From: an uncultured virus (IMG/VR IMGVR_UViG_3300046810_000373)
Lineage: Duplodnaviria; Heunggongvirae; Uroviricota; Caudoviricetes; Schitoviridae
Virus record (IMG/VR): IMGVR_UViG_3300046810_000373
Direction: 5' to 3' (one strand)
DNA: 64,000 bases
Both the position numbers and the translations under genes were made by a program. Positions 1-64,000 of the stretch are shown piece by piece (position 1 is the stretch's first letter; every line of letters begins with the position of its first letter). The notes under the pieces are model-generated. The model saw only the letters and a program-made list of their open reading frames with translations, was not told the DNA's origin and ran no database searches.

Positions 1-453
1 ATGAACAAGTTGATCTCGGGCAACGAGGTCACCGAGGACAAGGCGGCGCTCTACGCCGGCACGATCACATCCGGCACAGCCGTTGAGTTCATCACCTTCA
101 CCAAGGTGTTCAACGAACTGCCGAGCCTGAAGGAGATCATCCAGGATCCTGAAGGCGTTCCTGTTCCGACCGATCCGGCAACTCGCTTTGCCACAGTCTC
201 GATGCTGATCAGTCAGGTCACGGATGACACCCATGACAAGGAAGGTAAGCTCACCAAGAAGGGCAACTTCGAGCCGATCACGATCTTCGTGAACCGGTGG
301 ACCTCCGAGCTGCGAGTGCTGTTCTTCCGGGGCCTCCTGGTTCAACAGCCCGAGCTTCGCAAGCACCCCATGTTCCGCAAAGCCTTGCTGGAACTCTCCA
401 AGTATCTCCACGATGACGAGGACACCGATGCTGAAGCCAGACGAGCTGCCTGA
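1..453 (+). CDS. C-terminal part of AAA+ ATPase (N4 gp24-like), 5' truncated
   Basis: Helical C-terminal region (GTAVEFITF..LPSLKEII) directly upstream of a metallopeptidase/VWA gene, the usual pairing; Walker motifs lie outside the window. Confidence 0.65.
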   Translation: MNKLISGNEVTEDKAALYAGTITSGTAVEFITFTKVFNELPSLKEIIQDPEGVPVPTDPATRFATVSMLISQVTDDTHDKEGKLTKKGNFEPITIFVNRWTSELRVLFFRGLLVQQPELRKHPMFRKALLELSKYLHDDEDTDAEARRAA

Positions 454-1600
454 ACTGGATTACCGGCGCCTCGATCGCGAACTTGACCGGGTGAAGACGC
501 AAGTCTTCCTTGGCAAGTCGGCAGCTTTCTTTGGCTCCCTGATGTGTTCCCTTCACTTCGAATGGGACAAGTCTTTGCCGACGGCGGGAACCAATGGAAC
601 GTTCATTAAGTGGAACCCTTATTACTTCCACTTTCTTTCGAAAGAAGGCCGCAAATCGATCCTGATGCACGAGCTCCGTCATGTCGCCTATCTCCACCCT
701 TTGAGGAGAGGCACAAGGGATCCGGAGATTTGGAACTACGCCGTCGACACCGTCCTCGACAACGAGATGGATCACGAGGGCTATCCCGTCTCAGGCGAAG
801 CGGTATTTCCGAGAGAGCTCTTTGGGGAAACCACACATACCTTCGTCAACCATGACTGGGATGGTCTTTCGGCCGAGGAGATCTATGACAAGATGATCGC
901 TGATGCGATCCAGGTCCCCCTCGGCTACCGTCCAGATCTCATAGACGAGGGCATCAATCCCCATGCCATGATCAACGGCGTCGTGTCAGCTACCCATGCT
1001 GCCAAGCTCGCCGGCGCCCAGGCCGGGGATATCCCCGGAGATGTCGAGACCACACTCAGGCGCTTCCTCAAGCCCAAGCTGCCCTGGAAGCAGCTCCATG
1101 CCCAGTTCTTCACCCAACTCACCGAGCAGGACTATTCCTGGAGACGGCCCAGCCGGCGCTCCACGAGCATGTACCTGCCCTCGATATTCGAGGATGAAGG
1201 CGGCCTTGAGCACATCGTCTATTTCGAGGATGTCTCAGGATCGGTCACCGACGACGAGGTGGTGCGCTTCAATTCCGAGGTCAAATACGTCTGGGACACC
1301 TTCAAACCTCTGAAGATGTCCCTGGTCCAGTTTGACACCAGGATCACCAAGGAGACCCATTACGATCGCGATGATCCATTCGAGGAAGTCGTCATCGTCG
1401 GCCGCGGCGGAACATCCCTGGTTCCCGTGCGGGATTACATCATCGAGCACAAGCCGACCGCTGTGGTGATCTTCTCCGACTTGCAGTGCAACGCCATGGA
1501 GAAGCTTCCCAGCGATCTCAATGTTCCGATCCTTTGGGTCGCCATCAACAACAGCGGCGCCCAGGTGAACCAGGGTAAGCTCATTCACATTCGCGAATGA
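413..1600 (+). CDS. Metallopeptidase + VWA domain protein (N4 gp25-like, DUF2201-type)
   Basis: HExxH (HELRH), WNYAVD, SWRRPSRR, MIDAS-like DVSGS, GRGGT and VIFSD. Confidence 0.85.
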   Translation: MTRTPMLKPDELPELDYRRLDRELDRVKTQVFLGKSAAFFGSLMCSLHFEWDKSLPTAGTNGTFIKWNPYYFHFLSKEGRKSILMHELRHVAYLHPLRRGTRDPEIWNYAVDTVLDNEMDHEGYPVSGEAVFPRELFGETTHTFVNHDWDGLSAEEIYDKMIADAIQVPLGYRPDLIDEGINPHAMINGVVSATHAAKLAGAQAGDIPGDVETTLRRFLKPKLPWKQLHAQFFTQLTEQDYSWRRPSRRSTSMYLPSIFEDEGGLEHIVYFEDVSGSVTDDEVVRFNSEVKYVWDTFKPLKMSLVQFDTRITKETHYDRDDPFEEVVIVGRGGTSLVPVRDYIIEHKPTAVVIFSDLQCNAMEKLPSDLNVPILWVAINNSGAQVNQGKLIHIRE

Positions 1601-2158
1601 TCAGTGCAGTGTCTCGAGGACAAACCGAACCACTTCATCGGGCGGTAGATCCGTCGGGACCCGATGGACTTCCAGGCCGGGATTTCCGGCCAGAAAACCT
1701 TCCATAGTCAGATCGACGAGCTTGCGGGTTGCAGGTGCCGGATCCCTCACAGGATCCGGTGCCGGCTCCCAGGTTCGGGGCTGGGGGAAGAAGAAGAAAT
1801 GTGAATAAGACCGTAGGTTCTCCTGGACCTGGCTCTCCTTACGAAGCAACCAATCCCGATCGGCAGCCTGGTGATTGCGAACCACGCTATAGGCGTAGTG
1901 ATCCAGCATTGTCCGATCCCAGATCGAATGCAGGCCAAGTTCCTGCTGCTGCTTCCACCAATGGGCCGTGATTGCCTCTTGCAGTTCCATGAGTTGCTCA
2001 GCATTCATCGTCCTTTGGGCAGCCTCGGTAATGCCGCGCTCCTTGAAAATCTCGCGGGCCGAGGACACCGGAATCTTCAGATCCGGATAACTCTCAAGGA
2101 TCGCTTTAAGCACAGTCGTCTTGCCGACGCCGCCTGTTCCACTCATGCCGATCTTCAT
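1601..2158 (-). CDS. P-loop nucleotide kinase-like protein (AAA_28/NadR-Ttd14 type)
   Basis: N-terminal Walker A GTGGVGKTT, DRT..D..AY motif, DPVR lid motif. Confidence 0.75.
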   Translation of the reverse strand: MKIGMSGTGGVGKTTVLKAILESYPDLKIPVSSAREIFKERGITEAAQRTMNAEQLMELQEAITAHWWKQQQELGLHSIWDRTMLDHYAYSVVRNHQAADRDWLLRKESQVQENLRSYSHFFFFPQPRTWEPAPDPVRDPAPATRKLVDLTMEGFLAGNPGLEVHRVPTDLPPDEVVRFVLETLH

Positions 2159-3396
2159 GAAATTGCTCCGTCTGCAACCATCTCTGCGGTGATGATGTTG
2201 CGGCCGACCTCTCCACGTTTTTCGTGGTAGTCGATCCGCTTGGCTGACCGGCCGGAGAGCCAGTTCGAGCCATAGGCATCCGGCGCTGCGAGCGTTTCAT
2301 GCATCTCGACCTCCATGAGATCAGTGCGCTTGAGCTCGTTGGCGTGCTTATGGCCGGTGTGGCAGTAGCTGAACCTGGTTCGTCCGTAGGCCTGGCGGAA
2401 ACGCCCAGCCATCATCGAATCCAGGTTCTTCATGCCACGGCGATGGCCGTGGTGGTAAAACAGCGAAACATCGCCGTGCTCGACCAGGTTATAGGTGCCG
2501 GGATCCGTATCGACCGTGATCCGAGGCTCGTTCTCATAGAGAACTGCGAGCATCTCGCGGAGCCAGACCTCGCCCACCGGATCATGGTTGGCATCCGCCA
2601 TGATCACATGGACATGCTCGTGCTTCTCGAGGAGCATCCTGATGACCTGGCGCACTACTCGGATCGCCACCCGGACCATCTTGGGATAACGACTGTCGGC
2701 ATCCAACAGATGCCCATGCTCAGGCGTGATGCTCTTGAACGAGTCGTAATGGAGAAAATCTCCAAGCTGGGCAAAGACTGCTCGTCCAGATGAGGGCGAC
2801 GAAGCGATCGCCGCGGCGAACCAGTCGACCAGGAGCTTCTCGCCAATCGATAGATCGTAATCACCGCGGCCTGTTTCGACATTCCAGGCCATCGCCCCCA
2901 GATGGCTGTCCGTGATCGTGTATTGGCTCAGCATACTGCCCATGCAGTGCCTGGGAGCCAGGATAGGAACCGATCTCGGGATATCTTCCTTGAGAGCTTC
3001 GACTGCTGCTCTGAAGGCCTGGGCCTGAGCATCCCTGTTTGGCTCGAACCTGGTCCAGTCCTGGATGATTCGGCCTTCGGGATCCCGCTGAACCGTGATC
3101 TTCGCCAGAGTGTGCGTGTCGGGTTTCTCGAAGATCTCACCGGCGGCTTTGCCCTGCTGAATATACTCGCCTTTGAGCGTGCCATCAGCATTGAGCTGTG
3201 TGGTGATCTTTTTGAGAGCGAAGCCCTCGAGCACCGGTTTTGTTCCGAGCTTGCCTTGCTCAGATAGACGGATCGCCATCTTCCGAACTGACTCTCGTCG
3301 GTATCCAGTCATCCTGGAAACTTCGGTGCTGGTATGCCCGGCAAGCAGAAGGCGCTCAATCTCGGCGCGCTGCTCGTTTGTCCAGTGGAGCGACAT
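2155..3396 (-). CDS. N-terminal HTH + calcineurin-like metallophosphoesterase
   Basis: DSHLG, LGDFLH, ANHD, HHGH and TGHKH motifs; HTH-like N-terminus (STEVSRMTGYRRESVRK). Confidence 0.8.
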   Translation of the reverse strand: MSLHWTNEQRAEIERLLLAGHTSTEVSRMTGYRRESVRKMAIRLSEQGKLGTKPVLEGFALKKITTQLNADGTLKGEYIQQGKAAGEIFEKPDTHTLAKITVQRDPEGRIIQDWTRFEPNRDAQAQAFRAAVEALKEDIPRSVPILAPRHCMGSMLSQYTITDSHLGAMAWNVETGRGDYDLSIGEKLLVDWFAAAIASSPSSGRAVFAQLGDFLHYDSFKSITPEHGHLLDADSRYPKMVRVAIRVVRQVIRMLLEKHEHVHVIMADANHDPVGEVWLREMLAVLYENEPRITVDTDPGTYNLVEHGDVSLFYHHGHRRGMKNLDSMMAGRFRQAYGRTRFSYCHTGHKHANELKRTDLMEVEMHETLAAPDAYGSNWLSGRSAKRIDYHEKRGEVGRNIITAEMVADGAIS

Positions 3397-3531
3397 CAGG
3401 CAGATACTCTCATAATGCGGATTGCATTATCTCTGCCTATAATCTCTTATATGCGCAATAAATATCTTGATTGACCCGAAATAAATCGGTAATCAGATTA
3501 TCAGCACTAAACCCAACCTAAAGGCCAGATA

Positions 3532-3996
3532 ATGTCGAAGTGGGATTATCGCTTTCTGGAAGCAGCCGAGCATTTTGCCGGCTGGAGCAAAGATCCGTCG
3601 ACGAAGGTCGGCGCAGTGATCGTCAGACCAGATCGCACGATAGCCAGCATCGGCTACAATGGGTTTTCTCGGGGTGTCGAAGATGATGCCGCCCGCTATG
3701 AAGACCGCGATTTCAAGTATGAGGCGATCGTCCATGGCGAAGTGAACGCCATTCTGGCAGCCCGGGAACCGCTCCTCGGCTGCACGCTCTATACTTGGCC
3801 CCTTCCACCCTGCTCGCGCTGCGCAGCCATGATCATCCAGACGGGGATCATGCGGGTGGTCTCACCGCCGAACGGTAATCCCCGTTTCGCGGATTCGTGC
3901 AAACTCGGTCAAACCCTTTTTCGTGAAGCGCGGATCGAGTGCGTTGAACTTCCCAGCCAACTTGCCCCCGCGCCCGGGCAGGAAACGCCAACATAG
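3532..3996 (+). CDS. dCMP deaminase
   Basis: SKDPSTKVGAVIV, GYNG, HGEVNA and PCSRC zinc motifs. Confidence 0.93.
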   Translation: MSKWDYRFLEAAEHFAGWSKDPSTKVGAVIVRPDRTIASIGYNGFSRGVEDDAARYEDRDFKYEAIVHGEVNAILAAREPLLGCTLYTWPLPPCSRCAAMIIQTGIMRVVSPPNGNPRFADSCKLGQTLFREARIECVELPSQLAPAPGQETPT

Positions 3997-4455
3997 GAGG
4001 CAAATATGCGCTCGTTCTCATTCTGATTGCATCGGCGTCGGCATAGAAAATATTCGGGCGGACGGCCAACGGTGGCCACGCCATGATCGCCTGGCTCTGC
4101 TGAGCCAAAGGAGACCAGATATGCGTTAGCAATGACCTCACACACGCCAGCGTGCTTTTAAACAGGAATCATAGCGGCCTTACAAACCTGATCCCGGGCA
4201 CAGTACCGGAGAAGGCGCCGCAGCCCAAAACTGGTCATCTCATCAAGATCCCGATGATCCACCAGCAATCGTCTAGCTTATACGGCGAGCGCTCGATCAT
4301 AATCTCTCGTGCAAGGCACGGATCCAAGGACACGATCTCAAACGGTCCCGCGAAAGCCTGAGCAGGCGCCGGCGGTAAATGGCAAAGGCTCACCCTCTTC
4401 CTCTGGCCGTTAATTTCAAAGATGCTCCGGGGAACCCCTAACCCCGGAAAACCCC

Positions 4456-4764
4456 ATGCACCCTTCCAAACGACTCTCCGTAGATCCAAAATTTGACACC
4501 CCTAAGGTGTCCGATGGCACCGCGTGTTTTCATATCATCGATAATGATGGGCAAATTATCTGTGCCCACCGTTTTCATTATCCAGCCTATAGCGGTCCTC
4601 TGGATACTCCGGAGTGGTTCACGGCCAATATTAAGATCGCCCAGGGGATAGCAGACGCACTCAGCGCAGCCCCCAACGCGGCGATCGAATATCTCCGACA
4701 ATGTCAACGTGAGGCCAAGCTGCTTCAGGAGCTGGCCGAGAGACCCAAGAAGGACAAGCCGTGA
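4456..4764 (+). CDS. Hypothetical protein
   Basis: ORF overlapping the thyX start (GTGA coupling). Confidence 0.5.
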   Translation: MHPSKRLSVDPKFDTPKVSDGTACFHIIDNDGQIICAHRFHYPAYSGPLDTPEWFTANIKIAQGIADALSAAPNAAIEYLRQCQREAKLLQELAERPKKDKP

Positions 4765-5747
4765 GCTCCTACTCCCCGAAGGATCAGATGTTTGCCAAGG
4801 TGGTTCTGGCCAGCAAGCCGACCAATGGCGCCCCGCCGATCATCACGATCCATGCGCGCTCCCCGCGGATCATTCACGGCGAGATTATGACCCATCGGGT
4901 CTTCAGCCGGAATGCCAGAAGCTCGCGCGCAGTGCCTGTGGCGACAATGCTCAAGGAAATTCGAGAGACGCCATTCGTGCCCTGGCACTGGGGCAAGAAT
5001 CAGAAGGGCATGCAGGCCGGAGAGGATCATAACGAAGAGATCGATTCTTTTGGGTGGGGGCATAATCAGTTCACCGAGCAAACGCGAAGTTCAGCTTGGT
5101 TGATTGCCCGAGATAACGCGGTGATGGCTGCACAGGCATTTGCAAATGCCGGCTATCACAAGCAGATCGTCAATCGCCTGATCGAGCCGTTCTCCTGGAT
5201 CGACACGTTGATCACCTCGACGAGCTGGGCGAACTTCTTTCATCTGCGCGATCACGACATGGCTGAGCCACACTTCCACGACCTGGCTGTGCTGGTGAAG
5301 GAGGCGATCGCCGGCGCCGAACTTCAGACGTTGGAGCCGGGACAGTGGCATCTGCCCTATGTCGACTACAACGACACCGACCCGATCCGCGAGTTTCTAC
5401 ATTCCAGTCTGGGTCGACCTCCGGCTCCGGAGGAGTATCAGGAATCCTACAAGAAGCTCTCGGTCGCCCGCTGCGCTCGCATCTCCTACAAGCCCTTCGA
5501 CGGCGACGGCTCAATCGAGAAGGAGCTGGAGCGCTACGAGATGCTCGTTGGCTCCAGCCCGCTGCACGCTTCACCCGCTGAGCATCAGGCTACGCCGGAC
5601 AAACTTCTCAATCGCACCATCTATTCTGACGAGGGTGATTGGATCGGAAACGATCATGAGTGGGAGAGCCCGCAGCTCGCCGGCAACCTCGGTCCCGGCT
5701 GGATCCAGTTCCGAAAGACCCTGGCCGGCGAATACGTCTCCGACTAA
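4761..5747 (+). CDS. thyX: Flavin-dependent thymidylate synthase (ThyX-like)
   Basis: THRVFSRNARSSR variant of the RHRxxSxxxxSxR motif, HKQIVNRLIEPF, NFFHLR, SVARCARISY, HASPAEH. Confidence 0.9.
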   Translation: MSSYSPKDQMFAKVVLASKPTNGAPPIITIHARSPRIIHGEIMTHRVFSRNARSSRAVPVATMLKEIRETPFVPWHWGKNQKGMQAGEDHNEEIDSFGWGHNQFTEQTRSSAWLIARDNAVMAAQAFANAGYHKQIVNRLIEPFSWIDTLITSTSWANFFHLRDHDMAEPHFHDLAVLVKEAIAGAELQTLEPGQWHLPYVDYNDTDPIREFLHSSLGRPPAPEEYQESYKKLSVARCARISYKPFDGDGSIEKELERYEMLVGSSPLHASPAEHQATPDKLLNRTIYSDEGDWIGNDHEWESPQLAGNLGPGWIQFRKTLAGEYVSD

Positions 5748-5896
5748 ACCTGCGTCGGAATGTCGCAGTAAGGCACAGAACCCTGGATAATCGATCCCAG
5801 ACCGGATTCAAAATCCGGTCTTCGACTTTTGTCTAAAGTCAAGAAAACAATGGTTAATTTGACTTAGATCAAGGCCTCACTTTACCTGATCAAATT

Positions 5897-5940
5897 ACAG
5901 GGGGTGGGCGAGCGATAACCCCCTGTCGGCTATTTTGTTT
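5897..5940 (+). terminator. Intrinsic terminator candidate
   Basis: ACAGGGGGT...ACCCCCTGT stem, then CGGCTATTTTGTTT. Confidence 0.5.
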
Positions 5941-5999
5941 GGAGACTTTCTAATATTTTCAGTTTGCCTCCGGAACAAATCAGGAGCTTAAGTCATTCC

Positions 6000-6146
6000 A
6001 GCTCCAGTGGCAGTCAGAGCGGGTTCAAGAGAAACCGCGGCGGCACCTCAGTCGAAAGACATAGAGACCGGCACAGACACTAGAAGTAAGCCCTTTCGGG
6101 AGGGTTTGATCCCCGCGCATCACCCAAATGCGCGGGGATTTTCTAT
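6000..6146 (+). ncRNA. Candidate structured small RNA
   Basis: No ORF; upstream TTGCCT-N18-TTAAGT; several stems including GTC-GAAA-GAC; ends in a 12-bp hairpin plus T tract. Confidence 0.45.
6109..6146 (+). terminator. Intrinsic terminator
   Basis: ATCCCCGCGCAT-cacccaa-ATGCGCGGGGAT followed by TTTCTAT. Confidence 0.8.
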
Positions 6147-6177
6147 TTAATAGCTGGGATATCAGAAAAGAATATAA

Positions 6178-6414
6178 ATGAATAATGCGCCCAACATTAT
6201 CAAGATAAAGACCAGCAGCCAGGAACGCCTGGAAAACGCGATATCCTCAGATCATCACTCCCGATCCGCATATGTCGGTCGAGTGAAACAGACCGAGACG
6301 GTCACGATTTGGGACGAGAATGGGCAGCCATTTGAAAAAGAGGTTTCCTTTTTAATCTCGTGGGATAGTATCTCGAAAATCCTGAGTTTAGCCCGAGAAA
6401 GGGCCAGGCTCTAA
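6178..6414 (+). CDS. Hypothetical protein
   Basis: 78-aa ORF in the + strand gene run. Confidence 0.55.
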   Translation: MNNAPNIIKIKTSSQERLENAISSDHHSRSAYVGRVKQTETVTIWDENGQPFEKEVSFLISWDSISKILSLARERARL

Positions 6415-6443
6415 ATCCAGATAATATTATGAGATAATAACCC

Positions 6444-6755
6444 ATGACAGCGGCTCCCCCGAGAGCCAATGATCTCGACATCATTGGCCTGAACAGCGTC
6501 GGCCTTTCCCTATCCCGGATTGCCCGGGAATTAGGGGTTCACCACACCACGGTGACCTACCGACTGAAGACACTCAAAATCCCTCCGGCCGACACGCGTC
6601 GAGCGTTTATGGAGGAGATATTCGATGGGCTTTCTCTGGCTCAGCAGCGCTGGTTGATCGACCAGCTCGGATCCGGCCATGCGATCAAGGACCTGATTCG
6701 ATCCCTGCTCGTGAGAGAATTTGTTACGAGATCCCATCCAAAAACAGAACAATGA
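6444..6755 (+). CDS. HTH DNA-binding protein (N4 gp35-like)
   Basis: LSLSRIARELGVHHTTVTYRL HTH and PADTRRAFME; syntenic position. Confidence 0.8.
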   Translation: MTAAPPRANDLDIIGLNSVGLSLSRIARELGVHHTTVTYRLKTLKIPPADTRRAFMEEIFDGLSLAQQRWLIDQLGSGHAIKDLIRSLLVREFVTRSHPKTEQ

Positions 6756-7297
6756 GCACCATGCCTTTGAACGATTCCAATATTCATAGGACGGTAGCCT
6801 GGTTTGAACAGGCATTTCCCAACCCCGTCGAAAAGAATTTCAACACTCAACTCGGCGTGCATTTCGAAGAAATCGCCGAGATGCTGGAAACACTCCAGGG
6901 TACAAGTCGTCTGACCCAGGCCTTGTTTACGCAAGCCCTGGTTGCCATGACGGCTTTGGCCGCCCACCTCAAGACCAACGGAACTGCGGCGCGAATCATC
7001 GACCGCGAAAACTTTCTCGACGGGTTGTGCGACCAGTTGGTTACAGCCTCTGGTGTTGGGTATATGGCCAAAATGGATATTGCCGGGGGTTTTGGCGAGG
7101 TTAATCGGTCGAATTTCTCAAAATTCGATGATAATGGCCGCGCAATTCTTGACAATAATCTAAAGCTGGTCAAAGGTCCGCGTTACTTCAAACCCAATTT
7201 GAAGTCGTTCACCGGAGACTCCCCTGCCCATCCTGCGGCCCACGATAACGTGGCAACTCAGGGTGAGGATCCGCTCAAACTCAAGCGAGGAATGTGA
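6752..7297 (+). CDS. MazG/PRA-PH-like NTP pyrophosphohydrolase
   Basis: EEIAEM..., DGLCDQLVTASG, EVNRSNFSK, KGPRYFKPNL. Confidence 0.85.
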   Translation: MSTMPLNDSNIHRTVAWFEQAFPNPVEKNFNTQLGVHFEEIAEMLETLQGTSRLTQALFTQALVAMTALAAHLKTNGTAARIIDRENFLDGLCDQLVTASGVGYMAKMDIAGGFGEVNRSNFSKFDDNGRAILDNNLKLVKGPRYFKPNLKSFTGDSPAHPAAHDNVATQGEDPLKLKRGM

Positions 7298-7809
7298 TGA
7301 GCGAACCTGATGTCGGTGGTGTTCCCACGACGCAGCGCCTGAGCTTCGGCGCCAATGGCGCTGCGCTCCACCCCACACACCACGATGAGAGCAAGACCAC
7401 CTCGGTGGTCGAGCCGGATACCCCCACACCTATGAGCGCTCCTGAGACCCCTGCGGAAATCCACGAGGAACTCGAGAACTCTATGGCCAAATCTGCTCCC
7501 AACCTGAGCGATCTCACTGTCGACGAGCTCAAGCGCCAGCAGGAGGAGATCGAGCGGGCCATACTCGAGCGACAACAGGCCGAGAAAGGCGCTGTGATCG
7601 CCCAGATCATCGAGGTTGTGAACAATTACAACATCACGATCGAGGAGCTGGTCGAGGCGCTTGGAGGTTTCAAGCCCAAGCGCAAGGGCGTCAAGGCCAT
7701 CGCCAAATATCGGGATCCCGTCTCGGGAACCACATGGTCTGGCCGCGGGAAAGAACCCACCTGGATGCGAGGTCACCCCCGGGACATGTTCCTGATCAAG
7801 GACGAATAG
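7294..7809 (+). CDS. hns: H-NS family nucleoid protein
   Basis: Coiled-coil oligomerisation region (LTVDELKRQQEEIE...ITIEEL) and C-terminal KYRDP..TWSGRGKEPTW signature; alternative start at 7483. Confidence 0.9.
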   Translation: MMSEPDVGGVPTTQRLSFGANGAALHPTHHDESKTTSVVEPDTPTPMSAPETPAEIHEELENSMAKSAPNLSDLTVDELKRQQEEIERAILERQQAEKGAVIAQIIEVVNNYNITIEELVEALGGFKPKRKGVKAIAKYRDPVSGTTWSGRGKEPTWMRGHPRDMFLIKDE

Positions 7810-7840
7810 CCCCCTAGCCACGTCTCGGTTCAGTGAAGTG

Positions 7841-7875
7841 AGCCCCCGCTCCCGATAACGGAGCGGGGGCTTTTC
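7841..7875 (+). terminator. Intrinsic terminator after hns
   Basis: AGCCCCCGCTCC-cgataac-GGAGCGGGGGCT then TTT. Confidence 0.85.
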
Positions 7876-7939
7876 TGTATTTACCCAAATGATTTTCAGT
7901 GATAATCAAACTTAATAAGCCCAAAAATCAGAGCCCAAC

Positions 7940-9238
7940 ATGACCGTGACGATTTCCGACCTGAATCCGGGTCAGCAGAAGGCTGCTGATGCGTTCTTCG
8001 AGTTTCTGTTTTCGGACGATCGAGAGTTCATCATTTCCGGGCCCGCCGGCGTCGGCAAGACCCATCTGATGACCTACATCATCGACCAGACAATGCCCCG
8101 CTATCTCGAGACCTGTAAGCTCCTCGGAATCCCGGCCGAGTATGACGAAGTTGTCATGACCGCCACCACGAACAAGGCGGCCGAAGTTCTGGCTCAGGCC
8201 ACCAAGCGCCCCACCTCAACGGTGCATTCCTTCCTGTCTCTCAAAGTCAAGGACGATTACGCCACGGGCGGCACAACCCTGACCAAGACCCGTCAGTGGA
8301 AGGTTCACGAGCGGAAGATCCTCTTCGTCGACGAATGCTCCATGATCGATACCCCCCTCTGGATGGCGATCCAGGAAGGATTGATCAAATCCAAGATCGT
8401 CTACGTCGGAGACCATTCCCAGTTGGCTCCGGTCACTGAGGCCTTGAGCCCCATCTACAAGCACGATTCCCCCTTCTTCGAGCTTACCCAGCCGATGCGG
8501 AACGCCAATCAGCCGGCGCTCATGGCTGTTTGCCAGCAGCTCCGGGAGACCGTGCAGACCGGGGAGTTCAAGCCGATCCGGATTGTGCCTGGTGTCATCG
8601 ACCATCTCGACGACTATCAGATGCAGCAGACGATCGATGTGGCCTTCCAGGAGCAGACCCACCAGGCGCGCATACTCGGCTACACCAACCGTCGCGTCGT
8701 CGAGTATAATGATCACATCCGCGGTCTGCGCTCCCTATCCCGAGAATTCCAGGTCGGCGAGCTCCTGGTGAACACCAGCGCAATCCAGCTTTCCAATGCC
8801 ATGCTGCCAGTGGAAGCAGGGGTGGAGATCACCTGCAATCGCGGAGCCAGCACGGTCAATATCGCTCCCGATGTCGACTTGCTCGTCAATCACCTGGATT
8901 TCAAAGCGGACTGCGGCGAGGTCTTCACCAATGTTCCGACGTTTGTCGACCGGGATCATTTCGACGCCCTGGTCAAATATTACGGCAAGCAGAAGAACTG
9001 GGATCGCTATTTCTTCCTGAAGAACAGCTTTGTCGATCTTCGGCCTCGAGATGCGGCCACCGTGCACAAATCCCAGGGCTCAAGCTATGACGCGGTCTTC
9101 GTAGACCTTGGAAACATCTCGACCTGTCATCAGTCCGACCAGGTTGCGCGCATGCTTTATGTCGCGTTTTCCCGCGCTCGTTCGCGCGTCTTCATGTATG
9201 GGGATTTATCTCCAAAATACGGAGGATTAATCTCTTAA
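7940..9238 (+). CDS. SF1 DNA helicase (Dda/RecD-like, N4 gp37-like)
   Basis: GPAGVGKT, VDECSM, VGDHSQL, TVHKSQGS, LYVAFSRAR. Confidence 0.93.
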   Translation: MTVTISDLNPGQQKAADAFFEFLFSDDREFIISGPAGVGKTHLMTYIIDQTMPRYLETCKLLGIPAEYDEVVMTATTNKAAEVLAQATKRPTSTVHSFLSLKVKDDYATGGTTLTKTRQWKVHERKILFVDECSMIDTPLWMAIQEGLIKSKIVYVGDHSQLAPVTEALSPIYKHDSPFFELTQPMRNANQPALMAVCQQLRETVQTGEFKPIRIVPGVIDHLDDYQMQQTIDVAFQEQTHQARILGYTNRRVVEYNDHIRGLRSLSREFQVGELLVNTSAIQLSNAMLPVEAGVEITCNRGASTVNIAPDVDLLVNHLDFKADCGEVFTNVPTFVDRDHFDALVKYYGKQKNWDRYFFLKNSFVDLRPRDAATVHKSQGSSYDAVFVDLGNISTCHQSDQVARMLYVAFSRARSRVFMYGDLSPKYGGLIS

Positions 9239-9267
9239 TAATCCATAAGAGATTAAGGAGAAAATAC

Positions 9268-9783
9268 ATGAAGGATGGCAACTGGCTCTCCCCGTTCATC
9301 CGAGAACTGACTCTCGAAATATTCAAGTCCGAGACCAGGCGTTTGGCCAAAAGGGAAATCAGCTTTGTCACTGAGAACGCCAGTCTCGGTGGCCCGGCTG
9401 ACGGGTTCTATTTTCGAGGACGCCTGTTTTCGGATCTGGCTCCGCATCTGCGAGCCAAAGGCCAGAAGGGAAATCTCCACACATCTTTGATTTCCGCCGT
9501 CCATGAGTATCTTCAAGACGAGAAAACCACCCTCTTCGATAAGGGCCGTGTTCAGCAGGCGCTCGTCGTCATCCTCAAAGATTGCAAGTCTGCGCAGGAT
9601 GTTTTCGACGCTGTCCCTAATACGCTGCACGAGGCGGTCAGGTCTCTCCTCCCCGAAACACGGGACCTGACCCGCACTCGCGAGGAAGCCTGGACCGTCC
9701 TTGATAATCCTCGCGCTTATCAGCAATATCTAAAATTGCGCGAGAAAATTGAATTCTACAATATCGCAAAGCTGCTTTATTAG
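9268..9783 (+). CDS. Conserved hypothetical protein (N4 gp38 position)
   Basis: AAGGAG RBS; lies between helicase and DNA polymerase. Confidence 0.7.
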   Translation: MKDGNWLSPFIRELTLEIFKSETRRLAKREISFVTENASLGGPADGFYFRGRLFSDLAPHLRAKGQKGNLHTSLISAVHEYLQDEKTTLFDKGRVQQALVVILKDCKSAQDVFDAVPNTLHEAVRSLLPETRDLTRTREEAWTVLDNPRAYQQYLKLREKIEFYNIAKLLY

Positions 9784-9832
9784 ATAATCGAGCAGCTTTT
9801 CCGGCCGCTTTTGATGCCTATGAGAAAGCCCG

Positions 9833-12502
9833 ATGAAGTACCTCACTTTCGGTTCGCAAGAGAGCACATCCTACCGGATCTGCATTCTGGTCAACGACAT
9901 CCGAAGGGATGAGATCAAGCGTACCTATATCGATCCTTACGGGCTCGACCCCGAGGAGATTATCGTGATCTCCCTTCACCAGGCACCCGGCAAAAAGAAG
10001 ACGCCGGCTGCCGAGATGAAAGCCTATGTCGCCGACGAGCTCAGCTCGGTCTTGGCGGAGCTCAAGGTCGAGTTCTTGCTCGTTGCCGACGGCGACTATT
10101 TCAAGACCTTCACGGGAGCCAGCAAGGTCGATGCCATGCTCGGCTACATGCTGCCCTCCAAGCTCACAGACCAGTATGTCGCCTATGTGCCGAACTTCCG
10201 GACTGTCTTCTATGACCCGATCAAGGTGACCGAGAAGGTCGCTCTCGGTGTCAATGCACTCAAGAGCTGGATGGCAGGAACCTATCAGGACCCTGGTGCC
10301 AAGATTATCGAGTTCGCTGAGTACCCGGCTAGGGTGGAAGATGTCGAATCCTGGCTCATTGCCCTACATAAGTGCCCTGCCCTCTCCTGTGATATCGAAG
10401 GATTTGGGCTGAAGCATTACGACGCCGGCATCGGCACGATCACGTTCTGCTGGAACAAGACATCCGGCATCGCTTTCCCGATCGATATCCACGGCGATCA
10501 TGTCTACGCCATGCGGGTTCGCAAGCTGCTGAAGCAGTTCTTCGAGGCCTATCAGGGCACGTTGATCTGGCACAGCATTTCCTATGACGTGTACGTCCTG
10601 GTTTACCAGCTCTTCATGGATCACCTCCTCGACAACGAGGGCATGCTCCGCGGGCTCGAGATTCTCCTCCCCAAGGGCCGCTGGCACTGCACCAAGCTGA
10701 TCTCCTATCTCGCGACCAACTCCTGCGCCGGGAACAGGCTCTCCCTCAAGATCCAGGCCCAGGAATACGCCGGCGACTATGCCCAGGAGGAGATCAAGGA
10801 TATCCGCAAGATCCCCCTCCCCGCTCTGCTCCAGTACAATCTCGTCGACGGTCTCTCGACCTGGTTCGTGTTCGAGAAGCACTGGGGGACACTCGTTGCT
10901 GATCAACAGCTCGAGATCTACGAGACGATCTTCCAGCCGGCCACTGTCGACATCGTTCAGATGCAGCTTACCGGCATGCCGGTCGATATGGCCCAGGTCC
11001 TCGAGGTCGAGCAGATCCTGACCATCATCCTGGATGACGCCGTCAAGCAGATGCAGGGCAATCCAAAGCTCGGCGCCTACGTGCACCACCTCAAGGAGGA
11101 ACACGTTCGCAAGCGCAATGAGAAGCTCAAGACCAAGCAGATTTCCCTGGCAGACGATGAGGTCGCCAAGGTCGCTTTCAATCCGCGTTCTCCGGACCAG
11201 CTCCAGGAGCTCCTATTTGAGCACCTGGCTCTCCCGATCCTGGGGTACACCGATTCCAAGCAGCCCTCGACCAAGGGCGAGTTCTTGAAGTCGCTCCAGA
11301 AACACACGCAGGATCCTGACGTCATTGCCCTGCTCGAAGCTCTTGTGGGCTTCAAGGCGGTCGACAAGATCCTCGGGACCTTCATCGAGGCCCTGAAGAA
11401 CTCCCAGCTCGGCAACGATGGCTGGTATTATCTCTTCGGGAACTTCAATCTCGGTGGCACCGTCTCCGGCCGGCTCTCGAGCTCGGGCCCGAATCTCCAG
11501 AACCTGCCAGCCAATGTTGCCATGCTGATCTCCGCGGCGATCGCAGCCCTTCTGGGTGAGCGCATCGCCAAGTTCGTCAGCAAGGGCAAGCTCCATTTGG
11601 GCAAGCTCATCAAGAGCTGCTTCAAGGCACCGCCTGGCTGGTTCTTCTGTGGCATCGATTTCGCGTCCCTCGAGGACCGGATCTCGGCCCTGACGACAAA
11701 AGACCCCAATAAGCTCAAGGTCTACACCGACGGCTATGATGGGCATTCCCTACGGGCCCACAGCTATTTCGGCGATCAGATGACCGGCATCGACCCTAAC
11801 CAGGTCGACTCGATCAACTCGATCGCCGATCTCTATCCGGTGTTCCGACAGGAGTCGAAAGTCCCAACCTTCCTGCTCACTTACGGCGGAACTCATATCG
11901 GGATCATGGCTCAGATGGCCTGGCCGAAAGCCAAGGCTCAGGACGTCGAAGCTCGTTATCACGAGCTCTATAAGGTGTCCGACCAATGGGTGGCCTCCAA
12001 GGTCAACCAGGCGTGTCGGGATGGCTATGTCACGGCCGCGTTCGGTTTGCGCGTTCGCACGCCCCTGCTCTCGCAGGTTGTTCGTGGAACCAGTAAGACA
12101 CCGTTCGAGGCCGAGGCTGAAGGCCGGACCGCCGGCAATGCTCTCGGGCAATCCTGGTGCCTGCTCAATAGCCGAGCTGGCTCCGAGACGATGGGCAAGG
12201 TCAGGTCGAGCCAATATCGACATGACATTAAGCCCTGCGCTCAGATCCACGATGCTCAGTATTTCCTGGTTCGCGACGATATCGAGGCGGTGCGCTTCGC
12301 CAATGAGAACGTCGTCGCAGCCTGCCAGTGGCAGGACCATCCAGACATCTGGCACGAGGAAGTCAAGCTCGGGGGGGAATTCTCGATCTTCTACCCGACC
12401 TGGGCTGACGAGGTCGGCATTCCCAACAACGCGACGGTGGCTGAGACCTATGCCGCCTTCGAGAAACACATCCTCAAGCTGGAGACGAAGAAGGCGGCCT
12501 GA
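9833..12502 (+). CDS. Family A DNA polymerase (N4 gp39-like)
   Basis: Exo motif CDIE; TVSGRLSSSGPNLQN; motif A DFASLEDR; motif B RQESKVPTFLLTYG; motif C QIHDA. Confidence 0.96.
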   Translation: MKYLTFGSQESTSYRICILVNDIRRDEIKRTYIDPYGLDPEEIIVISLHQAPGKKKTPAAEMKAYVADELSSVLAELKVEFLLVADGDYFKTFTGASKVDAMLGYMLPSKLTDQYVAYVPNFRTVFYDPIKVTEKVALGVNALKSWMAGTYQDPGAKIIEFAEYPARVEDVESWLIALHKCPALSCDIEGFGLKHYDAGIGTITFCWNKTSGIAFPIDIHGDHVYAMRVRKLLKQFFEAYQGTLIWHSISYDVYVLVYQLFMDHLLDNEGMLRGLEILLPKGRWHCTKLISYLATNSCAGNRLSLKIQAQEYAGDYAQEEIKDIRKIPLPALLQYNLVDGLSTWFVFEKHWGTLVADQQLEIYETIFQPATVDIVQMQLTGMPVDMAQVLEVEQILTIILDDAVKQMQGNPKLGAYVHHLKEEHVRKRNEKLKTKQISLADDEVAKVAFNPRSPDQLQELLFEHLALPILGYTDSKQPSTKGEFLKSLQKHTQDPDVIALLEALVGFKAVDKILGTFIEALKNSQLGNDGWYYLFGNFNLGGTVSGRLSSSGPNLQNLPANVAMLISAAIAALLGERIAKFVSKGKLHLGKLIKSCFKAPPGWFFCGIDFASLEDRISALTTKDPNKLKVYTDGYDGHSLRAHSYFGDQMTGIDPNQVDSINSIADLYPVFRQESKVPTFLLTYGGTHIGIMAQMAWPKAKAQDVEARYHELYKVSDQWVASKVNQACRDGYVTAAFGLRVRTPLLSQVVRGTSKTPFEAEAEGRTAGNALGQSWCLLNSRAGSETMGKVRSSQYRHDIKPCAQIHDAQYFLVRDDIEAVRFANENVVAACQWQDHPDIWHEEVKLGGEFSIFYPTWADEVGIPNNATVAETYAAFEKHILKLETKKAA

Positions 12503-12534
12503 TAGCCGCCTTCCCTCCCCTGTCGAGCATCCCT

Positions 12535-12798
12535 ATGGCGACCCGATTTGAAAAATATCAGAAGATGGTAGCTGACCATCTTCAGCAAGCCCACCGGCGC
12601 GAACAGAAAGCCGAATGGCAGCGTCAATGGCGGGCGAAGAACCCCAACAAGCATAAAGTTCAGGTCCGTAAGGACTGGCTCTGCCGCAAGCTGAGAGAAG
12701 CCGGGATCACTGATCCGAACCCCGATCCTGTTCAAGCTTTGCAACGAGCTTCTGGAAGCCCTCCCGATAGGCAATCCGCTCGGCCTCGCACCATTTGA
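12535..12798 (+). CDS. Hypothetical basic protein
   Basis: 87-aa ORF; 3' end overlaps the convergent ParA-partner gene. Confidence 0.35.
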   Translation: MATRFEKYQKMVADHLQQAHRREQKAEWQRQWRAKNPNKHKVQVRKDWLCRKLREAGITDPNPDPVQALQRASGSPPDRQSARPRTI

Positions 12799-13009
12799 TG
12801 AAGCGATCCATGTCATCCATGTGGAGCCGCATCGTGAAGTTGTGGAGCTGAAGCGCTGTTCCTCGCCGGCGCCTGGGAGGCTCCCGCATCGGCTGGCGCA
12901 GGGTGAAACCCTGCTCGTCTGAGATCTGCACAGCCCGGTGCTCGAGGTCCTGCGGAACGTCCCGCATGCCCTTCAGACCGCCAAAGAAGTCCGTGTTGGT
13001 CTCGCTCAT
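12707..13009 (-). CDS. Small ParA-partner DNA-binding protein (ParG/ribbon-helix-helix-like adaptor)
   Basis: ATGA-coupled to parA; flexible N-terminus with RRRR followed by a strand-helix-helix pattern (LHNFTMRL..DMDRFIKWCE..YREGFQKLV). Confidence 0.65.
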   Translation of the reverse strand: MSETNTDFFGGLKGMRDVPQDLEHRAVQISDEQGFTLRQPMREPPRRRRGTALQLHNFTMRLHMDDMDRFIKWCEAERIAYREGFQKLVAKLEQDRGSDQ

Positions 13010-13686
13010 GCCGCTGTCCTCTTCTGAGCCAGTGCCTTCAGGGTCTCGACCACCTCATCCGTCAAGCGCTCGGCATTATCGATCGCCTGGGGCAAGGTCC
13101 CGAACTGCTTCGGGTCAAGGTCATAGAGCGAGCAGTTGAGCTCAAAAAGACTACGAAATGGTTCACGCTGATTGACCTGGGTTGCCAGGAACGGCAGCCC
13201 GTTGGCCTGCATCTGCTGAACCATACGTCGTGTCGCTTTCGTCGGCACGCTGTCGCTTGTACGGGTCATAACGATCCTGAACGGGATCTGCCGGCGGATA
13301 ACCTGTTCTTCCTGCTGGATCAGCCCGACCATGCGAGCAGCATGCTTGGCATCCAGGGCGCCTGGTTGCATGGGAATCAGCACCAGGTCAGCTCGCAGTA
13401 TCGACCGGCTCATGATGGTCGTGGCTGCGCCGGCGAGGTCAATGATGACCAGATCATTGCTGCTGGCTTCTTTGTCCAGAACGGAAATAAAAGCCTCTTC
13501 CGAGACATTTCCGACCACATTGATCGTTTTCTGGCCCTTGCCGTACCAGCCAAGCAGATCTGCATTTTTATCGGTGTCGATGATCGTTACCTTGGCTCCG
13601 CGGTGCGCCAGGGTGGTTCCAATCAGGACCGATGATGTGCTTTTGCCGGCACCGCCTTTCGGTGTACCCAAAACTAAGACCGCCAT
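13006..13686 (-). CDS. parA: ParA family partition ATPase (short, type Ib-like)
   Basis: Deviant Walker A KGGAGKST, IIDTD, VIIDLAG, ADLVLIPMQP; GGAGG RBS before ATG 13686. Confidence 0.92.
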   Translation of the reverse strand: MAVLVLGTPKGGAGKSTSSVLIGTTLAHRGAKVTIIDTDKNADLLGWYGKGQKTINVVGNVSEEAFISVLDKEASSNDLVIIDLAGAATTIMSRSILRADLVLIPMQPGALDAKHAARMVGLIQQEEQVIRRQIPFRIVMTRTSDSVPTKATRRMVQQMQANGLPFLATQVNQREPFRSLFELNCSLYDLDPKQFGTLPQAIDNAERLTDEVVETLKALAQKRTAA

Positions 13687-13826
13687 GTCGAGATCCTCCA
13701 TTTGATGGAGGGGAGCATGCAGGTCGAATATGAAGCCCCGGTTAACAGTTGATGACCGGCATGTTCGCAAATGTTCTGCCTTTCATTTGAAAGACTGTGA
13801 CAGGCAGACACAGTAGGAGAGGGCGC

Positions 13827-14126
13827 ATGGAGCGCGGAGACGGCAAGTTTCCTGGCATATATCGAGCTGCCAGAGAGATCGCTTATGACAATGGTGGTAT
13901 CCATCGGGACCGCAGCGAGCAGCAACAGTTCGAGGAATACGAGATCTGGCTGGCCAAGCAGGAGCCCCTGAAGTTGGGCCTGATCGATAGCTGGCTGATG
14001 AGCCTCACCGACTTCCAGCTCAATGTGGTTTGCACCGACGGAGAAGGGGAGGGTGCTCTCATTCTCAAGACGGCGCCGACTGGAACCGACGAGCTGCTGA
14101 ACGACTATTTCGATGAGGTCTGCTGA
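13827..14126 (+). CDS. Hypothetical protein
   Basis: AGGAGAGG RBS; stop/start coupled to the next ORF. Confidence 0.6.
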   Translation: MERGDGKFPGIYRAAREIAYDNGGIHRDRSEQQQFEEYEIWLAKQEPLKLGLIDSWLMSLTDFQLNVVCTDGEGEGALILKTAPTGTDELLNDYFDEVC

Positions 14127-14815
14127 TGCCGCGTTTCAACCCCCGCCAGCGCTGGCACGAAGATGATGACCATGGCCTGGGCTGGCCGGTGCGCGGATCG
14201 ACCGTAGCAGGCGTCAGTCTCCCGGACTGGGTCGAACTGCATCAGCTTGTCTTCGAGGAGGTGACGCGCCTACCTGTCGACCCCAAGGACGCCGACGCGG
14301 CCGCCTATCGGACGCGGCTCGCTGGTTTCGCCGGAGCCATCGTCCGGGGCCTCGCACTGCTGCTGATCGGCCGTCAGGGCTGGATCGAGGAGCAGGGCCT
14401 CCGCATGCGGCGCGGCAGGGGTGGGGAGGTGACCGTCGTCTCCGAGCACTACGGCGACATGCGCAACTTCCTGACCAATGCCTCGCTCGGCTGGTTCGAG
14501 CGGCACCCCTGCGCCAACCGTGATCCGGAGAAGGGTCCGCTGACCGAGCGCACGGTGCCGACCCCATACATGGCGAAGATCAAGACAATCCTGGAGATGC
14601 TGGAGAAGTCCTCCGATCGGCGAGAGAACACCTGGGATTACCGTGATCGGAGCATCGCAGAGCTGCGAGCCAACTACGATCACAAGTTCACTCTTAGCCG
14701 GCGACGTGCCGCGATCCTCTCCGACATCAAGTTCCGGAAGAATTTTGATGAAATATTCGGCTCCTTGCGATCCGCGGCCGCTGCTCGGCGCGACGAATCA
14801 TTGACGAGCAAGTGA
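14126..14815 (+). CDS. Hypothetical protein
   Basis: 229-aa ORF with high-GC codon usage, TGATG coupling. Confidence 0.65.
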   Translation: MPRFNPRQRWHEDDDHGLGWPVRGSTVAGVSLPDWVELHQLVFEEVTRLPVDPKDADAAAYRTRLAGFAGAIVRGLALLLIGRQGWIEEQGLRMRRGRGGEVTVVSEHYGDMRNFLTNASLGWFERHPCANRDPEKGPLTERTVPTPYMAKIKTILEMLEKSSDRRENTWDYRDRSIAELRANYDHKFTLSRRRAAILSDIKFRKNFDEIFGSLRSAAAARRDESLTSK

Positions 14816-14835
14816 CCTATCTGCGTCATGGTTCA

Positions 14836-14864
14836 TTGACCGCGACTCGGCACTAGCCGATTCT
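14836..14864 (+). promoter_or_regulatory. Sigma70-type promoter candidate upstream of the rep-like gene
   Basis: TTGACC-N17-GATTCT. Confidence 0.5.
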
Positions 14865-14904
14865 CTCGGTCGAGCAAATCAGGAACCTGCCGCGATGACG
14901 TAAT

Positions 14905-14990
14905 CTGAAAAGCAAAGAGCCCAGAGGTTGGCGCCTCTGAGCTCTTGGGCCCGAACCAAATCGGGAATGTCTGTGGTCTCGACAATCACG
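14905..14990 (-). ncRNA. Candidate counter-transcribed RNA in the rep leader
   Basis: Hairpin AAGAGC-C-CAGAGG-ttggcg-CCTCTG-A-GCTCTT (14915-14946) followed on the - strand by TGCTTTT; - strand TTGCGC-N17-AAATGT near 14991-15019. Confidence 0.45.
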
Positions 14991-15078
14991 ACATTTCCAC
15001 AGTTTGACGCGGAGCGCAAGCGTTCCGTGATCGGGCGGCTTTTGCCGTCAGCGGCCAACCCGAAGGGGTGGCTGAACG

Positions 15079-15765
15079 ATGATCTATGCCCTCACGCTGG
15101 AAGCGATCCAGCGGTCTCGGACAGGCCAATGCCTGGACGCGATCTCGCGCGCTCTTTGGAGCCAGGAGAACTCTCTCTCCGATGCCCAGGCTCAGAGCTT
15201 AGCCGAGGCCATACAGGCACGTCGAATCATTTTGCGAGAGCAGGGGACTCGAGCTCCGATCCCTGTCAAGCCGAAAGCTCCCAGAAACCGCACAGCCTCT
15301 CTTTTGCGCCGGCGCCAGCTCGCAGCTTCTGGACCGATGCCCCCATCAATGGCAGCCAGGTTCACCACGGCCGAGCTTGCTGCGTTGAAGATTGTCGCTG
15401 ATGAGATCCGAGCCAAAGGAATCTGCGGCTTGGTGCTCGACGCGATCGCAGCCAGGGCAGGGGTATCCAAGCGCTCAGTCCAGAACGCTTTGCGCGAAGC
15501 CGAAGCTCTCGGCTATCTCACCATACGCCGGCGCCGACTTCCTGGTCAGCTCAAAAATCTGCCCAATCTGGTCTCGATCATTGCGATCGAATGGCTCTCC
15601 TGGCTTAAGGTGGCAAAGCCTTCCACACCACGGGTAAAACCAAAAATACCCTCTCTAAGGAACCTAAGTCATGAATTGTTTCGAGATTTTCAAATCGATG
15701 AAGGCCGGTGTCGCCAGACCGTTTCGCATCATCGAGACCAACGAGACCTTCGATGGGCCCCGTAG
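15079..15765 (+). CDS. HTH protein, putative plasmid replication initiator
   Basis: RRRQLAASGPMPP..FTTAELAAL..IAARAGVSKRSVQNALREAEALGYLTI..NLPNLV..WLSWL, a winged-HTH Rep-like pattern recalled from alphaproteobacterial plasmids; next to parA. Confidence 0.65.
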   Translation: MIYALTLEAIQRSRTGQCLDAISRALWSQENSLSDAQAQSLAEAIQARRIILREQGTRAPIPVKPKAPRNRTASLLRRRQLAASGPMPPSMAARFTTAELAALKIVADEIRAKGICGLVLDAIAARAGVSKRSVQNALREAEALGYLTIRRRRLPGQLKNLPNLVSIIAIEWLSWLKVAKPSTPRVKPKIPSLRNLSHELFRDFQIDEGRCRQTVSHHRDQRDLRWAP

Positions 15766-16036
15766 CCGCATTCTGGATGGCACCTTCATGAGCTGGCGAG
15801 AAGCGGCAGACCACATTCGCACTGTCGATCCCACAATCCATGCCTCGCACGAGTTGACCATCTATTACGCCGACGGCAGCACAATCCTTCATCGTGAGGA
15901 GTTCTATGGCTCAGATATTGAAGCCCAGAGACAACTGACCACGATCTGGAATGACAAAACGCCAGCGAATGGTACTGGCTTCAAGGCCACTGCCCGCCGT
16001 TATGGCGATCCGAAACCTTTCAACACCATCGGGTGA
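15671..16036 (+). CDS. Hypothetical protein
   Basis: AAGGA upstream of the ATG; first of a tightly packed gene run. Confidence 0.55.
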   Translation: MNCFEIFKSMKAGVARPFRIIETNETFDGPRSRILDGTFMSWREAADHIRTVDPTIHASHELTIYYADGSTILHREEFYGSDIEAQRQLTTIWNDKTPANGTGFKATARRYGDPKPFNTIG

Positions 16037-16039
16037 ACC

Positions 16040-16375
16040 ATGGGCAAATTCGCCAACGGGCTGACCGAGTCAGCCAGTAATCTCACGCATATTCCGATCA
16101 AGCAGCCCTGGACCGGACAATCCGAGTTCGAGGCTCTCGGGCATGAGGTGCCTAATTTCCGCCGTGAGGCTGGAAACACGCATCTGAAGGAGATGGGCTT
16201 CACGAACGCCGATCAGCGCTTCACGATCGTGCAGACCATGGCCGGCCACATCGAGCGGGATAATCCTCATATGGCCCTGGAAGATGCTCTGAAACAGGGG
16301 GTTGATGCCGCTGGCTGCTATCGCCTGTTGAGCGTCATGCTTTGCACACCACGGCCCGCGGAAAAAACCTCATGA
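16040..16375 (+). CDS. Hypothetical protein
   Basis: Packed ORF, ATGA-coupled to DUF3768 gene. Confidence 0.6.
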   Translation: MGKFANGLTESASNLTHIPIKQPWTGQSEFEALGHEVPNFRREAGNTHLKEMGFTNADQRFTIVQTMAGHIERDNPHMALEDALKQGVDAAGCYRLLSVMLCTPRPAEKTS

Positions 16376-16710
16376 CCGAGGAAGAGAAAATCAAGCGGAT
16401 CCGCGAGCTCAACGATCAACTCCGGACCACAGGCCTCGGGAATGGTCGGGCTGTAGCCGTTGCCTCATTGGCTCAGGCAGATCCTGACCTGATCTCCAAA
16501 GTCGTCACCGCAATGCGGGAATTCACCGACTTCAACGAAGGCGATGATCCCTACGGAGAGCACGATTTTGGAGCCTTCACCGTCGACAATGAGCGCTTCA
16601 TATTCAAAATCGACTATTTCGCCCTCGACGAGCTGCATGGCAGCGAACATCCCGAGGACCCGACTGTGACAATTCGAGTTTGCACCCTGCTTTACGCATC
16701 GGATTACTAG
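16372..16710 (+). CDS. DUF3768 domain protein
   Basis: IRELNDQLR, DDPYGEHDFGAF, FKIDYF, TIRVCTLLYASDY. Confidence 0.88.
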   Translation: MTEEEKIKRIRELNDQLRTTGLGNGRAVAVASLAQADPDLISKVVTAMREFTDFNEGDDPYGEHDFGAFTVDNERFIFKIDYFALDELHGSEHPEDPTVTIRVCTLLYASDY

Positions 16711-16782
16711 CTATGGGCCTTAGAAAACATATGGCCGATATTATCGGCGACTCCTTTCAGAACCATGTGATGGAGGAAGTGC

Positions 16783-17136
16783 ATGATGTACGCTCTTTCC
16801 GCTTCACCAATGTCCACCTCAGGCGATCCATGGACATCGTCGCACCTGGGCACACAATTCAGCGGGCCTCGATGGAGCGCACTTCAGCCTATTCCTTCGG
16901 TCTCCTGGCTGACCCGACATCCGGAATACAACAACACCGAGCACGGCAAGGATCCCGGCGCCATTGGCTGGAGAGGCCACCACTTCACCACCATGTGTTT
17001 CGACAGTCGGGGTCGACGCTGCCGACAAGGTTCCGACTTTATGCGAGCCAGAGATGAGGGAACATTCCCCGTCATCTGGATCTGGCCGGACCAGATCTGG
17101 GAGCTGAAGCTCCGCCCTGAGTTCCGATTCGCATAA
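16783..17136 (+). CDS. Hypothetical phage protein
   Basis: GGAGG RBS; CFDSRGRRC..GSDFMRARDEGTFPV motif seen in small phage proteins. Confidence 0.6.
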   Translation: MMYALSASPMSTSGDPWTSSHLGTQFSGPRWSALQPIPSVSWLTRHPEYNNTEHGKDPGAIGWRGHHFTTMCFDSRGRRCRQGSDFMRARDEGTFPVIWIWPDQIWELKLRPEFRFA

Positions 17137-17448
17137 GGTATCTTATGGAACTAAGCCGCTGATATCATTAACCAATTATCGTTTTCATTATCTATGATTA
17201 ACGAAATTGTTTTCTGAGAAAACGGCTGACATTATCGTTTGATTTGCACTGCACAAAAGCCTGGCAAATCCAATCTCGGGTATTTTCAATACCCTTGAGA
17301 AAACGATCGCAACTCTTTTTGCCCTTGGCAAAACCCAAATCTCCTGTCTAAGTTCGATTAAGTCGAATATCGGATCGATAATGCCAAAACCCAGATTGTT
17401 TTCTGGGCTCGGCCTTCTTGTGCCCGCATTCCCCCGAAGGAAAGACCC

Positions 17449-17772
17449 GTGAAACCCAGCGTCTCCAAATCCCATTACTGGCTCGTCGCCGGCCAGGTGC
17501 ATTTCACCCTCAGCGAGGGCGCATCGTCGCGCAATCTGAACACCCTGGTTCAGACCAAGGAGCCCTACTTCTCTCGGGCTGAGCTGGGGAAAGCCCAGCA
17601 AATCCTGCAAGTTCGCCTCATGCGGGAGACTTTCCCCGAGAATGCGATCCCGGCAGACGTGAAGGTCACCGACGTCTTCATCCTCTCGGTCAGTGCCCTC
17701 GGCCTGATGTCCGATGAGGAATTCCAGAAGGGTTACGATGCCCTGGTGAAGGAAGCCAGCGCACCACACTGA
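17449..17772 (+). CDS. Conserved N4-like hypothetical protein upstream of gp42
   Basis: GTG start with AAGGA RBS, phage codon usage, followed by a terminator. Confidence 0.65.
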   Translation: MKPSVSKSHYWLVAGQVHFTLSEGASSRNLNTLVQTKEPYFSRAELGKAQQILQVRLMRETFPENAIPADVKVTDVFILSVSALGLMSDEEFQKGYDALVKEASAPH

Positions 17773-17819
17773 GCGCGAATATCCTTCATAACCCGTTTCG
17801 AATTATCTTCACAAAGCAA

Positions 17820-17853
17820 AAATAAGGGGGTAACGATAACCCCCTTATTTCTC
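17820..17853. terminator. Bidirectional intrinsic terminator
   Basis: AAATAAGGGGGT-aacgata-ACCCCCTTATTT. Confidence 0.8.
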
Positions 17854-17897
17854 TGCGCCCATTTTCATCATAATCCAGCGGATATGCCGGGGCTCCC

Positions 17898-18887
17898 GTG
17901 AAAATCACCAATCAATTCGATATCTCATTGCCGATGGCAGTCTGGCTGCTGACCGATGAGTACGACTACGTCAACGAGCCGAATTACATTTCGGCCACCT
18001 CTCTGCTGAAGCCGCTGAAGCAGCTCATCCTGTCCAAGCGGGTCGAGACCCAGGATCTCGCGGTTGATCTCTCGACGAAGATCGCATCACGGGTCGGCCA
18101 TGCCGTTCATGATTCGATCGAAAAGGCCTGGAAAATTGCCGGGCCCGAGCAGATGGCGAAACTGGGATATCCGAGCTCGGTCACTGAGCGCCTGATGGTC
18201 AATCCCAGTGATGAGGATCTCCGAGCCAGGAACGACATCATCCCGATCTGGTTCGAGCAGCGCAGCTTTCGATCCATCGAGATCAACGGCACCACCTATA
18301 AGATCGGCGGCAAGTTCGATCTGGTGCTGGACGGTCGGCTCTTCGACTTCAAGAGCACCTCGGTCTGGACCTATATCAAGCGCCAGAAGGATGAAGACTA
18401 TTCCAAGCAGGGCTCGATCTACCGCTGGCTGAACCAGAGCCTGATCACCTCGGATCACATCTTCATCCAGTTTCTCTTCACCGATTTCCAGCGCCGCGAA
18501 ACCAAGACCACGCCGGGGTATCCCCAGGCGAAGGTCATGGAACATCCAGTCGAGCTGCTCTCGGTCGCCGAAACGGAGCGCTTCATCGTCGAAAAGCTCA
18601 AGCTGATCGAGCGTTACAAGGACGCTCCGGAATCTGAAATTCCGGAATGTTCCGACAAGGATCTCTGGCGCTCGGATCCGGCGTTCAAATACTATTCCGA
18701 CCCCAACAAGACGGCGGGTCGGTCCACCCGCACATTCGACAACATGGTAGAAGCTCAGACTTTCATGAGAGAGAAGGCAGGCAAGGGCGTTATCAAGACC
18801 GTTCCCGGCGACGTGAAGGCTTGTGAATACTGCCCCGCTTTCTCCATCTGCCGCCAGAAGGATCAATATTTTGTTGGATCTATCTAA
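17898..18887 (+). CDS. PD-(D/E)XK Cas4-like nuclease (N4 gp42-like)
   Basis: ISATSLLK, GHAVH, FEQR, GKFD..DFKSTS, C-terminal CEYC..C. Confidence 0.85.
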   Translation: MKITNQFDISLPMAVWLLTDEYDYVNEPNYISATSLLKPLKQLILSKRVETQDLAVDLSTKIASRVGHAVHDSIEKAWKIAGPEQMAKLGYPSSVTERLMVNPSDEDLRARNDIIPIWFEQRSFRSIEINGTTYKIGGKFDLVLDGRLFDFKSTSVWTYIKRQKDEDYSKQGSIYRWLNQSLITSDHIFIQFLFTDFQRRETKTTPGYPQAKVMEHPVELLSVAETERFIVEKLKLIERYKDAPESEIPECSDKDLWRSDPAFKYYSDPNKTAGRSTRTFDNMVEAQTFMREKAGKGVIKTVPGDVKACEYCPAFSICRQKDQYFVGSI

Positions 18888-21021
18888 GGTCAACCACAAT
18901 CCCGTGTTGGAGAGCATCGTCGATGTTCTCTGCAACAAGACCCAGCAGATGGATCGAGGCTTTTTCCGGGCCGAAGTAGCCTACTATCTCGGCAAGCTAG
19001 CATCATCGATGCGAGCCACGATCGTCACCAAGGATCGCGGCGAGATCCCGGTGAACATTTATGTGCTGGCTCTGGCGACGTCCGGCTTCGGCAAGGGCCA
19101 CTCCGTTGGTGTAATTGAGAATGAGTTCCTGGCCGGCTTCAAGAAGCGGTTTATGGACGACACCTTCGGAGTGCTGTCCGAGACCAATCTCTGGGTGATC
19201 GCCAATAGCCGAGCTGCTCGCAACTCGACGGACCAGAACGAGGAATTCGAGAAGGTTCAGAAGGAATGGCGCCAGGCTGGCTCCTACCCCTTCACCTTCG
19301 ACAGCGGCACACCGCCGGCGGTCAAGCAGCTCCGCGAGAAGCTGCTCATGTCCAACTGCGGCTCGATCAATCTCCAGATCGACGAAATCGGATCCAACCT
19401 CATTGGCTCCGTCGACATTCTGAACGTGTTCCTGGAACTCTACGACCAGGGCATGGTCAAGACCAAGCTGATCAAGAACACAGCGGACAACACCCGCAAC
19501 GAAGAGATCGACGGAAAGACACCGACCAACATGCTGTTGTTCGGGACCCCTTCCAAGCTCCTCGACGGCGGCCAGACCGAGGACCAGTTCTATTCGTTCC
19601 TCGACACAGGCTATGCCCGCCGCTGCATCTTCGGCTACGGCCAACACAAGAGAGCCCTCGACACCCCCGAGGAGATCTTCAAGCGCCTGACGCAGCCGGC
19701 CAACACCAACGTCATCAACCATTGGGCTGGGCATTTCACCCAACTCGCCGACCCGGCCATGTTCAACTGGAAGATGGTGGTTGAAGACGGTGTCGCCATC
19801 CAGCTCCTGTCGTACAAGATCGACTGTGAGCACCGAGCCGAGGAACTGGCCGAACACGAAGAGGTCAAGAAAGCCGAGCTATCGCATCGGTATTTCAAAG
19901 CTCTCAAGCTCGCCGGCGCCTTTGCTTTCGTGGATGCATCCACCACGATCGAGGAAGAGCACCTGCTATCAGCGATCAAGCTCGTCGAGGAATCGGGAGA
20001 GGCCTTCTTCAAGATTCTCAATCGGGACAAGAGCTATGTGAAGTTGGCCAAATACATTGCCAACTGCGGCATGGAGGTGAACCACGCCGATCTTCTGGAC
20101 GCCCTGCCCTTCTATCCGAAGAGCTATGGCCCGAGGAATGACATGATCACCCTGGCCACGAGCTGGGGCTACAAGAAGAACATCATCATCAAGAAGTCGT
20201 TCGTCGACGGGATCGAGTTCTTCAAGGGGGAAACCCTGGCCGAGACCAATCTCGAAAAGTGCCGGGTCTCTTATTCCGAGCACTGGGCCTATTCCTATCT
20301 TAAGGAAGAGGTCCCCTTCGACAAGCTGCACATGCTGACCCAGGCTCCGGGCATGCACTGGGCGAACCACCACTTCAAGGGTGATCACCGCTCCGAAGAG
20401 AACGCCATACCCGGCTTCAACATGGTGGTGATCGACGTCGACGAGGGTATCCCCCTGGCGACCGTCCATGACCTCATGAAGGAATACAAGTTCCTGACCT
20501 ACACCACCAAGCGCCATCAGAAGGATGGCAATGGTGATCGTTTCCGGCTGATCCTTCCGATCAACTATTACCTCGAGCTGGACAACGAAGAGTACAAGGA
20601 ATTCATGCGGTCAGTCTTCACCTGGCTCCCATTCCAGACGGATGAGAGCTCGGAAAAACGAGAGAAGAAGTGGGAAACCTTCGATGGAGGGCAGTACCAT
20701 TACAATCTCGAAGGCGGTCTGCTCGATGCTTTGGACTTCATCCCGAAGACCAGCCGCAACGAGGGTTTCAAGAACCAGACGAAGGATCTTCAATCCCTCG
20801 ACAGCCTCGAGCGCTGGTTCGCACAGCGCATGGTGACCAACTCGAACCGTAACAACCAGATGCTCAAGTTTGCCTTGATGCTGGTCGACAGCGGCTTCGA
20901 CTTCCCCACTGTCCGGCAGCATGTGCTCGCCTTCGACCAGAAGCTTTCCGACCCTCTTGGGGAAGACGAGCTCAACCGATCGGTGCTGGTCACCGCGGCC
21001 AAGCGCTACCAGAAGCCCTGA
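18871..21021 (+). CDS. DNA primase (N4 gp43-like)
   Basis: ATSGFGKG P-loop-like motif, IDEIG, AEP-like IDVDEG, YTTKRH, RFRLILP, C-terminal RNNQML; probable TTG start after AAGGA. Confidence 0.88.
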   Translation: MLDLSKVNHNPVLESIVDVLCNKTQQMDRGFFRAEVAYYLGKLASSMRATIVTKDRGEIPVNIYVLALATSGFGKGHSVGVIENEFLAGFKKRFMDDTFGVLSETNLWVIANSRAARNSTDQNEEFEKVQKEWRQAGSYPFTFDSGTPPAVKQLREKLLMSNCGSINLQIDEIGSNLIGSVDILNVFLELYDQGMVKTKLIKNTADNTRNEEIDGKTPTNMLLFGTPSKLLDGGQTEDQFYSFLDTGYARRCIFGYGQHKRALDTPEEIFKRLTQPANTNVINHWAGHFTQLADPAMFNWKMVVEDGVAIQLLSYKIDCEHRAEELAEHEEVKKAELSHRYFKALKLAGAFAFVDASTTIEEEHLLSAIKLVEESGEAFFKILNRDKSYVKLAKYIANCGMEVNHADLLDALPFYPKSYGPRNDMITLATSWGYKKNIIIKKSFVDGIEFFKGETLAETNLEKCRVSYSEHWAYSYLKEEVPFDKLHMLTQAPGMHWANHHFKGDHRSEENAIPGFNMVVIDVDEGIPLATVHDLMKEYKFLTYTTKRHQKDGNGDRFRLILPINYYLELDNEEYKEFMRSVFTWLPFQTDESSEKREKKWETFDGGQYHYNLEGGLLDALDFIPKTSRNEGFKNQTKDLQSLDSLERWFAQRMVTNSNRNNQMLKFALMLVDSGFDFPTVRQHVLAFDQKLSDPLGEDELNRSVLVTAAKRYQKP

Positions 21022-21072
21022 GCGATCAGGGTTTCTTTCTCCGGCTTTTGAACCTCCAACCAGAGATCCAAT

Positions 21073-21804
21073 ATGGATGAAATCAATAACCAGCTCGTCT
21101 TGATCTCGGGAGAGTCGGGCTCCGGCAAATCGGCCAGCCTGCGGAATATCCAGAACCAGGATAAATGGATGTACCTGAATTGCGAGGCGGGCAAGCGCCT
21201 GCCTTTCAAGAACCAGTTCCAGACATTCAACATCGTTGACCCCTACCAGGTCTGGGAGGGCTTCGATCATGCCATGGCCAACCCCGACAAGTTCCATGGC
21301 ATCGCGCTCGATACTGCCACCTTCCTGATGGAGATGATGGAAAGTGTGCATGTCCTGACGTCGAACGACACCCAGAAAGCCTGGGGAAATTATGCCCAGT
21401 TCTGGAAGCACCTGATGCAAAAGAAGGTGGTCGAGTTCGGCAAGCCCGTGCTGATCTTCGGTCACACCAAGACCGAGCTCGATGAGCAAACCCATACGAT
21501 GAAGACCTCGGTTCCAGTCAAGGGTTCGCTCCGGAACAACGGCATCGAGGCCTACTTTTCGACGGTGGTCTCCACCAAGAAGGTCTCTCTCAACGAGCTG
21601 GAGAAGTATGGCTCCAAGCTCCTCACCATCACGGAGGAGGATAAGGATCTCGGCTATAAACACGTCTTCCAGACCCGTCTCACGAAGCAAACCGTAGGGG
21701 AGCGGATCCGGTCGCCGATGGGGATGTTCAACAAGGAACACACCTACATCGACAATGACTGCCAGCTTTTGCTGGGTCATCTGAAGGAATTCTACGGGGA
21801 TTAA
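21073..21804 (+). CDS. AAA ATPase (Sak4-like, N4 gp44-like)
   Basis: GESGSGKS, ALDTAT, IFGH, IRSPMGMF. Confidence 0.85.
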   Translation: MDEINNQLVLISGESGSGKSASLRNIQNQDKWMYLNCEAGKRLPFKNQFQTFNIVDPYQVWEGFDHAMANPDKFHGIALDTATFLMEMMESVHVLTSNDTQKAWGNYAQFWKHLMQKKVVEFGKPVLIFGHTKTELDEQTHTMKTSVPVKGSLRNNGIEAYFSTVVSTKKVSLNELEKYGSKLLTITEEDKDLGYKHVFQTRLTKQTVGERIRSPMGMFNKEHTYIDNDCQLLLGHLKEFYGD

Positions 21805-21854
21805 TTTCTCCGCAGATTATACACCAACCTCTCTCGAAAATAGGACATCGAACT

Positions 21855-22610
21855 ATGAGTCTCTTCAACAATCTGACCACCGACGGCCTCGAGGAAGCCC
21901 AGGATCGTCTCGGCGGTTTCTCCCGGCTGGAATCGGGTGCCTATACCGGCAAGATCAAGGCGGCCTATGCCGGCGTTGCCGCCAACTCCAAGGCCCAGAG
22001 CATCACGGTCATCCTGGCTCACGGCAAGGATGGCAAGGAGGAGTATCGCGAGACCCTCTGGATCACCAACAAGAATGGCGAGAACTTCTTCGTCAACAAG
22101 GGTGGCGACGGCAAGAAATCTCCCCTGCCCGGCTTCACCATCGTCAATGACCTGTGCCTGGTCACGACGAACAAGCCGCTCGCCGAGCAGCCGACGGAAG
22201 AGAAGGTCATGAACATCTATGACCCGGACGCCAAGAAGGAGCTGCCCAAAGCGGTCCAGATGCTCGTCGATCTGCTCGACACCGAGGTGACCTTCGGCAT
22301 CATCAAGCAGACGGTGAACAAGCAGGAGAAGGACAGCGCCGGCAACTACCAGGACACCGCCGAAACCCGTGACGAGAATTCCACGGACAAGATCTTCCAC
22401 TACCCCTCGAACCTGACGGTCAACGAGGCCCTCAACAAGATCACCACAGCGACGTTCTACGGCGCCTGGGTCGAGAAGAACAAGGGCGTCACCCGCGATC
22501 GCACCAACAAGGATCTGGCCAAGAACGGCGGCAAGGCTGGACGCCCCGGTATGCCTCCCCAGGCAGCGACCGCCGGCGGCAAGACGTCCTCCCTGTTCGG
22601 AGCTCGCTGA
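21855..22610 (+). CDS. Single-stranded DNA-binding protein (N4 gp45-like)
   Basis: DRLGG..LESGAY, YRETLWITN, LPGF, C-terminal SSLF; synteny. Confidence 0.85.
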   Translation: MSLFNNLTTDGLEEAQDRLGGFSRLESGAYTGKIKAAYAGVAANSKAQSITVILAHGKDGKEEYRETLWITNKNGENFFVNKGGDGKKSPLPGFTIVNDLCLVTTNKPLAEQPTEEKVMNIYDPDAKKELPKAVQMLVDLLDTEVTFGIIKQTVNKQEKDSAGNYQDTAETRDENSTDKIFHYPSNLTVNEALNKITTATFYGAWVEKNKGVTRDRTNKDLAKNGGKAGRPGMPPQAATAGGKTSSLFGAR

Positions 22611-22647
22611 GTTCGATCGAACTGGACGCCGACTCTGATTAGTGTAG

Positions 22648-22682
22648 AAATACCCCCGCGTTAATCCGCGGGGGTATTTTTA
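22648..22682. terminator. Intrinsic terminator after SSB
   Basis: AAATACCCCCGCG-ttaatc-CGCGGGGGTATTT. Confidence 0.85.
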
Positions 22683-22687
22683 ACATA

Positions 22688-23668
22688 ATGGATCAGATAA
22701 CCATTAACCTCCCGATCTATATCGATCTCGGAGCCAAAAAGAAAAAATCGACGTTCAGCCTTAACCTGAACACCTACCGAAATGCTCACTATCATATCCT
22801 CAATAAGGCCAAGGCCCTGTTCGAGGAGCTGATATCGAAGCAAATCAAGCATTTTCCTGCGATGGCTAAAGTCGAGCTGACCTACGCTCTCTTCTTTGGT
22901 TCCCGACGAGCGATTGACGTTGCGAACGTGTGCTGCATAGTGGACAAGTTCTTTTGCGACACGCTCGTGAATTGCGGCAAACTTCCCGGTGACGATAAGG
23001 AGATTATCTCCAAAATCGTATATGACTGGGGAGGCATAGACACCCAAAACCCACACGTGAAAGTGACCCTCTCCAACATCGAGATGGTCCACGAGGATCC
23101 AGTTCCCATGCAGATTTCTTTTTCGCAGACCGAAATCAAGGATGCTCTTCTCGAGCTCCTCGAAAAGCAGATCAGCCTTCAGCCTGGCCAGGCGGCCGTG
23201 ATCGAGTTCGACCTCGAGAACCCGAAGGACATCATCGCCTACGTCGACATCGTCCGCGGCAACACCACCCAGACCCAGACCGCGGTCAAGGCACCGGCTC
23301 AGCAGGCAGCGGCTCCAACCCCGAAGCCGGCCAAGACCCCGAGCAAGAAGGCAGTCGAAGTGCCGGTCGAAGCCACCCAGGAAACGACTGCGGTGGATGA
23401 AGCGGCCGAGGTTACTCAGGCCAGCGCCATCAGCACCGGTGAGGAGCGCGTCGACACGAGCCAGGACGAGGTCGTTCAGGATGAGACCGTCCAGGAAGCC
23501 GCAACCGAGGAGATCGCTCCAGTCGCCGCGACGGCTGCCAGCGGGATCTTCCCGAATGCTGTGAGCTCGGCGCCGGCGCTGCCCGCCACTCCTGCTCCCA
23601 CCGGCAAGTCGCTGTTCGCCAATCTGATGAAGCCGAGCAACGTGCCGGAATCCAAGACGGTCAACTGA
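22688..23668 (+). CDS. RusA-like Holliday junction resolvase (N4 gp46-like) in frame with an acidic low-complexity protein
   Basis: LNLNTYRN, DVAN....DKFFCDTL....DD RusA-like motifs in the first ~135 aa; internal ATG 23108 preceded by GAGGA. Confidence 0.75.
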   Translation: MDQITINLPIYIDLGAKKKKSTFSLNLNTYRNAHYHILNKAKALFEELISKQIKHFPAMAKVELTYALFFGSRRAIDVANVCCIVDKFFCDTLVNCGKLPGDDKEIISKIVYDWGGIDTQNPHVKVTLSNIEMVHEDPVPMQISFSQTEIKDALLELLEKQISLQPGQAAVIEFDLENPKDIIAYVDIVRGNTTQTQTAVKAPAQQAAAPTPKPAKTPSKKAVEVPVEATQETTAVDEAAEVTQASAISTGEERVDTSQDEVVQDETVQEAATEEIAPVAATAASGIFPNAVSSAPALPATPAPTGKSLFANLMKPSNVPESKTVN

Positions 23669-23690
23669 TCTCCCAACCACGGGAGATCCC

Positions 23691-23891
23691 ATGGCACTGT
23701 TCAAGGCGCTCATCATTGGGGGATCTGTTGCGAGCATATTAGCAGGTATTATCTTGCTGATTATCGCAGTAATCCCCTATCTGATTTTCGCTGCTGTATT
23801 TTCACTAATAAGCTTAATCGCTTATGTGATTATCAAGGACGAAAATCAGAATAATAAGAAGCCCCCGAAAGGGGGCTTTTTCCATGAATGA
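23691..23891 (+). CDS. Small membrane protein
   Basis: Two hydrophobic segments; GGAG RBS. Confidence 0.6.
   Translation: MALFKALIIGGSVASILAGIILLIIAVIPYLIFAAVFSLISLIAYVIIKDENQNNKKPPKGGFFHE
23859..23882. terminator. Terminator at the convergence of middle and late regions
   Basis: AAGCCCCC-gaaa-GGGGGCTT then TTT. Confidence 0.8.
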
Positions 23892-24167
23892 ATCAAGGGG
23901 ATCTGGCGAAAGCCCGGTCCCCTGTTTTCAGGAAAAACCCACTAATATGATCTGGAATTCAGAGCCTCAGCATAATTGGCCTGGCGGAAAGTATGTCGGA
24001 GCCATCTGCACAACCTGCGGCGTCTCAGGCTTTCTACATCATAAGCACGGCCCCTCAGCCTGCTGGCCTCATTACCAGGAGGGGATGGCCAAAGCTCATC
24101 TGTTCAAGGAACAGCATCTCAATCTTATGATTGAGGAGTATGGTCCTCATACTCCTCAATCAATTGA

Positions 24168-27100
24168 TCACTTCACCAGGTTGACCCAGGGATTGAGCGA
24201 GAAGCTGTGCAGCCCCATGCTCGGGCCTACCGAGTAGCCCAGCTTCCCGTCAGCCAACAGCGCCAGGAAGTTATCCGTGGTCGGGGAACCAATGTCTCCC
24301 AGACCCGGAACCGCCGGCGGCATGGCCATCAGGAGCAGCGACTTCAAGGGATGGTGCCTGAGCATATAGGCGCCTTCCTTGATTGAGCGAAGCTTGAAAT
24401 TGTAGAACCAGAGCAAACCGACGCTTTCAAGATACTGCCTCGACCGCCCCGACAGGCGGTTGTAGTTCACGAACGCCTCGTTGACCTGAGCGATCGCATC
24501 CTCCTGGCTCACCTTCTTCCGCTGGACCAGGTCATCATACATGATCGCCTTGCCCAGGAAGTCACCATACTGGACGGCCTTGCCCAGCCCCTGGAACAGG
24601 GCCGTGTCGCGAGTGACGAAGCCATAGCGCCAGGCGGTGCGGAACTGCTCGGGCACCCTCGTTGAGAAGCGCTCGGCCCACTCTCCCCATTTGCCGTCAG
24701 CCAGAGCCAAATCCTCGGCCGTGACGACGCCATTGGAAATCGCCGAGAACTCGCCGGCCTCGATGAGCGGCCAGATGCTCAGGCGCTTGTAGCTGTCCTT
24801 GATCGTCCGGATCCGGCTCTCAAGCTTGCGGATCTGGGCAAGGTCATTGACGCCCTTGGCAGCCTGCAGCTCGGCTTCGAGATCGATTTCAGCATGGCGA
24901 CGCTTGATGAAATCGTTGAGCTCGATCGTCTTGGAGCCAAGACCCTTAACGATATGCCTGATCGGGACACCCCGGTTCAGGAGCTGGAAGATATTGGCCA
25001 TCATATTGGCCGCCGGCACGATCACGCTCTTGACCACGATCAGCACCTTGGCGTTGGAAACCAGATCCTGGATCGCCTTTTCACCGCTGATCAAGCGCGA
25101 GTAGGCCTTGTTCCCGAACATGCTGAAAGCGATGTCCTGGAAGGTCTTCTGGACGCCTGGCTTCCAGCGCGAGTTGCCCGTGAACAGATCACCGACCGAA
25201 GCCGAGCGGTATCCCACGGCGTCGTTCAGCATATCCCGGCGAACCTGGAAACCATCGTTGCCAAAGCGATCCTGGATCATCTCCCGAGTATGCTGGGGGA
25301 TCAGGCGCCAGGCTTCGTGCAAGACCGGATCATCGGTCTTCCTGAGATTGGCCAGGTTCACAAACTCATCCCGTCGACCGGCTTTGCGACCTTCGATCCA
25401 AAGCTGATGAAGGTTGTCGACCAGGCCCTTGTTGAATTCGCCGGCGAGCGCCTCTTCGACCTGGCGGCCAGCCCAGACACCCAATGAGCGAGACAGGTTC
25501 GTGTCCCGATTGATCCTGGTCAACTGGGCCGGGTCGATCGAGCGCTCATAGGCCACGACATTCCCATTGGCGCCGAAGACCGGGAGCAGGTTCTCCGAGG
25601 TTTGGCGCTGATTGGCGAGCTGACGGTTTACCAGGGCCACGATCTGCGGATCGGTGATCCGGCCTGCCGTCAGCTCGCCGACGGTGTATCCCGTATTGGG
25701 ATCGACGCCGTTCACCGTTTGATGGACGTTCTGCATCACGCCTTGATTGTAAGCCGCCCTCCCCGAGACCGGAGCGAAGAAATAGGAGCGCCGTCCGAGA
25801 TTGCGATCGGCCGAGGATCCGACATAGGGGCCCAGATTGGTGTAGCCGAGAGCCAGCAAACGAGCATGCTCGGAGTCGCTGGCAACGATCAGGGAAACCC
25901 CCTGCTGACCTTCAGTCGGGATATGGCCCTTGTACCCGTTCGCTTGCGCGATCGAGCTTTGGCCATTCGCGATCTCTGTGTTGCGCAAACCCCGCAGGTA
26001 GGAGAGCGAGAAGCCCATCCCCTGTTGCTGGTCCGTCATCAAGGCGGAGATCGCATCCTTGGTTCCCTGCTCAAGCCCCTGGACCGCGTAGAGCGTCACC
26101 AGGCGGTCGATCTGGTCGACTAGCCCATTCTCCACCGTAGAGCTCTCATAGCCGCGCTGCCCCATCAAGCGGGCCACGGCATAGGCATTCCGGAGAAGAC
26201 TGGACCCATGCTCGCCTGTCAGCATGTAATTGGCGAGCTGGGCCGCCTTCTGCTGGAGCACCGCAAAGCGCCGCGGCTCCGAAGCCAGGATCTGCCCCTC
26301 GAGCAATTTGATCTCGGCGCCGAGCTTCTTGGCATCCGTCAGGAAGCTCAGGGATCCATCAACACCATAGGTCGAGTGCAGCGAGGCGAGATCGGTCTTT
26401 CCCAGGCCACGATAGAGCGCCGTCCACTCATTGCCCGAAAGCTTGCGGGTGAACTGCTTGGCGATCGTCTGAGGCAAATGCTCTCGGAACTGCTGGCGGT
26501 TCTGCTGAACGGCCGAGCGCACCTTGGTGATCATATCGAAGACCGAAGCGTTCTCACGGGTCCGGCCAACGATGTCGTTGACCAGCTCCCGCATGGCATG
26601 GGCGCCGCCGAGCTGATTAAGCCAATGGGTAATTCCCATGGCCGCTTCATCCGAGCGCTCCTGGTTCACCAGTGTAGCGACGGCACGAACCAGGCGGGCT
26701 CCGCCTCGAACAATGGCGCTGCCATTATTCTTGATAATATTATCCGCCTTATCTCCTATTTTATCGGAGAGATTTTGAATCTGATTAGAGAGATAATTCT
26801 CCACGCCGGCGATACCATTCTCGCCGCTCTGCTCGATGAAAGACCGGGTGTCTCCAGTGTTTTCCAACAGAGCCTGGGTCAGGCGATCCAGAGCTTCCTG
26901 GACTGAGGCATTCGATTTTCCCTCCCCCGACATCGCCAGGGAAAGCCGATCCATACCGGCCAGGCCGAGATCCTCTAGCTTCTGATCGAAGGTACGCGGA
27001 TCCGCGGACTTTTCGCTCTTGGGCAGAGCCACCCCGGAGAGGATCTTGCGGAAGCTGTCATCGACCATGGCCAGGCCGAGGAATGCCGGCATCAACGAGG

Positions 27101-30100
27101 AGCGCCCCATCGCATCAGTGCTGGCGCCAAACAGCCCATGCAGGGCATCGAACTTGTTCTGCGCCTGATAGCGATCGGCGTTGGGATCACCGAGACCGGT
27201 CATGAAATCCTCGACCGCGATCTTATCGATGACGTGCTCATATAGATCCTGGATCCGCGAGAGCGAGACCGGGTTGAGTTCGACATCGACCGAGAGCGCC
27301 GCAACGATCTCATTGAAGGTCGAGACCTCCTGCATGGTCGGCAGGAAGCCCTGATTGAGGAAACCCTTGGCCACCTGGGCTGCGTCGATATAGGCCTTGT
27401 GCTTGATCTGAGACGTCCTGGTGAAAGCCAGTGTCGGATCGGCGGCAACCCAGGCCGTGATCTTGTCGTGGAAGCGCTGGCGCAGATCGCTCAGACGATC
27501 GCTGGTTCCAAAAGCGGCCGACTGGTAAAGCGCCACTGCTCCCGAATCCTGAGCCAGGAGCTGGGCTGCGCTTGGCATATCCATCAGGATCCTGGTGTTG
27601 AACCGGAGCTGCTCCAGGACGTTGTCACCGGCCTTGGGAACAGAGAGCTTGCTCTTGCCTTTGCCCCAGATCAGATCCTTGATCGCCTTCAGTGTGTCTC
27701 CGACGATCTGGAAAATTGACTGGGTGATCCAGGTCTTCTCGGCCACAGCCGAGAGCTGCTGGTTCGACAGCACCCAGGCCATGAACTCATTGACCGCGGC
27801 CGCTCGGTTGTTGTTGTTCAGGTGACCGCGGATCGCATTGACGGCCAGGCTCTGGGCCGTCTGCGTCAGCTCGCTCTCGCCCGAGTAATCTTCGAGAAGC
27901 CACTGGTTCATCAGGGCCTCGATATTCTCAACCGCGATCTGCTCGACATCGGAGATCGATTTGGGGTCGGTGTAATAGGCCAGCACCTTCTGGAAGGTGG
28001 CTGCGTGGATCATCTCATGCAGAGCCGTTTCCCCGAAATCACTGGAGCCGTCGGTGACCGCAACCAGGATCTTTGAGACTGGATCGACGAAGCCATTGGC
28101 CGTGTCGAGCATGCCGGGCTGATAGCGATCGGCGTTGTTCTGCTGGAGCCAGGTATCGACCTGGGCCCGGGTTCCGATCACAGCCTGGTAGCCGGAGGCC
28201 TTGAGCGTCTCCAGGGCGGAGGTCATGACTTCCTGCTGGCTCTCGTTCAGGGAACCAAGCGAGCCGAGATCTGCGGTCAAGGCCTTCGCTTCGATCACAC
28301 GAACCTGCGCATCGATCTGCGCCGGCGCCTCATCAGGAGTTTGCGTCCGGGCTTGACCCTCAATCTGTCCGATGAGCTGGTTCTGGTATTCCCGGTTCAT
28401 CACGGACAGGACAGCATCGTCCGATTGCGCCTCGAGACCGATCGACCCTTCCAGCACATACGGGCTCTCGCCCGAGGCCATCTGATCGACAGTCATCGGC
28501 AAGGTTTTGAACACGGCCTGGCGAGCGTCGATCTCACCGGAGATCTCTTCCAGCTTGGCACCGAGATTGGCGATCGCCAGCTCGATCTCATCCCGAGTTG
28601 CGGGCTCCTTCGGATTGGGATTACCGGTCAGGACCTTGGCCATCTCCAAGGCGACGTCCTGCATCAATTGCGTCTGAGCATTGATCTCGTCATTAGGATC
28701 CAGCACCAAATCAAACGGGCTATTATTAAGAAAATCCCTGAAGGATTTTGCGACAGCATTAACCGGGTTATTGAGCCAGGTCTGATGAACTGAGCCGTTG
28801 ATCTCGCGGGAGTATTCCTCGATCTTGTCGGCGGGCATGTTCATGCCGTCGAAGACCTTGAGGGTTCGGTTGATCTTCTCATTGGTCGCAGCATTGAGCA
28901 TCATCTGCCCGTCGCCGGAGCCAATGACCAAAGATGGAACCGACTTCACGCCGGCGAGTGTCGGGCCGTAAATCAGCGGCGCCGACGAGAAATCATTCTC
29001 CAGGCCCCTGGAGAAATACTCCGGGATCCGGATCTTCAGCTCCCGGTCACCCCGCTTGAGGAGGATCGGCTTCTGTTTGCCGCTCTGGTCTCGATTGCCG
29101 AGAACGTCGGTCTGCTCGGAGCCGCCCAGGAAATAGCTCTGGGTCCCCGTCGAAAACGCCGGGCCCATCGGCAGGAGATCCTTGACGATATCCTGGAGCT
29201 CCCGCTCCGAGAGGAAGTCACCTTCCCGGAAGTTCGGATCACTCTGCTTCTCAGCGAGCTTCTCGATAATTGTCCGACGATAGAGCGCACGCATCACGAT
29301 CGACTGGATCTGCGTCGCCTGCTGGATCGCATCGGTGGTCTCACCGACATGGCCCATCACGGTCTGATTGATCGCCTGAGCCAGGGGATCGACGAAAAGC
29401 GACCGGACATTGCCCTTCAGTGTGTCGAACTGATGTGGGAACAGCGTGAAGCCTCCCGGCGTCCGGACCTGCTCGATCTCTTTCTGGCTGGCTTCACGCT
29501 TGGCTTGAAAGCCAGGCTTGAGCACATAGGCCTGCTCTTCCTTGTCGAAGGCAGCACGCTGATCGGTCAAAGCCTGGAGATCATTCCAGAACTGATCATA
29601 GGTGCTCTGCTCGAATGTCGCATTGGCATCGGCCTTCTTGGCTCCGATAAAATCCGACATCTTCGCGTAGATCAGCTCGACGAGCTCGCCGGCGACCTTG
29701 CCAGCGATGCCATCAACACCCGAACCATAGATCGAGATCGTCAGCGGGTTCTTCGCCACACCCCGACCGATCGTCACAGTGCCTGCATCCTGATCAAAGG
29801 ACACATCCGCATTGAGGGAGCCGAGCAAGCGCAGGAGCGAGTTCATCTGCTCGAGCACCGGGGTATTGTTCTTCAGGCTTTCCCTGAGCTCAGCCATCCG
29901 AGCCTTGTGAGTGTTGGCGCCCTCCCCGTAGAGATCGGGCTCTTTGGCCATCGTGTTCAGCGTCCGGCCCTGGTTCTGGGAACCAAAGAAGACACCTCCC
30001 TTGGCAACAGCCTTGATCCAGGCCGGCGAGAATTCGCCACGAGCCAGGAGCATCAACGCATTGATCGGGCCATTGGTCTTGCCGTCGGCTTCGAGATAGT

Positions 30101-33100
30101 TGAAGTGCGTGAAGCTGGAGAGATCTCTCCCTGCTTCCTGCGCCACCTGGAGCTGGGCCACAGACAGAAGCGAGTGCATGCCATGCATCGAGATGCTCCC
30201 GCCGGCAGCCCTGCGGATCTGCTCGACGAGCTCTTTCGGAAGGCTCTTGATCGAGCCCTCATCACGGGCCCGGACCCAATGGGCCAATTCCCGAATGACA
30301 TCCGAATATTGACCCTGAACGAGGCCTTCGGCCTTCTCGCGTGCGGCGGAGCGGGTATCCTTCTCGGTCTTAACACCGAGACCCTGAGCAACGGTGAGCC
30401 AGAAGAAATCCTGGTGGGCCGGATTGTTCAGATTAAGGACTGACCTGGTAGGCATGAAGATCTCGCGAGCGAGCTTGTCGCTCTGCGGATTGGCGGCACC
30501 CATCATCTGGAGCCGACCAACACGAGTGATCTCATGCGGGTAGAATGTCGGCACATCCTCGACAGCCGAACCAGTCAGTTCGGCGTGAGCCTCGACTTCC
30601 CGCATCTGGGCAACGACGTTCTGGAAAGCCATCCGCAGTCCGCGGATCTGTCCGTCGACCGATCGGGCATGGTTGACGTTCAAGTCATCGGCGTTCTCAC
30701 GGCTGCTCATGAGTAGGACGAAGGCGTCCTCGCCCAGGCTCTCGACCATGTCGAAGACCAGGCGATTGGGGAGATAGCGAACCTTCTGCTCGCGCTCCAA
30801 AGCCTGCCGCTGCTGACGAGTCGTCTTGACCGCGCTATTGCGGAGCTGCGTCGTTGCAACCTGGCGCACCGGCGCTCCGACCGAGGCACCCTCGGGCACC
30901 GGGTTGATCAAGGCGAGCTTGGACAGAAGAGCCCTGGCTCCTCCGATATTCTTGAAAATCTCGTTCGTGCTGTCCGACCGCATATCGAAGTAAATGCGGC
31001 CATAAGTTTTGCCGGTCATCTCCTGGAAACGGCTGCTGTTCTCATGAGCCAGCAAGCCGACATCCTTGAAGGAGGCGATCACTTCGATCGCAACCGCTTC
31101 TGCTAGGCCGGTGGCATAGACCATGTCGACGTTCTGGTTGGTCTGAAGACCCCAGAACTGGACGATCTTCTTGGCGAGCTGCTGCTTGGCATGATCGACC
31201 GAGACACCGCGATTGAAGAACTCGACCATCTCCCCGGTGACACCCGGCAAGCCCAAGGATGCCGAGAGATCCTCACGATCGATCGTGCTCTGCATGGCCG
31301 GCGCATTGAGAAGCCAATCCAGGCCCGCCAGAAGCGCGCTCTCTCGGAGCTGGGAATTGTAAGCGAAGCCATCGCCCTTGGGCTCAACGATGTTGAGCAC
31401 CTTACCGCGGACAAACCGCAGAACAGGCTGATCGCCTTTCTTCAGGAGCTCAAGCAGATCCGGAACGCCAGCCAGGCGCTCATCCATCTTGTCATAAGCC
31501 TTGTCGACCAGCTTGAGCAGATCCTCGAAAGCCTGGAGCTGGGTCTGATCCGGAGCCACCTTGGCCCGAGACACGATCTCCGAGACATTGCTCATGCGTT
31601 CAAACATCGCCCGCAAGGGAGATGCGTCCTCGAACATCCGCGAGGTCTGATCCTTGGTGAAACGAAACGCCTTGTGAAACCAGTTCTCACCCTGCGAGCG
31701 GACCAGGTTGGGAAATGCATCTTCCGTTTTCTGGGTCGTATCGGCATTGGCATTTCGCCCCGATCCCGTATCGACCCCGGTGGTGACCGCTTCTGGACGA
31801 GCTGTTTCGCGAGCAGCGGGTCCTGGACCCTCACCCGAGTTCACAGGCACAGCGTTTTGTGCTTGATTGTCTCTCCCGCCCGCCTGGGCCGCATCTCGCA
31901 CGGTTTCCGGAGCGATCGGCTTAGGCGCAGGCTCGGGAAGCGAGAGGGGAAGTTCAATCTGACTCGGGTTCGGGTCGATCTCAGACGTGGTAGCCTGGGA
32001 TTGCGCCGGAGCCTTTGAGGCCAGCTCAGAACTTCCCCTCCCTGTTTTCGCCTGAGCGACTGCGGGCTTTTCAACCAGCTTCGGCGAGACGGTGGTATCA
32101 GGATTATTCGAAGAATTATCTTTGATAATATCCGAGGCAGAAACTAGATTAGGAACGCTGATTTCCTTGATACCATATTCAGGATATTCTTTCGCGAACG
32201 AGTTGGCAAGCAAAGCAGCAGCGCTGGCATCCGCATGGATCTGCCTGGCCAACTGCTCGGACTTGGCGGCGCCGGGGTTGTAGAACACCCGCTGCGTTCC
32301 ATCCTTTGGAAGCCACTTGTTGTTGGGCCCCAGCGCCTGATAGGCGACATCCTTGCGATCGCCGTTCTGGATCGCCTGGTTCATCGCATCGAGCTTGTTG
32401 CGCATCGAGCGCGCAAACATGGCCAGATGCTGGATCCGGCGCTTGGCGGCTTCGGTCTGGTTCGTCCGCAAGGCGAAGTTGATATCCAGCACATGCTGAG
32501 CCAGGGACTTCTGGTGAGCGGCCTTGCCACCGGCAACGTCGATCTGCCGATTGACGATCGCGATCCGGTCTTCCGATGAAGGCTCTTTGGCCCCGTCATT
32601 GGTGCCGTCATTGGCTCCCATGATGGCAGCGTGAAGCTCCGCGGCCTGAGCCAAAGACAAAGCTGCATGGATGTCCTGGCGCTGCTCGGGAGCCAGGAAC
32701 GGCTTCTCGCGATCCTGTCTCAAGATCACGTCGGCCGAGGACACATCGATCTTCTCGGGAACCAACTGAGCAATATCAGCGGTCGTTTGAACGACACGCT
32801 GACCTTCAGGCGAGCTCAGATCTTGCCCGGCCTCGACCTTCGGAGCAGCAAGCTCCTGGTCCACCCATTTCAGGGTCTCGGCCATCTGCGGCATTGCCGC
32901 CATTTTCTCCAGAACTGAAGCATACCTGTCGAACGAGACCACCTCCGGCCTGGCATGATCGAGCTGACCCAGCAGATCCTTGCCATTCCGAATGAAATCC
33001 TGATGCTCGGCCCGCTGGCTCAAGAGCCAGAGAGCAGCATCCGTCCGATCTTCCTGGCTCCGATTGCTGTCGACTGCGACGGCGCCGGCTGCCAGCATGA

Positions 33101-34865
33101 GATCAAATCGCGAAGCCGCTTGATCGGGAAATGCCTGGGACGCTGTTTCGCGTACAGCCGGGCTCACCTTGGCGAGCTCTTCCGGCGTCACATTGAAAAT
33201 CGTCTCGACCTGATTGGCTACAGCCTGAACCGCAGGCTTTTGCGCCTCCGGTATACCGGGATCATTGGCAGCCGAGCGCACAGCCTCAGCGACAACAGGG
33301 GCATCCTGCATGGCCTGAGTGACTTCGGGAGTCAACGTTTCGACCGACACCGGTGACGAGGATTCGTTCGCTGCCCGGATCTTGTCGGCACGATCGCCGA
33401 CGGCATTTGAAACACCGCCTAGGAGCGACTTGCCCGCAGCTCCGATACCTTTCGCAGCAGCACCAGGGGCAAGCATGACGCCGGCGGAGCCAGCTCCCAT
33501 GATCGCACCCTGGATGGCCTGATCACCAACCCCCTCGCCCAGGTTCTGGCTCGGATCGACATAGATTTTCTGGCCGACATTCCCGGAAAATTGACCCGTG
33601 CCGGACTGGATGCCTTCTTCCAGAAATTCCTTGGCGATGTTGCCGGCCGCATGGCCGGGGGACTTACCCAGAAGTGTCTGAAGCGGGGCTTTCTCGATAC
33701 CCTCGACGAGCTTGCCAGACAGCGCCGCAACCGGAAAGGTTATCGCCTTGGCGACATCACCAGCCCGAGATGCGACCTCGATCTTGGCCTCCCGCTCGGG
33801 AGTGCCGTTATCACGGAGAGCCTTGTAAGCCGTGCTGGTCTGCTTCAGGCTTTCATCGGAAAGCTGCATGACCTCGTTGACCGTGTCGGAATAGGCGCCA
33901 CCGGCTTCCATCGCGCCAACCGTGAGCGGGAAAGCTGCCTGCTCGAGAGCCTTCTCGGCGGCCGAGGCACCCACACCAGCCAGAGCGCCGGGCACATTGG
34001 ATATCGTCCGACCGGCAACAACTTGAGCACCTCTGGTCAGGCCCTTGGCGACAGGCCCACCAACGAAGAGTGAGCCACCTGCTTCAGCCACGCCTGTCTC
34101 AAGGATCATCGGATCCTCATAGAGCCTGTTGGTTCCGGAGATGACACCGCGGCCGATGCTGCGCAGTGAGGCGACGATTTCCCCTTCGCTTGCTTTATCG
34201 GCCTCGAACTGCTTCTGCCCATCCTGCTTGTCGAGCTGGCCTCGCAGACTGTCGACAAAGCGGCGCCGGTTCAGCGTCTGGGATTGCTGGGCCTCAGTGG
34301 CATCCTTCACCGAGCGCATGAATTCCGAGGTGGCGACGGCCGCTTTGTCATTGACCATCGAGAGGCCAAAGGCCGCAATACCGCCAAGGCCCTGAGCTGC
34401 GCCCGAGCCAACGTTGATCACATTGTCCTTGGCCCACTCGCCGGCCGTCCGGCTGCCGCTTCCGAGCTCCTTCAGATGAGCCTGGCCCATGTCGATCGCC
34501 GACATCTTCTGATAGGTGTCGTCGCCGTACTTTTGGATGAACTCGGGCGCCGACAGGGATTTTCGATCCTGGATGATCTGATTGTCCCGTGTCAGCGTGT
34601 TGTCCCGTTCCCTGGACAGATTGAACATCGCCATGGCCGTCGGGTTCGACAAAGCAGCATCGAGCTGCTTCATGTCCTGGGCCAGTTTATCAGCCGGATT
34701 CGGGACAGGAGCCACTGGCGCTGGAGCGGGAGCAGCAACCTTCAGGGGTGCAACTTCAATCCCAGGAAAGGGATTTTCGATTTTATGGGGACCCCCGATT
34801 GCGTCAGTCGGGATGATCGAGTTGGAAAACGAGGACAACTTCTCCAGAAAATCTGACATTATCAT
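24168..34865 (-). CDS. Virion-encapsidated RNA polymerase (N4 gp50-like vRNAP)
   Basis: 3565 aa; T7-like motifs TRVGRLQM, EADGKTNG (A), RGVAKNPLTISIYG (B), KVFDG (C); no Cys found on reading; HEMIH in the C-terminal part. Confidence 0.97.
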   Translation of the reverse strand: MIMSDFLEKLSSFSNSIIPTDAIGGPHKIENPFPGIEVAPLKVAAPAPAPVAPVPNPADKLAQDMKQLDAALSNPTAMAMFNLSRERDNTLTRDNQIIQDRKSLSAPEFIQKYGDDTYQKMSAIDMGQAHLKELGSGSRTAGEWAKDNVINVGSGAAQGLGGIAAFGLSMVNDKAAVATSEFMRSVKDATEAQQSQTLNRRRFVDSLRGQLDKQDGQKQFEADKASEGEIVASLRSIGRGVISGTNRLYEDPMILETGVAEAGGSLFVGGPVAKGLTRGAQVVAGRTISNVPGALAGVGASAAEKALEQAAFPLTVGAMEAGGAYSDTVNEVMQLSDESLKQTSTAYKALRDNGTPEREAKIEVASRAGDVAKAITFPVAALSGKLVEGIEKAPLQTLLGKSPGHAAGNIAKEFLEEGIQSGTGQFSGNVGQKIYVDPSQNLGEGVGDQAIQGAIMGAGSAGVMLAPGAAAKGIGAAGKSLLGGVSNAVGDRADKIRAANESSSPVSVETLTPEVTQAMQDAPVVAEAVRSAANDPGIPEAQKPAVQAVANQVETIFNVTPEELAKVSPAVRETASQAFPDQAASRFDLMLAAGAVAVDSNRSQEDRTDAALWLLSQRAEHQDFIRNGKDLLGQLDHARPEVVSFDRYASVLEKMAAMPQMAETLKWVDQELAAPKVEAGQDLSSPEGQRVVQTTADIAQLVPEKIDVSSADVILRQDREKPFLAPEQRQDIHAALSLAQAAELHAAIMGANDGTNDGAKEPSSEDRIAIVNRQIDVAGGKAAHQKSLAQHVLDINFALRTNQTEAAKRRIQHLAMFARSMRNKLDAMNQAIQNGDRKDVAYQALGPNNKWLPKDGTQRVFYNPGAAKSEQLARQIHADASAAALLANSFAKEYPEYGIKEISVPNLVSASDIIKDNSSNNPDTTVSPKLVEKPAVAQAKTGRGSSELASKAPAQSQATTSEIDPNPSQIELPLSLPEPAPKPIAPETVRDAAQAGGRDNQAQNAVPVNSGEGPGPAARETARPEAVTTGVDTGSGRNANADTTQKTEDAFPNLVRSQGENWFHKAFRFTKDQTSRMFEDASPLRAMFERMSNVSEIVSRAKVAPDQTQLQAFEDLLKLVDKAYDKMDERLAGVPDLLELLKKGDQPVLRFVRGKVLNIVEPKGDGFAYNSQLRESALLAGLDWLLNAPAMQSTIDREDLSASLGLPGVTGEMVEFFNRGVSVDHAKQQLAKKIVQFWGLQTNQNVDMVYATGLAEAVAIEVIASFKDVGLLAHENSSRFQEMTGKTYGRIYFDMRSDSTNEIFKNIGGARALLSKLALINPVPEGASVGAPVRQVATTQLRNSAVKTTRQQRQALEREQKVRYLPNRLVFDMVESLGEDAFVLLMSSRENADDLNVNHARSVDGQIRGLRMAFQNVVAQMREVEAHAELTGSAVEDVPTFYPHEITRVGRLQMMGAANPQSDKLAREIFMPTRSVLNLNNPAHQDFFWLTVAQGLGVKTEKDTRSAAREKAEGLVQGQYSDVIRELAHWVRARDEGSIKSLPKELVEQIRRAAGGSISMHGMHSLLSVAQLQVAQEAGRDLSSFTHFNYLEADGKTNGPINALMLLARGEFSPAWIKAVAKGGVFFGSQNQGRTLNTMAKEPDLYGEGANTHKARMAELRESLKNNTPVLEQMNSLLRLLGSLNADVSFDQDAGTVTIGRGVAKNPLTISIYGSGVDGIAGKVAGELVELIYAKMSDFIGAKKADANATFEQSTYDQFWNDLQALTDQRAAFDKEEQAYVLKPGFQAKREASQKEIEQVRTPGGFTLFPHQFDTLKGNVRSLFVDPLAQAINQTVMGHVGETTDAIQQATQIQSIVMRALYRRTIIEKLAEKQSDPNFREGDFLSERELQDIVKDLLPMGPAFSTGTQSYFLGGSEQTDVLGNRDQSGKQKPILLKRGDRELKIRIPEYFSRGLENDFSSAPLIYGPTLAGVKSVPSLVIGSGDGQMMLNAATNEKINRTLKVFDGMNMPADKIEEYSREINGSVHQTWLNNPVNAVAKSFRDFLNNSPFDLVLDPNDEINAQTQLMQDVALEMAKVLTGNPNPKEPATRDEIELAIANLGAKLEEISGEIDARQAVFKTLPMTVDQMASGESPYVLEGSIGLEAQSDDAVLSVMNREYQNQLIGQIEGQARTQTPDEAPAQIDAQVRVIEAKALTADLGSLGSLNESQQEVMTSALETLKASGYQAVIGTRAQVDTWLQQNNADRYQPGMLDTANGFVDPVSKILVAVTDGSSDFGETALHEMIHAATFQKVLAYYTDPKSISDVEQIAVENIEALMNQWLLEDYSGESELTQTAQSLAVNAIRGHLNNNNRAAAVNEFMAWVLSNQQLSAVAEKTWITQSIFQIVGDTLKAIKDLIWGKGKSKLSVPKAGDNVLEQLRFNTRILMDMPSAAQLLAQDSGAVALYQSAAFGTSDRLSDLRQRFHDKITAWVAADPTLAFTRTSQIKHKAYIDAAQVAKGFLNQGFLPTMQEVSTFNEIVAALSVDVELNPVSLSRIQDLYEHVIDKIAVEDFMTGLGDPNADRYQAQNKFDALHGLFGASTDAMGRSSLMPAFLGLAMVDDSFRKILSGVALPKSEKSADPRTFDQKLEDLGLAGMDRLSLAMSGEGKSNASVQEALDRLTQALLENTGDTRSFIEQSGENGIAGVENYLSNQIQNLSDKIGDKADNIIKNNGSAIVRGGARLVRAVATLVNQERSDEAAMGITHWLNQLGGAHAMRELVNDIVGRTRENASVFDMITKVRSAVQQNRQQFREHLPQTIAKQFTRKLSGNEWTALYRGLGKTDLASLHSTYGVDGSLSFLTDAKKLGAEIKLLEGQILASEPRRFAVLQQKAAQLANYMLTGEHGSSLLRNAYAVARLMGQRGYESSTVENGLVDQIDRLVTLYAVQGLEQGTKDAISALMTDQQQGMGFSLSYLRGLRNTEIANGQSSIAQANGYKGHIPTEGQQGVSLIVASDSEHARLLALGYTNLGPYVGSSADRNLGRRSYFFAPVSGRAAYNQGVMQNVHQTVNGVDPNTGYTVGELTAGRITDPQIVALVNRQLANQRQTSENLLPVFGANGNVVAYERSIDPAQLTRINRDTNLSRSLGVWAGRQVEEALAGEFNKGLVDNLHQLWIEGRKAGRRDEFVNLANLRKTDDPVLHEAWRLIPQHTREMIQDRFGNDGFQVRRDMLNDAVGYRSASVGDLFTGNSRWKPGVQKTFQDIAFSMFGNKAYSRLISGEKAIQDLVSNAKVLIVVKSVIVPAANMMANIFQLLNRGVPIRHIVKGLGSKTIELNDFIKRRHAEIDLEAELQAAKGVNDLAQIRKLESRIRTIKDSYKRLSIWPLIEAGEFSAISNGVVTAEDLALADGKWGEWAERFSTRVPEQFRTAWRYGFVTRDTALFQGLGKAVQYGDFLGKAIMYDDLVQRKKVSQEDAIAQVNEAFVNYNRLSGRSRQYLESVGLLWFYNFKLRSIKEGAYMLRHHPLKSLLLMAMPPAVPGLGDIGSPTTDNFLALLADGKLGYSVGPSMGLHSFSLNPWVNLVK

Positions 34866-34884
34866 CCTCGGATTATCAACAGAA

Positions 34885-34912
34885 AGGGGAGGCCCTTTTC
34901 AAGGCCTCCCCT
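34885..34912 (-). terminator. Hairpin between gp51-like gene and vRNAP
   Basis: AGGGGAGGCC...GGCCTCCCCT stem, short T tract on the - strand. Confidence 0.55.
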
Positions 34913-34943
34913 CATATAATCCAATAAGGATTATCTTGGCTAG

Positions 34944-37073
34944 TTATCTTCCGGTATTCGACTGGGTAAACACAGTCAGGTTCGGATTTTTCGCCAGCCT
35001 GGCAGCGGTAGCTGTGAGGGCCTTTTGAACCTTCTCATATTTGGCTCGGGCTGCCTCGACATCGACTCTTGTATTGCCGCGGTCACGGGCGCCCTGAGCT
35101 GCAAGCCATTCCTGCTTGGCATTGTCGAGTAGAGCCTGGCCGTCGGTAACCTGCTTCTCGATCGCCGCCTTCTGGCGCACTGCGTTGAGTGCATCGCTTC
35201 TCGGCTTGCCCTTGCCAGATCCGTCCTTCTCGATGAAGCGGCTGACGTACTGGTCGACTTTGTCACGATCGATGCTGCGACCATCGGAACGGATCCAGCC
35301 ATCCTCGAATTTGACCGCGCTCTTGAGCAGAACACCCGCCATGTCAGCATCGACGCCGAACTTGCTCATGACCCGGTTGAGCTCGTCATTGATGATCCCC
35401 GGGGTCAGGCGGCCACGGGTGAACATACCCGGCTCCGAGCTGTCGCCGCCGATATCCTTGTGGATCCTGGCAGCCACCTCGGAGACCGTGCTCGCCTTCT
35501 CAGGGCGATTGTTGAACGCCTCGATGATCGGCGCTGCCGGCTCGAAAGCCCGGTCGATACGGTTCATGTCGCCGGCCGCCTGAAGTGTCGATCGCACATT
35601 GCGATCCTCGGTCAGGAGAGCATCGACCGAATTGGTCGAGATACCCGGAGTGAAATTCCCGGCAGAAGCAGCAGTAGCGAGAGCTGCTCCGCTCGAACCA
35701 GAAAGGTTTGGGGGCGCAATCGGCGTATTGACCCGCCCCAGAACCTGGGTGACACGATCCGAGGCATTGCCGGGGGTAGCCTGCCGGCGCTCACCTTCAG
35801 GCGTGAGCTCGACATGGACATGTGGTCCCGTGGCATGAGCCGATGGATTGCGAACCTCGTCGATGATCTTGTAGTCCCTGCCCTCGACCATGCCCTGAGA
35901 GGCGAAGATCTGACGCTGCTTTTCGATCGCCGTATCGGCATCGGCCGCAGTGCGAGCACGCAAATCGAAAGCCCGGTTCTGAGCATGAGCCGAGTTCGGG
36001 TTCGCCAGGGTCAGCGGATCGTTGGGCCCGCGGAAAGACGACGTCACCTCGAGGCCCTGGGCCTTCGCTGCCGAAGTGAAGAAATCCAGGGGCGGACGAG
36101 ACTGGGACTGTGTTTGCGCCTGGGACGGCGCAGCCGAAGGACCCGTCTGGGATCGAGCACGGTTCACCCCTTCGGCAAGCACTTCAGCTTCGGATGCCGC
36201 CGGCGCCCACAATGTCGGACTGGCCTGGATCCGATCAGCCACACCCTTCTTGATGTCGGGGTGGATGTTCGGGTTGTCCTGGATTGCGCGAAGCGCTGCC
36301 GTCGGCGTTGCATAGGCCTGCAAAACTGTCGTCATCTGGGCTTCGATGCCATTCTTGATGGCGAGTGCCTTCTCCTTCTCACCGAGCGTGGCGATGCTGT
36401 CTCGCAAACCCACACCGGCGGTGGCATCGGCAGTGCTCGACGTGATGAATGCCCCGACATCCTTGATGCCCGCAGCGCTGGCTTTGGCCAAAACGTCAGG
36501 CGACGACATGCGCGCTCGCGCCTCGGCCATCAGCAGAGGATCCCCCGAGGCCATGGCCTGGCGGATCTGCCCTGCCTCGAGATCCCATGCCGGCTTGGCG
36601 GCATACTCGTTCTGGGCGTTCTTGTTCTTCCAGATGTCCTGCGTCAGGTTCGTACCGGCCTGGGCATTCTGGATGATCTGGCTCTGGTTGCCGAGACGCA
36701 GACCTTCAACCCGAAGCGGCGTTGCCTGCTTGGTGTAATCCGTGACGGCATTGGTCTGGGCAATGGCCGCTCCGGTCTGAGCCAGAGTGGCAAGATCCTG
36801 TGGGCGGCCGCCGGCGAACTTCAGCGCGTCCGGGGACAGATAAGACGGGTTGAACTGTCCGATGATGCTCGCAAGCTGTGCGGGATCCTTGACCCCCATG
36901 GCAGCCGCCATCAAGCGAGCTGACTCGCTTTGGGTCTGATCCTTCTCAAAACCATCGATTGCCTGGCGTGAAGCCTGGAAGCCCCTGTTCAGAGCATCTC
37001 CGGCACCAGACAACGCAGCCGACACCCCAGAGAAATTCGGGGCGTCGACGTTTTTCCAAGTCAACTGAGCCAT
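34944..37073 (-). CDS. Internal virion/ejection protein (gp51-like) with a peptidase M15-like domain
   Basis: MAQLTWKNVDAP N-terminus; VTSSFR..SAHAQNRAFD..HVHVE; synteny. Confidence 0.75.
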   Translation of the reverse strand: MAQLTWKNVDAPNFSGVSAALSGAGDALNRGFQASRQAIDGFEKDQTQSESARLMAAAMGVKDPAQLASIIGQFNPSYLSPDALKFAGGRPQDLATLAQTGAAIAQTNAVTDYTKQATPLRVEGLRLGNQSQIIQNAQAGTNLTQDIWKNKNAQNEYAAKPAWDLEAGQIRQAMASGDPLLMAEARARMSSPDVLAKASAAGIKDVGAFITSSTADATAGVGLRDSIATLGEKEKALAIKNGIEAQMTTVLQAYATPTAALRAIQDNPNIHPDIKKGVADRIQASPTLWAPAASEAEVLAEGVNRARSQTGPSAAPSQAQTQSQSRPPLDFFTSAAKAQGLEVTSSFRGPNDPLTLANPNSAHAQNRAFDLRARTAADADTAIEKQRQIFASQGMVEGRDYKIIDEVRNPSAHATGPHVHVELTPEGERRQATPGNASDRVTQVLGRVNTPIAPPNLSGSSGAALATAASAGNFTPGISTNSVDALLTEDRNVRSTLQAAGDMNRIDRAFEPAAPIIEAFNNRPEKASTVSEVAARIHKDIGGDSSEPGMFTRGRLTPGIINDELNRVMSKFGVDADMAGVLLKSAVKFEDGWIRSDGRSIDRDKVDQYVSRFIEKDGSGKGKPRSDALNAVRQKAAIEKQVTDGQALLDNAKQEWLAAQGARDRGNTRVDVEAARAKYEKVQKALTATAARLAKNPNLTVFTQSNTGR

Positions 37074-37098
37074 GGAACTCTCCTAATATTTCTGGGAA

Positions 37099-37548
37099 TT
37101 AGCGGCTCAGCCGGTTGTTATCGATATAGGCTTGCGCCTGGCCCGGGCTCTGACCTTCGGTCGCCGCACGGGCTCGGCTACGATCTTCAAGCTGGGTGTT
37201 GTAGGCCTTGATCTGGTTGTTCAGATTGGTGTTCGTCACACCTTTCTGGAACTGGAACTGCTCATTGGCGAGCTTACGCTGTTCCCAGGAATTCCAAAGA
37301 TTGCCGATCGTCTGAAGACCCCCCAATGCCAAATTCGCCGTCGGCAGATTGAAGCCCAGACCGGTTTGGCCAAGCTGACCTAGGCCTCCCGATACTGCGC
37401 CCACTGGCGCAGCAGCTTGAGCTTGGCCGGCGATCGCCAAAGGCTGACTAGCTCCAACGGCCGAGACTGAAGGCATGGCGACACCGACACCATTGGTGCC
37501 GTACCCGTAATTGAACCCGTTAATGTCAAATGCGCCGGCCATTATCAT
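37099..37548 (-). CDS. Virion protein (N4 gp52-like)
   Basis: Gly/Ala-rich, NQIKAYNTQLEDR; synteny. Confidence 0.8.
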   Translation of the reverse strand: MIMAGAFDINGFNYGYGTNGVGVAMPSVSAVGASQPLAIAGQAQAAAPVGAVSGGLGQLGQTGLGFNLPTANLALGGLQTIGNLWNSWEQRKLANEQFQFQKGVTNTNLNNQIKAYNTQLEDRSRARAATEGQSPGQAQAYIDNNRLSR

Positions 37549-37557
37549 GATCCCTTA

Positions 37558-40050
37558 TTAAGTATATGCATCCGGTAATTTTGTGGAATATTCCGCGAAA
37601 TTATAAAGTAAATCTCGGGACATCTCCGCAATCTCACTTCCGGTCATCAACGTCCGGGTAAGGAAAGAGTCGGAGCTCTCAGCCAGGATCCGGGATGCGC
37701 TGGTGCTGTCGACCAACATCATCGGATCAATCTTTCCGGCACCATAGCCGAATTGCTCGAAAAAGGCTTGCTGTATTTTCTCGGCTTCCTTTTTGGCATT
37801 ATCTGCAAAATCCTGCATCTGCTGCCCAACCCTGGCAGTGTCTGCGTTGATTACCGCAGAATAGCCCTGCCCCAGGGAGTTGGTGATCGCCAGCAGGTTT
37901 TCCGCCTTCATGAGGCTGCCCCAGTCGAGAACCAGAGTACCTGTGCTGTGAAAGCTTCCGGCGGTTGAGCCAATAACGAACATGGCGACAGCTGCAATGA
38001 CAGCGCCAATCTCGGGACCGAAAATCATTCCCGCAACCTCTTGTAGGATGGTCACCAGCACCAGTGCGACGAAGGCATTAGCGATCGAGCCAACGATCGC
38101 GGCAGTGAGACCGGTCAGGCCCAGCGCCGCTCCGACAGCCATGTGGGCCCCAAGCAAGCCGATACCTGCGCCACCTGTGAAGACCACGGACAAAATCGCG
38201 ATAACGATGATGATGATGATCTGGAAAACCCCTGTCTCATACCATTTCTGCTTCTTGATTTTGTAGCAGTTGAACACTGCGAAAACGCAGGCTGTTCCCA
38301 TCTGGCTCGCATGAACAATCTCGGTTTCCCGCCAGGTGTCATAATGGAGCGGCACGATGAATTTCGACTCGTCGGTATCAGCCAGGGCCTCCGCCGCGGT
38401 GACGCTGACATTCATGGCTCCGTAGATGAAATTCATATGGTGGAGCCCGACGAGATCGAGATAGGTGTAGCTCGTGCTGGTTTTTTGCCAGTAGAGCCTC
38501 ACTCGATCGATGCTGAACCCGCTGGTCTCGGAGAAACCAAGATCAGGCCCGCCATAGGCGCCGGCAACGAATTCATCCGGGGGCAGGATCTCGAACCAAA
38601 GATCACCTCTCTTGGCTCCAACCCGACCAAGACCCGATCCGCCATCATTGGTGATATAAAACCAGTTCAAGCGGGTATCGTAATTCGTCGGAAGGTCGGG
38701 GCTGTTTCCCGCAATCCGAACCGTGTTCATGGACGATCCTGACAGGCCGGGCCGAGGAGGCTCGGGCGTTCCGAACAGGGACGATTCGCTATCAGATTGT
38801 GCGGTCTTCCACGCCTTCCAGGTCAGGAACGCCGCATCCTGGCTTTCCACTGCCGCCTTCCAGATCGCATAGCTATTCGGGCCACCAATCTGGGATTGCT
38901 GGAGCCTCTCGAAAAACCTGTAGAGATAGCGCTTGCATGAATTCTCGACGACGTTGAGAGAAACTCCGAATGCTACATAAGCATAATCGATGTCAGTCAG
39001 ATTGGGGTTATCTTCCAGTTTGGTTATAAAATCTGATAGTTTGGACCCGGTTGCTTTCTTATACGCCTTTTTGACCTGTGCATAAGCATCCGGGTAATGA
39101 GTGTCAGACAGGAAGACATTATCCAGCCGCACCGGCAGAAACGGAAAGAACTCTCCCATGGAGGTCCCGTCTTCTACGAGATCATCGAGCTCGGCATTGC
39201 CCGAGCCGACCCTATAAATAAAAAGCTGAACCTGCTGGTGAGCCAGTCCAATATAGGTCTGACTGTCCACTCGGTAAGATCGTTCCACCGGGGGGTCCGG
39301 ATCCTCATAAAAGTGCATGGTCTCGCGCAGATACTCAGCGCCGTCATCGTTGGCGCCAACATAGGTCATCCTGCTGTAAATAGTGTGCGTTACCCCCGCC
39401 GAGACATTGGAGCTCTCATAGGTCCATCCGGAGATCGAGGGAAAAGGATCCGTTCCAAGATCTACCGGCGTTCCGGTAATGACGGAGCCCATGCTTGAGC
39501 CCGTGACCTGGTTGTACCAGGCATAGATGTACTGGGATGCTGGATTGAAATCTGCTGGCGTAAAGGTCGCAGTGCCACCGCCCTCATAAGTGATCGTGAT
39601 CAAACTCCCGTCGGAGTTGATCTCCGCGGACCAATTGGTGCCGATGGCAGTAGGGTTATTGGCCAGAAGCCATTGCTCGACCCACAATCCATACTCGGCA
39701 CCACGAACCTCGGCGCGCTGGACCCAGACGCTATAGCCAAGAAGCCTCGTAATGGCGTCCTGAACCAGGGAGACACTCACAGTGCTGCTGGACAAAAGGG
39801 ATCCAGTTGGCATGCCAACCCGGCCGTAATTCGCGGGATCATTGGCCCAGCGGTAGAACGAACGGAACTTCATCGCCGGCCCGTTCAAATACCCGTTTTG
39901 TAGGGTCTGGCCGATAGAATCCTTGGTTCCCGACAAGACGTTTCGGGTCACCAGGCTCTTCAAATAATCAGGCCGGTCCTGTTCGGATCCGGCCATATTG
40001 TAGACCACCGAGTCGACAGTGATTTCGCGATCGCCGCTGAAGAACCCCAT
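37558..40050 (-). CDS. Virion protein (N4 gp53-like)
   Basis: 830 aa, KWYETG followed by a hydrophobic C-terminal stretch; synteny. Confidence 0.8.
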   Translation of the reverse strand: MGFFSGDREITVDSVVYNMAGSEQDRPDYLKSLVTRNVLSGTKDSIGQTLQNGYLNGPAMKFRSFYRWANDPANYGRVGMPTGSLLSSSTVSVSLVQDAITRLLGYSVWVQRAEVRGAEYGLWVEQWLLANNPTAIGTNWSAEINSDGSLITITYEGGGTATFTPADFNPASQYIYAWYNQVTGSSMGSVITGTPVDLGTDPFPSISGWTYESSNVSAGVTHTIYSRMTYVGANDDGAEYLRETMHFYEDPDPPVERSYRVDSQTYIGLAHQQVQLFIYRVGSGNAELDDLVEDGTSMGEFFPFLPVRLDNVFLSDTHYPDAYAQVKKAYKKATGSKLSDFITKLEDNPNLTDIDYAYVAFGVSLNVVENSCKRYLYRFFERLQQSQIGGPNSYAIWKAAVESQDAAFLTWKAWKTAQSDSESSLFGTPEPPRPGLSGSSMNTVRIAGNSPDLPTNYDTRLNWFYITNDGGSGLGRVGAKRGDLWFEILPPDEFVAGAYGGPDLGFSETSGFSIDRVRLYWQKTSTSYTYLDLVGLHHMNFIYGAMNVSVTAAEALADTDESKFIVPLHYDTWRETEIVHASQMGTACVFAVFNCYKIKKQKWYETGVFQIIIIIVIAILSVVFTGGAGIGLLGAHMAVGAALGLTGLTAAIVGSIANAFVALVLVTILQEVAGMIFGPEIGAVIAAVAMFVIGSTAGSFHSTGTLVLDWGSLMKAENLLAITNSLGQGYSAVINADTARVGQQMQDFADNAKKEAEKIQQAFFEQFGYGAGKIDPMMLVDSTSASRILAESSDSFLTRTLMTGSEIAEMSRDLLYNFAEYSTKLPDAYT

Positions 40051-40074
40051 AATTCGGGCCCACTCCTGTTGACC

Positions 40075-40947
40075 TCAGATGGTGAGATTGGTGCGCAATG
40101 CAGTCAGCACCTGGTCGATACTGGTGTTCTGGAAGTTGGTCGGAGCCAAAAGACCTTCATCGATCGTCTTCTGGGTGATCCAGGCATCGGTGAACATCTT
40201 CACGGCCTTGGTCTCGGCATCGCGCTTGTAGGAGGTGATCTGCTGCTCGTAGAGCGCCTTCTGCTTGCCAATCGAACCGACGATCGTCGCACCATCAGCC
40301 CGGGTGTCCAGCGTTTGCGCTCGCTGCACTTCGATCTGCTCTTGGAGCAGGGTCTTATGGAGAGGCAGGATCTGTGCGTTGGTGAAGGAGATACCCACAC
40401 CCTGCGCCAGAAGGTTGCCATAGGTGGCGTCCTCCGTGGCAAGCTTGAGCTTCGTCAGGCCGTAATTGGCCTCAGTCGTTGCAGCCTCGAACTGGGCCCG
40501 GACCAATTGCAGGCGAGCGGTCTCAAGTTCGAGGCGAGCCTTGACGCCCTCGATCTCGGCAAGCCGCGCCTGCTTCTGAACCAGAAGGGCCTGCCAATAA
40601 GCCTGGTCCTTCCCGAGCAGGAACTGGGCCGACGTCTGGAGTGCCGCACCGACAACCCCAATATAGGCCTTGCTGTATTCGGCGCCGCTGAGGCGATTGG
40701 AAGAGTATTCCTCCTTCAGGTGCGCCTTCAGGCTGGTCATCAACAGATCGAAGACACCGGAGCCGCCGACCTGACCTGTGGTCAGATCTTCGGTCTCCAG
40801 TTTGTCGATCGGGAGATAACTCTCTCCCGTCGCAGAAGGCTGCTGAAACAGCGGATCGGCCAGGTTGATCAGAGGGAAATTGAAATTCCGCCCTGCAACG
40901 AGTGCCGGAAGTAGGCTGTTAGCAAGAAGCTCTGATCCGGAAGCCAT
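40075..40947 (-). CDS. Structural protein (N4 gp54-like)
   Basis: GSGVFDLLM, GKQKALYEQQITSY, DAWITQKTIDEG. Confidence 0.8.
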   Translation of the reverse strand: MASGSELLANSLLPALVAGRNFNFPLINLADPLFQQPSATGESYLPIDKLETEDLTTGQVGGSGVFDLLMTSLKAHLKEEYSSNRLSGAEYSKAYIGVVGAALQTSAQFLLGKDQAYWQALLVQKQARLAEIEGVKARLELETARLQLVRAQFEAATTEANYGLTKLKLATEDATYGNLLAQGVGISFTNAQILPLHKTLLQEQIEVQRAQTLDTRADGATIVGSIGKQKALYEQQITSYKRDAETKAVKMFTDAWITQKTIDEGLLAPTNFQNTSIDQVLTALRTNLTI

Positions 40948-40983
40948 TATTATCTCTCCGATTATCGTCGGTAATCCGGAGGA

Positions 40984-41754
40984 TTACGCGAGGCCGTTCG
41001 CAGCCGCCTGCGAAGCTGCCAGACGTGAAAGCTCATCCGCAGTCAGCGGCTCGAGAACCTCGAGGGAGAACTCACGAGCATCCTGGCTCTCGATATGCTC
41101 CCGTCCATTCACCTTGCGGACCTTGATCGAAACGAAGGTGCGCTCCTGAAGCTGGCGATAGAGGCACATCGGCACATGGAAGCCGTTGTCGGTGACCTCG
41201 CCATAGGGAATGTATTTCCGCACCGTGCCGAGATACTCGTTGGCGACAGTCAGGATCTCGCCAGGAAGATCCTTCTTCTTCGGATCCAGATTGGTGATGC
41301 GCAGACGAACCAGCGCCAGCTCCGTCTCCATGAGCTGTTCACGGATCGTTTTGGGCCGGGTCGGGATTGGCGCCGCGGCCAGAGGATCTTCCTGGACGTT
41401 CAGCACTGCCGGCGGAATTGCGGTGACCACGGGAGAAGGCGGAACCGGGGCAAGAGTCTGGAGCTGTTCGGCCGGCTCCTGGCTCTCGGCGATATCCTGC
41501 GCTTCGCCATCGAGCTTGGCCTGGATCCGAGCACGGAGCGTGTCGACGCTGATGTTGTTGGAGAAGCTGACACCCATCAAGGTGGCACGCTGCTTGAGCA
41601 TGCTCAGCTCGGTCACCTGAGGCTCGCTTTCGGCGGTCTCCTCGACAACGGGAATGGGAGCAGGCTGATTGACTGCGGGGGCTGCCTGGCTCGTTGCAGG
41701 GGCAGCCGCGCCAACACCCGAGAGATTCTTGAAGAGATTATCGGAAGAGGACAT
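40984..41754 (-). CDS. N4 gp55-like protein
   Basis: LKQRATLMGVSFSNNI, LVRLRITNLDPKK..GEI, LTADELSRLA. Confidence 0.8.
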   Translation of the reverse strand: MSSSDNLFKNLSGVGAAAPATSQAAPAVNQPAPIPVVEETAESEPQVTELSMLKQRATLMGVSFSNNISVDTLRARIQAKLDGEAQDIAESQEPAEQLQTLAPVPPSPVVTAIPPAVLNVQEDPLAAAPIPTRPKTIREQLMETELALVRLRITNLDPKKKDLPGEILTVANEYLGTVRKYIPYGEVTDNGFHVPMCLYRQLQERTFVSIKVRKVNGREHIESQDAREFSLEVLEPLTADELSRLAASQAAANGLA

Positions 41755-41790
41755 TGGGATTTTTCCTGAAATGGGGTCTCTATTAAATAG

Positions 41791-41815
41791 AAAAGGGCGG
41801 GAGTAATCCCGCCCT
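41791..41815 (-). terminator. Intrinsic terminator after major capsid gene
   Basis: AGGGCGGGA-gtaa-TCCCGCCCT with TTT downstream on the - strand. Confidence 0.8.
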
Positions 41816-41839
41816 CCTTATCTCACATTATCAGACCGA

Positions 41840-43030
41840 TTAGATCGGCGCCACACACTTGATGAGGCCGATACGCTCGGGTCGCTTGATCAGGATACCG
41901 TAGTACCACTTGATCGAACTGAACCCGGTCTCGCCGTAGGGGTCATTGCGATCGGCGGCCTCCTTGCCCGGCATCTTGGTCATGACGTTGAACTTGACCG
42001 TCTTGCCGTCGGTCTGGAAGCCGATGGTCGACCAGGAGTCCTCGCCCAGAACCAGCATCGGGAAGACGTCATACTTCCCCGACGTCGCCCGATATCCAGG
42101 GTTGGTGCCGACGTTGGCGCCGACACCGGCCCAGCTCAGCATCTCCGGAACCTGGACCAGACGGAAAGCATCGATGGTGCCGATCTCGCCGTTCATGATC
42201 GTCCCGGCGTCGCCGTACTGCTGGACCGGAATGAACGCCTGGTTGTTGAACAGGTCCTTCATCCCCTTGAGCAGCGGAACCAGCTCGGAGCCAACGAACA
42301 TGACACGAGCCGCCGGCAGGGTCTTGGTGTCGATTAGGCGCGAGCCCGTGATCACCGTGGTCTGCTTGGGCGTGCGGTTGTCGGTCAGGATCTGATCGAG
42401 ACGCATCAGGTTCTGGTAGGAGACGATCGCCGCACCGGCGCCTTCACCGCTGACCGTGCCATTGGAAACCGCGGAGCCCGCATAGAGGATGACGCCGGCC
42501 GACGAGAGGAGATCCTTCTGGAGCACAGCTTCGGTGAGCTGAACAGCGCCGTTCAGGAGTTCTCGCGACAGGTGAGACATCAGCTCATCGTCGGAATCGA
42601 AATCCATCGACTCCTGGGTGAACTCGGTGAAGAAGCCGAACTTGTGGATCGACCCTTCCCGCTGGAGACGGGTGAAGCCGACACGATTGACGCGGCCGCC
42701 GTTCTCGGAGAGGAGCGGAAGCTTGGCCGTGATCGTGCCGACATCCTTGGACGAGCCATAGAGGTTGCCATTGGCGCTCGTCACGCCGGCGGCATCGATG
42801 CCCTGGTCATTGATGTTGCGAGCGTCGAGCAGGGGCACATACTCATAGACCTTGATGGTCTTGCCCATGTTCTTGGGCATGTTGATCGTCGACGCGAGGG
42901 GCGAGAAATACTGCTCCTTGCGGGCCTCGATCAGCGCCTTCTTCAGCCAGAAGAAGGTGTTCATCTGGTCGGAGCCAGCACCGTCGATCGACGACTTGGA
43001 GCCGTCCGCGGGGGCGTTGTAATTCAACAT
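41840..43030 (-). CDS. Major capsid protein (N4 gp56 family)
   Basis: [45 protein letters not shown]. Confidence 0.95.
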
Positions 43031-43082
43031 AGTCGGTGTTCCTTATTCTCAGAATATTATCTGAATAATATGGAGGCGATTT

Positions 43083-44360
43083 TTAAAGTCGCCCGTTGAA
43101 CTGTTTGAGGAATTCATCGTCCGCCATATTCAGCGGATTGATGAACGTGGCGGCCTTGCGAGCAGTGCTCGGGGAAGGCGATGCAGCACTGGCCTTGTCG
43201 TTGTTGGCGACGACTGGCTTGGGGGTCTCGGTCCTGGTGGCAATTACCTGGGCCGGCGCCACAACAGGTGCTGATGTCACCGTCGTGGTCTGGGTTTGCT
43301 CCGCGGGTGCCTTGAATGCGTTGGATGCTGCAAGGGCATCGCCGGCAGTCTTGTAAGCCTCGAGGAACGGGGCGTTCATCGGAATGGTGCCGAAAGTCTT
43401 CTGGCGTTCCATCTCGGCGACGATCTGGTCATAAATGCCATTGTCGCGTTGAGACTGGATGATGCCGAGAAGCTGAGGCGATTCCCAGAGAACACTCTTG
43501 GACTTCGGATCCCACGTCTGGTTGATGAGCTTCAGGGTCTCATTTCCGGTGGGCTGAGCCTCGATTTCCGAGACCGCCTCGTGAAATGCCACCTCGGCAT
43601 CACTGACAGCGTGGTTAACTGGATTATACCCTACATTATCTTCGGTATTCAAATCAAGGGGGTCAATACCGCTTTCCTTGATTATCTTCTTAATGGCTTC
43701 CGGATTTTTGTTATTAACCTCGATCAGGAAGCTGAGCCGGTCGGGATCGACCAGGTTGTTCTTCTCCAGCATGCGCAGCGTCTTGAGATGCGGCTGCATG
43801 TCCTGGATCTTGCGACCATAGTTGGCGCCCATCTGCATCAGACGGATCGCCTCCTCCGGGGACTTCGGCTCGATCGTGCGTCCGTTCGCTTTGAACGGCG
43901 TCATGATCTGCTTATAGAAGCCCTCGTAATCGGGGGCTTCGGGAGTGGTCTTCGGGTCGGGTTTTTCTTCGACCTTGGGATCCTTGCCTGCTTTGGCATC
44001 CTCCGGTTTGCCTGCCTCCTTCCCTGCGGCCGCCGTGCCGGCGTCCTTCTGGTCAGGGGCGGCAACCTCGTCTGCCTTCGCAGGCTCGGGCTTCTTGAGT
44101 TGATCATCAGGTGCTGAGAGGCTGGGATCAGCTTTGTCCGAATCCGCGGAACCAGAAGCAGCAACAACGGGATCGGCAACAACGGGCTTCTCCTCGGTCT
44201 GCTCGGCGCTCTTTGCGGGTTCAACGATGGTCTCAGCGGTTTGCTGGGCGACCTGCTCCGGCGCAGCCTCCTGCTGTTCGGCTGGCTTGTCGGGCTTTTC
44301 GATCGGAGAGGCGTTGAGAAACTCCTCGTCCGACATGTTCAGGAACTGGTTCGTGGCCAT
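43083..44360 (-). CDS. N4 gp57-like (scaffold/tape-measure-annotated) protein
   Basis: MSDEEFLN, PFKANG, LMQMGANY, PLNMADDEF. Confidence 0.8.
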   Translation of the reverse strand: MATNQFLNMSDEEFLNASPIEKPDKPAEQQEAAPEQVAQQTAETIVEPAKSAEQTEEKPVVADPVVAASGSADSDKADPSLSAPDDQLKKPEPAKADEVAAPDQKDAGTAAAGKEAGKPEDAKAGKDPKVEEKPDPKTTPEAPDYEGFYKQIMTPFKANGRTIEPKSPEEAIRLMQMGANYGRKIQDMQPHLKTLRMLEKNNLVDPDRLSFLIEVNNKNPEAIKKIIKESGIDPLDLNTEDNVGYNPVNHAVSDAEVAFHEAVSEIEAQPTGNETLKLINQTWDPKSKSVLWESPQLLGIIQSQRDNGIYDQIVAEMERQKTFGTIPMNAPFLEAYKTAGDALAASNAFKAPAEQTQTTTVTSAPVVAPAQVIATRTETPKPVVANNDKASAASPSPSTARKAATFINPLNMADDEFLKQFNGRL

Positions 44361-44378
44361 GATGATCCGCTCCAGCTC

Positions 44379-44714
44379 TTACTCGGCCGCCGTTTCGGCG
44401 CGGAGTTCTGCGAGGGTCTCGTACATGTCGGGGAGCTCCCGAGCAGCGGTATGCCCCATCTGGACCATGTCGCTCAGATAACGCCGCATGAAGCCGGTGG
44501 CCCGGGCTTCCTCGAGGCAGCTTTCCCGGATCTCCCTGGAAAGCCGCGGATCCGTGCTCATCTGAACCAGTCGAGCAGCATCCTCCTTGAAGTAGCCCTC
44601 GATGAAGAGCTTCCGGAACTCGAAGTTCTCGGACAGCTTCAGTGCGCGATCACGGCGCTCGACCAGATCCTTCTTCAGAGCGATCTCGTGTTCGAGCTTG
44701 GCAATATCAGACAT
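44379..44714 (-). CDS. N4 gp58-like hypothetical protein
   Basis: LSENFEFRKLFIEGYF; lies between portal and gp57. Confidence 0.75.
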   Translation of the reverse strand: MSDIAKLEHEIALKKDLVERRDRALKLSENFEFRKLFIEGYFKEDAARLVQMSTDPRLSREIRESCLEEARATGFMRRYLSDMVQMGHTAARELPDMYETLAELRAETAAE

Positions 44715-44763
44715 AATCAGTCCTCATTTTCTTTGCTGGGTTTAAACGGCAATTATCTGCCAT

Positions 44764-47091
44764 TTAGATGTTTATCGCTGGATTTAATGCCGGGTCAAGT
44801 TGCGGCTGAAAATCCTGAGAATTAAGAGATAATCTAGGGTCGATTATCTCCTGCGAATCCCGAGCAGGAATTGATGCGGGGGCGACAGGTTCCGGGAGAT
44901 TATTTGCTCGTGGATCGTTCTTCAGTTTGCTGAGCTGGTTCCAGCCCACGGCGGCCTCGATGTCAGGGTCTTTCTCCCCTCCGTCGACTTGCTTCTTTGG
45001 ACGAACCAGAGCTTTGGTGATTTCGAGATCCTGGTTCGCCTGAGCTTGTGCGCCGGCCGCCTCGATACCCCGGGCATGCTTGGTGCCCGTTTCCTGCTCA
45101 GTCGTGTCCAGGTCTGCCTGGTTGGCTTGCGCGCGCTCACGCTGCGCCCGAGCCCGGTTGAGCTCGATCTCGCTATCGAGCTTCTCGATCTCTTTGAGCT
45201 CGCGCTGAACCTCGGCTTTCTTCAACTCCTCGGCCAGAGGATCGGGTTGAGGCTGGAATTGCCGGAGCTGCTCGACCAGCGGGTACATCCGCTTCAGCCG
45301 AGCGATCTCCATCAGGATCATTTTCGTGATCCCAAAATCGACCGTGTTGCCCATGGTCTGGAGCATGAAAGCCAGATCCTGGGACTTCGAATTGTCGATC
45401 TCCGCGGTGGCTATATCGACCTCAAGATCGAATTCGCCAATGAGGTCTTCACGCTTGACCTTGACGAATTCGGTGTTGGTGATCCGGATCGTCTCTTCCT
45501 CGGAGAGGAAGACGGCATTCATTGCCGTGATCTTCTTGCCGATCCGAACCAGGCCATCGGCCATGCGGCGCAGGATCGCCATCTCGCGCTTGGAGGCGGC
45601 ATCCAGAACGCCACGGATACCGGCTGCGACATCGCCATAGGCTTCACCCGAGATGCCGCCGGCGAAGGCTTTGACGCCGGTAAGAGCTTCAGCCTCCTGG
45701 TTCTGGAGCTGAAGCATCACCATCGCCGACTGGGGGATCTCAGGATACTTGTGCTCGACGATGCCGGCCTGGGGCGTCAGGTTGGGATTGAACTCATAAT
45801 CCCTGCCCTCCTCGTATCGCCGACGGTTGACGACATCGAGCATGCCCTTGGCAAAGCCTTGTTGCCCATTGGCCGATCGACCCAGAAGATCGATCATGCC
45901 CCGGGTCACGGCGCCCAGGATTCGCTGGTTGTCCTCGAGCAGCTCGGCATCAGGCTCGCCCAGAAGCTCTCGCTTCACGGGCATATAGTTCACGACGATG
46001 TAGGGGGGTTTCTGGTCCGGGAAGGGGTTCTCTTCCAGGCGGATCATGACCCCTGAGATCCAGGTAGCCACGATCGGCACGAGTTCACCGGTGCCGTGGA
46101 TATCCCAGAGACCCCAGAACTCGTAGGCGACAACCTTCTTTCGAAGAGCGTCGGTGAAGTTGAAATTGGTGTCAGTCGAAGCCGGAGTATGATCTGGGGT
46201 GGTAACAGCCGAGGCTGCCTCCCAGTTCACATGACCGAGGTTCTTGTAGCGCTTCGGCTCTTTCTTGAGCTCGGCCTGAGAGGTCTCGAAGGACTCGATC
46301 GTAAAGGAGGCCTTCTCCAGGTCAGAGCCACAGGATGGATCAAAATAGATGTTATCCGGATTGACCACTCGAACCAGGGGGCGGTTATCCAGCACCTTTT
46401 CGACCTTGACCTTTTCGGTGCCGACCTGTTGAGCGATCGAAGGCTGGCCGGTTTCTTCAAAGAATCCGACAGCCTTCTGAAGCTCCAGAGGTACGGTCTC
46501 GTTGAACTGTCGAGGATCCGCCTGCTTGAGCTGAATAGCGGCATCGAGCTCCTGGATCTGGGCCTCTTCGGTGGGAGCCAGATAACTCCAGACGGGAGCC
46601 TCCTCCTCGACCATCTTGGTGACGCGGCACCAGCCAACACGCACGATCGCCGAGCCTTCATCAACATTGGCCCGGATATAATCGTCGATGAAGCGGACAC
46701 GGTTCAGCTTGGTGCGAAACTGCCAGTTGAGCACGAGTTCGTTTTGGCGTGCGGCCGTCTCATCCTCGAAGGTCGTCGGCTTGACATCGAAAAGCTTCTC
46801 GCTGGAATTGAACGGCTCGGTCAGCGCCGAGTAGCGCCATTCCGCCTGGCGCCGGATCAGCTTTGGCTGGACCTGGGAATGCCCCTTGATTTTAGGCGCC
46901 TTGGCAGGGCCTTCGACCTTCAGGAGATCATTCCACCGGCGGACTTTGCCAACATGGATATCATGCGCCGGCTTCGACGCATCGAGATCTCGGATCAGCT
47001 CCTGAGCCGTAGGCTCATTCTTCCAGGACGTAAGCTTTGGAGCCTGGGCAGGATTGACCGAGACATTATTTGATTGCGTCGCCATTTTCAT
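44764..47091 (-). CDS. Portal protein (N4 gp59-like)
   Basis: LTSWKNEP, PKLIRRQAEWRYSAL, RGMIDLLGRSANGQ, LDAASKRE. Confidence 0.93.
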   Translation of the reverse strand: MKMATQSNNVSVNPAQAPKLTSWKNEPTAQELIRDLDASKPAHDIHVGKVRRWNDLLKVEGPAKAPKIKGHSQVQPKLIRRQAEWRYSALTEPFNSSEKLFDVKPTTFEDETAARQNELVLNWQFRTKLNRVRFIDDYIRANVDEGSAIVRVGWCRVTKMVEEEAPVWSYLAPTEEAQIQELDAAIQLKQADPRQFNETVPLELQKAVGFFEETGQPSIAQQVGTEKVKVEKVLDNRPLVRVVNPDNIYFDPSCGSDLEKASFTIESFETSQAELKKEPKRYKNLGHVNWEAASAVTTPDHTPASTDTNFNFTDALRKKVVAYEFWGLWDIHGTGELVPIVATWISGVMIRLEENPFPDQKPPYIVVNYMPVKRELLGEPDAELLEDNQRILGAVTRGMIDLLGRSANGQQGFAKGMLDVVNRRRYEEGRDYEFNPNLTPQAGIVEHKYPEIPQSAMVMLQLQNQEAEALTGVKAFAGGISGEAYGDVAAGIRGVLDAASKREMAILRRMADGLVRIGKKITAMNAVFLSEEETIRITNTEFVKVKREDLIGEFDLEVDIATAEIDNSKSQDLAFMLQTMGNTVDFGITKMILMEIARLKRMYPLVEQLRQFQPQPDPLAEELKKAEVQRELKEIEKLDSEIELNRARAQRERAQANQADLDTTEQETGTKHARGIEAAGAQAQANQDLEITKALVRPKKQVDGGEKDPDIEAAVGWNQLSKLKNDPRANNLPEPVAPASIPARDSQEIIDPRLSLNSQDFQPQLDPALNPAINI

Positions 47092-47094
47092 CTC

Positions 47095-47316
47095 TCAACG
47101 AATGGTGCGGCAGGCCCGCAGCTTGTCTCGATCATCGAGCCCGGCAGCGAGGACCGTTGCCAGGGCAGAACCAGAAGGAAGGGCATCAAGCTCCTGAGCG
47201 GCCCGTTCCTGGATCTCGGGAGCGATCTTCGTCGGGGCAGCACAATCAGTAGTCACGCTTACGCAGCCGCTCAGCCACATCAGAGCCGCTGGTATTACGA
47301 GCGTCGATTTTTGCAT
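47095..47316 (-). CDS. o-spanin (Rz1-like lipoprotein)
   Basis: MQKSTLVIPAALMWLSGC lipobox; overlaps the 3' end of the i-spanin. Confidence 0.65.
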   Translation of the reverse strand: MQKSTLVIPAALMWLSGCVSVTTDCAAPTKIAPEIQERAAQELDALPSGSALATVLAAGLDDRDKLRACRTIR

Positions 47317-47548
47317 AAGCCTTCTCCCGCTTATCTTGAATATCCCGAGCGATTTTGGCCGAATGCTCTTTCTCGTCTCGGCGGCCTTTGAAATAAACCA
47401 TGGCCACAACTCCCAGCATCGCGACCAGGGCTGCCAGGCGCTCACCACCATAGATGTAGGCCGCGATCACGAGAGCGATCAGAGCAGCCCAGGGCCAGTA
47501 TTCCCCGGTGATACTGAGGATGAGTTTGAAAAATTGTAGTAGATCCAC
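47246..47548 (-). CDS. i-spanin (Rz-like)
   Basis: N-terminal hydrophobic segments, YFKGRRD, then a helical charged tail. Confidence 0.65.
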   Translation of the reverse strand: MDLLQFFKLILSITGEYWPWAALIALVIAAYIYGGERLAALVAMLGVVAMVYFKGRRDEKEHSAKIARDIQDKREKAYAKIDARNTSGSDVAERLRKRDY

Positions 47549-47559
47549 GGTGCGTTTCC

Positions 47560-47868
47560 TTACCGGCTCGGGGGATCGAGACGCTTTTCAAGGCGGATCA
47601 TGAGTTCTTTTACGACTTGGACATCACCAGTCATTCGGGCGATCAGGGACATTCCGTCCCTCTGTTGGATCTCCAGCGTATCGACTTTCTTCCTGTACTC
47701 GACGACGCTGACTTCCAGAGTCGTCAGCTTGGTCTTCATTTCCTGCATATTGCTCCAGGAATAGCCGATCCAGGCGACCCCCAGCAGAATGATGCCCCAT
47801 GCCGGAATTGTTCCATCCCACTTCAGCAGAGTGCCATCTTTCGGCAAATTGGCAGGAGCATCGGACAT
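47560..47868 (-). CDS. Membrane-anchored coiled-coil protein (lysis cassette)
   Basis: One TM segment followed by heptad repeats. Confidence 0.55.
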   Translation of the reverse strand: MSDAPANLPKDGTLLKWDGTIPAWGIILLGVAWIGYSWSNMQEMKTKLTTLEVSVVEYRKKVDTLEIQQRDGMSLIARMTGDVQVVKELMIRLEKRLDPPSR

Positions 47869-48057
47869 GGTCTGATTATCTCTTACGATTATCTGGATTT
47901 TCAATGAGTCGAGAAACATCACTGGGCGCTTTCTGCCCTGTGAGTTATTCAATGAATTTGGGAGAATATCAATAGAAAATACCGGGAGGTAAATGCCATC
48001 CCGGTTATCTCAATAATCAGGGCGTATTACGAACGCCGGATATGAGGAGGAGTTCCT

Positions 48058-48732
48058 CTAGATGCCGCTGAGGCAAAGCTCCGCTTCGCCAATGCGCCGG
48101 GCATCCCCCATTTCTCGTCGTCGAACCAGACCTGTCACAACCTGCCCGCCGGCTTTGTTCCAGGACGTCTGGGCCTCGCAAGCCTGGCGATATTTGCCCT
48201 CGCCGGCGAGCTTGGCTGCCTTGGATCCACTCATCCCGCCGACGCCGAAGTTGTAGGCGCCCGAGATCATTGTCGCCTGGACTGAGACCGGGAACGAGGT
48301 GAAGCCCTTGATGCGCTTGGTCAGCGGCAGATAGTAGTCAGCATAGACCCGCTTCTCGAGCATCGCTTCGCATTCGGCCTTGGTCTTCACCATGCCGGCC
48401 GTGATGCCCTTGGTCTCGCCATAACAGATGTCCCAGATCTTGGCGTAGGGATCCCAGTGCGATTTGAGCACCAGACCTTCCCAGGGCTTGATCAGGGCGT
48501 TGGTGGCGAGGATCACCGCCTCGGGGGTCTTCATGCCCTGGTAGCCGACGGCTGAGGCCGCGGCGATGCCGGCAGCGACGATCGCTGCCTTGGCTCGCTT
48601 GGATGAGCTCAGCTTGCCGACGGCGCCCTTCCCCGTCACCTGGGAAGCCACCGGCTTCACGGATGGAGCGACAGGGCGAGACTGAGGAGCTTTCGCTCCA
48701 AATAGCCTCTTGAGGAACTCGATGAAGCTCAT
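48058..48732 (-). CDS. Endolysin, GH24 lysozyme, possibly SAR-type
   Basis: WEG..WDP..ICYGET, AYNFG, WNKAGG, GLVRRR; Ala/Gly-rich hydrophobic stretch before the catalytic Glu. Confidence 0.9.
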   Translation of the reverse strand: MSFIEFLKRLFGAKAPQSRPVAPSVKPVASQVTGKGAVGKLSSSKRAKAAIVAAGIAAASAVGYQGMKTPEAVILATNALIKPWEGLVLKSHWDPYAKIWDICYGETKGITAGMVKTKAECEAMLEKRVYADYYLPLTKRIKGFTSFPVSVQATMISGAYNFGVGGMSGSKAAKLAGEGKYRQACEAQTSWNKAGGQVVTGLVRRREMGDARRIGEAELCLSGI

Positions 48733-48962
48733 TGGGTCTCACCCCCAGTGAACTCCGGCACCGGCACAGACGGGCCTGAAATGCTCTCCTGCTTGAGCGT
48801 CCGACCCAGGAGGATCAGAACCAGCAGCAAGACATTGATCCAGCCAGGAAGGCTGGATCCGAAGCCGAACTCGAAAACGATCTGGGCTGCCGTCCCAAGG
48901 TAGACAATCCAAGCGACATAGCTGCGGAACAAAATGTCCCGGGCATTCTCAATGATTTTCAT
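48729..48962 (-). CDS. Putative holin
   Basis: 77 aa, two TM segments, coupled to the endolysin gene. Confidence 0.65.
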   Translation of the reverse strand: MKIIENARDILFRSYVAWIVYLGTAAQIVFEFGFGSSLPGWINVLLLVLILLGRTLKQESISGPSVPVPEFTGGETQ

Positions 48963-49000
48963 AGTAATCCCCCGCAAATATCAAAAATCATGAAATGAAA

Positions 49001-50545
49001 TTATACGCTGTCATCCTTCTGGCCAGACATGGTGACGTTTGTTCCGGTGCCGGCATTGAAGGTATTGACGATATCTTTGTAGATCGTGTCCCGGATGATG
49101 CCGTTCTTGGACGCCGCTTCCATCTGGAAGGCATAGGAAGCCCGGGAATAACCTTCGATCCGGCAAGCCTGGTAGTTGAATGCTCGAGCCGCGGCGCCGA
49201 TGTAGACCGCAGCGGCAACGCCGGCGCCGGCCTTCGACATGTCGTTGAAGGTGGTGCCCAGAAATTGAGTTCCCAGCCCATAATCCTGGACGGCTTGCTG
49301 ACGGCAGTTGCCGATGCGGCCGAGCGAGAACTTGGTGTCGGTCATGCCCGGTCCGATATAGAGCGCACAATTGTCCGCGCTGCCCTGCGGGTAAGGCACA
49401 TCCGCCGCTCCAGAGGTGTTCGAGAACTCAGCCCGGTAGAACTCATTGCGATAGCCCTTTTCCAGCACAACAGAGATATCCAAGGCGCGATCGGTCTCGA
49501 ACTTCCGGTAATCTCCGAAGGAAGGGATATCGCCCCAGGCAGTGCTCAGTGCCGAGGAAGTAACCGCAAGACCCCGACGAGTGCCAAGGGCGTAGACTCC
49601 GTCGGTATGGCAGCCATGAACTCGGCCGCTGACGAGCATACCGTAGGACCCCGCATTGTAGGCCTGGATCGTCACCTCGGAGAGTTTGACGATATCGGTG
49701 CGGTAGCCAGTTGCCGGCTCGGAGCGGATGATCACACCATAACCGGTGGTCTGGTTCGGCATATTGATCACAATGCGGTTGAAGTAGCAGGTATTGCTGT
49801 GATCAGCCTGGATGCCTGCATAGGAGCCATCGAAGACCATGTCCTCGAAGAACATCTGATTGCAGCGCTGCATCTTGATATCGATGCCGGATGTACGCGG
49901 GACAACCGCGTTCAGGAGAATATTCTTCAGGTGCACATAGTAGACCGGGGTGGCACCATCGCCGACGACGAAAATGTCCCCAGTCGCATTCAGGCGCTTC
50001 ATCCGAACCTTTTCGCCGATGCCCTGGAACTTGAGATAAGAGCCAGTGACTCCTGTCTTGAAGAGGTTGATCGGGCCGCCGATCTTCCATTCGCCGGCGA
50101 TCGGAGGCATCCAGACAATGCCCCCTCCCCCGGTGATGACCTTGTCGATGCAGGCGTTGATCACGGCATGATGGCTGGCATCTGCGGACAGCGCACCATC
50201 CATGAAGGGTGTGCGCCCAGTGCGATTGATGATCGCCTGGAGCGTCTCGGGATTCTGCATGTCCTCGAACGAGAACTCGGCCTGCTCGACCGCAGTTCGC
50301 ACCGTCGCAGGGACCGCAAGCTTGGTCGCACTGGTCAGCTCAAGAGCATCCTGCTCAGTGGCGAGACGCTCATCGATTTGCATGTCCTGCAAGACAGCGA
50401 GCATCGCCTTGACCTCAACCTCGGTCAAAGGCCCTTCATCACTGTCTTCCCGGATCCGCCGGCTGGAAGTGCCGGTATCCAGATCGCGATATTGTTGCAG
50501 AGGGACATAGCCCTCCATCTTGGGATCGTCGAGATCAACAGGCAT
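49001..50545 (-). CDS. Tailspike / beta-helix depolymerase-like protein
   Basis: AVINACID..GGGIVWMP pectate-lyase-3-like start followed by beta-helix-type repeats. Confidence 0.7.
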   Translation of the reverse strand: MPVDLDDPKMEGYVPLQQYRDLDTGTSSRRIREDSDEGPLTEVEVKAMLAVLQDMQIDERLATEQDALELTSATKLAVPATVRTAVEQAEFSFEDMQNPETLQAIINRTGRTPFMDGALSADASHHAVINACIDKVITGGGGIVWMPPIAGEWKIGGPINLFKTGVTGSYLKFQGIGEKVRMKRLNATGDIFVVGDGATPVYYVHLKNILLNAVVPRTSGIDIKMQRCNQMFFEDMVFDGSYAGIQADHSNTCYFNRIVINMPNQTTGYGVIIRSEPATGYRTDIVKLSEVTIQAYNAGSYGMLVSGRVHGCHTDGVYALGTRRGLAVTSSALSTAWGDIPSFGDYRKFETDRALDISVVLEKGYRNEFYRAEFSNTSGAADVPYPQGSADNCALYIGPGMTDTKFSLGRIGNCRQQAVQDYGLGTQFLGTTFNDMSKAGAGVAAAVYIGAAARAFNYQACRIEGYSRASYAFQMEAASKNGIIRDTIYKDIVNTFNAGTGTNVTMSGQKDDSV

Positions 50546-50588
50546 TATAGTATCCCTGTAAAAGATTTTGAATAAAACTAATGTTGGA

Positions 50589-52475
50589 TTAGGCGCGGAG
50601 CGCCACCTTGATAATGTCAAGGCTGTTCGGGTTTAGGGAGTTGCTGTTGGTTCCGTCACCCGCTTCGTTGGCGGAAATGAAGTGAACGCCAATACCAGGG
50701 TTGAAGGTCAACGCCGGCGTGATGACACCATTCATGGCGTTCGCCGTCGGGGTGTAAACCAGCCCGGGCTGCACCGTGAATGCGGCCGCTGTGTCGATCC
50801 CAAAACCAATCTTCGTGAATGCAGCGGCCGCTGCTACGGTGTTCACTGCGCGCGACATTGAAGCGAGGACGGCATCCTCCTGGATTCCTCGGACAAAGTT
50901 GACCTGGTTGCCAACGCTGCCTCGAGCCTGTCGGATGGTGGCCGAGGAGTAGGTGTAGGCTGCTCCATTGTCGGTGACCGTCGCCAGCGCTTTGATGCGA
51001 TTGTACATATTCCAGACGTTGAAATACGCCGCTGTGCCACCGGACGCTGCGCCACCCGTGTGCCAGGTCACGGTCGCGCCCGAGGAGTCAGTCGCGATCG
51101 TTCCGACATAGGTGCCATAGCCGGCGGCCGGACCATTCACGATCGCGACGACGTTGTTCAGGATACCGCTGTTGCGCTGCAAGGCGGAGCCGCCGGCACC
51201 TGTACCGCGAACCGTGTTGGATCCAGCGGTGCCATCCGACCAGGCCGGCGATCGCGTCAATGCCAGCGTGCCGGCGCCATCAGTGTCCCAGACATAGAGG
51301 TCATAGACCTGTGAGGCCGCCACTGCGGTTGGTCCGGCGCTTCCGGTCACGGTGTTGGCGAGGACATTCGACAATTCAGCGAATGAGTAATTCAACCAGA
51401 GCCCGGAATTTTTATTCCGGATCGGGATCGAGGAGCCAAGATGCGGAGTATAGTAAACCGTACCGGCCGCTGAGACGTTGGCGGTCATCACCGGCGATCC
51501 GCTCGTCAGTGTCAGACGGCCACTCGGAGTTCCCAGACCAAGAGATGCAAATTTCGTGTCGATCGCCGCCTGTTGCAGCGTCGAGACCGGTTTGTTGGCA
51601 TCCGCGGTGTTGTCGACATTACCCAGACCGACGTCGGCTTTCGCCAAGGCCAAGGCAGTCTTGAACGTAGCGAAGGTGATGTTCTTCAGCAGCTTGCCGG
51701 TCGTACCGTCGAAAACCGCAGGCGTTGCATCCACTGCGGTGGCCGGGCCGATAACGGCGCCATCGATATTGGTCTGTGAGATGGTCCAGCTTGCGCCAAC
51801 AGCGGCCTGGTTCCCGGCGACCGTGCCATCAGTCAAGCAAAGGAGCAGATCGCCCTGCTCGACATTGACGCCGCTGGCGCCGCCGATCTTGCCGGCGACG
51901 GAGACACGATAGGTCCAGCCCCGATCAGCGGCCGGGTAATTCGGGTTGGCCGAGCAATCGATGACGCCCTTGAACACCATCGCATCCTGAGCGGCGATGA
52001 TCTGGTCGACATATTGCTTGGTCGCTGCATGAAGAGCGTTGATCGGATCCGCCGACAAAGTCAGAGGCCCGGTCAGAGTTCCACCAGTCAGATTGAGCTT
52101 GGTATCCAGACCAGTCAGGAATTCCTCGATATCCGGGATAATCGCGTAGACAGCGAGGAGCTGGTCGAGATTGTCGAAGATCGCCTGCAACTCTGCGAGG
52201 CTGTTGTAAACCCCCGAAATCTCGGTGAGTTTGGCATGGACAGCCAGCAGCTCGGTCAGCTTGAGGTAAACTGCATCGAACTTCTCGATCTCCGCAGCGA
52301 GAGCGTCGATCTCCGCAGCGGAGGCATGCAGCCGGTAGATCGCCGCCATATTCGCCGAGGTATGCTTGATATATTCGATGTTCTGGGCGACGAACTTCAC
52401 GACTGCATAGGAATTACCAATGATCTTGTCGACCAGCAGCGCATCGGAGTCGCAGGAACCAAAGACAGGGCGCAT
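50589..52475 (-). CDS. Tail fibre protein
   Basis: GGTLTGPLTL..AATKQYVD and VGLGNVDNTADANKPVS fibre motifs. Confidence 0.82.
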   Translation of the reverse strand: MRPVFGSCDSDALLVDKIIGNSYAVVKFVAQNIEYIKHTSANMAAIYRLHASAAEIDALAAEIEKFDAVYLKLTELLAVHAKLTEISGVYNSLAELQAIFDNLDQLLAVYAIIPDIEEFLTGLDTKLNLTGGTLTGPLTLSADPINALHAATKQYVDQIIAAQDAMVFKGVIDCSANPNYPAADRGWTYRVSVAGKIGGASGVNVEQGDLLLCLTDGTVAGNQAAVGASWTISQTNIDGAVIGPATAVDATPAVFDGTTGKLLKNITFATFKTALALAKADVGLGNVDNTADANKPVSTLQQAAIDTKFASLGLGTPSGRLTLTSGSPVMTANVSAAGTVYYTPHLGSSIPIRNKNSGLWLNYSFAELSNVLANTVTGSAGPTAVAASQVYDLYVWDTDGAGTLALTRSPAWSDGTAGSNTVRGTGAGGSALQRNSGILNNVVAIVNGPAAGYGTYVGTIATDSSGATVTWHTGGAASGGTAAYFNVWNMYNRIKALATVTDNGAAYTYSSATIRQARGSVGNQVNFVRGIQEDAVLASMSRAVNTVAAAAAFTKIGFGIDTAAAFTVQPGLVYTPTANAMNGVITPALTFNPGIGVHFISANEAGDGTNSNSLNPNSLDIIKVALRA

Positions 52476-53212
52476 CAGACAAATCCTCGTTGGCTCAACT
52501 TGTAATGAGTGGTGTCGAAGGTCTGATTGACCGTGTCTTTGTCTTCGACTTCCAGGCAGATCGCTTCGCAGACCGAGAGATACTCTTGGCCTTTCATGGT
52601 CGATTCCTGAGTATTCATGTGCCCATAGACCTGGGAGGCCACGAAAGCCTGGAGAGCGCCCTCAAGATAGACAGGGATATCGACCCGCTGCTGAAGAAGG
52701 TTCTCGTCCTCCCGGATCTTCTCGTGGCGCAGGATCGGATGCCTGGCCTGGTAGAGAATGCTTAGCGCCTGGCCGTCGATCGGCCGCGGCACCTGAAGCA
52801 GATCCGGCTGGGGCGTGAACAGGGAATCCGGGCGCCCCTTGTCATTGAGGACCCGTTCGATGCCATAGCTGTCATGCACCTCGAGGATCCGGATCACGTC
52901 CTCTTCGAAAGGCTCGTGCGCCAGATCCTTGATGTAGGGGTGGGCGATATTGTCCGGGTCTCCATCGTCACCGGCGACGCTTTCGGCGAAGCGTTTGCGA
53001 AGATGGTAATTGGTGATGTGGGCAACCTGCTCGATAATCACGTCATTTTGGCGCAGATTGAATCGAGTAAATAGGCGAGTTAATCCCTCATTGGTATATT
53101 GTATAATCTGAGGGTGCTTCGCTTCCACGAGCGTGCCCGATCCCTCGCCCGAGATGGCGAGGTTGGAAAGCTCCCCATATGAGAGCCGGCGGAACAGATC
53201 GGATATTCTCAT
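52475..53212 (-). CDS. Head-tail adaptor (N4 gp67-like)
   Basis: LSYGELSNL, NEGLTRLFTRF, YQARH, C-terminal RGFV. Confidence 0.8.
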   Translation of the reverse strand: MRISDLFRRLSYGELSNLAISGEGSGTLVEAKHPQIIQYTNEGLTRLFTRFNLRQNDVIIEQVAHITNYHLRKRFAESVAGDDGDPDNIAHPYIKDLAHEPFEEDVIRILEVHDSYGIERVLNDKGRPDSLFTPQPDLLQVPRPIDGQALSILYQARHPILRHEKIREDENLLQQRVDIPVYLEGALQAFVASQVYGHMNTQESTMKGQEYLSVCEAICLEVEDKDTVNQTFDTTHYKLSQRGFV

Positions 53213-53229
53213 AATTATCGTCTATAATA

Positions 53230-54906
53230 TCAGACGATATATGAAGCAAGGCCATTCCGATTATCATCGCGATTATCTTCGTCATAATCCCAATCAGGAC
53301 CGCCATTATGTCCCATGCCTGTCGGAGCCTCTTCGCTGGGCTTCCAGGCATTGAGATAGATCAGCATCGAGATGGTATCGATGCAGTCATCCTTGCCCTT
53401 GAGCCCGTGCCGGGTGGCCAGGCGGATCTGGTTGTAGAAGAGCCCAACGACCTTGCTCGCCTTGAGCTCGGTCGGGAAATAAATTTTACCGGCCTTAAAC
53501 ATCGGCACAACCTGGTTGAACCGGGTCAGCTTGTTGAGCACTGGACGAATGCCCGGGGCGCCTGATTTCTCGGACGAAGCAAAATTGAACCAGATATTCC
53601 GGGAGATCATTTCGTTCTGGAGCCATTTGATGAAGGCGCCCTGCTGGCCAGAGACCTCGATGCCGACGCTCTGGGGTTTGTAGGCCGAGACCAGACGGAA
53701 GAGATCATTGACCGTCTTGCCCATGTCCTGGCGCTCGGCCACGCCGTCCACCCAGAACCAATCCCCATTCGAGTTGTAGGCCCAGACCGAGATAACCGAA
53801 TAGTCGGCCGTCTGCTTGTCCGAGGTGGCAAAGTCCGTTGTGATATAGAAGTTGAACGCCGATCGGCGATCAAGCAACTTGACCCTGGAGTATTCCCGGA
53901 TCTCTGCGTCTTGAACCAGGCGCTCCTCTTCAGAGGTGATCCTGAGCATCAGCTCCTGCATGAAGCCGGCGAGCTTACCATTGAGGACGGCGTTCTCGTA
54001 CTGGGTTGCTACGAAGTCGTAGTTGAAGCGATCCTCCCAGGCACCAACGAACTCCTCCCTCGAGCAGGGAAAACGCTCGCAGACCGGCCAGACGTTCACA
54101 TCCCAGGCGCCCGATTCGACCGCCTCGATCATGATGTCTTCGGAGTGGAAGGGCGTGCCATTGAACACGATCTTCCGACGCTGAGGATCGAGCGCGAAGT
54201 TGATGCCCTTATAGACGGTGTCCTTGATCGCATTCATTGCGGTCTGCGACTTGGCGTCATCATCCGAGATCAAATCGTCGAGCACGGCCAGCACAGGGCG
54301 CTTGCCGAAGATCTTGGTTCCGCGGATACCGGTCTTGGCGCCGAACATCTTGCAGCCCAGCCGATGCCCGTCTTTGTTCTGGAACTCAATATAGTTGTCG
54401 GTGAACTTGGCTACAGGCAGCCATTCCTTGAGGAAGTCCGAGTTCTCATAACGGAACTCGATGTTCTTGCGCGCCGTCTTGACGCCGTTCTCCATAGTAT
54501 CGGAGACGTATATCATACCGGTGATCTCGCCGAAGCCCGGAAGATAACTGAACACGCCGATGAACAAGAGGAGATACTCGAAGAAGAGCGTCGTCTTGGA
54601 TGCTCCACGAAAGCAGAGGTTGGCGACCTGGTCCGAGGTCGAGGTCGCGAGCTTGTCCAGCATCTTCAGATGGACCGGAGGCGTCTTGTTGCTCTCGCCT
54701 TCGGCGCCGTTCACCAGCTTGATGAAGTTCATGAAGATGAGGGCGAATTCGCTCGGCACATACGAGCCGTCGTTCAGCGAGGCGTAATCCACCTCATCGA
54801 GCCACTGATCCAAGCTCTTGCGGATGACCGTCCGGCCGGTGAGCTCGAGCGTGCTGAGTGCATGGCCTGAGACGCCGGACATCAGCTCCGACGCATCAGA
54901 CGTCAT
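53230..54906 (-). CDS. terL: Terminase large subunit (N4 gp68-like)
   Basis: CFRGASKT, VLDD, NGTP, YITTDFA, DDCID. Confidence 0.93.
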   Translation of the reverse strand: MTSDASELMSGVSGHALSTLELTGRTVIRKSLDQWLDEVDYASLNDGSYVPSEFALIFMNFIKLVNGAEGESNKTPPVHLKMLDKLATSTSDQVANLCFRGASKTTLFFEYLLLFIGVFSYLPGFGEITGMIYVSDTMENGVKTARKNIEFRYENSDFLKEWLPVAKFTDNYIEFQNKDGHRLGCKMFGAKTGIRGTKIFGKRPVLAVLDDLISDDDAKSQTAMNAIKDTVYKGINFALDPQRRKIVFNGTPFHSEDIMIEAVESGAWDVNVWPVCERFPCSREEFVGAWEDRFNYDFVATQYENAVLNGKLAGFMQELMLRITSEEERLVQDAEIREYSRVKLLDRRSAFNFYITTDFATSDKQTADYSVISVWAYNSNGDWFWVDGVAERQDMGKTVNDLFRLVSAYKPQSVGIEVSGQQGAFIKWLQNEMISRNIWFNFASSEKSGAPGIRPVLNKLTRFNQVVPMFKAGKIYFPTELKASKVVGLFYNQIRLATRHGLKGKDDCIDTISMLIYLNAWKPSEEAPTGMGHNGGPDWDYDEDNRDDNRNGLASYIV

Positions 54907-55657
54907 CAGCGTCGACCTTGTTGACCAGCTTGGATGCTGCGACGTCGATCGTCTTCATCTCGCCTTGCTCGATCATCTGGCGCTGCTGGCCGGCGAGCTG
55001 GGTCAGGAGATCCTTCATCTCCTTCATCCCCGAGACTTCCTTGACGTTCAGATCGAGCTGGCCCTTGACCACCTCGGGCTTCTTGAGATGGGTCAGGATC
55101 GAGTTGGCCGCGTCGGTGCGGACCTTCTCGGAGTTGGCGTTGAGCATCAGATCGGCCTGAACATTCAGAGCCTTCTGGTAGAGATCCTGGTTAAGCACCC
55201 AGCTCGGAACCAGGGATTGCTCCATGATCAGATTGACCAGTTTGCCCTTGTGATAGGCCGAGACGTAGGCCGCGATGTCCTTCGACGAGCAGCCCCTGGC
55301 GATCAACGTCGCGTGGCGCTGGGGGAAGGTTTTGACATAGGCATCCTGGTTGGAATCACCCATCAGCTTGTAGCTGACGTAGGCGACCGCATGGAGGTAG
55401 TCCTCGACCTTGAACTTCCCCTCTTTCATAATCGCAGAATATCCGATGAAATTATCTCGGATATTTTGGGCGATAATAGGATCGGCGGTTATTCCATTCA
55501 GCGCGTCGACCAGATGGGTTGTCACGGACGATCGAAGCGTCGAGGGCAGAGCCTTCTTGACGTCGTCTTCGGTCAGGGGAGCCAATGAAGCAACAGGGAG
55601 AGATGCACCCGGAGCGGCGATCGACGGAGATCCCGGGATATTTGAAAATAGGCCCAT
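54896..55657 (-). CDS. N4 gp69-like protein (putative terminase small subunit)
   Basis: YLHAVAYVSYKLMG, SEKVRTDAANSILTHLK; adjacent to terL. Confidence 0.8.
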   Translation of the reverse strand: MGLFSNIPGSPSIAAPGASLPVASLAPLTEDDVKKALPSTLRSSVTTHLVDALNGITADPIIAQNIRDNFIGYSAIMKEGKFKVEDYLHAVAYVSYKLMGDSNQDAYVKTFPQRHATLIARGCSSKDIAAYVSAYHKGKLVNLIMEQSLVPSWVLNQDLYQKALNVQADLMLNANSEKVRTDAANSILTHLKKPEVVKGQLDLNVKEVSGMKEMKDLLTQLAGQQRQMIEQGEMKTIDVAASKLVNKVDADDV

Positions 55658-55814
55658 AAAATCCTCTTGCGCTTTTCTTTGAAAACCGAGATAACAAATC
55701 CGCTTTCCTTATCTCGCGCAGGGATCAGGAATATGCAAACCGATTATGAGTTGATTATCATCCTTATTATCGGAATGCCGCGCGGTGTTTTTGGGTTTTC
55801 ACCGCCGCTGGCGC

Positions 55815-55859
55815 AGGAGCCGGGACCATCTTTCCTCCCGGACTGGTCCCGGCTCCTCC
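55815..55859. terminator. Long GC hairpin downstream of the gp49-like gene
   Basis: AGGAGCCGGGACCA...TGGTCCCGGCTCCT 14-bp inverted repeat; weak T tract. Confidence 0.5.
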
Positions 55860-55872
55860 TCTCTCAGATGAT

Positions 55873-56781
55873 TCAGTCCAGCCGAGCGACCCGGGCCTTG
55901 AGGATCGCGCGGTAGCCGTTCATGTATTCGGACTGGGATAGCATGAGAGACTGGTCGATCTTCGGCAGCAGGAAGAAGGCACTCGTTTGGGTGAAGGCAT
56001 TGAGCTTGGTGATCTTGTCTTCGAGCTCGTTGAGTTCGATACGCACCCGTTCGGCATAGGATCCGCTCGCCGTCGGGCCCGCGTCTGCCTTCCGCGGCTG
56101 CGCTGCGCTCGCCCCGTCGGCGCCGACGGTCCGGTAGGCTCGCTCGAAAATGTCCTTGGGGGACCAGGAGAGATAGCCACCGTAGTTGGCGACGTTGGGC
56201 TTGCCGCCATCGGTGTATTCGACCAGGTAGCCCGCGTCGTCTTCCTCATCGGCCGGCATGACCCAGCCGCGGAAGTCGTTGTAGACGGCTCGGCTCATTG
56301 GGATCGCGTGGATCACCTTGGTGCCGACGAAGACATCCCAGCCCTCGGAGATCTTGATCGCGCGGCCGTCCAGCAGCTCCTGCTCCCGGTGGATGTCCTC
56401 GCGCAAGGCAAAGCCCAGCAGCGGCCAGATCTTGCCAATCGCGTCGGACTTGGCGATGCGCTGGCCGATCTCCTCGTTGTAGTTGGCCGGGTCCGCACAG
56501 GCGCTCTGGCCAGTGACCGTGAAGCCGTTCTTGAGAACCAGAACACAGAAGGTCATCAGCTCCAGCGCGGCAGGGACAGGGCGAAGCTGGGCCCCATTAA
56601 GGGCCCCATTGACGAAGGCTGCATCCTCCATCGCCTTGGCATCACCCTGCCCCGCGGTGAAATAGTGCTCACTCACGATCGACGCATGCACGTCCTCGAG
56701 CGTCACGCGCCGGCCGGTGGCCTTGGCCTTGAGTTCCTGCTCGGTCACAGCCTGGTGGGATTTATTATCCGACATAATCAT
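55873..56781 (-). CDS. Three-domain protein: Phage_gp49_66 domain + GTK/SWSPK domain + crAss001_48-like helical domain
   Basis: TFCVLVLKNGFTVTGQSACADPANYNEEIG..KIWPLLGF; FVGTKVIHA..GYLVEY..SWSPKDIFERAY; ERVRIELNELEDKITKLNAF..QSEYMNGYRAILKAR. Confidence 0.82.
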   Translation of the reverse strand: MIMSDNKSHQAVTEQELKAKATGRRVTLEDVHASIVSEHYFTAGQGDAKAMEDAAFVNGALNGAQLRPVPAALELMTFCVLVLKNGFTVTGQSACADPANYNEEIGQRIAKSDAIGKIWPLLGFALREDIHREQELLDGRAIKISEGWDVFVGTKVIHAIPMSRAVYNDFRGWVMPADEEDDAGYLVEYTDGGKPNVANYGGYLSWSPKDIFERAYRTVGADGASAAQPRKADAGPTASGSYAERVRIELNELEDKITKLNAFTQTSAFFLLPKIDQSLMLSQSEYMNGYRAILKARVARLD

Positions 56782-56896
56782 TTTCCTGATTGGTGGTTGG
56801 ATTATCAGGAATATGTTTTAGGGCGGATTTAGTTTGGATTGCAAGCGTATTTTCTATCTGCTATTTCCGTGATTATAAACACGAGGAAATTTCAAT

Positions 56897-57193
56897 ATGG
56901 AAAAGCACAGGAACTCGGACGGCACCTATAACGGCGCCGCGGTCTTCGCCGAGTTGACCGGTCTCTCTGAGGCCGAGATCAAATGGATCATGGTTCGAAC
57001 CAAAGAGCTGATCGCTACGGGGCTGCCGAAGGAAGAGCGCCTGACGATCATCAAGGTGGAGAGCCAGAGCAAACCCTGGCTGAAGAAGGTGTGCGACCTT
57101 TGCCAGGGAGCCAAGGTGAACAACCATCACCAGCTCTGGCCTGGTCGGATCGCATGTCGCGCCTGTAACGGCGTAGGTGTCCTTGGGTTGTAG
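56897..57193 (+). CDS. Hypothetical protein with C-terminal zinc finger
   Basis: GAGG RBS; CDLCQG...CRACNGVG. Confidence 0.6.
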   Translation: MEKHRNSDGTYNGAAVFAELTGLSEAEIKWIMVRTKELIATGLPKEERLTIIKVESQSKPWLKKVCDLCQGAKVNNHHQLWPGRIACRACNGVGVLGL

Positions 57194-57772
57194 CGACGAA
57201 GGCTCCCGCCCCCGGGAGCCGGGGAGCATCGCATCCCCCTCGCCTCTGCCGACCCTTACTGGGTCTTATTTAGGCCGGGATAGACAGCGCCCCCATATTC
57301 TTCGAGCCAGAGAGCTTGACACCCCTCCCCTTCTGGTAGAGAGGTGATTCACGACTTGAGCTCGCCCCCGCCGTCTTTTCCCTCTGAAATAGAAAGAGGA
57401 GAAATTAAGGCTTGGTGGATCATGTCTAAATGATGACTCATTTAGACCATCAGGGGCTACGGGCCCCTCCTCAAGTGAACATAATCCCCAACATAATCAT
57501 AGATAATATTATCTGATAATCCTTATGTAGGAATTATCTACGGTATTTTTATGGAAACATTAATATGATTATGTGGATAACTTTTAGATGGTAAGCCCAA
57601 AAGATAATAGAGCTAATCATTATGGAGATAATATTATATAATATTTTTGGGTTTGGTGAAAATTCATAGTGACGTGCCAGTGTAGTATCACACCTGGCTC
57701 ACACCCCTCGAGCTAACCTACCCCCCGGTATGTTTCCTCACACCATATGCATACCACCCCCATCGAACTAAC

Positions 57773-57794
57773 GCTGCTGCGCAGCTTCTGGATG
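57773..57794 (+). promoter_or_regulatory. N4-type vRNAP hairpin promoter 1
   Basis: GCTGC-TGC-GCAGC-TTCT-GGA; template strand reads TCC-N4-5-bp stem with a C(GCA)G triloop. Confidence 0.85.
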
Positions 57795-57823
57795 TCTTGT
57801 CCATCAACCCAGGAGCTATGACT

Positions 57824-58195
57824 ATGTCCATCACCCAGTCCACCGGTGCTACCCTTGTCGCCATGCTCGGCGCCGTCACCACAACTGCAAATACCCTCAC
57901 ACGTACTGTGCACACCACTGCCAGTGCACTCGACATGCTGGATCAGTATGTCCAAGACGCTCGCGTCGAACAGATCGCTCGGTCCATCGCCTCTCGCGAT
58001 ACCATGCTTCAGCGCATCCATGAGGATTCTGCCATCGAGAACGCTTCTCGTCAGGCTGACCTCCAGCGCAAGCTCTCGGCCGATCCCATCCTGGGTGCTC
58101 TCTTCAAGGAGAACTTCCAGCGGTTCGAAGACACCACCAAGCAGGTCATCCAGACCAAGCTGGCTCAGCTCGACAATCGTGTCGCCGTCGTCTGA
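57824..58195 (+). CDS. First early gene, conserved N4-like hypothetical protein
   Basis: AGGAG RBS, directly downstream of the hairpin promoter; Thr/Ala-rich N-terminus. Confidence 0.75.
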   Translation: MSITQSTGATLVAMLGAVTTTANTLTRTVHTTASALDMLDQYVQDARVEQIARSIASRDTMLQRIHEDSAIENASRQADLQRKLSADPILGALFKENFQRFEDTTKQVIQTKLAQLDNRVAVV

Positions 58196-58706
58196 CATCT
58201 GAACATCGTCTTCATCCCTCACTCTGTAACAGGAGTGGGGGATTATATCTTAATTAGATAGTACATTAATTAATTAACAATCATCATCATATTAACCATA
58301 ATCAGGATAGATAATCATCTCATAATCCTGATAGTCTCATCTCTGGCTCACAGATCATGTTCATGGCTCCTGGCTAAAGCCTACCTGGCTCGAGCCAGTG
58401 AGATCATCAACGATCGTGCATGTCCTCATCGAGGATCTCATACATGTGAGAATAATGGGAAAGATGGGGTATTTCAGTACATATTTGTTGAAATACACAC
58501 TGATCTCATTCCCACTTTTGTGATGTTATACCAATTCAAATCCTAGCTCGTTCTCGAGCTCTCCCTAAAATCTCCCCCAAATCCAGACCGTTCATAATGG
58601 TCTCTGATTTTCCCCTTTCCATTTATCCGGATTATGGTAGTCCCTTTCAAGATATCTATCTTGAGGGCTATCCATATATGCTCAAACTCCAACCAAGGAT
58701 AACCAA

Positions 58707-58895
58707 ATGCGTATTATCTCCAATATGTCTCTGGTTGCCCTTGCCATTGGCTTCTGGGCATCCGCAACCGTCATCGGATCCAGGTTCCTTCCCAACACCG
58801 AGGGCACGCTCCTCTGGTGTCGAACCAATGATCTCTCACTGCACAGGGACTATCATCTCAAGTGCGCTCCCTATTTCGTCAAGAAGAGGAACTGA
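58707..58895 (+). CDS. Small protein with hydrophobic N-terminus
   Basis: AAGGA RBS; signal-peptide-like segment. Confidence 0.5.
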   Translation: MRIISNMSLVALAIGFWASATVIGSRFLPNTEGTLLWCRTNDLSLHRDYHLKCAPYFVKKRN

Positions 58896-58899
58896 GCCA

Positions 58900-59211
58900 A
58901 TGCCTAAAAGCAAAGCAGACATTCTTGACGAGATCACCTGTGCTCTCGAAGAGAACGGCTATGCACACATGGCCAATGTTGGCGGCATCGCTTCGATACT
59001 GAAAGAACTCGACGATGCTAAGTCAGCGCTCGCTGATATGGTGGATGCATTCCTGGCACGCCATGGATGCTTTCCACTCGATCGATGCACTCCTGAACAG
59101 CGCCTCTACAATGAGGCCATGCTGAAAGCATATGAGCTGGTCGGATCTCCGTATTCGGAGCTTCGCGCCACCATCATCGCAGCAGCTACCAGAAATGCTG
59201 TGCAATCATGA
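58900..59211 (+). CDS. Hypothetical protein
   Basis: GAGGA RBS before ATG 58900; ATGA-coupled to the next gene. Confidence 0.6.
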   Translation: MPKSKADILDEITCALEENGYAHMANVGGIASILKELDDAKSALADMVDAFLARHGCFPLDRCTPEQRLYNEAMLKAYELVGSPYSELRATIIAAATRNAVQS

Positions 59212-59591
59212 GGGATGAACTCTTCGTCCTCTTCACGGGGATCTATCTACTGATCATCCTGTGCATGTCCTTCTGGGCACTCACTAACACCGATCCAGAG
59301 GTCAAATCTTTTGACGATCTCTGGATCAACAATCTGCTCGACAACAGTCTGTTCAGCTCTTTTCGCGGGCTATCGACTGCAAACGCAGCGCTCGAACAGC
59401 CCATCAACAGCTCGAATTACTCTCGATCGGACGCTGAGGGCATCGAGGACAAGAACATGTTCTTCACGATCTATTTCAAACAAGACGGACAATGGGTCCT
59501 GGTTGACTGTGGTTTACCCATGCAGGCAGCCGCGGATCTGTGTGTCCAGCTCGAGGCCGGCGGCCATGAGATCAGAGTGGAGCTATCCTAG
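59208..59591 (+). CDS. Hypothetical protein (internal start at 59457 possible)
   Basis: N-terminal TM segment; second GAGGA-ATG inside the ORF. Confidence 0.45.
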   Translation: MRDELFVLFTGIYLLIILCMSFWALTNTDPEVKSFDDLWINNLLDNSLFSSFRGLSTANAALEQPINSSNYSRSDAEGIEDKNMFFTIYFKQDGQWVLVDCGLPMQAAADLCVQLEAGGHEIRVELS

Positions 59592-59606
59592 CTCCTCTCG
59601 TCTCGG

Positions 59607-59626
59607 GCCGCTGCGCGGCTTTTGGA
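59607..59626 (+). promoter_or_regulatory. N4-type vRNAP hairpin promoter 2
   Basis: GCCGC-TGC-GCGGC-TTTT-GGA, same architecture as 57773. Confidence 0.85.
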
Positions 59627-59784
59627 CCATCTTTGATCCACCAATCAGCGGGTTAGCTGTGGGCCGTCTGTGACGCTGGCCAGCACGGGCCACAGACCTC
59701 TCGAAGAAGTAGCGGTTCGACTCCGCACGGCCCACTGCCAACCCGCTGATTGCTCTCTTCGCTCTCTCACAAGGAACCAACATC

Positions 59785-60009
59785 ATGCATATGGGCCATC
59801 GCCTCATCTCCCTGCTCTCGGGCCTTGGCCTGATCGGCATGGGGGAACGTCTTTTCCCGGCAGTCTCCAATCCCATGGAGATGGAAACCCGGTATCGCAT
59901 CCCGACCGGGAAGATTTACGCCAGCCGGTCTCGCTACACGCCGGGCGGGCCACACCGCAATTGCGGCGATCGTGGCATCTCGCCCAAGTCGTTAATCCGC
60001 ACGGTCTAG
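59785..60009 (+). CDS. Hypothetical protein
   Basis: AAGGA RBS; downstream of promoter 2. Confidence 0.55.
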   Translation: MHMGHRLISLLSGLGLIGMGERLFPAVSNPMEMETRYRIPTGKIYASRSRYTPGGPHRNCGDRGISPKSLIRTV

Positions 60010-60011
60010 CC

Positions 60012-60146
60012 ATGGACCAGCAGACAATCACATCTGAGCTTTCACTCGATGACGCCATGCGTCTCATAAGCTCAGATAATACCAGAGATAATCTCTTCGA
60101 TTATATCGAAGGGTTATACGATGAGGATGATCTCATCGTCGACTAA
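60012..60146 (+). CDS. Small acidic hypothetical protein
   Basis: ATG two bases after the previous stop; 44 aa. Confidence 0.4.
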   Translation: MDQQTITSELSLDDAMRLISSDNTRDNLFDYIEGLYDEDDLIVD

Positions 60147-60228
60147 AGAGCTGACAATAACGCCAGCTCTATTCCATCCCAAACCATGCGCTACCACGCA
60201 TCTCAAACGATCTCGAAAGGATCATGTC

Positions 60229-60633
60229 ATGGGTATTCTCGATTTCACGATTCCCGCCAACAAGCCGGCTGCGAACACCTCGGGCCAGCGCAACGATCGG
60301 CCGAAGGCCAAGCTCTGGCTGAACATCGGCTATGAGAGCAACGGCAAGTTCGTCAACCTGCCCGTCGGTCTCCCGATCGACACCATGGAGGGCGTCAAGG
60401 CCACCGGCCAGAACGAAGACTGGATCAAGTTCCAGTCGGCGCGCAATGGCCTCATGGAGGCTCTCCAGAAGTTCGGCTCCCAGCTCACGCCGGGCCAGGA
60501 GGTCGACGTCCCGAATCTGATCATCCGTCTGCGCTCGGTCAACGAGGAGACGGTGGTCGATGCGGCCACCAATGAATACGCCATCGATCTCTCGGCGATG
60601 TTCAAGGCAAGCCAGGCGCAGGCGGCCGAGTAG
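60229..60633 (+). CDS. N4 gp2-like ssDNA-binding RNAPII transcription activator (Drc-like)
   Basis: KAKLWLNIGY..FVNLPVGLPIDTM..SARNGL..L.PG; early position. Confidence 0.8.
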   Translation: MGILDFTIPANKPAANTSGQRNDRPKAKLWLNIGYESNGKFVNLPVGLPIDTMEGVKATGQNEDWIKFQSARNGLMEALQKFGSQLTPGQEVDVPNLIIRLRSVNEETVVDAATNEYAIDLSAMFKASQAQAAE

Positions 60634-60664
60634 GCGCGTACTACCTGCGGCAAGCTGTGCCTGC

Positions 60665-60709
60665 GAGGAGGATCAGGGAGTTATTCCCCTGATCCTCCTC
60701 TATTTTTTC
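60665..60709 (+). terminator. Intrinsic terminator
   Basis: GAGGAGGATCAGGG-agttattc-CCCTGATCCTCCTC then TATTTTTT. Confidence 0.88.
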
Positions 60710-60737
60710 TCTCGATAGATAGGCAGGAGCCAGGAAC

Positions 60738-61199
60738 ATGAAGACCAACGAAGAACTCCAGATCACCCGGGCCGAGCGTCTCGCTCTGCTGAACACCAGG
60801 GCGCTGCTACGGGATCCGTTCGTGCCTCTGAGTTCCGATCGCGCCGAGCTCGGGCTCGGCGTGTCCTTCAATATGAGCGCCTCATCCGAGATCTACGAAT
60901 GTGGTACTGCCATGTGCATCGGCGGCTTCATGAAGCTATTCATGCTGGGAGCAAAGCCAACCAGTAAAGGGGTTTATAATATAACCCCTAAGCGTGAAGA
61001 ACTGATCGACAAGTATGTCCTGAGCCATGAGCCCTTTTTTACCAGTCGTCCCAATTCCAATAGGCCAATCGCTAAACTGTTCTATCCACCCGACGAGCTT
61101 ACACCTTGGTCGAATATCACCAAGGAGATGGCAATCAAGGCCATCGACAACTTCCTGAAGACCGGTAAGCCGGATTGGATGAGGGCTGCGGGTCGATGA
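60738..61199 (+). CDS. Hypothetical protein
   Basis: AGGA RBS; FNM...CGTAMCIGG and ITKEMAIKAIDNFLKTG motifs typical of small phage proteins. Confidence 0.65.
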   Translation: MKTNEELQITRAERLALLNTRALLRDPFVPLSSDRAELGLGVSFNMSASSEIYECGTAMCIGGFMKLFMLGAKPTSKGVYNITPKREELIDKYVLSHEPFFTSRPNSNRPIAKLFYPPDELTPWSNITKEMAIKAIDNFLKTGKPDWMRAAGR

Positions 61200-61396
61200 A
61201 ATCCAGCCTCTACGACATCGAGGTCTACATTCACCACCAGACCGAAAAAGCCTGGCTAGTCTCATTGGAGGGTGAGACCAAAGTCTGGATCCCCAAGAGC
61301 CAGGGCGAAATGGAGCAGAAGCTAACAAGCGGTCTGCACCCGGTCTGGATCCTCACGGCGCCTGAGCCCCTGCTCATCGAGAAGGGCCTGGTCTGA
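61196..61396 (+). CDS. Small phage protein
   Basis: TEKAWLV..VWIPKSQ..IEKGLV; ATGA coupling. Confidence 0.7.
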   Translation: MKSSLYDIEVYIHHQTEKAWLVSLEGETKVWIPKSQGEMEQKLTSGLHPVWILTAPEPLLIEKGLV

Positions 61397-61412
61397 ACCA
61401 AGGAACACCATC

Positions 61413-61793
61413 ATGAAAGCCTATATCGTCGAGATCCGACGCTTCAAAGATCACAAAGAGCACTCAGCAATTCTGATCCTTTTCGGTGCCGATCGAAAGG
61501 CAATCATTGCTGGCGTCACTGCCCTAGGGGAAGAATTCTCATGGGTCAGCATCGAGCCGGCGCCCTGGATGAACAAGCCTGTGGGATCCAAGGCCGAAGG
61601 CAAAGGCGAGCTCGTCGCTGCACCTCAGTCCCTGCCGGTCTACGTGCCGGCCGGCTACAAGCTCGTTCCGATCCATCTATCGTTCACATCCCAGATCGCT
61701 GGCCGTGACGCGCTCGACGAAACCGATCCGGAAGCCAGCTTCTCAACCGACCAGGTTGTTGCCTGCTGGGATGCCATCCTGAAGCAGCTCTGA
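61413..61793 (+). CDS. Hypothetical protein
   Basis: AAGGA RBS. Confidence 0.6.
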   Translation: MKAYIVEIRRFKDHKEHSAILILFGADRKAIIAGVTALGEEFSWVSIEPAPWMNKPVGSKAEGKGELVAAPQSLPVYVPAGYKLVPIHLSFTSQIAGRDALDETDPEASFSTDQVVACWDAILKQL

Positions 61794-61959
61794 TTATCTT
61801 AAGGGATTAGAGACATTATCTCTGATCCCTTATAATTATTTAGGGATGATAGCCCCTTCAAAGTCGGAAAAGTTGATTCGAGTTTCAACTCGTGCTTAAT
61901 CTGACTAAATCCTATTTCCCACTTTCCTTGATAATCCGGCTATAAAGGACCTTAAATCC

Positions 61960-62232
61960 ATGGCCCATCGAAAATGCACCATTTGCGGCCAGGATATCGT
62001 CCTCATGCCGCCAGCTTCCGAGCGCGCCAAGAAGGATCTCTCTGGCAACTCGGCTCAGTATTATCTCGACCTCTTTCCGGACCACCCGGAATGTGTCGTC
62101 TCCAAGCGGAGCCAGGAGAGTCGAGACCTGATGGCTCGCATCTCAGGCGCCAACCCCACTCACGTCATCCTCGACGTCAAGTACGACGAGATCCCCCTTG
62201 AGCAGCGCCTGCGCCACGCTCGGGCCCATTGA
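61960..62232 (+). CDS. Hypothetical protein with CxxC...HxxC motif
   Basis: AAGGA RBS; CTICG..HPEC. Confidence 0.6.
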   Translation: MAHRKCTICGQDIVLMPPASERAKKDLSGNSAQYYLDLFPDHPECVVSKRSQESRDLMARISGANPTHVILDVKYDEIPLEQRLRHARAH

Positions 62233-62244
62233 GGAACCAGCACC

Positions 62245-62499
62245 ATGAACATCGAGAACGAAAAGTTCTTCAAGAGCATCAATCAAGCCTGGCCCTGGAT
62301 CGGCTTCTTTGCGATCGCACTCTGGGTGATCCAGATGGCTGGTTACGGCCTCGACAACACTGACGCCAGCGCAACCAATCGCTCCGGCATGTCCCTTCAT
62401 CGGGATAACCTCACCGGCTGCGAATATCTCAGCACCAAGAACGGCGGCATCACCCCTCGCCTGACTAGCGCCGGGATCCACATGGGATGCCGGTCATGA
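62245..62499 (+). CDS. Small membrane-anchored protein
   Basis: GAGGA RBS; TM segment; DNLTGCEYL..GGITPRL. Confidence 0.65.
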   Translation: MNIENEKFFKSINQAWPWIGFFAIALWVIQMAGYGLDNTDASATNRSGMSLHRDNLTGCEYLSTKNGGITPRLTSAGIHMGCRS

Positions 62500-63791
62500 G
62501 TGAAAGTCACAAGGTCACGACGAAAACCCTCGCTTCATTCGAAGAAGCGGCAAAGCAATGGGAGGGCGCTCCTTACCCTCTCGGCAAAATTATCATCAAC
62601 GGGAAATTCGCCCGTTACACCGATGCCGACACAGACAATGCCTGGATAGGCTTTCAATGGGCCTTGAAGACAACTCCTGAGCCGTTCCAGCAGCGTGTTC
62701 AACCCTGGTTGCATACCTGCTTCGGTGTCGAGATCTCCTCGGACATCATCGAGCGCAACCACCGCTTTCTCGAGGAGGCTATCGAGCTCGTGCAGTCCAC
62801 CGGCTGCACAGCCAGCGAGGCGCATCAGCTCGTGGATTACGTCTTCGGCCGACCGGTCGGAGAACCCAATCAGGAGAGTGGCGGTGTCTCGGTAACTCAT
62901 GCTGCGCTCTGTCTCGCCGCTGGCCTGGATATGCACGCGGCCGCCGAAACCGAGCTCACTCGCATCTGGACCAAGGTCGAGGCGATCCGGGCAAAGCAGG
63001 CTACCAAGCCCAAGCATTCGCCATTGCCTGCTCATGCCAGCCCACCGCCCGCAGCGCTTGGGGTCGAGGAGGTGGCGCGCGAGAACCCGCACGTTCTGGC
63101 CAAAACGGTGCGCGAAGTGAAGGCGCAGGTTGTCAGGGCGTTCGAGGGTAAGAGCGCCAGCACGAAGCGCGACTTGAACGAGGCCGCTCACAAGCTCGAA
63201 TTCGTCGCCAAGGCTGTCGAGGCTTTCGCCCTCCCCCAGCCCTCGCCCGAGGTCGCGGCAGCCCCGAGCGTGAGCGGGGTGCGGGAGGCGGTGAACGAGT
63301 TGGTGCGATACTCGATGGGCTCCACCAAAGGATATGATGAGCTGTTATTGCAAATGCAGTTAGCCGGCATTCGTGATCGTGCTAGGGCTGTCGTCGCCTC
63401 CTTCGCCAGCGAAGCCACCCCTGTCGCGGGGGAGGCGGAGGCTGAATTCTGGTGCCGTATGATGGGTCAAGCTATAGATGCGCTTGATGAAATAGCCGGC
63501 TGGGACGACGCCAGGCCCGGCGAACTGCAGACATGGGCAGAGAGTGCGGCCGGGACAATCCGCCAATTGTACAAGCAGCCCCGCGCCACCCCACCCGTCC
63601 CGGTCAATGTAGCCAAGTTGGCGATTGAGGCGTTGAGGAAGTCGGCCGACGCCTTCAAGGTGATCCAGACCCTCGATAGCCACGGCGCGAGTGACCAGAC
63701 ATATATCAACTGGCTGCGATCGTGCGCGAGGGAAGCCGAGTTACAGGCGCGTGAGATTCTCGCCGCCATCCGCGCGAAGGAGACGACATGA
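62496..63791 (+). CDS. Mosaic hypothetical protein with an internal MazG-like helical domain
   Basis: ERNHRFLEEAIELVQ..YVFGRPVGEPNQESGGV..AAAETEL. Confidence 0.6.
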   Translation: MSESHKVTTKTLASFEEAAKQWEGAPYPLGKIIINGKFARYTDADTDNAWIGFQWALKTTPEPFQQRVQPWLHTCFGVEISSDIIERNHRFLEEAIELVQSTGCTASEAHQLVDYVFGRPVGEPNQESGGVSVTHAALCLAAGLDMHAAAETELTRIWTKVEAIRAKQATKPKHSPLPAHASPPPAALGVEEVARENPHVLAKTVREVKAQVVRAFEGKSASTKRDLNEAAHKLEFVAKAVEAFALPQPSPEVAAAPSVSGVREAVNELVRYSMGSTKGYDELLLQMQLAGIRDRARAVVASFASEATPVAGEAEAEFWCRMMGQAIDALDEIAGWDDARPGELQTWAESAAGTIRQLYKQPRATPPVPVNVAKLAIEALRKSADAFKVIQTLDSHGASDQTYINWLRSCAREAELQAREILAAIRAKETT

Positions 63792-64000
63792 GCGCGAAGT
63801 TCTATGCCGGCATTGGCTCGAGAGAAACACCCGAGCACATCCAGGCCATCATGCACCACTGTGCGGCCTTCTTGTACGGTCAGGGCTGGCATCTCCGCTC
63901 TGGAGGTGCCGACGGCGCCGACCGCTCCTTCGAGGCTGGCCACGACTTCATCAAGGGCCAGCACGAGGACCTCGACAAGAAGGAGATCTTCCTTCCCTGG
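63788..64000 (+). CDS. SLOG/DprA-like protein, 3' truncated
   Basis: Manual translation MSAKFYAGIGSRETP..LRSGGADGADRSFEAG..EIFLPW; not in the ORF track. Confidence 0.8.
   Translation, partial: MSAKFYAGIGSRETPEHIQAIMHHCAAFLYGQGWHLRSGGADGADRSFEAGHDFIKGQHEDLDKKEIFLPW

Follow-up and report, generated by a model that had tools for sequence, protein, structure and literature searches.

How does a phage with an N4-like backbone come to carry a set of plasmid-type genes, and might it use them to live as a plasmid? N4-group phages are usually regarded as purely lytic, and the early programme of N4-like phages is driven by an injected virion RNA polymerase. For the 64,000-nucleotide stretch analysed here (called the window throughout), the original prediction was that a plasmid maintenance island allows the phage to persist as an extrachromosomal prophage with a second, host-dependent replicon.

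Phage backbone and insert

The window has an N4-like (Schitoviridae) backbone by homology and PHROG profile matches, with N4-type capsid, portal and terminase matched in PHROG; it also holds a 3,565-aa ORF at 24168-34865. The closest named backbones are those of Sinorhizobium phage ort11 (Huelvavirus) and Rhizobium phage RHph_X2_28B (Xoxocotlavirus), with identities of 58-59% for the polymerase (58.9% to ort11), 68-69% for the primase and 59% for the helicase. On the right flank, the gp40-like gene is 36% identical to its ort11 homologue and the gp42-type exonuclease is 50-53% identical to the homologues in both phages. Gene order around the insertion point is as in the window, except that both relatives have rIIA and rIIB, which are missing at the corresponding place in the window, and that only 43 nt (ort11) and 77 nt (RHph_X2_28B) lie where the window has 4,946 nt (12503-17448, between the DNA polymerase and the gp40-like gene). 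The predicted insert of about 5 kb between the polymerase and the gp42-like nuclease is thus real, and every gene named for it (parA, a coupled partner, an HTH gene, DUF3768 and unknown ORFs) was found among the following features:

9833-12502, plus strand: N4-type DNA polymerase, left flank of the insert (PF00476, E 4.4e-38)
12535-12798, plus strand: ORF87, a probable small gene (3, 5 and 16 substitutions at first, second and third codon positions in its unique part, 12535-12706)
12707-13009, minus strand: ParA partner of 100 aa, candidate centromere-binding protein (its ATG overlaps the parA stop as ATGA)
13006-13686, minus strand: ParA-type ATPase for partition; the ATG at 13686 gives 226 aa, in an ORF open to 13770 (phrog_164, E 1.8e-33)
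13687-13796, non-coding: conserved divergent control region between parA and ORF109 (1.8% divergence vs 2-21% in adjoining genes)
13797-14126, plus strand: ORF109, first gene of the ORF109-ORF229 pair (2, 1 and 13 substitutions by codon position)
14126-14815, plus strand: ORF229, hypervariable between strains (20.9% nucleotide divergence, 73% amino acid identity)
14816-15078, non-coding: conserved leader of the HTH gene (1.1% divergence, between genes diverged 7% and 21%)
15079-15765, plus strand: winged-helix (HTH) protein of the phrog_15967 family (E 9.3e-50; HTH_36, E 7e-5)
15671-16375, plus strand: variable cargo, ORF121 (15671-16036) and ORF111 (16040-16375) (90% and 89% amino acid identity in the IMG/VR variant)
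16342-16710, plus strand: DUF3768 protein (PF12599, E 3.3e-25)
16711-17136, no strand: deletion remnant of two genes that are intact in the IMG/VR variant, with the start of one (337 aa) and the end of the other (93 aa)
17137-17448, non-coding: AT-rich conserved stretch with short repeats (0.96% divergence)
17449-17772, plus strand: gp40-like gene, right flank (phrog_5974, E 1.9e-19)
17898-18887, plus strand: gp42-type exonuclease, right flank (phrog_2139, E 2.5e-133)

All data are metagenome assemblies, as they would also be for a chimera assembled from a lytic N4-like phage and a plasmid, but we find this scarcely credible: both insert junctions recur in an IMG/VR contig, at 96.7-96.8% identity, and also in Logan contigs from two other runs, X2 and X3 (one contig is 73,773 bp long). 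The strain variants from these other assemblies are 94-97% identical, and in all of them the core, parA through the HTH gene, is kept. Read depth is level across the junctions in runs X1, X2 and X3, there is no GC break at the insert, and no variant without the insert was found in four runs.

The observation that no integrase is seen in the window held for all 93 ORF translations scanned. The 2.9 kb that a 98%-identical relative adds beyond the window start yielded none either; of the 74,366-bp source contig, about 7.5 kb lay outside this search. An integrase and host junctions could lie in that part if the phage were an integrating prophage, and integrase-bearing N4-like genomes are reported (PMC10654107). 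We nevertheless hold integration to be highly improbable, as PF00589 had no match in a 27-kb relative (the positive control was found in 14/14 genomes) and the three assemblies of about 74 kb (74,366, 73,870 and 73,773 bp) correspond to a whole N4-like genome, so that no room is left for chromosomal flanks. Late genes adjoin early-type genes near 57-58.6 kb with no host DNA between them, as had been noted; this too speaks against integration, but the same picture arises when a terminally redundant phage genome is assembled in circularly permuted form, and the abutment says nothing for a plasmid state.

Partition genes and the winged-helix protein

The small ParA matches AAA_31, CbiA, MipZ and VirC1 in Pfam and scores 108.6 bits against NF041546 (ParA_partition), under the 180-bit cut-off. 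Residues K10, G11, G12, G14, K15, T17, D37, D39 and D83 are invariant in an 18-sequence alignment and the deviant Walker A, A' and B residues are complete in this intact ATPase. A GGAGGA Shine-Dalgarno sequence precedes the start at 13686. In all 23 related ParA loci listed, some of which are duplicate cuts of one contig, an ORF of 97-128 aa begins beside the ParA stop, and relatives in phage records come mostly from phages with annotated partition genes, judged by organism name or annotation (Gordonia and Mycobacterium "ParA-like dsDNA partitioning" proteins and Vibrio VP585/MAR, D6 and Zymomonas records are examples).

The partner has 15 relatives at 56-99% identity and is homologous to gp34 of Aurantimonas phage AmM-1 (E 1e-8). 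The proposed profile and structure search of this ORF gave a mixed result: the C-terminal part of the AF2 model (pLDDT 94-97) resembles a ribbon-helix-helix, with Arc, ParG and CopG as the best Foldseek rows, but these all have E >= 0.78 and none of 21 partner-family members matches a Pfam ribbon-helix-helix model. In type Ib partition systems such as ParF-ParG of TP228, the gene after that of a small ParA encodes a small protein whose N-terminus is basic and whose C-terminus is a ribbon-helix-helix. The window has the same small ParA without an N-terminal DNA-binding extension, and its partner is predicted to share the small size, flexible basic N-terminus and ribbon-helix-helix C-terminus of ParG; it differs in showing no sequence match to ParG. 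The control region between parA and ORF109 contains palindromes at 13695-13711 (CCTCCAT-TTG-ATGGAGG, overlapping the parA Shine-Dalgarno sequence) and 13780-13793, and may be an operator or centromere; no clear case of iterons, DnaA boxes or a parS array was found in the window.

The HTH gene had been read as Rep-like, and as a recognisable Rep it did not hold up. Its AF2 model (mean pLDDT 79.9) combines an N-domain of three helices with a single winged helix (88-180) and ends in a disordered tail, whereas Rep_3 initiators have two winged helices; no Rep family matched in Pfam or NCBIfam. PDB matches are generic winged helices, the fold being nearest to that of transcription factors, CodY (Z 10.9) and MarR among them, and its other phage PHROG matches are weak, O-like only and confined to the winged helix. 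What the searches did return is a plasmid-backbone family. Homologues occur in 83 plasmid records (PLSDB), 61 of them non-mobilizable, and in four phage records, and the 79 genome loci lie mostly on contigs between 1 and 90 kb long, a single genome often having several. With seven ParA queries in tblastn, ParA was found within 3 kb of the homologue in only 12 of the 45 genome loci with enough flank, which is a lower bound. None of the 17 annotated genes of plasmid pSS37A-Re-6 (13,969 bp) belongs to a Pfam Rep family; pAU20rrn carries a Rep_3 initiator gene as well as the homologue, and on G540:C3 the homologue co-occurs with another Rep-like protein. By these occurrences, phrog_15967 is an unnamed backbone gene family of small Hyphomicrobiales plasmids, and the window's protein is a DNA-binding protein of that plasmid-backbone type, a candidate initiator of replication or a candidate regulator.

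Selection, cargo and conserved non-coding stretches

Substitutions between strains fall mainly at third codon positions in the core cassette (by codon position, 0, 1 and 12 in the partner, 2, 1 and 12 in parA, and 9, 3 and 31 in the HTH gene; the polymerase has 4, 3 and 29 against a strain variant). Because of this bias and their retention in the variants, we read the core genes as selected. ORF87, whose last part overlaps the partner gene at its 3' end, and ORF109, which is joined to ORF229 by an ATGA-type overlap at 14126, had no family match. ORF229 shows 41, 32 and 71 substitutions and an in-frame 18-nt indel between strains; it had no usable Atlas match, and a search of 5.8 billion clusters gave only nine relatives.

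The right half of the insert appears to be decaying or variable cargo. The IMG/VR variant has two extra genes ahead of ORF121 and ORF111, and ORF111 is skipped (16034-16368) in the X2 and X3 contigs. The DUF3768 gene, which shares DNA similarity with DUF3768 genes of large Rhizobium phages, encodes a protein only 63% identical in the strain variant, and the deletion that destroys the 337-aa gene in the window leaves a remnant with 13% divergence, at which the X2 contig has 1,148 additional letters (16880/16903). Such turnover, together with 4-21% divergence between strains in the insert vs 0.6-1.4% in the phage core, is what would be expected of a passenger plasmid fragment that entered a hypervariable hotspot by illegitimate recombination, confers no benefit and is heading for decay. 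We think this quite unlikely for the insert as a whole, given that the left core (partner, parA, ORF109 and the HTH gene) is intact in every variant with its strong third-position bias, that the insert is present in all variants found, and that its three non-coding stretches are more conserved than the surrounding genes.

Of these stretches, the HTH leader holds a 13-bp hairpin (14915-14946) that is terminator-like on the minus strand, where the fold has a z of -2.42 and 1 of 200 shuffles was as good; it is a candidate antisense-RNA or origin region. The AT-rich stretch, absent from ort11 and RHph_X2_28B, contains four of the window's seven copies of ATYGTTTTC (at 17178-17403; shuffle mean 0.96 for the window), a motif that was picked after the repeats had been seen. 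It is a candidate origin, binding-site array or promoter region, and no convincing iteron array was found in the window.

Precedents and mode of persistence

Plasmids of Hyphomicrobiales and certain phages also combine a ParA and a small partner with a member of this HTH family. AmM-1 (NC_027334) has the whole set in a row, ParA, partner (101 aa) and HTH homologue, at 38%, 31-41% and 36% identity to the window, but all three genes lie on one strand and the phage, 47.8 kb and tailed with a tape measure and baseplate, is unrelated to N4. Four small plasmids or mini phage-plasmids of Methylobacteriaceae and Methylocystaceae (pSS37A-Re-6, pB146-3, pMNOD05 and pMRAD08; 14-21 kb, two with head or terminase genes, not N4-like) carry members of the same HTH family (39-48% identity) close to a small ParA and its partner, and MOB-suite assigned a replicon type to none of the four. 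The divergent layout of the window, partner and parA on one strand and the HTH gene on the other, is found in pB146-3 and G540:C3. In Ochrobactrum phage POI1126 an HTH homologue (36.8% over residues 77-201) immediately follows the partition genes, and experiments demonstrated that its prophage is replicated as a plasmid, with no replication gene named in the accessible part of the report (Jaeckel et al. 2017, PMC5492332). POI1126 is a non-N4 podovirus with a putative integrase, unlike the window, and has large RepA/RepB-type (ParA/ParB) partition proteins in place of the small ParA and its ribbon-helix-helix-like partner.

An N4-type precedent is Acinetobacter phage vB_IME_Ab2712 (OK149216.1, an UNVERIFIED record; Schitoviridae), with a genome of about 75 kb and identities to the window of 57% (major capsid protein), 58% (TerL), 47% (portal), 47% (primase) and 41% (polymerase). 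Its sequence runs collinear with pRBH2-3 (NZ_CP110465.1), the closed circular plasmid record of a cultured A. baumannii isolate, RBH2, for about 72.7 of 75.1 kb, at 99.1-99.6% identity. Both carry ParA, a coupled small ORF and a winged-helix gene between the polymerase and the gp42-type exonuclease, in a 27-kb interval that also holds lysis and tail genes. The cassette is analogous, not orthologous: the two ParA proteins share 30% identity, the partners have no similarity, the winged-helix protein belongs to PHROG 28562 (hhalign probability 18% against that of the window), the three genes share a strand, and there is also a serine recombinase downstream of the polymerase. By this collinearity the pair is a new precedent for an N4-like phage recorded as a closed plasmid, although the pRBH2-3 record could in principle be a carrier-state contaminant and is the only one of 72,556 plasmid records with an N4-type capsid gene.

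The cassette might instead serve the lytic cycle or intracellular conflict, by positioning or separating replicating genomes, by interfering with resident plasmids or phage-plasmids through incompatibility or exclusion, or by regulating middle genes. Its genes are selected, yet no lysogeny switch, integrase, repressor or antirepressor was recognised in the window; a generic winged helix of CodY-like or MarR-like fold would suit such a role, as would an AT-rich stretch directly upstream of core replication genes if it is a promoter region. The host clade is rich in plasmids with the same HTH family, which makes competition plausible, and ORF229 is hypervariable, as conflict genes often are. Taken together, we consider these uses somewhat unlikely, as most phage-record relatives of ParA bear a partition-protein annotation, the single N4-like genome carrying an analogous cassette has the record of an isolate plasmid, and a three-gene cassette that recurs on small plasmids fits maintenance better than interference.

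The reading we favour, at about even chances, is that the insert is a maintenance cassette kept under selection, with which the phage persists as a low-copy episome besides growing lytically. An N4-like rhizosphere phage would have acquired it from among the plasmids and phage-plasmids of Hyphomicrobiales (Rhizobiales). ParA and its partner would segregate phage DNA via a centromere-like site near parA, and the winged-helix protein may bind the conserved leader, the AT-rich repeat region or both, starting or controlling a host-dependent replication that an antisense RNA possibly restrains. Of the predicted extrachromosomal prophage, the plasmid-type cassette stands, with POI1126 and pRBH2-3 as precedents; the second replicon fared less well, with no Rep match and no convincing iterons. 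Nor was the phage met as a circular replicon in an isolate assembly: while pRBH2-3 is recorded as an isolate's closed plasmid, all five listed runs of the window's phage are rhizosphere metagenomes, in which a virion or lytic population would yield the same contigs, and it is for this reason that we infer its plasmid state. The episome may be a phage-plasmid or a stabilised carrier state; if the favoured reading is true, a phage of the N4 group, usually regarded as lytic, could maintain itself inside its host as a plasmid.

The N4-like backbone and its insert

Its gene sequences identify the window as most of one N4-like (Schitoviridae) phage genome, with N4-type core genes in their conserved order, including a putative giant virion RNA polymerase (vRNAP) gene; the source contig measures 74,366 bp. 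PHROG scans of the window matched an N4-type helicase, exonuclease, primase, Sak4-like protein, SSB, capsid (phrog_1357, E 1.5e-138), portal, terminase and a gp49-like protein. The DNA polymerase (9833-12502) shares 58.9% identity with that of Sinorhizobium phage ort11 and 56-59% with those of other N4-like phages of Rhizobium, Agrobacterium, Pseudomonas, Achromobacter and Erwinia. The vRNAP gene was assigned by place, as a 3,565-aa ORF (24168-34865, minus strand) at the position it holds in ort11. No near DNA match to the window was found in 50,697 phage records; the nearest record compared covers 20115-39535 only, outside the insert. The window contains no tRNA and no Rfam match at gathering scores.

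Between the NTP pyrophosphohydrolase and helicase genes, 7294-7809 (plus strand) encodes a C-terminal H-NS DNA-binding domain (PF00816, E 4.2e-10; phrog_10171); a phage-borne H-NS-like protein could silence DNA, a property of interest should the phage have a quiescent state. In ort11 and Rhizobium phage RHph_X2_28B, the thymidylate synthase gene is separated from the gp35-like/NTP-PPase genes by rIIA and rIIB; the equivalent place in the window (4761-7297) holds small ORFs only and neither gene, and both might sit in the remaining ~7.5 kb of the source contig beyond the window. A second insertion may be represented by two minus-strand genes at 1601-3396, one thymidylate kinase-like (phrog_2107) and the other for a DNA-repair exonuclease (phrog_704, E 6.8e-109), within a block that otherwise reads on the plus strand. 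Two long ORFs without a family, of 539 aa (minus) and 526 aa (plus), overlap almost fully at 48995-50620, and the position among late genes makes the minus-strand one more likely to be real.

In ort11 and RHph_X2_28B, 43 and 77 nt lie between the polymerase gene and the gp40-like gene, after which come a single small ORF and the gp42-type exonuclease. In the window, 4,946 nt separate the polymerase from the gp40-like gene. ORF and family scans of this insert recovered, at the positions given, everything that the original prediction had listed there, namely parA, a coupled small partner, a winged-helix (HTH) gene, a DUF3768 gene and unknown ORFs.

Features of the insert (12503-17448) and the gene that follows it
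Plus strand: ORF87, first in the insert
12707-13009, minus strand: 100-aa partner ORF, overlapping parA by ATGA
13006-13686, minus strand: parA
Plus strand: ORF109, overlapping ORF229
14126-14815, plus strand: ORF229
14816-15078: non-coding gap of 263 nt before the HTH ORF
15079-15765, plus strand: HTH ORF
Plus strand: ORF121, ORF111 and the DUF3768 gene, 3' of the HTH ORF
16711-17136: stretch of 426 nt with no good ORF
17137-17448: AT-rich stretch of 312 nt
17449-17772: gp40-like gene (phrog_5974), 36% identical to that of ort11

The DUF3768 protein matches PF12599 at 88.3 bits (gathering cut-off 25). An assembly chimera was ruled out, since the same junctions are covered by a related IMG/VR contig of 27,183 bp, which matches window 3009-15664 and 16903-22708 at 96.7-96.8%, and by Logan contigs of two other sequencing runs, X2 and X3; that of X2 is one 73,773-bp contig with 473 differences over ~8 kb. 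None of the Logan contigs compared skips the whole insert, and no convincing att-like direct repeats or terminal inverted repeats flank it.

Substitutions between the window and the IMG/VR strain, counted at codon positions 1/2/3, number 4/3/29 in the polymerase, 0/1/12 in the partner, 2/1/12 in parA, 2/1/13 in ORF109, 9/3/31 in the HTH gene, 41/32/71 in ORF229 and 3/5/16 in the unique part of ORF87, patterns that look like those of coding genes under constraint. Divergence is 0.6-1.4% in the core flanks, 2.2% in parA, 4.3% in the partner, 7.3% in the HTH gene and 20.9% in ORF229, and in three non-coding stretches conservation exceeds that of the adjoining sequence (13687-13796, 1.8%; 14816-15078, 1.1%; 17137-17448, 0.96%). 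ORF229, which has 73% amino acid identity between the strains and an in-frame 18-nt indel while their core genes differ by ~1%, has either been swapped as an allele by recombination or is under diversifying selection; nine relatives make up its very rare family, and Atlas gave no usable match. The right half of the insert is variable cargo: ORF111 is missing from X2 and X3, and the IMG/VR strain carries two additional genes 3' of its HTH gene. That strain also has intact genes of 337 and 93 aa (12365-13663 of its locus), of which the window retains the ends only (16711-17136), a deletion of ~876 bp having truncated both.

The ParA pair and candidate cis elements

ParA is a 226-aa protein read from an ATG at 13686, with GGAGGA seven bases upstream of the start. 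It matches phrog_164 (E 1.8e-33) and exceeds the cut-offs of the Pfam models AAA_31, CbiA, MipZ and VirC1; against NCBIfam NF041546 (ParA_partition) it scores 108.6 bits, under the 180-bit equivalog cut-off, and PADLOC returned a weak P-loop match and nothing else. Across 18 sequences, comprising ParA and 17 relatives from related loci, K10, G11, G12, G14, K15, T17, D37, D39 and D83 are invariant. ATPases of the ParA/ParF type (type Ib) are small proteins with a deviant Walker A motif KGGxxK(S/T), A' and B aspartates and no N-terminal DNA-binding domain, and the window ParA agrees with them in motif and size.

Pfam, PHROGs, NCBIfam and PADLOC place the partner in no family. Fifteen relatives share 56-99% identity with it, and gp34 of the non-N4 phage AmM-1 is a homologue (E 1e-8). 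In each of the 23 related ParA loci compared, some of which are duplicate cuts of one contig, an ORF of 97-128 aa begins where ParA stops, and these small ORFs share a layout of a GF-x-x-R-E/Q motif, an Arg-rich stretch, a strand-like segment and two helices. In the AF2 model of the partner, the last 40 residues (an extended segment and two helices) reach a pLDDT of 94-97, and the top Foldseek rows are the ribbon-helix-helix (RHH) proteins Arc, AmrZ, ParG, CopG and MazE, at target TM 0.7-0.8 and E >= 0.78. None of 21 partner-family members matches a Pfam RHH model. A complex prediction with both ParA and the partner given as alignments scored 0.13 against a mark of 0.32, which speaks neither for nor against binding. 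We take the two genes to form a type Ib-like partition system, with a predicted RHH fold for the partner and a presumed physical interaction between the two proteins.

A homologue of the partner also lies, at 73% identity, on a 73,335-bp NCBI-sourced contig, and a 54,331-bp contig has both a 59%-identical HTH protein and a 69%-identical partner. The partner was found in none of 401 sampled genomes of one family and in one of 401 sampled genomes of one order, there at 43% identity on an 18-kb non-N4 contig. Three IMG/VR contigs with a ParA 38-39% identical to that of the window (L008-L010) were rejected as further examples, having no N4-like genes in the stretches compared.

All cis elements of the insert are candidate sites. 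The conserved 110 nt upstream of parA, in the spacer to ORF109, contain two short palindromes, one of them over the parA ribosome-binding site, and no repeat array in a repeat search. The HTH leader (14816-15078) holds a 13-bp hairpin followed by a T-run on the minus strand, and its minus-strand fold beats 199 of 200 shuffles (z -2.42). Antisense RNAs against a leader are common in plasmid copy-control systems, and the predicted fold is consistent with a possible one here. Rfam gave no match at E <= 1 in 12300-17600, and a sigma-70 promoter scan was at chance (two found, 1.6 expected). The AT-rich stretch at 17137-17448 contains interlaced short repeats, among them ATYGTTTTC, a motif picked post hoc after the repeats had been seen, which occurs seven times in the window (0.96 expected), four of them within 226 nt; the repeat search found no classical iteron array.

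The winged-helix protein and its family

The HTH protein falls into phrog_15967 (E 9.3e-50), and PHROGs labelled "replication initiation O-like" match it through the helix-turn-helix only (E 1e-4 to 4e-6). In Pfam, HTH_36 lies just below its cut-off; NCBIfam gives no match, and neither database gives a Rep match. The family comprises 328 proteins at E <= 0.001, with invariant blocks RRR-LAASGP-PP and F-T-x-E-L and the helix-turn-helix. In the AF2 model of the HTH protein (mean pLDDT 79.9), a linker joins a three-helix N-domain to a single winged helix (88-180), and a basic, disordered tail follows. CodY is the nearest match to the winged helix (Z 10.9), ahead of ORC/Cdc6 winged helices, MarR, LexA and others at Z 7-9, while the staphylococcal Rep-DNA complex (5kbj) stands at Foldseek rank 22; searches of PDB sequences with the protein and with its profile returned CodY-type winged helices only (E 0.02-0.16). 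As modelled, the winged helix is of a generic type. Initiators of the Rep_3/RepE type have two, WH1 and WH2 (PF01051/PF21205), models that the HTH protein does not match. With one generic winged helix and no Rep match in Pfam or NCBIfam, the protein is neither a Rep_3 two-winged-helix initiator nor a member of any named Rep family, and the ORF, called Rep-like in the original prediction, is not recognisable as a Rep by these models.

Atlas matched the HTH protein to "hypothetical" clusters only. A metagenome scan with the single protein as query gave 427 pattern matches, none of them confirmed; a scan with the family alignment gave 77 loci, the best at 57% identity, among which the known 54,331-bp and 73,870-bp contigs did not appear.

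For this family, context is more telling than sequence. In PLSDB, 83 plasmids carry a homologue (Methylobacterium 43, Shinella 12, Methylorubrum 6, and others), and 61 of these are non-mobilizable; so do 79 loci in bacterial genome assemblies, nearly all from Methylobacterium and other Hyphomicrobiales, mostly on contigs of 1-90 kb with several per genome; one is on a 6.7-Mb contig. Methylocystis plasmids have ParA, a partition protein and a small ORF followed by the HTH homologue. None of the 17 annotated genes of plasmid pSS37A-Re-6 (13,969 bp) falls into a Pfam Rep family, and the plasmid is without a replicon type. AmM-1 has the order ParA, partner, HTH homologue, and in POI1126, another non-N4 phage, the homologue directly follows ParA/ParB-type genes. 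The POI1126 report (PMC5492332) describes a prophage that replicates as a plasmid, as shown by its restriction pattern, with no plasmid genes identifiable beyond the partition pair. The divergent layout of the window, in which the HTH gene runs opposite to partner and parA, recurs on pB146-3, a Methylorubrum "plasmid" of 16 kb that encodes a portal and a terminase, and on the 18-kb bacterial contig G540:C3.

Several observations stand against a simple "Rep" label. The 9,393-bp pAU20rrn, a small rRNA-operon plasmid of Aureimonas, has a separate Rep_3 gene besides the HTH homologue. On G540:C3 (12458-13114 of the locus), a second winged-helix gene follows the phrog_15967 gene and matches several "replication initiation" PHROGs, the best at E 5.3e-11. 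ParA lies within 3 kb of the homologue at 12 of the 45 genome loci with at least 3 kb on both sides and at 19 of 79 overall, counts that are lower bounds because they come from tblastn with seven ParA queries. The surroundings of eight Methylobacterium loci are unrelated cargo, with no Rep family in the 114 ORFs scanned. We conclude that phrog_15967 is a family of plasmid-backbone DNA-binding proteins, and our first guess at their role is initiation of replication, with regulation as the alternative.

G540:C3, itself plasmid-like, also encodes an Ant-like antirepressor and an invertase. Two plasmids, pB146-3 (16,127 bp) and pMRAD08 (21,022 bp), combine the HTH family and the ParA pair with a partial phage gene set (portal, terminase and head-tail connectors, or terminase and an S49 protease) and are possibly mini phage-plasmids or satellites.

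Possible plasmid persistence in N4-like phages

A search with the window ParA matched 51 phage records, including that of Acinetobacter phage vB_IME_Ab2712 (OK149216.1), a Schitoviridae entry marked UNVERIFIED whose source is hospital sewage. Its major capsid protein is 57% identical to that of the window, TerL 58%, portal 47%, primase 47%, exonuclease 46% and polymerase 41%. Downstream of the polymerase, Ab2712 carries a ParA (phrog_164, E 2.3e-42), a 102-aa ORF, a 248-aa winged-helix protein with weak Rep/DnaD-like matches and a serine recombinase. A 16.6-kb stretch of Ab2712 matched one plasmid record at 98.3%, namely pRBH2-3 (NZ_CP110465.1), a circular plasmid of 75,126 bp belonging to the completely sequenced A. 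baumannii RBH2, and the two are collinear at 99.1-99.6% over ~72.7 of 75.1 kb. Annotated on pRBH2-3 are an "N4-gp56 family major capsid protein", a DNA polymerase, a primase C-terminal domain protein, a DNA-directed RNA polymerase, a 3,646-aa ORF and a "ParA family protein"; the giant ORFs of the window and of this pair are 23.5% identical over 964 aa. Among 72,556 plasmid records, pRBH2-3 alone has an N4-type capsid gene. On the evidence of these records, pRBH2-3 is a whole N4-like phage genome, with ParA, a small ORF, a winged-helix protein and a serine recombinase, that is recorded as a plasmid of a cultured isolate; there is thus one case on record of an N4-like genome as a plasmid in such a host. 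Its cassette, however, is not orthologous to that of the window: the ParA proteins are 30% identical, the partners are unrelated, and the two winged-helix proteins have the helix-turn-helix alone in common (hhalign probability 18%). The cassettes thus appear analogous, placed in the same part of the genome and independently acquired.

The module of the window is very probably plasmid-type and under selection, and to this extent the original prediction of an extrachromosomal prophage stands. A complete phage gene set and plasmid maintenance genes lie on one replicon, as in phage-plasmids; the further mark of these, an extrachromosomal replicon in a cultured host or lysogen, is absent from the data, all five runs listed with the region being rhizosphere metagenomes with no RNA run among them. 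No repressor or other lysogeny switch was recognised in scans of the window ORFs, and the candidate sites include no demonstrated origin. The run of late genes into early genes, which had been offered as a sign of a plasmid, lost its force, a circularly permuted 74,366-bp contig being what is expected of a terminally redundant phage genome. By analogy, we consider persistence as an episome by means of this module the best explanation of the insert, with the chances for and against it about equal.

Persistence by integration would call for an integrase outside the window, which is unlikely because three assemblies of ~74 kb leave no room for host flanks; the 27-kb relative has none either, including its 2.9 kb beyond the window start. 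Integration is the sole lysogeny route proposed for N4-like phages in the literature searched: the portion of PMC10654107 consulted describes integrase-bearing N4-like genomes and integrated proviruses and contains neither "plasmid" nor "partition". In the text available of Pfeifer et al. 2021 (PMC7969092), "N4-like" does not occur and few phage-plasmids are said to be podoviruses. Literature searches for an N4-like or Schitoviridae phage-plasmid gave nothing to the point, and the supplementary tables of both papers may list some.

A fuller scheme is more speculative, and we hold it to be rather improbable as a whole. It would make this rhizosphere lineage temperate without integration, its prophage a plasmid of ~74 kb maintained by the ParA/RHH pair and a phrog_15967 initiator, with an antisense RNA against the HTH leader setting copy number. 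In the same scheme, many untyped small plasmids from Methylobacterium, Methylocystis and other Hyphomicrobiales, as well as POI1126, would have phrog_15967 as their still-unnamed initiator. The public pair Ab2712/pRBH2-3 is a place where the plasmid-prophage idea in general can be checked computationally.

N4-like phages are lytic in textbook accounts and are popular candidates for therapy and biocontrol. If the plasmid-prophage route is real, lifestyle prediction would change, since scoring based on integrases would miss such phages, and so would safety judgements for the biocontrol of rhizobia and plant pathogens and the reading of N4-like phage abundance in soil. A widespread nameless plasmid gene family would gain a function, and the untyped Methylobacterium replicons a handle. 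Under the fuller scheme, and taken together with Ab2712/pRBH2-3, Schitoviridae would have taken up plasmid cassettes that are not orthologous, on two or more occasions, at one and the same genomic position.
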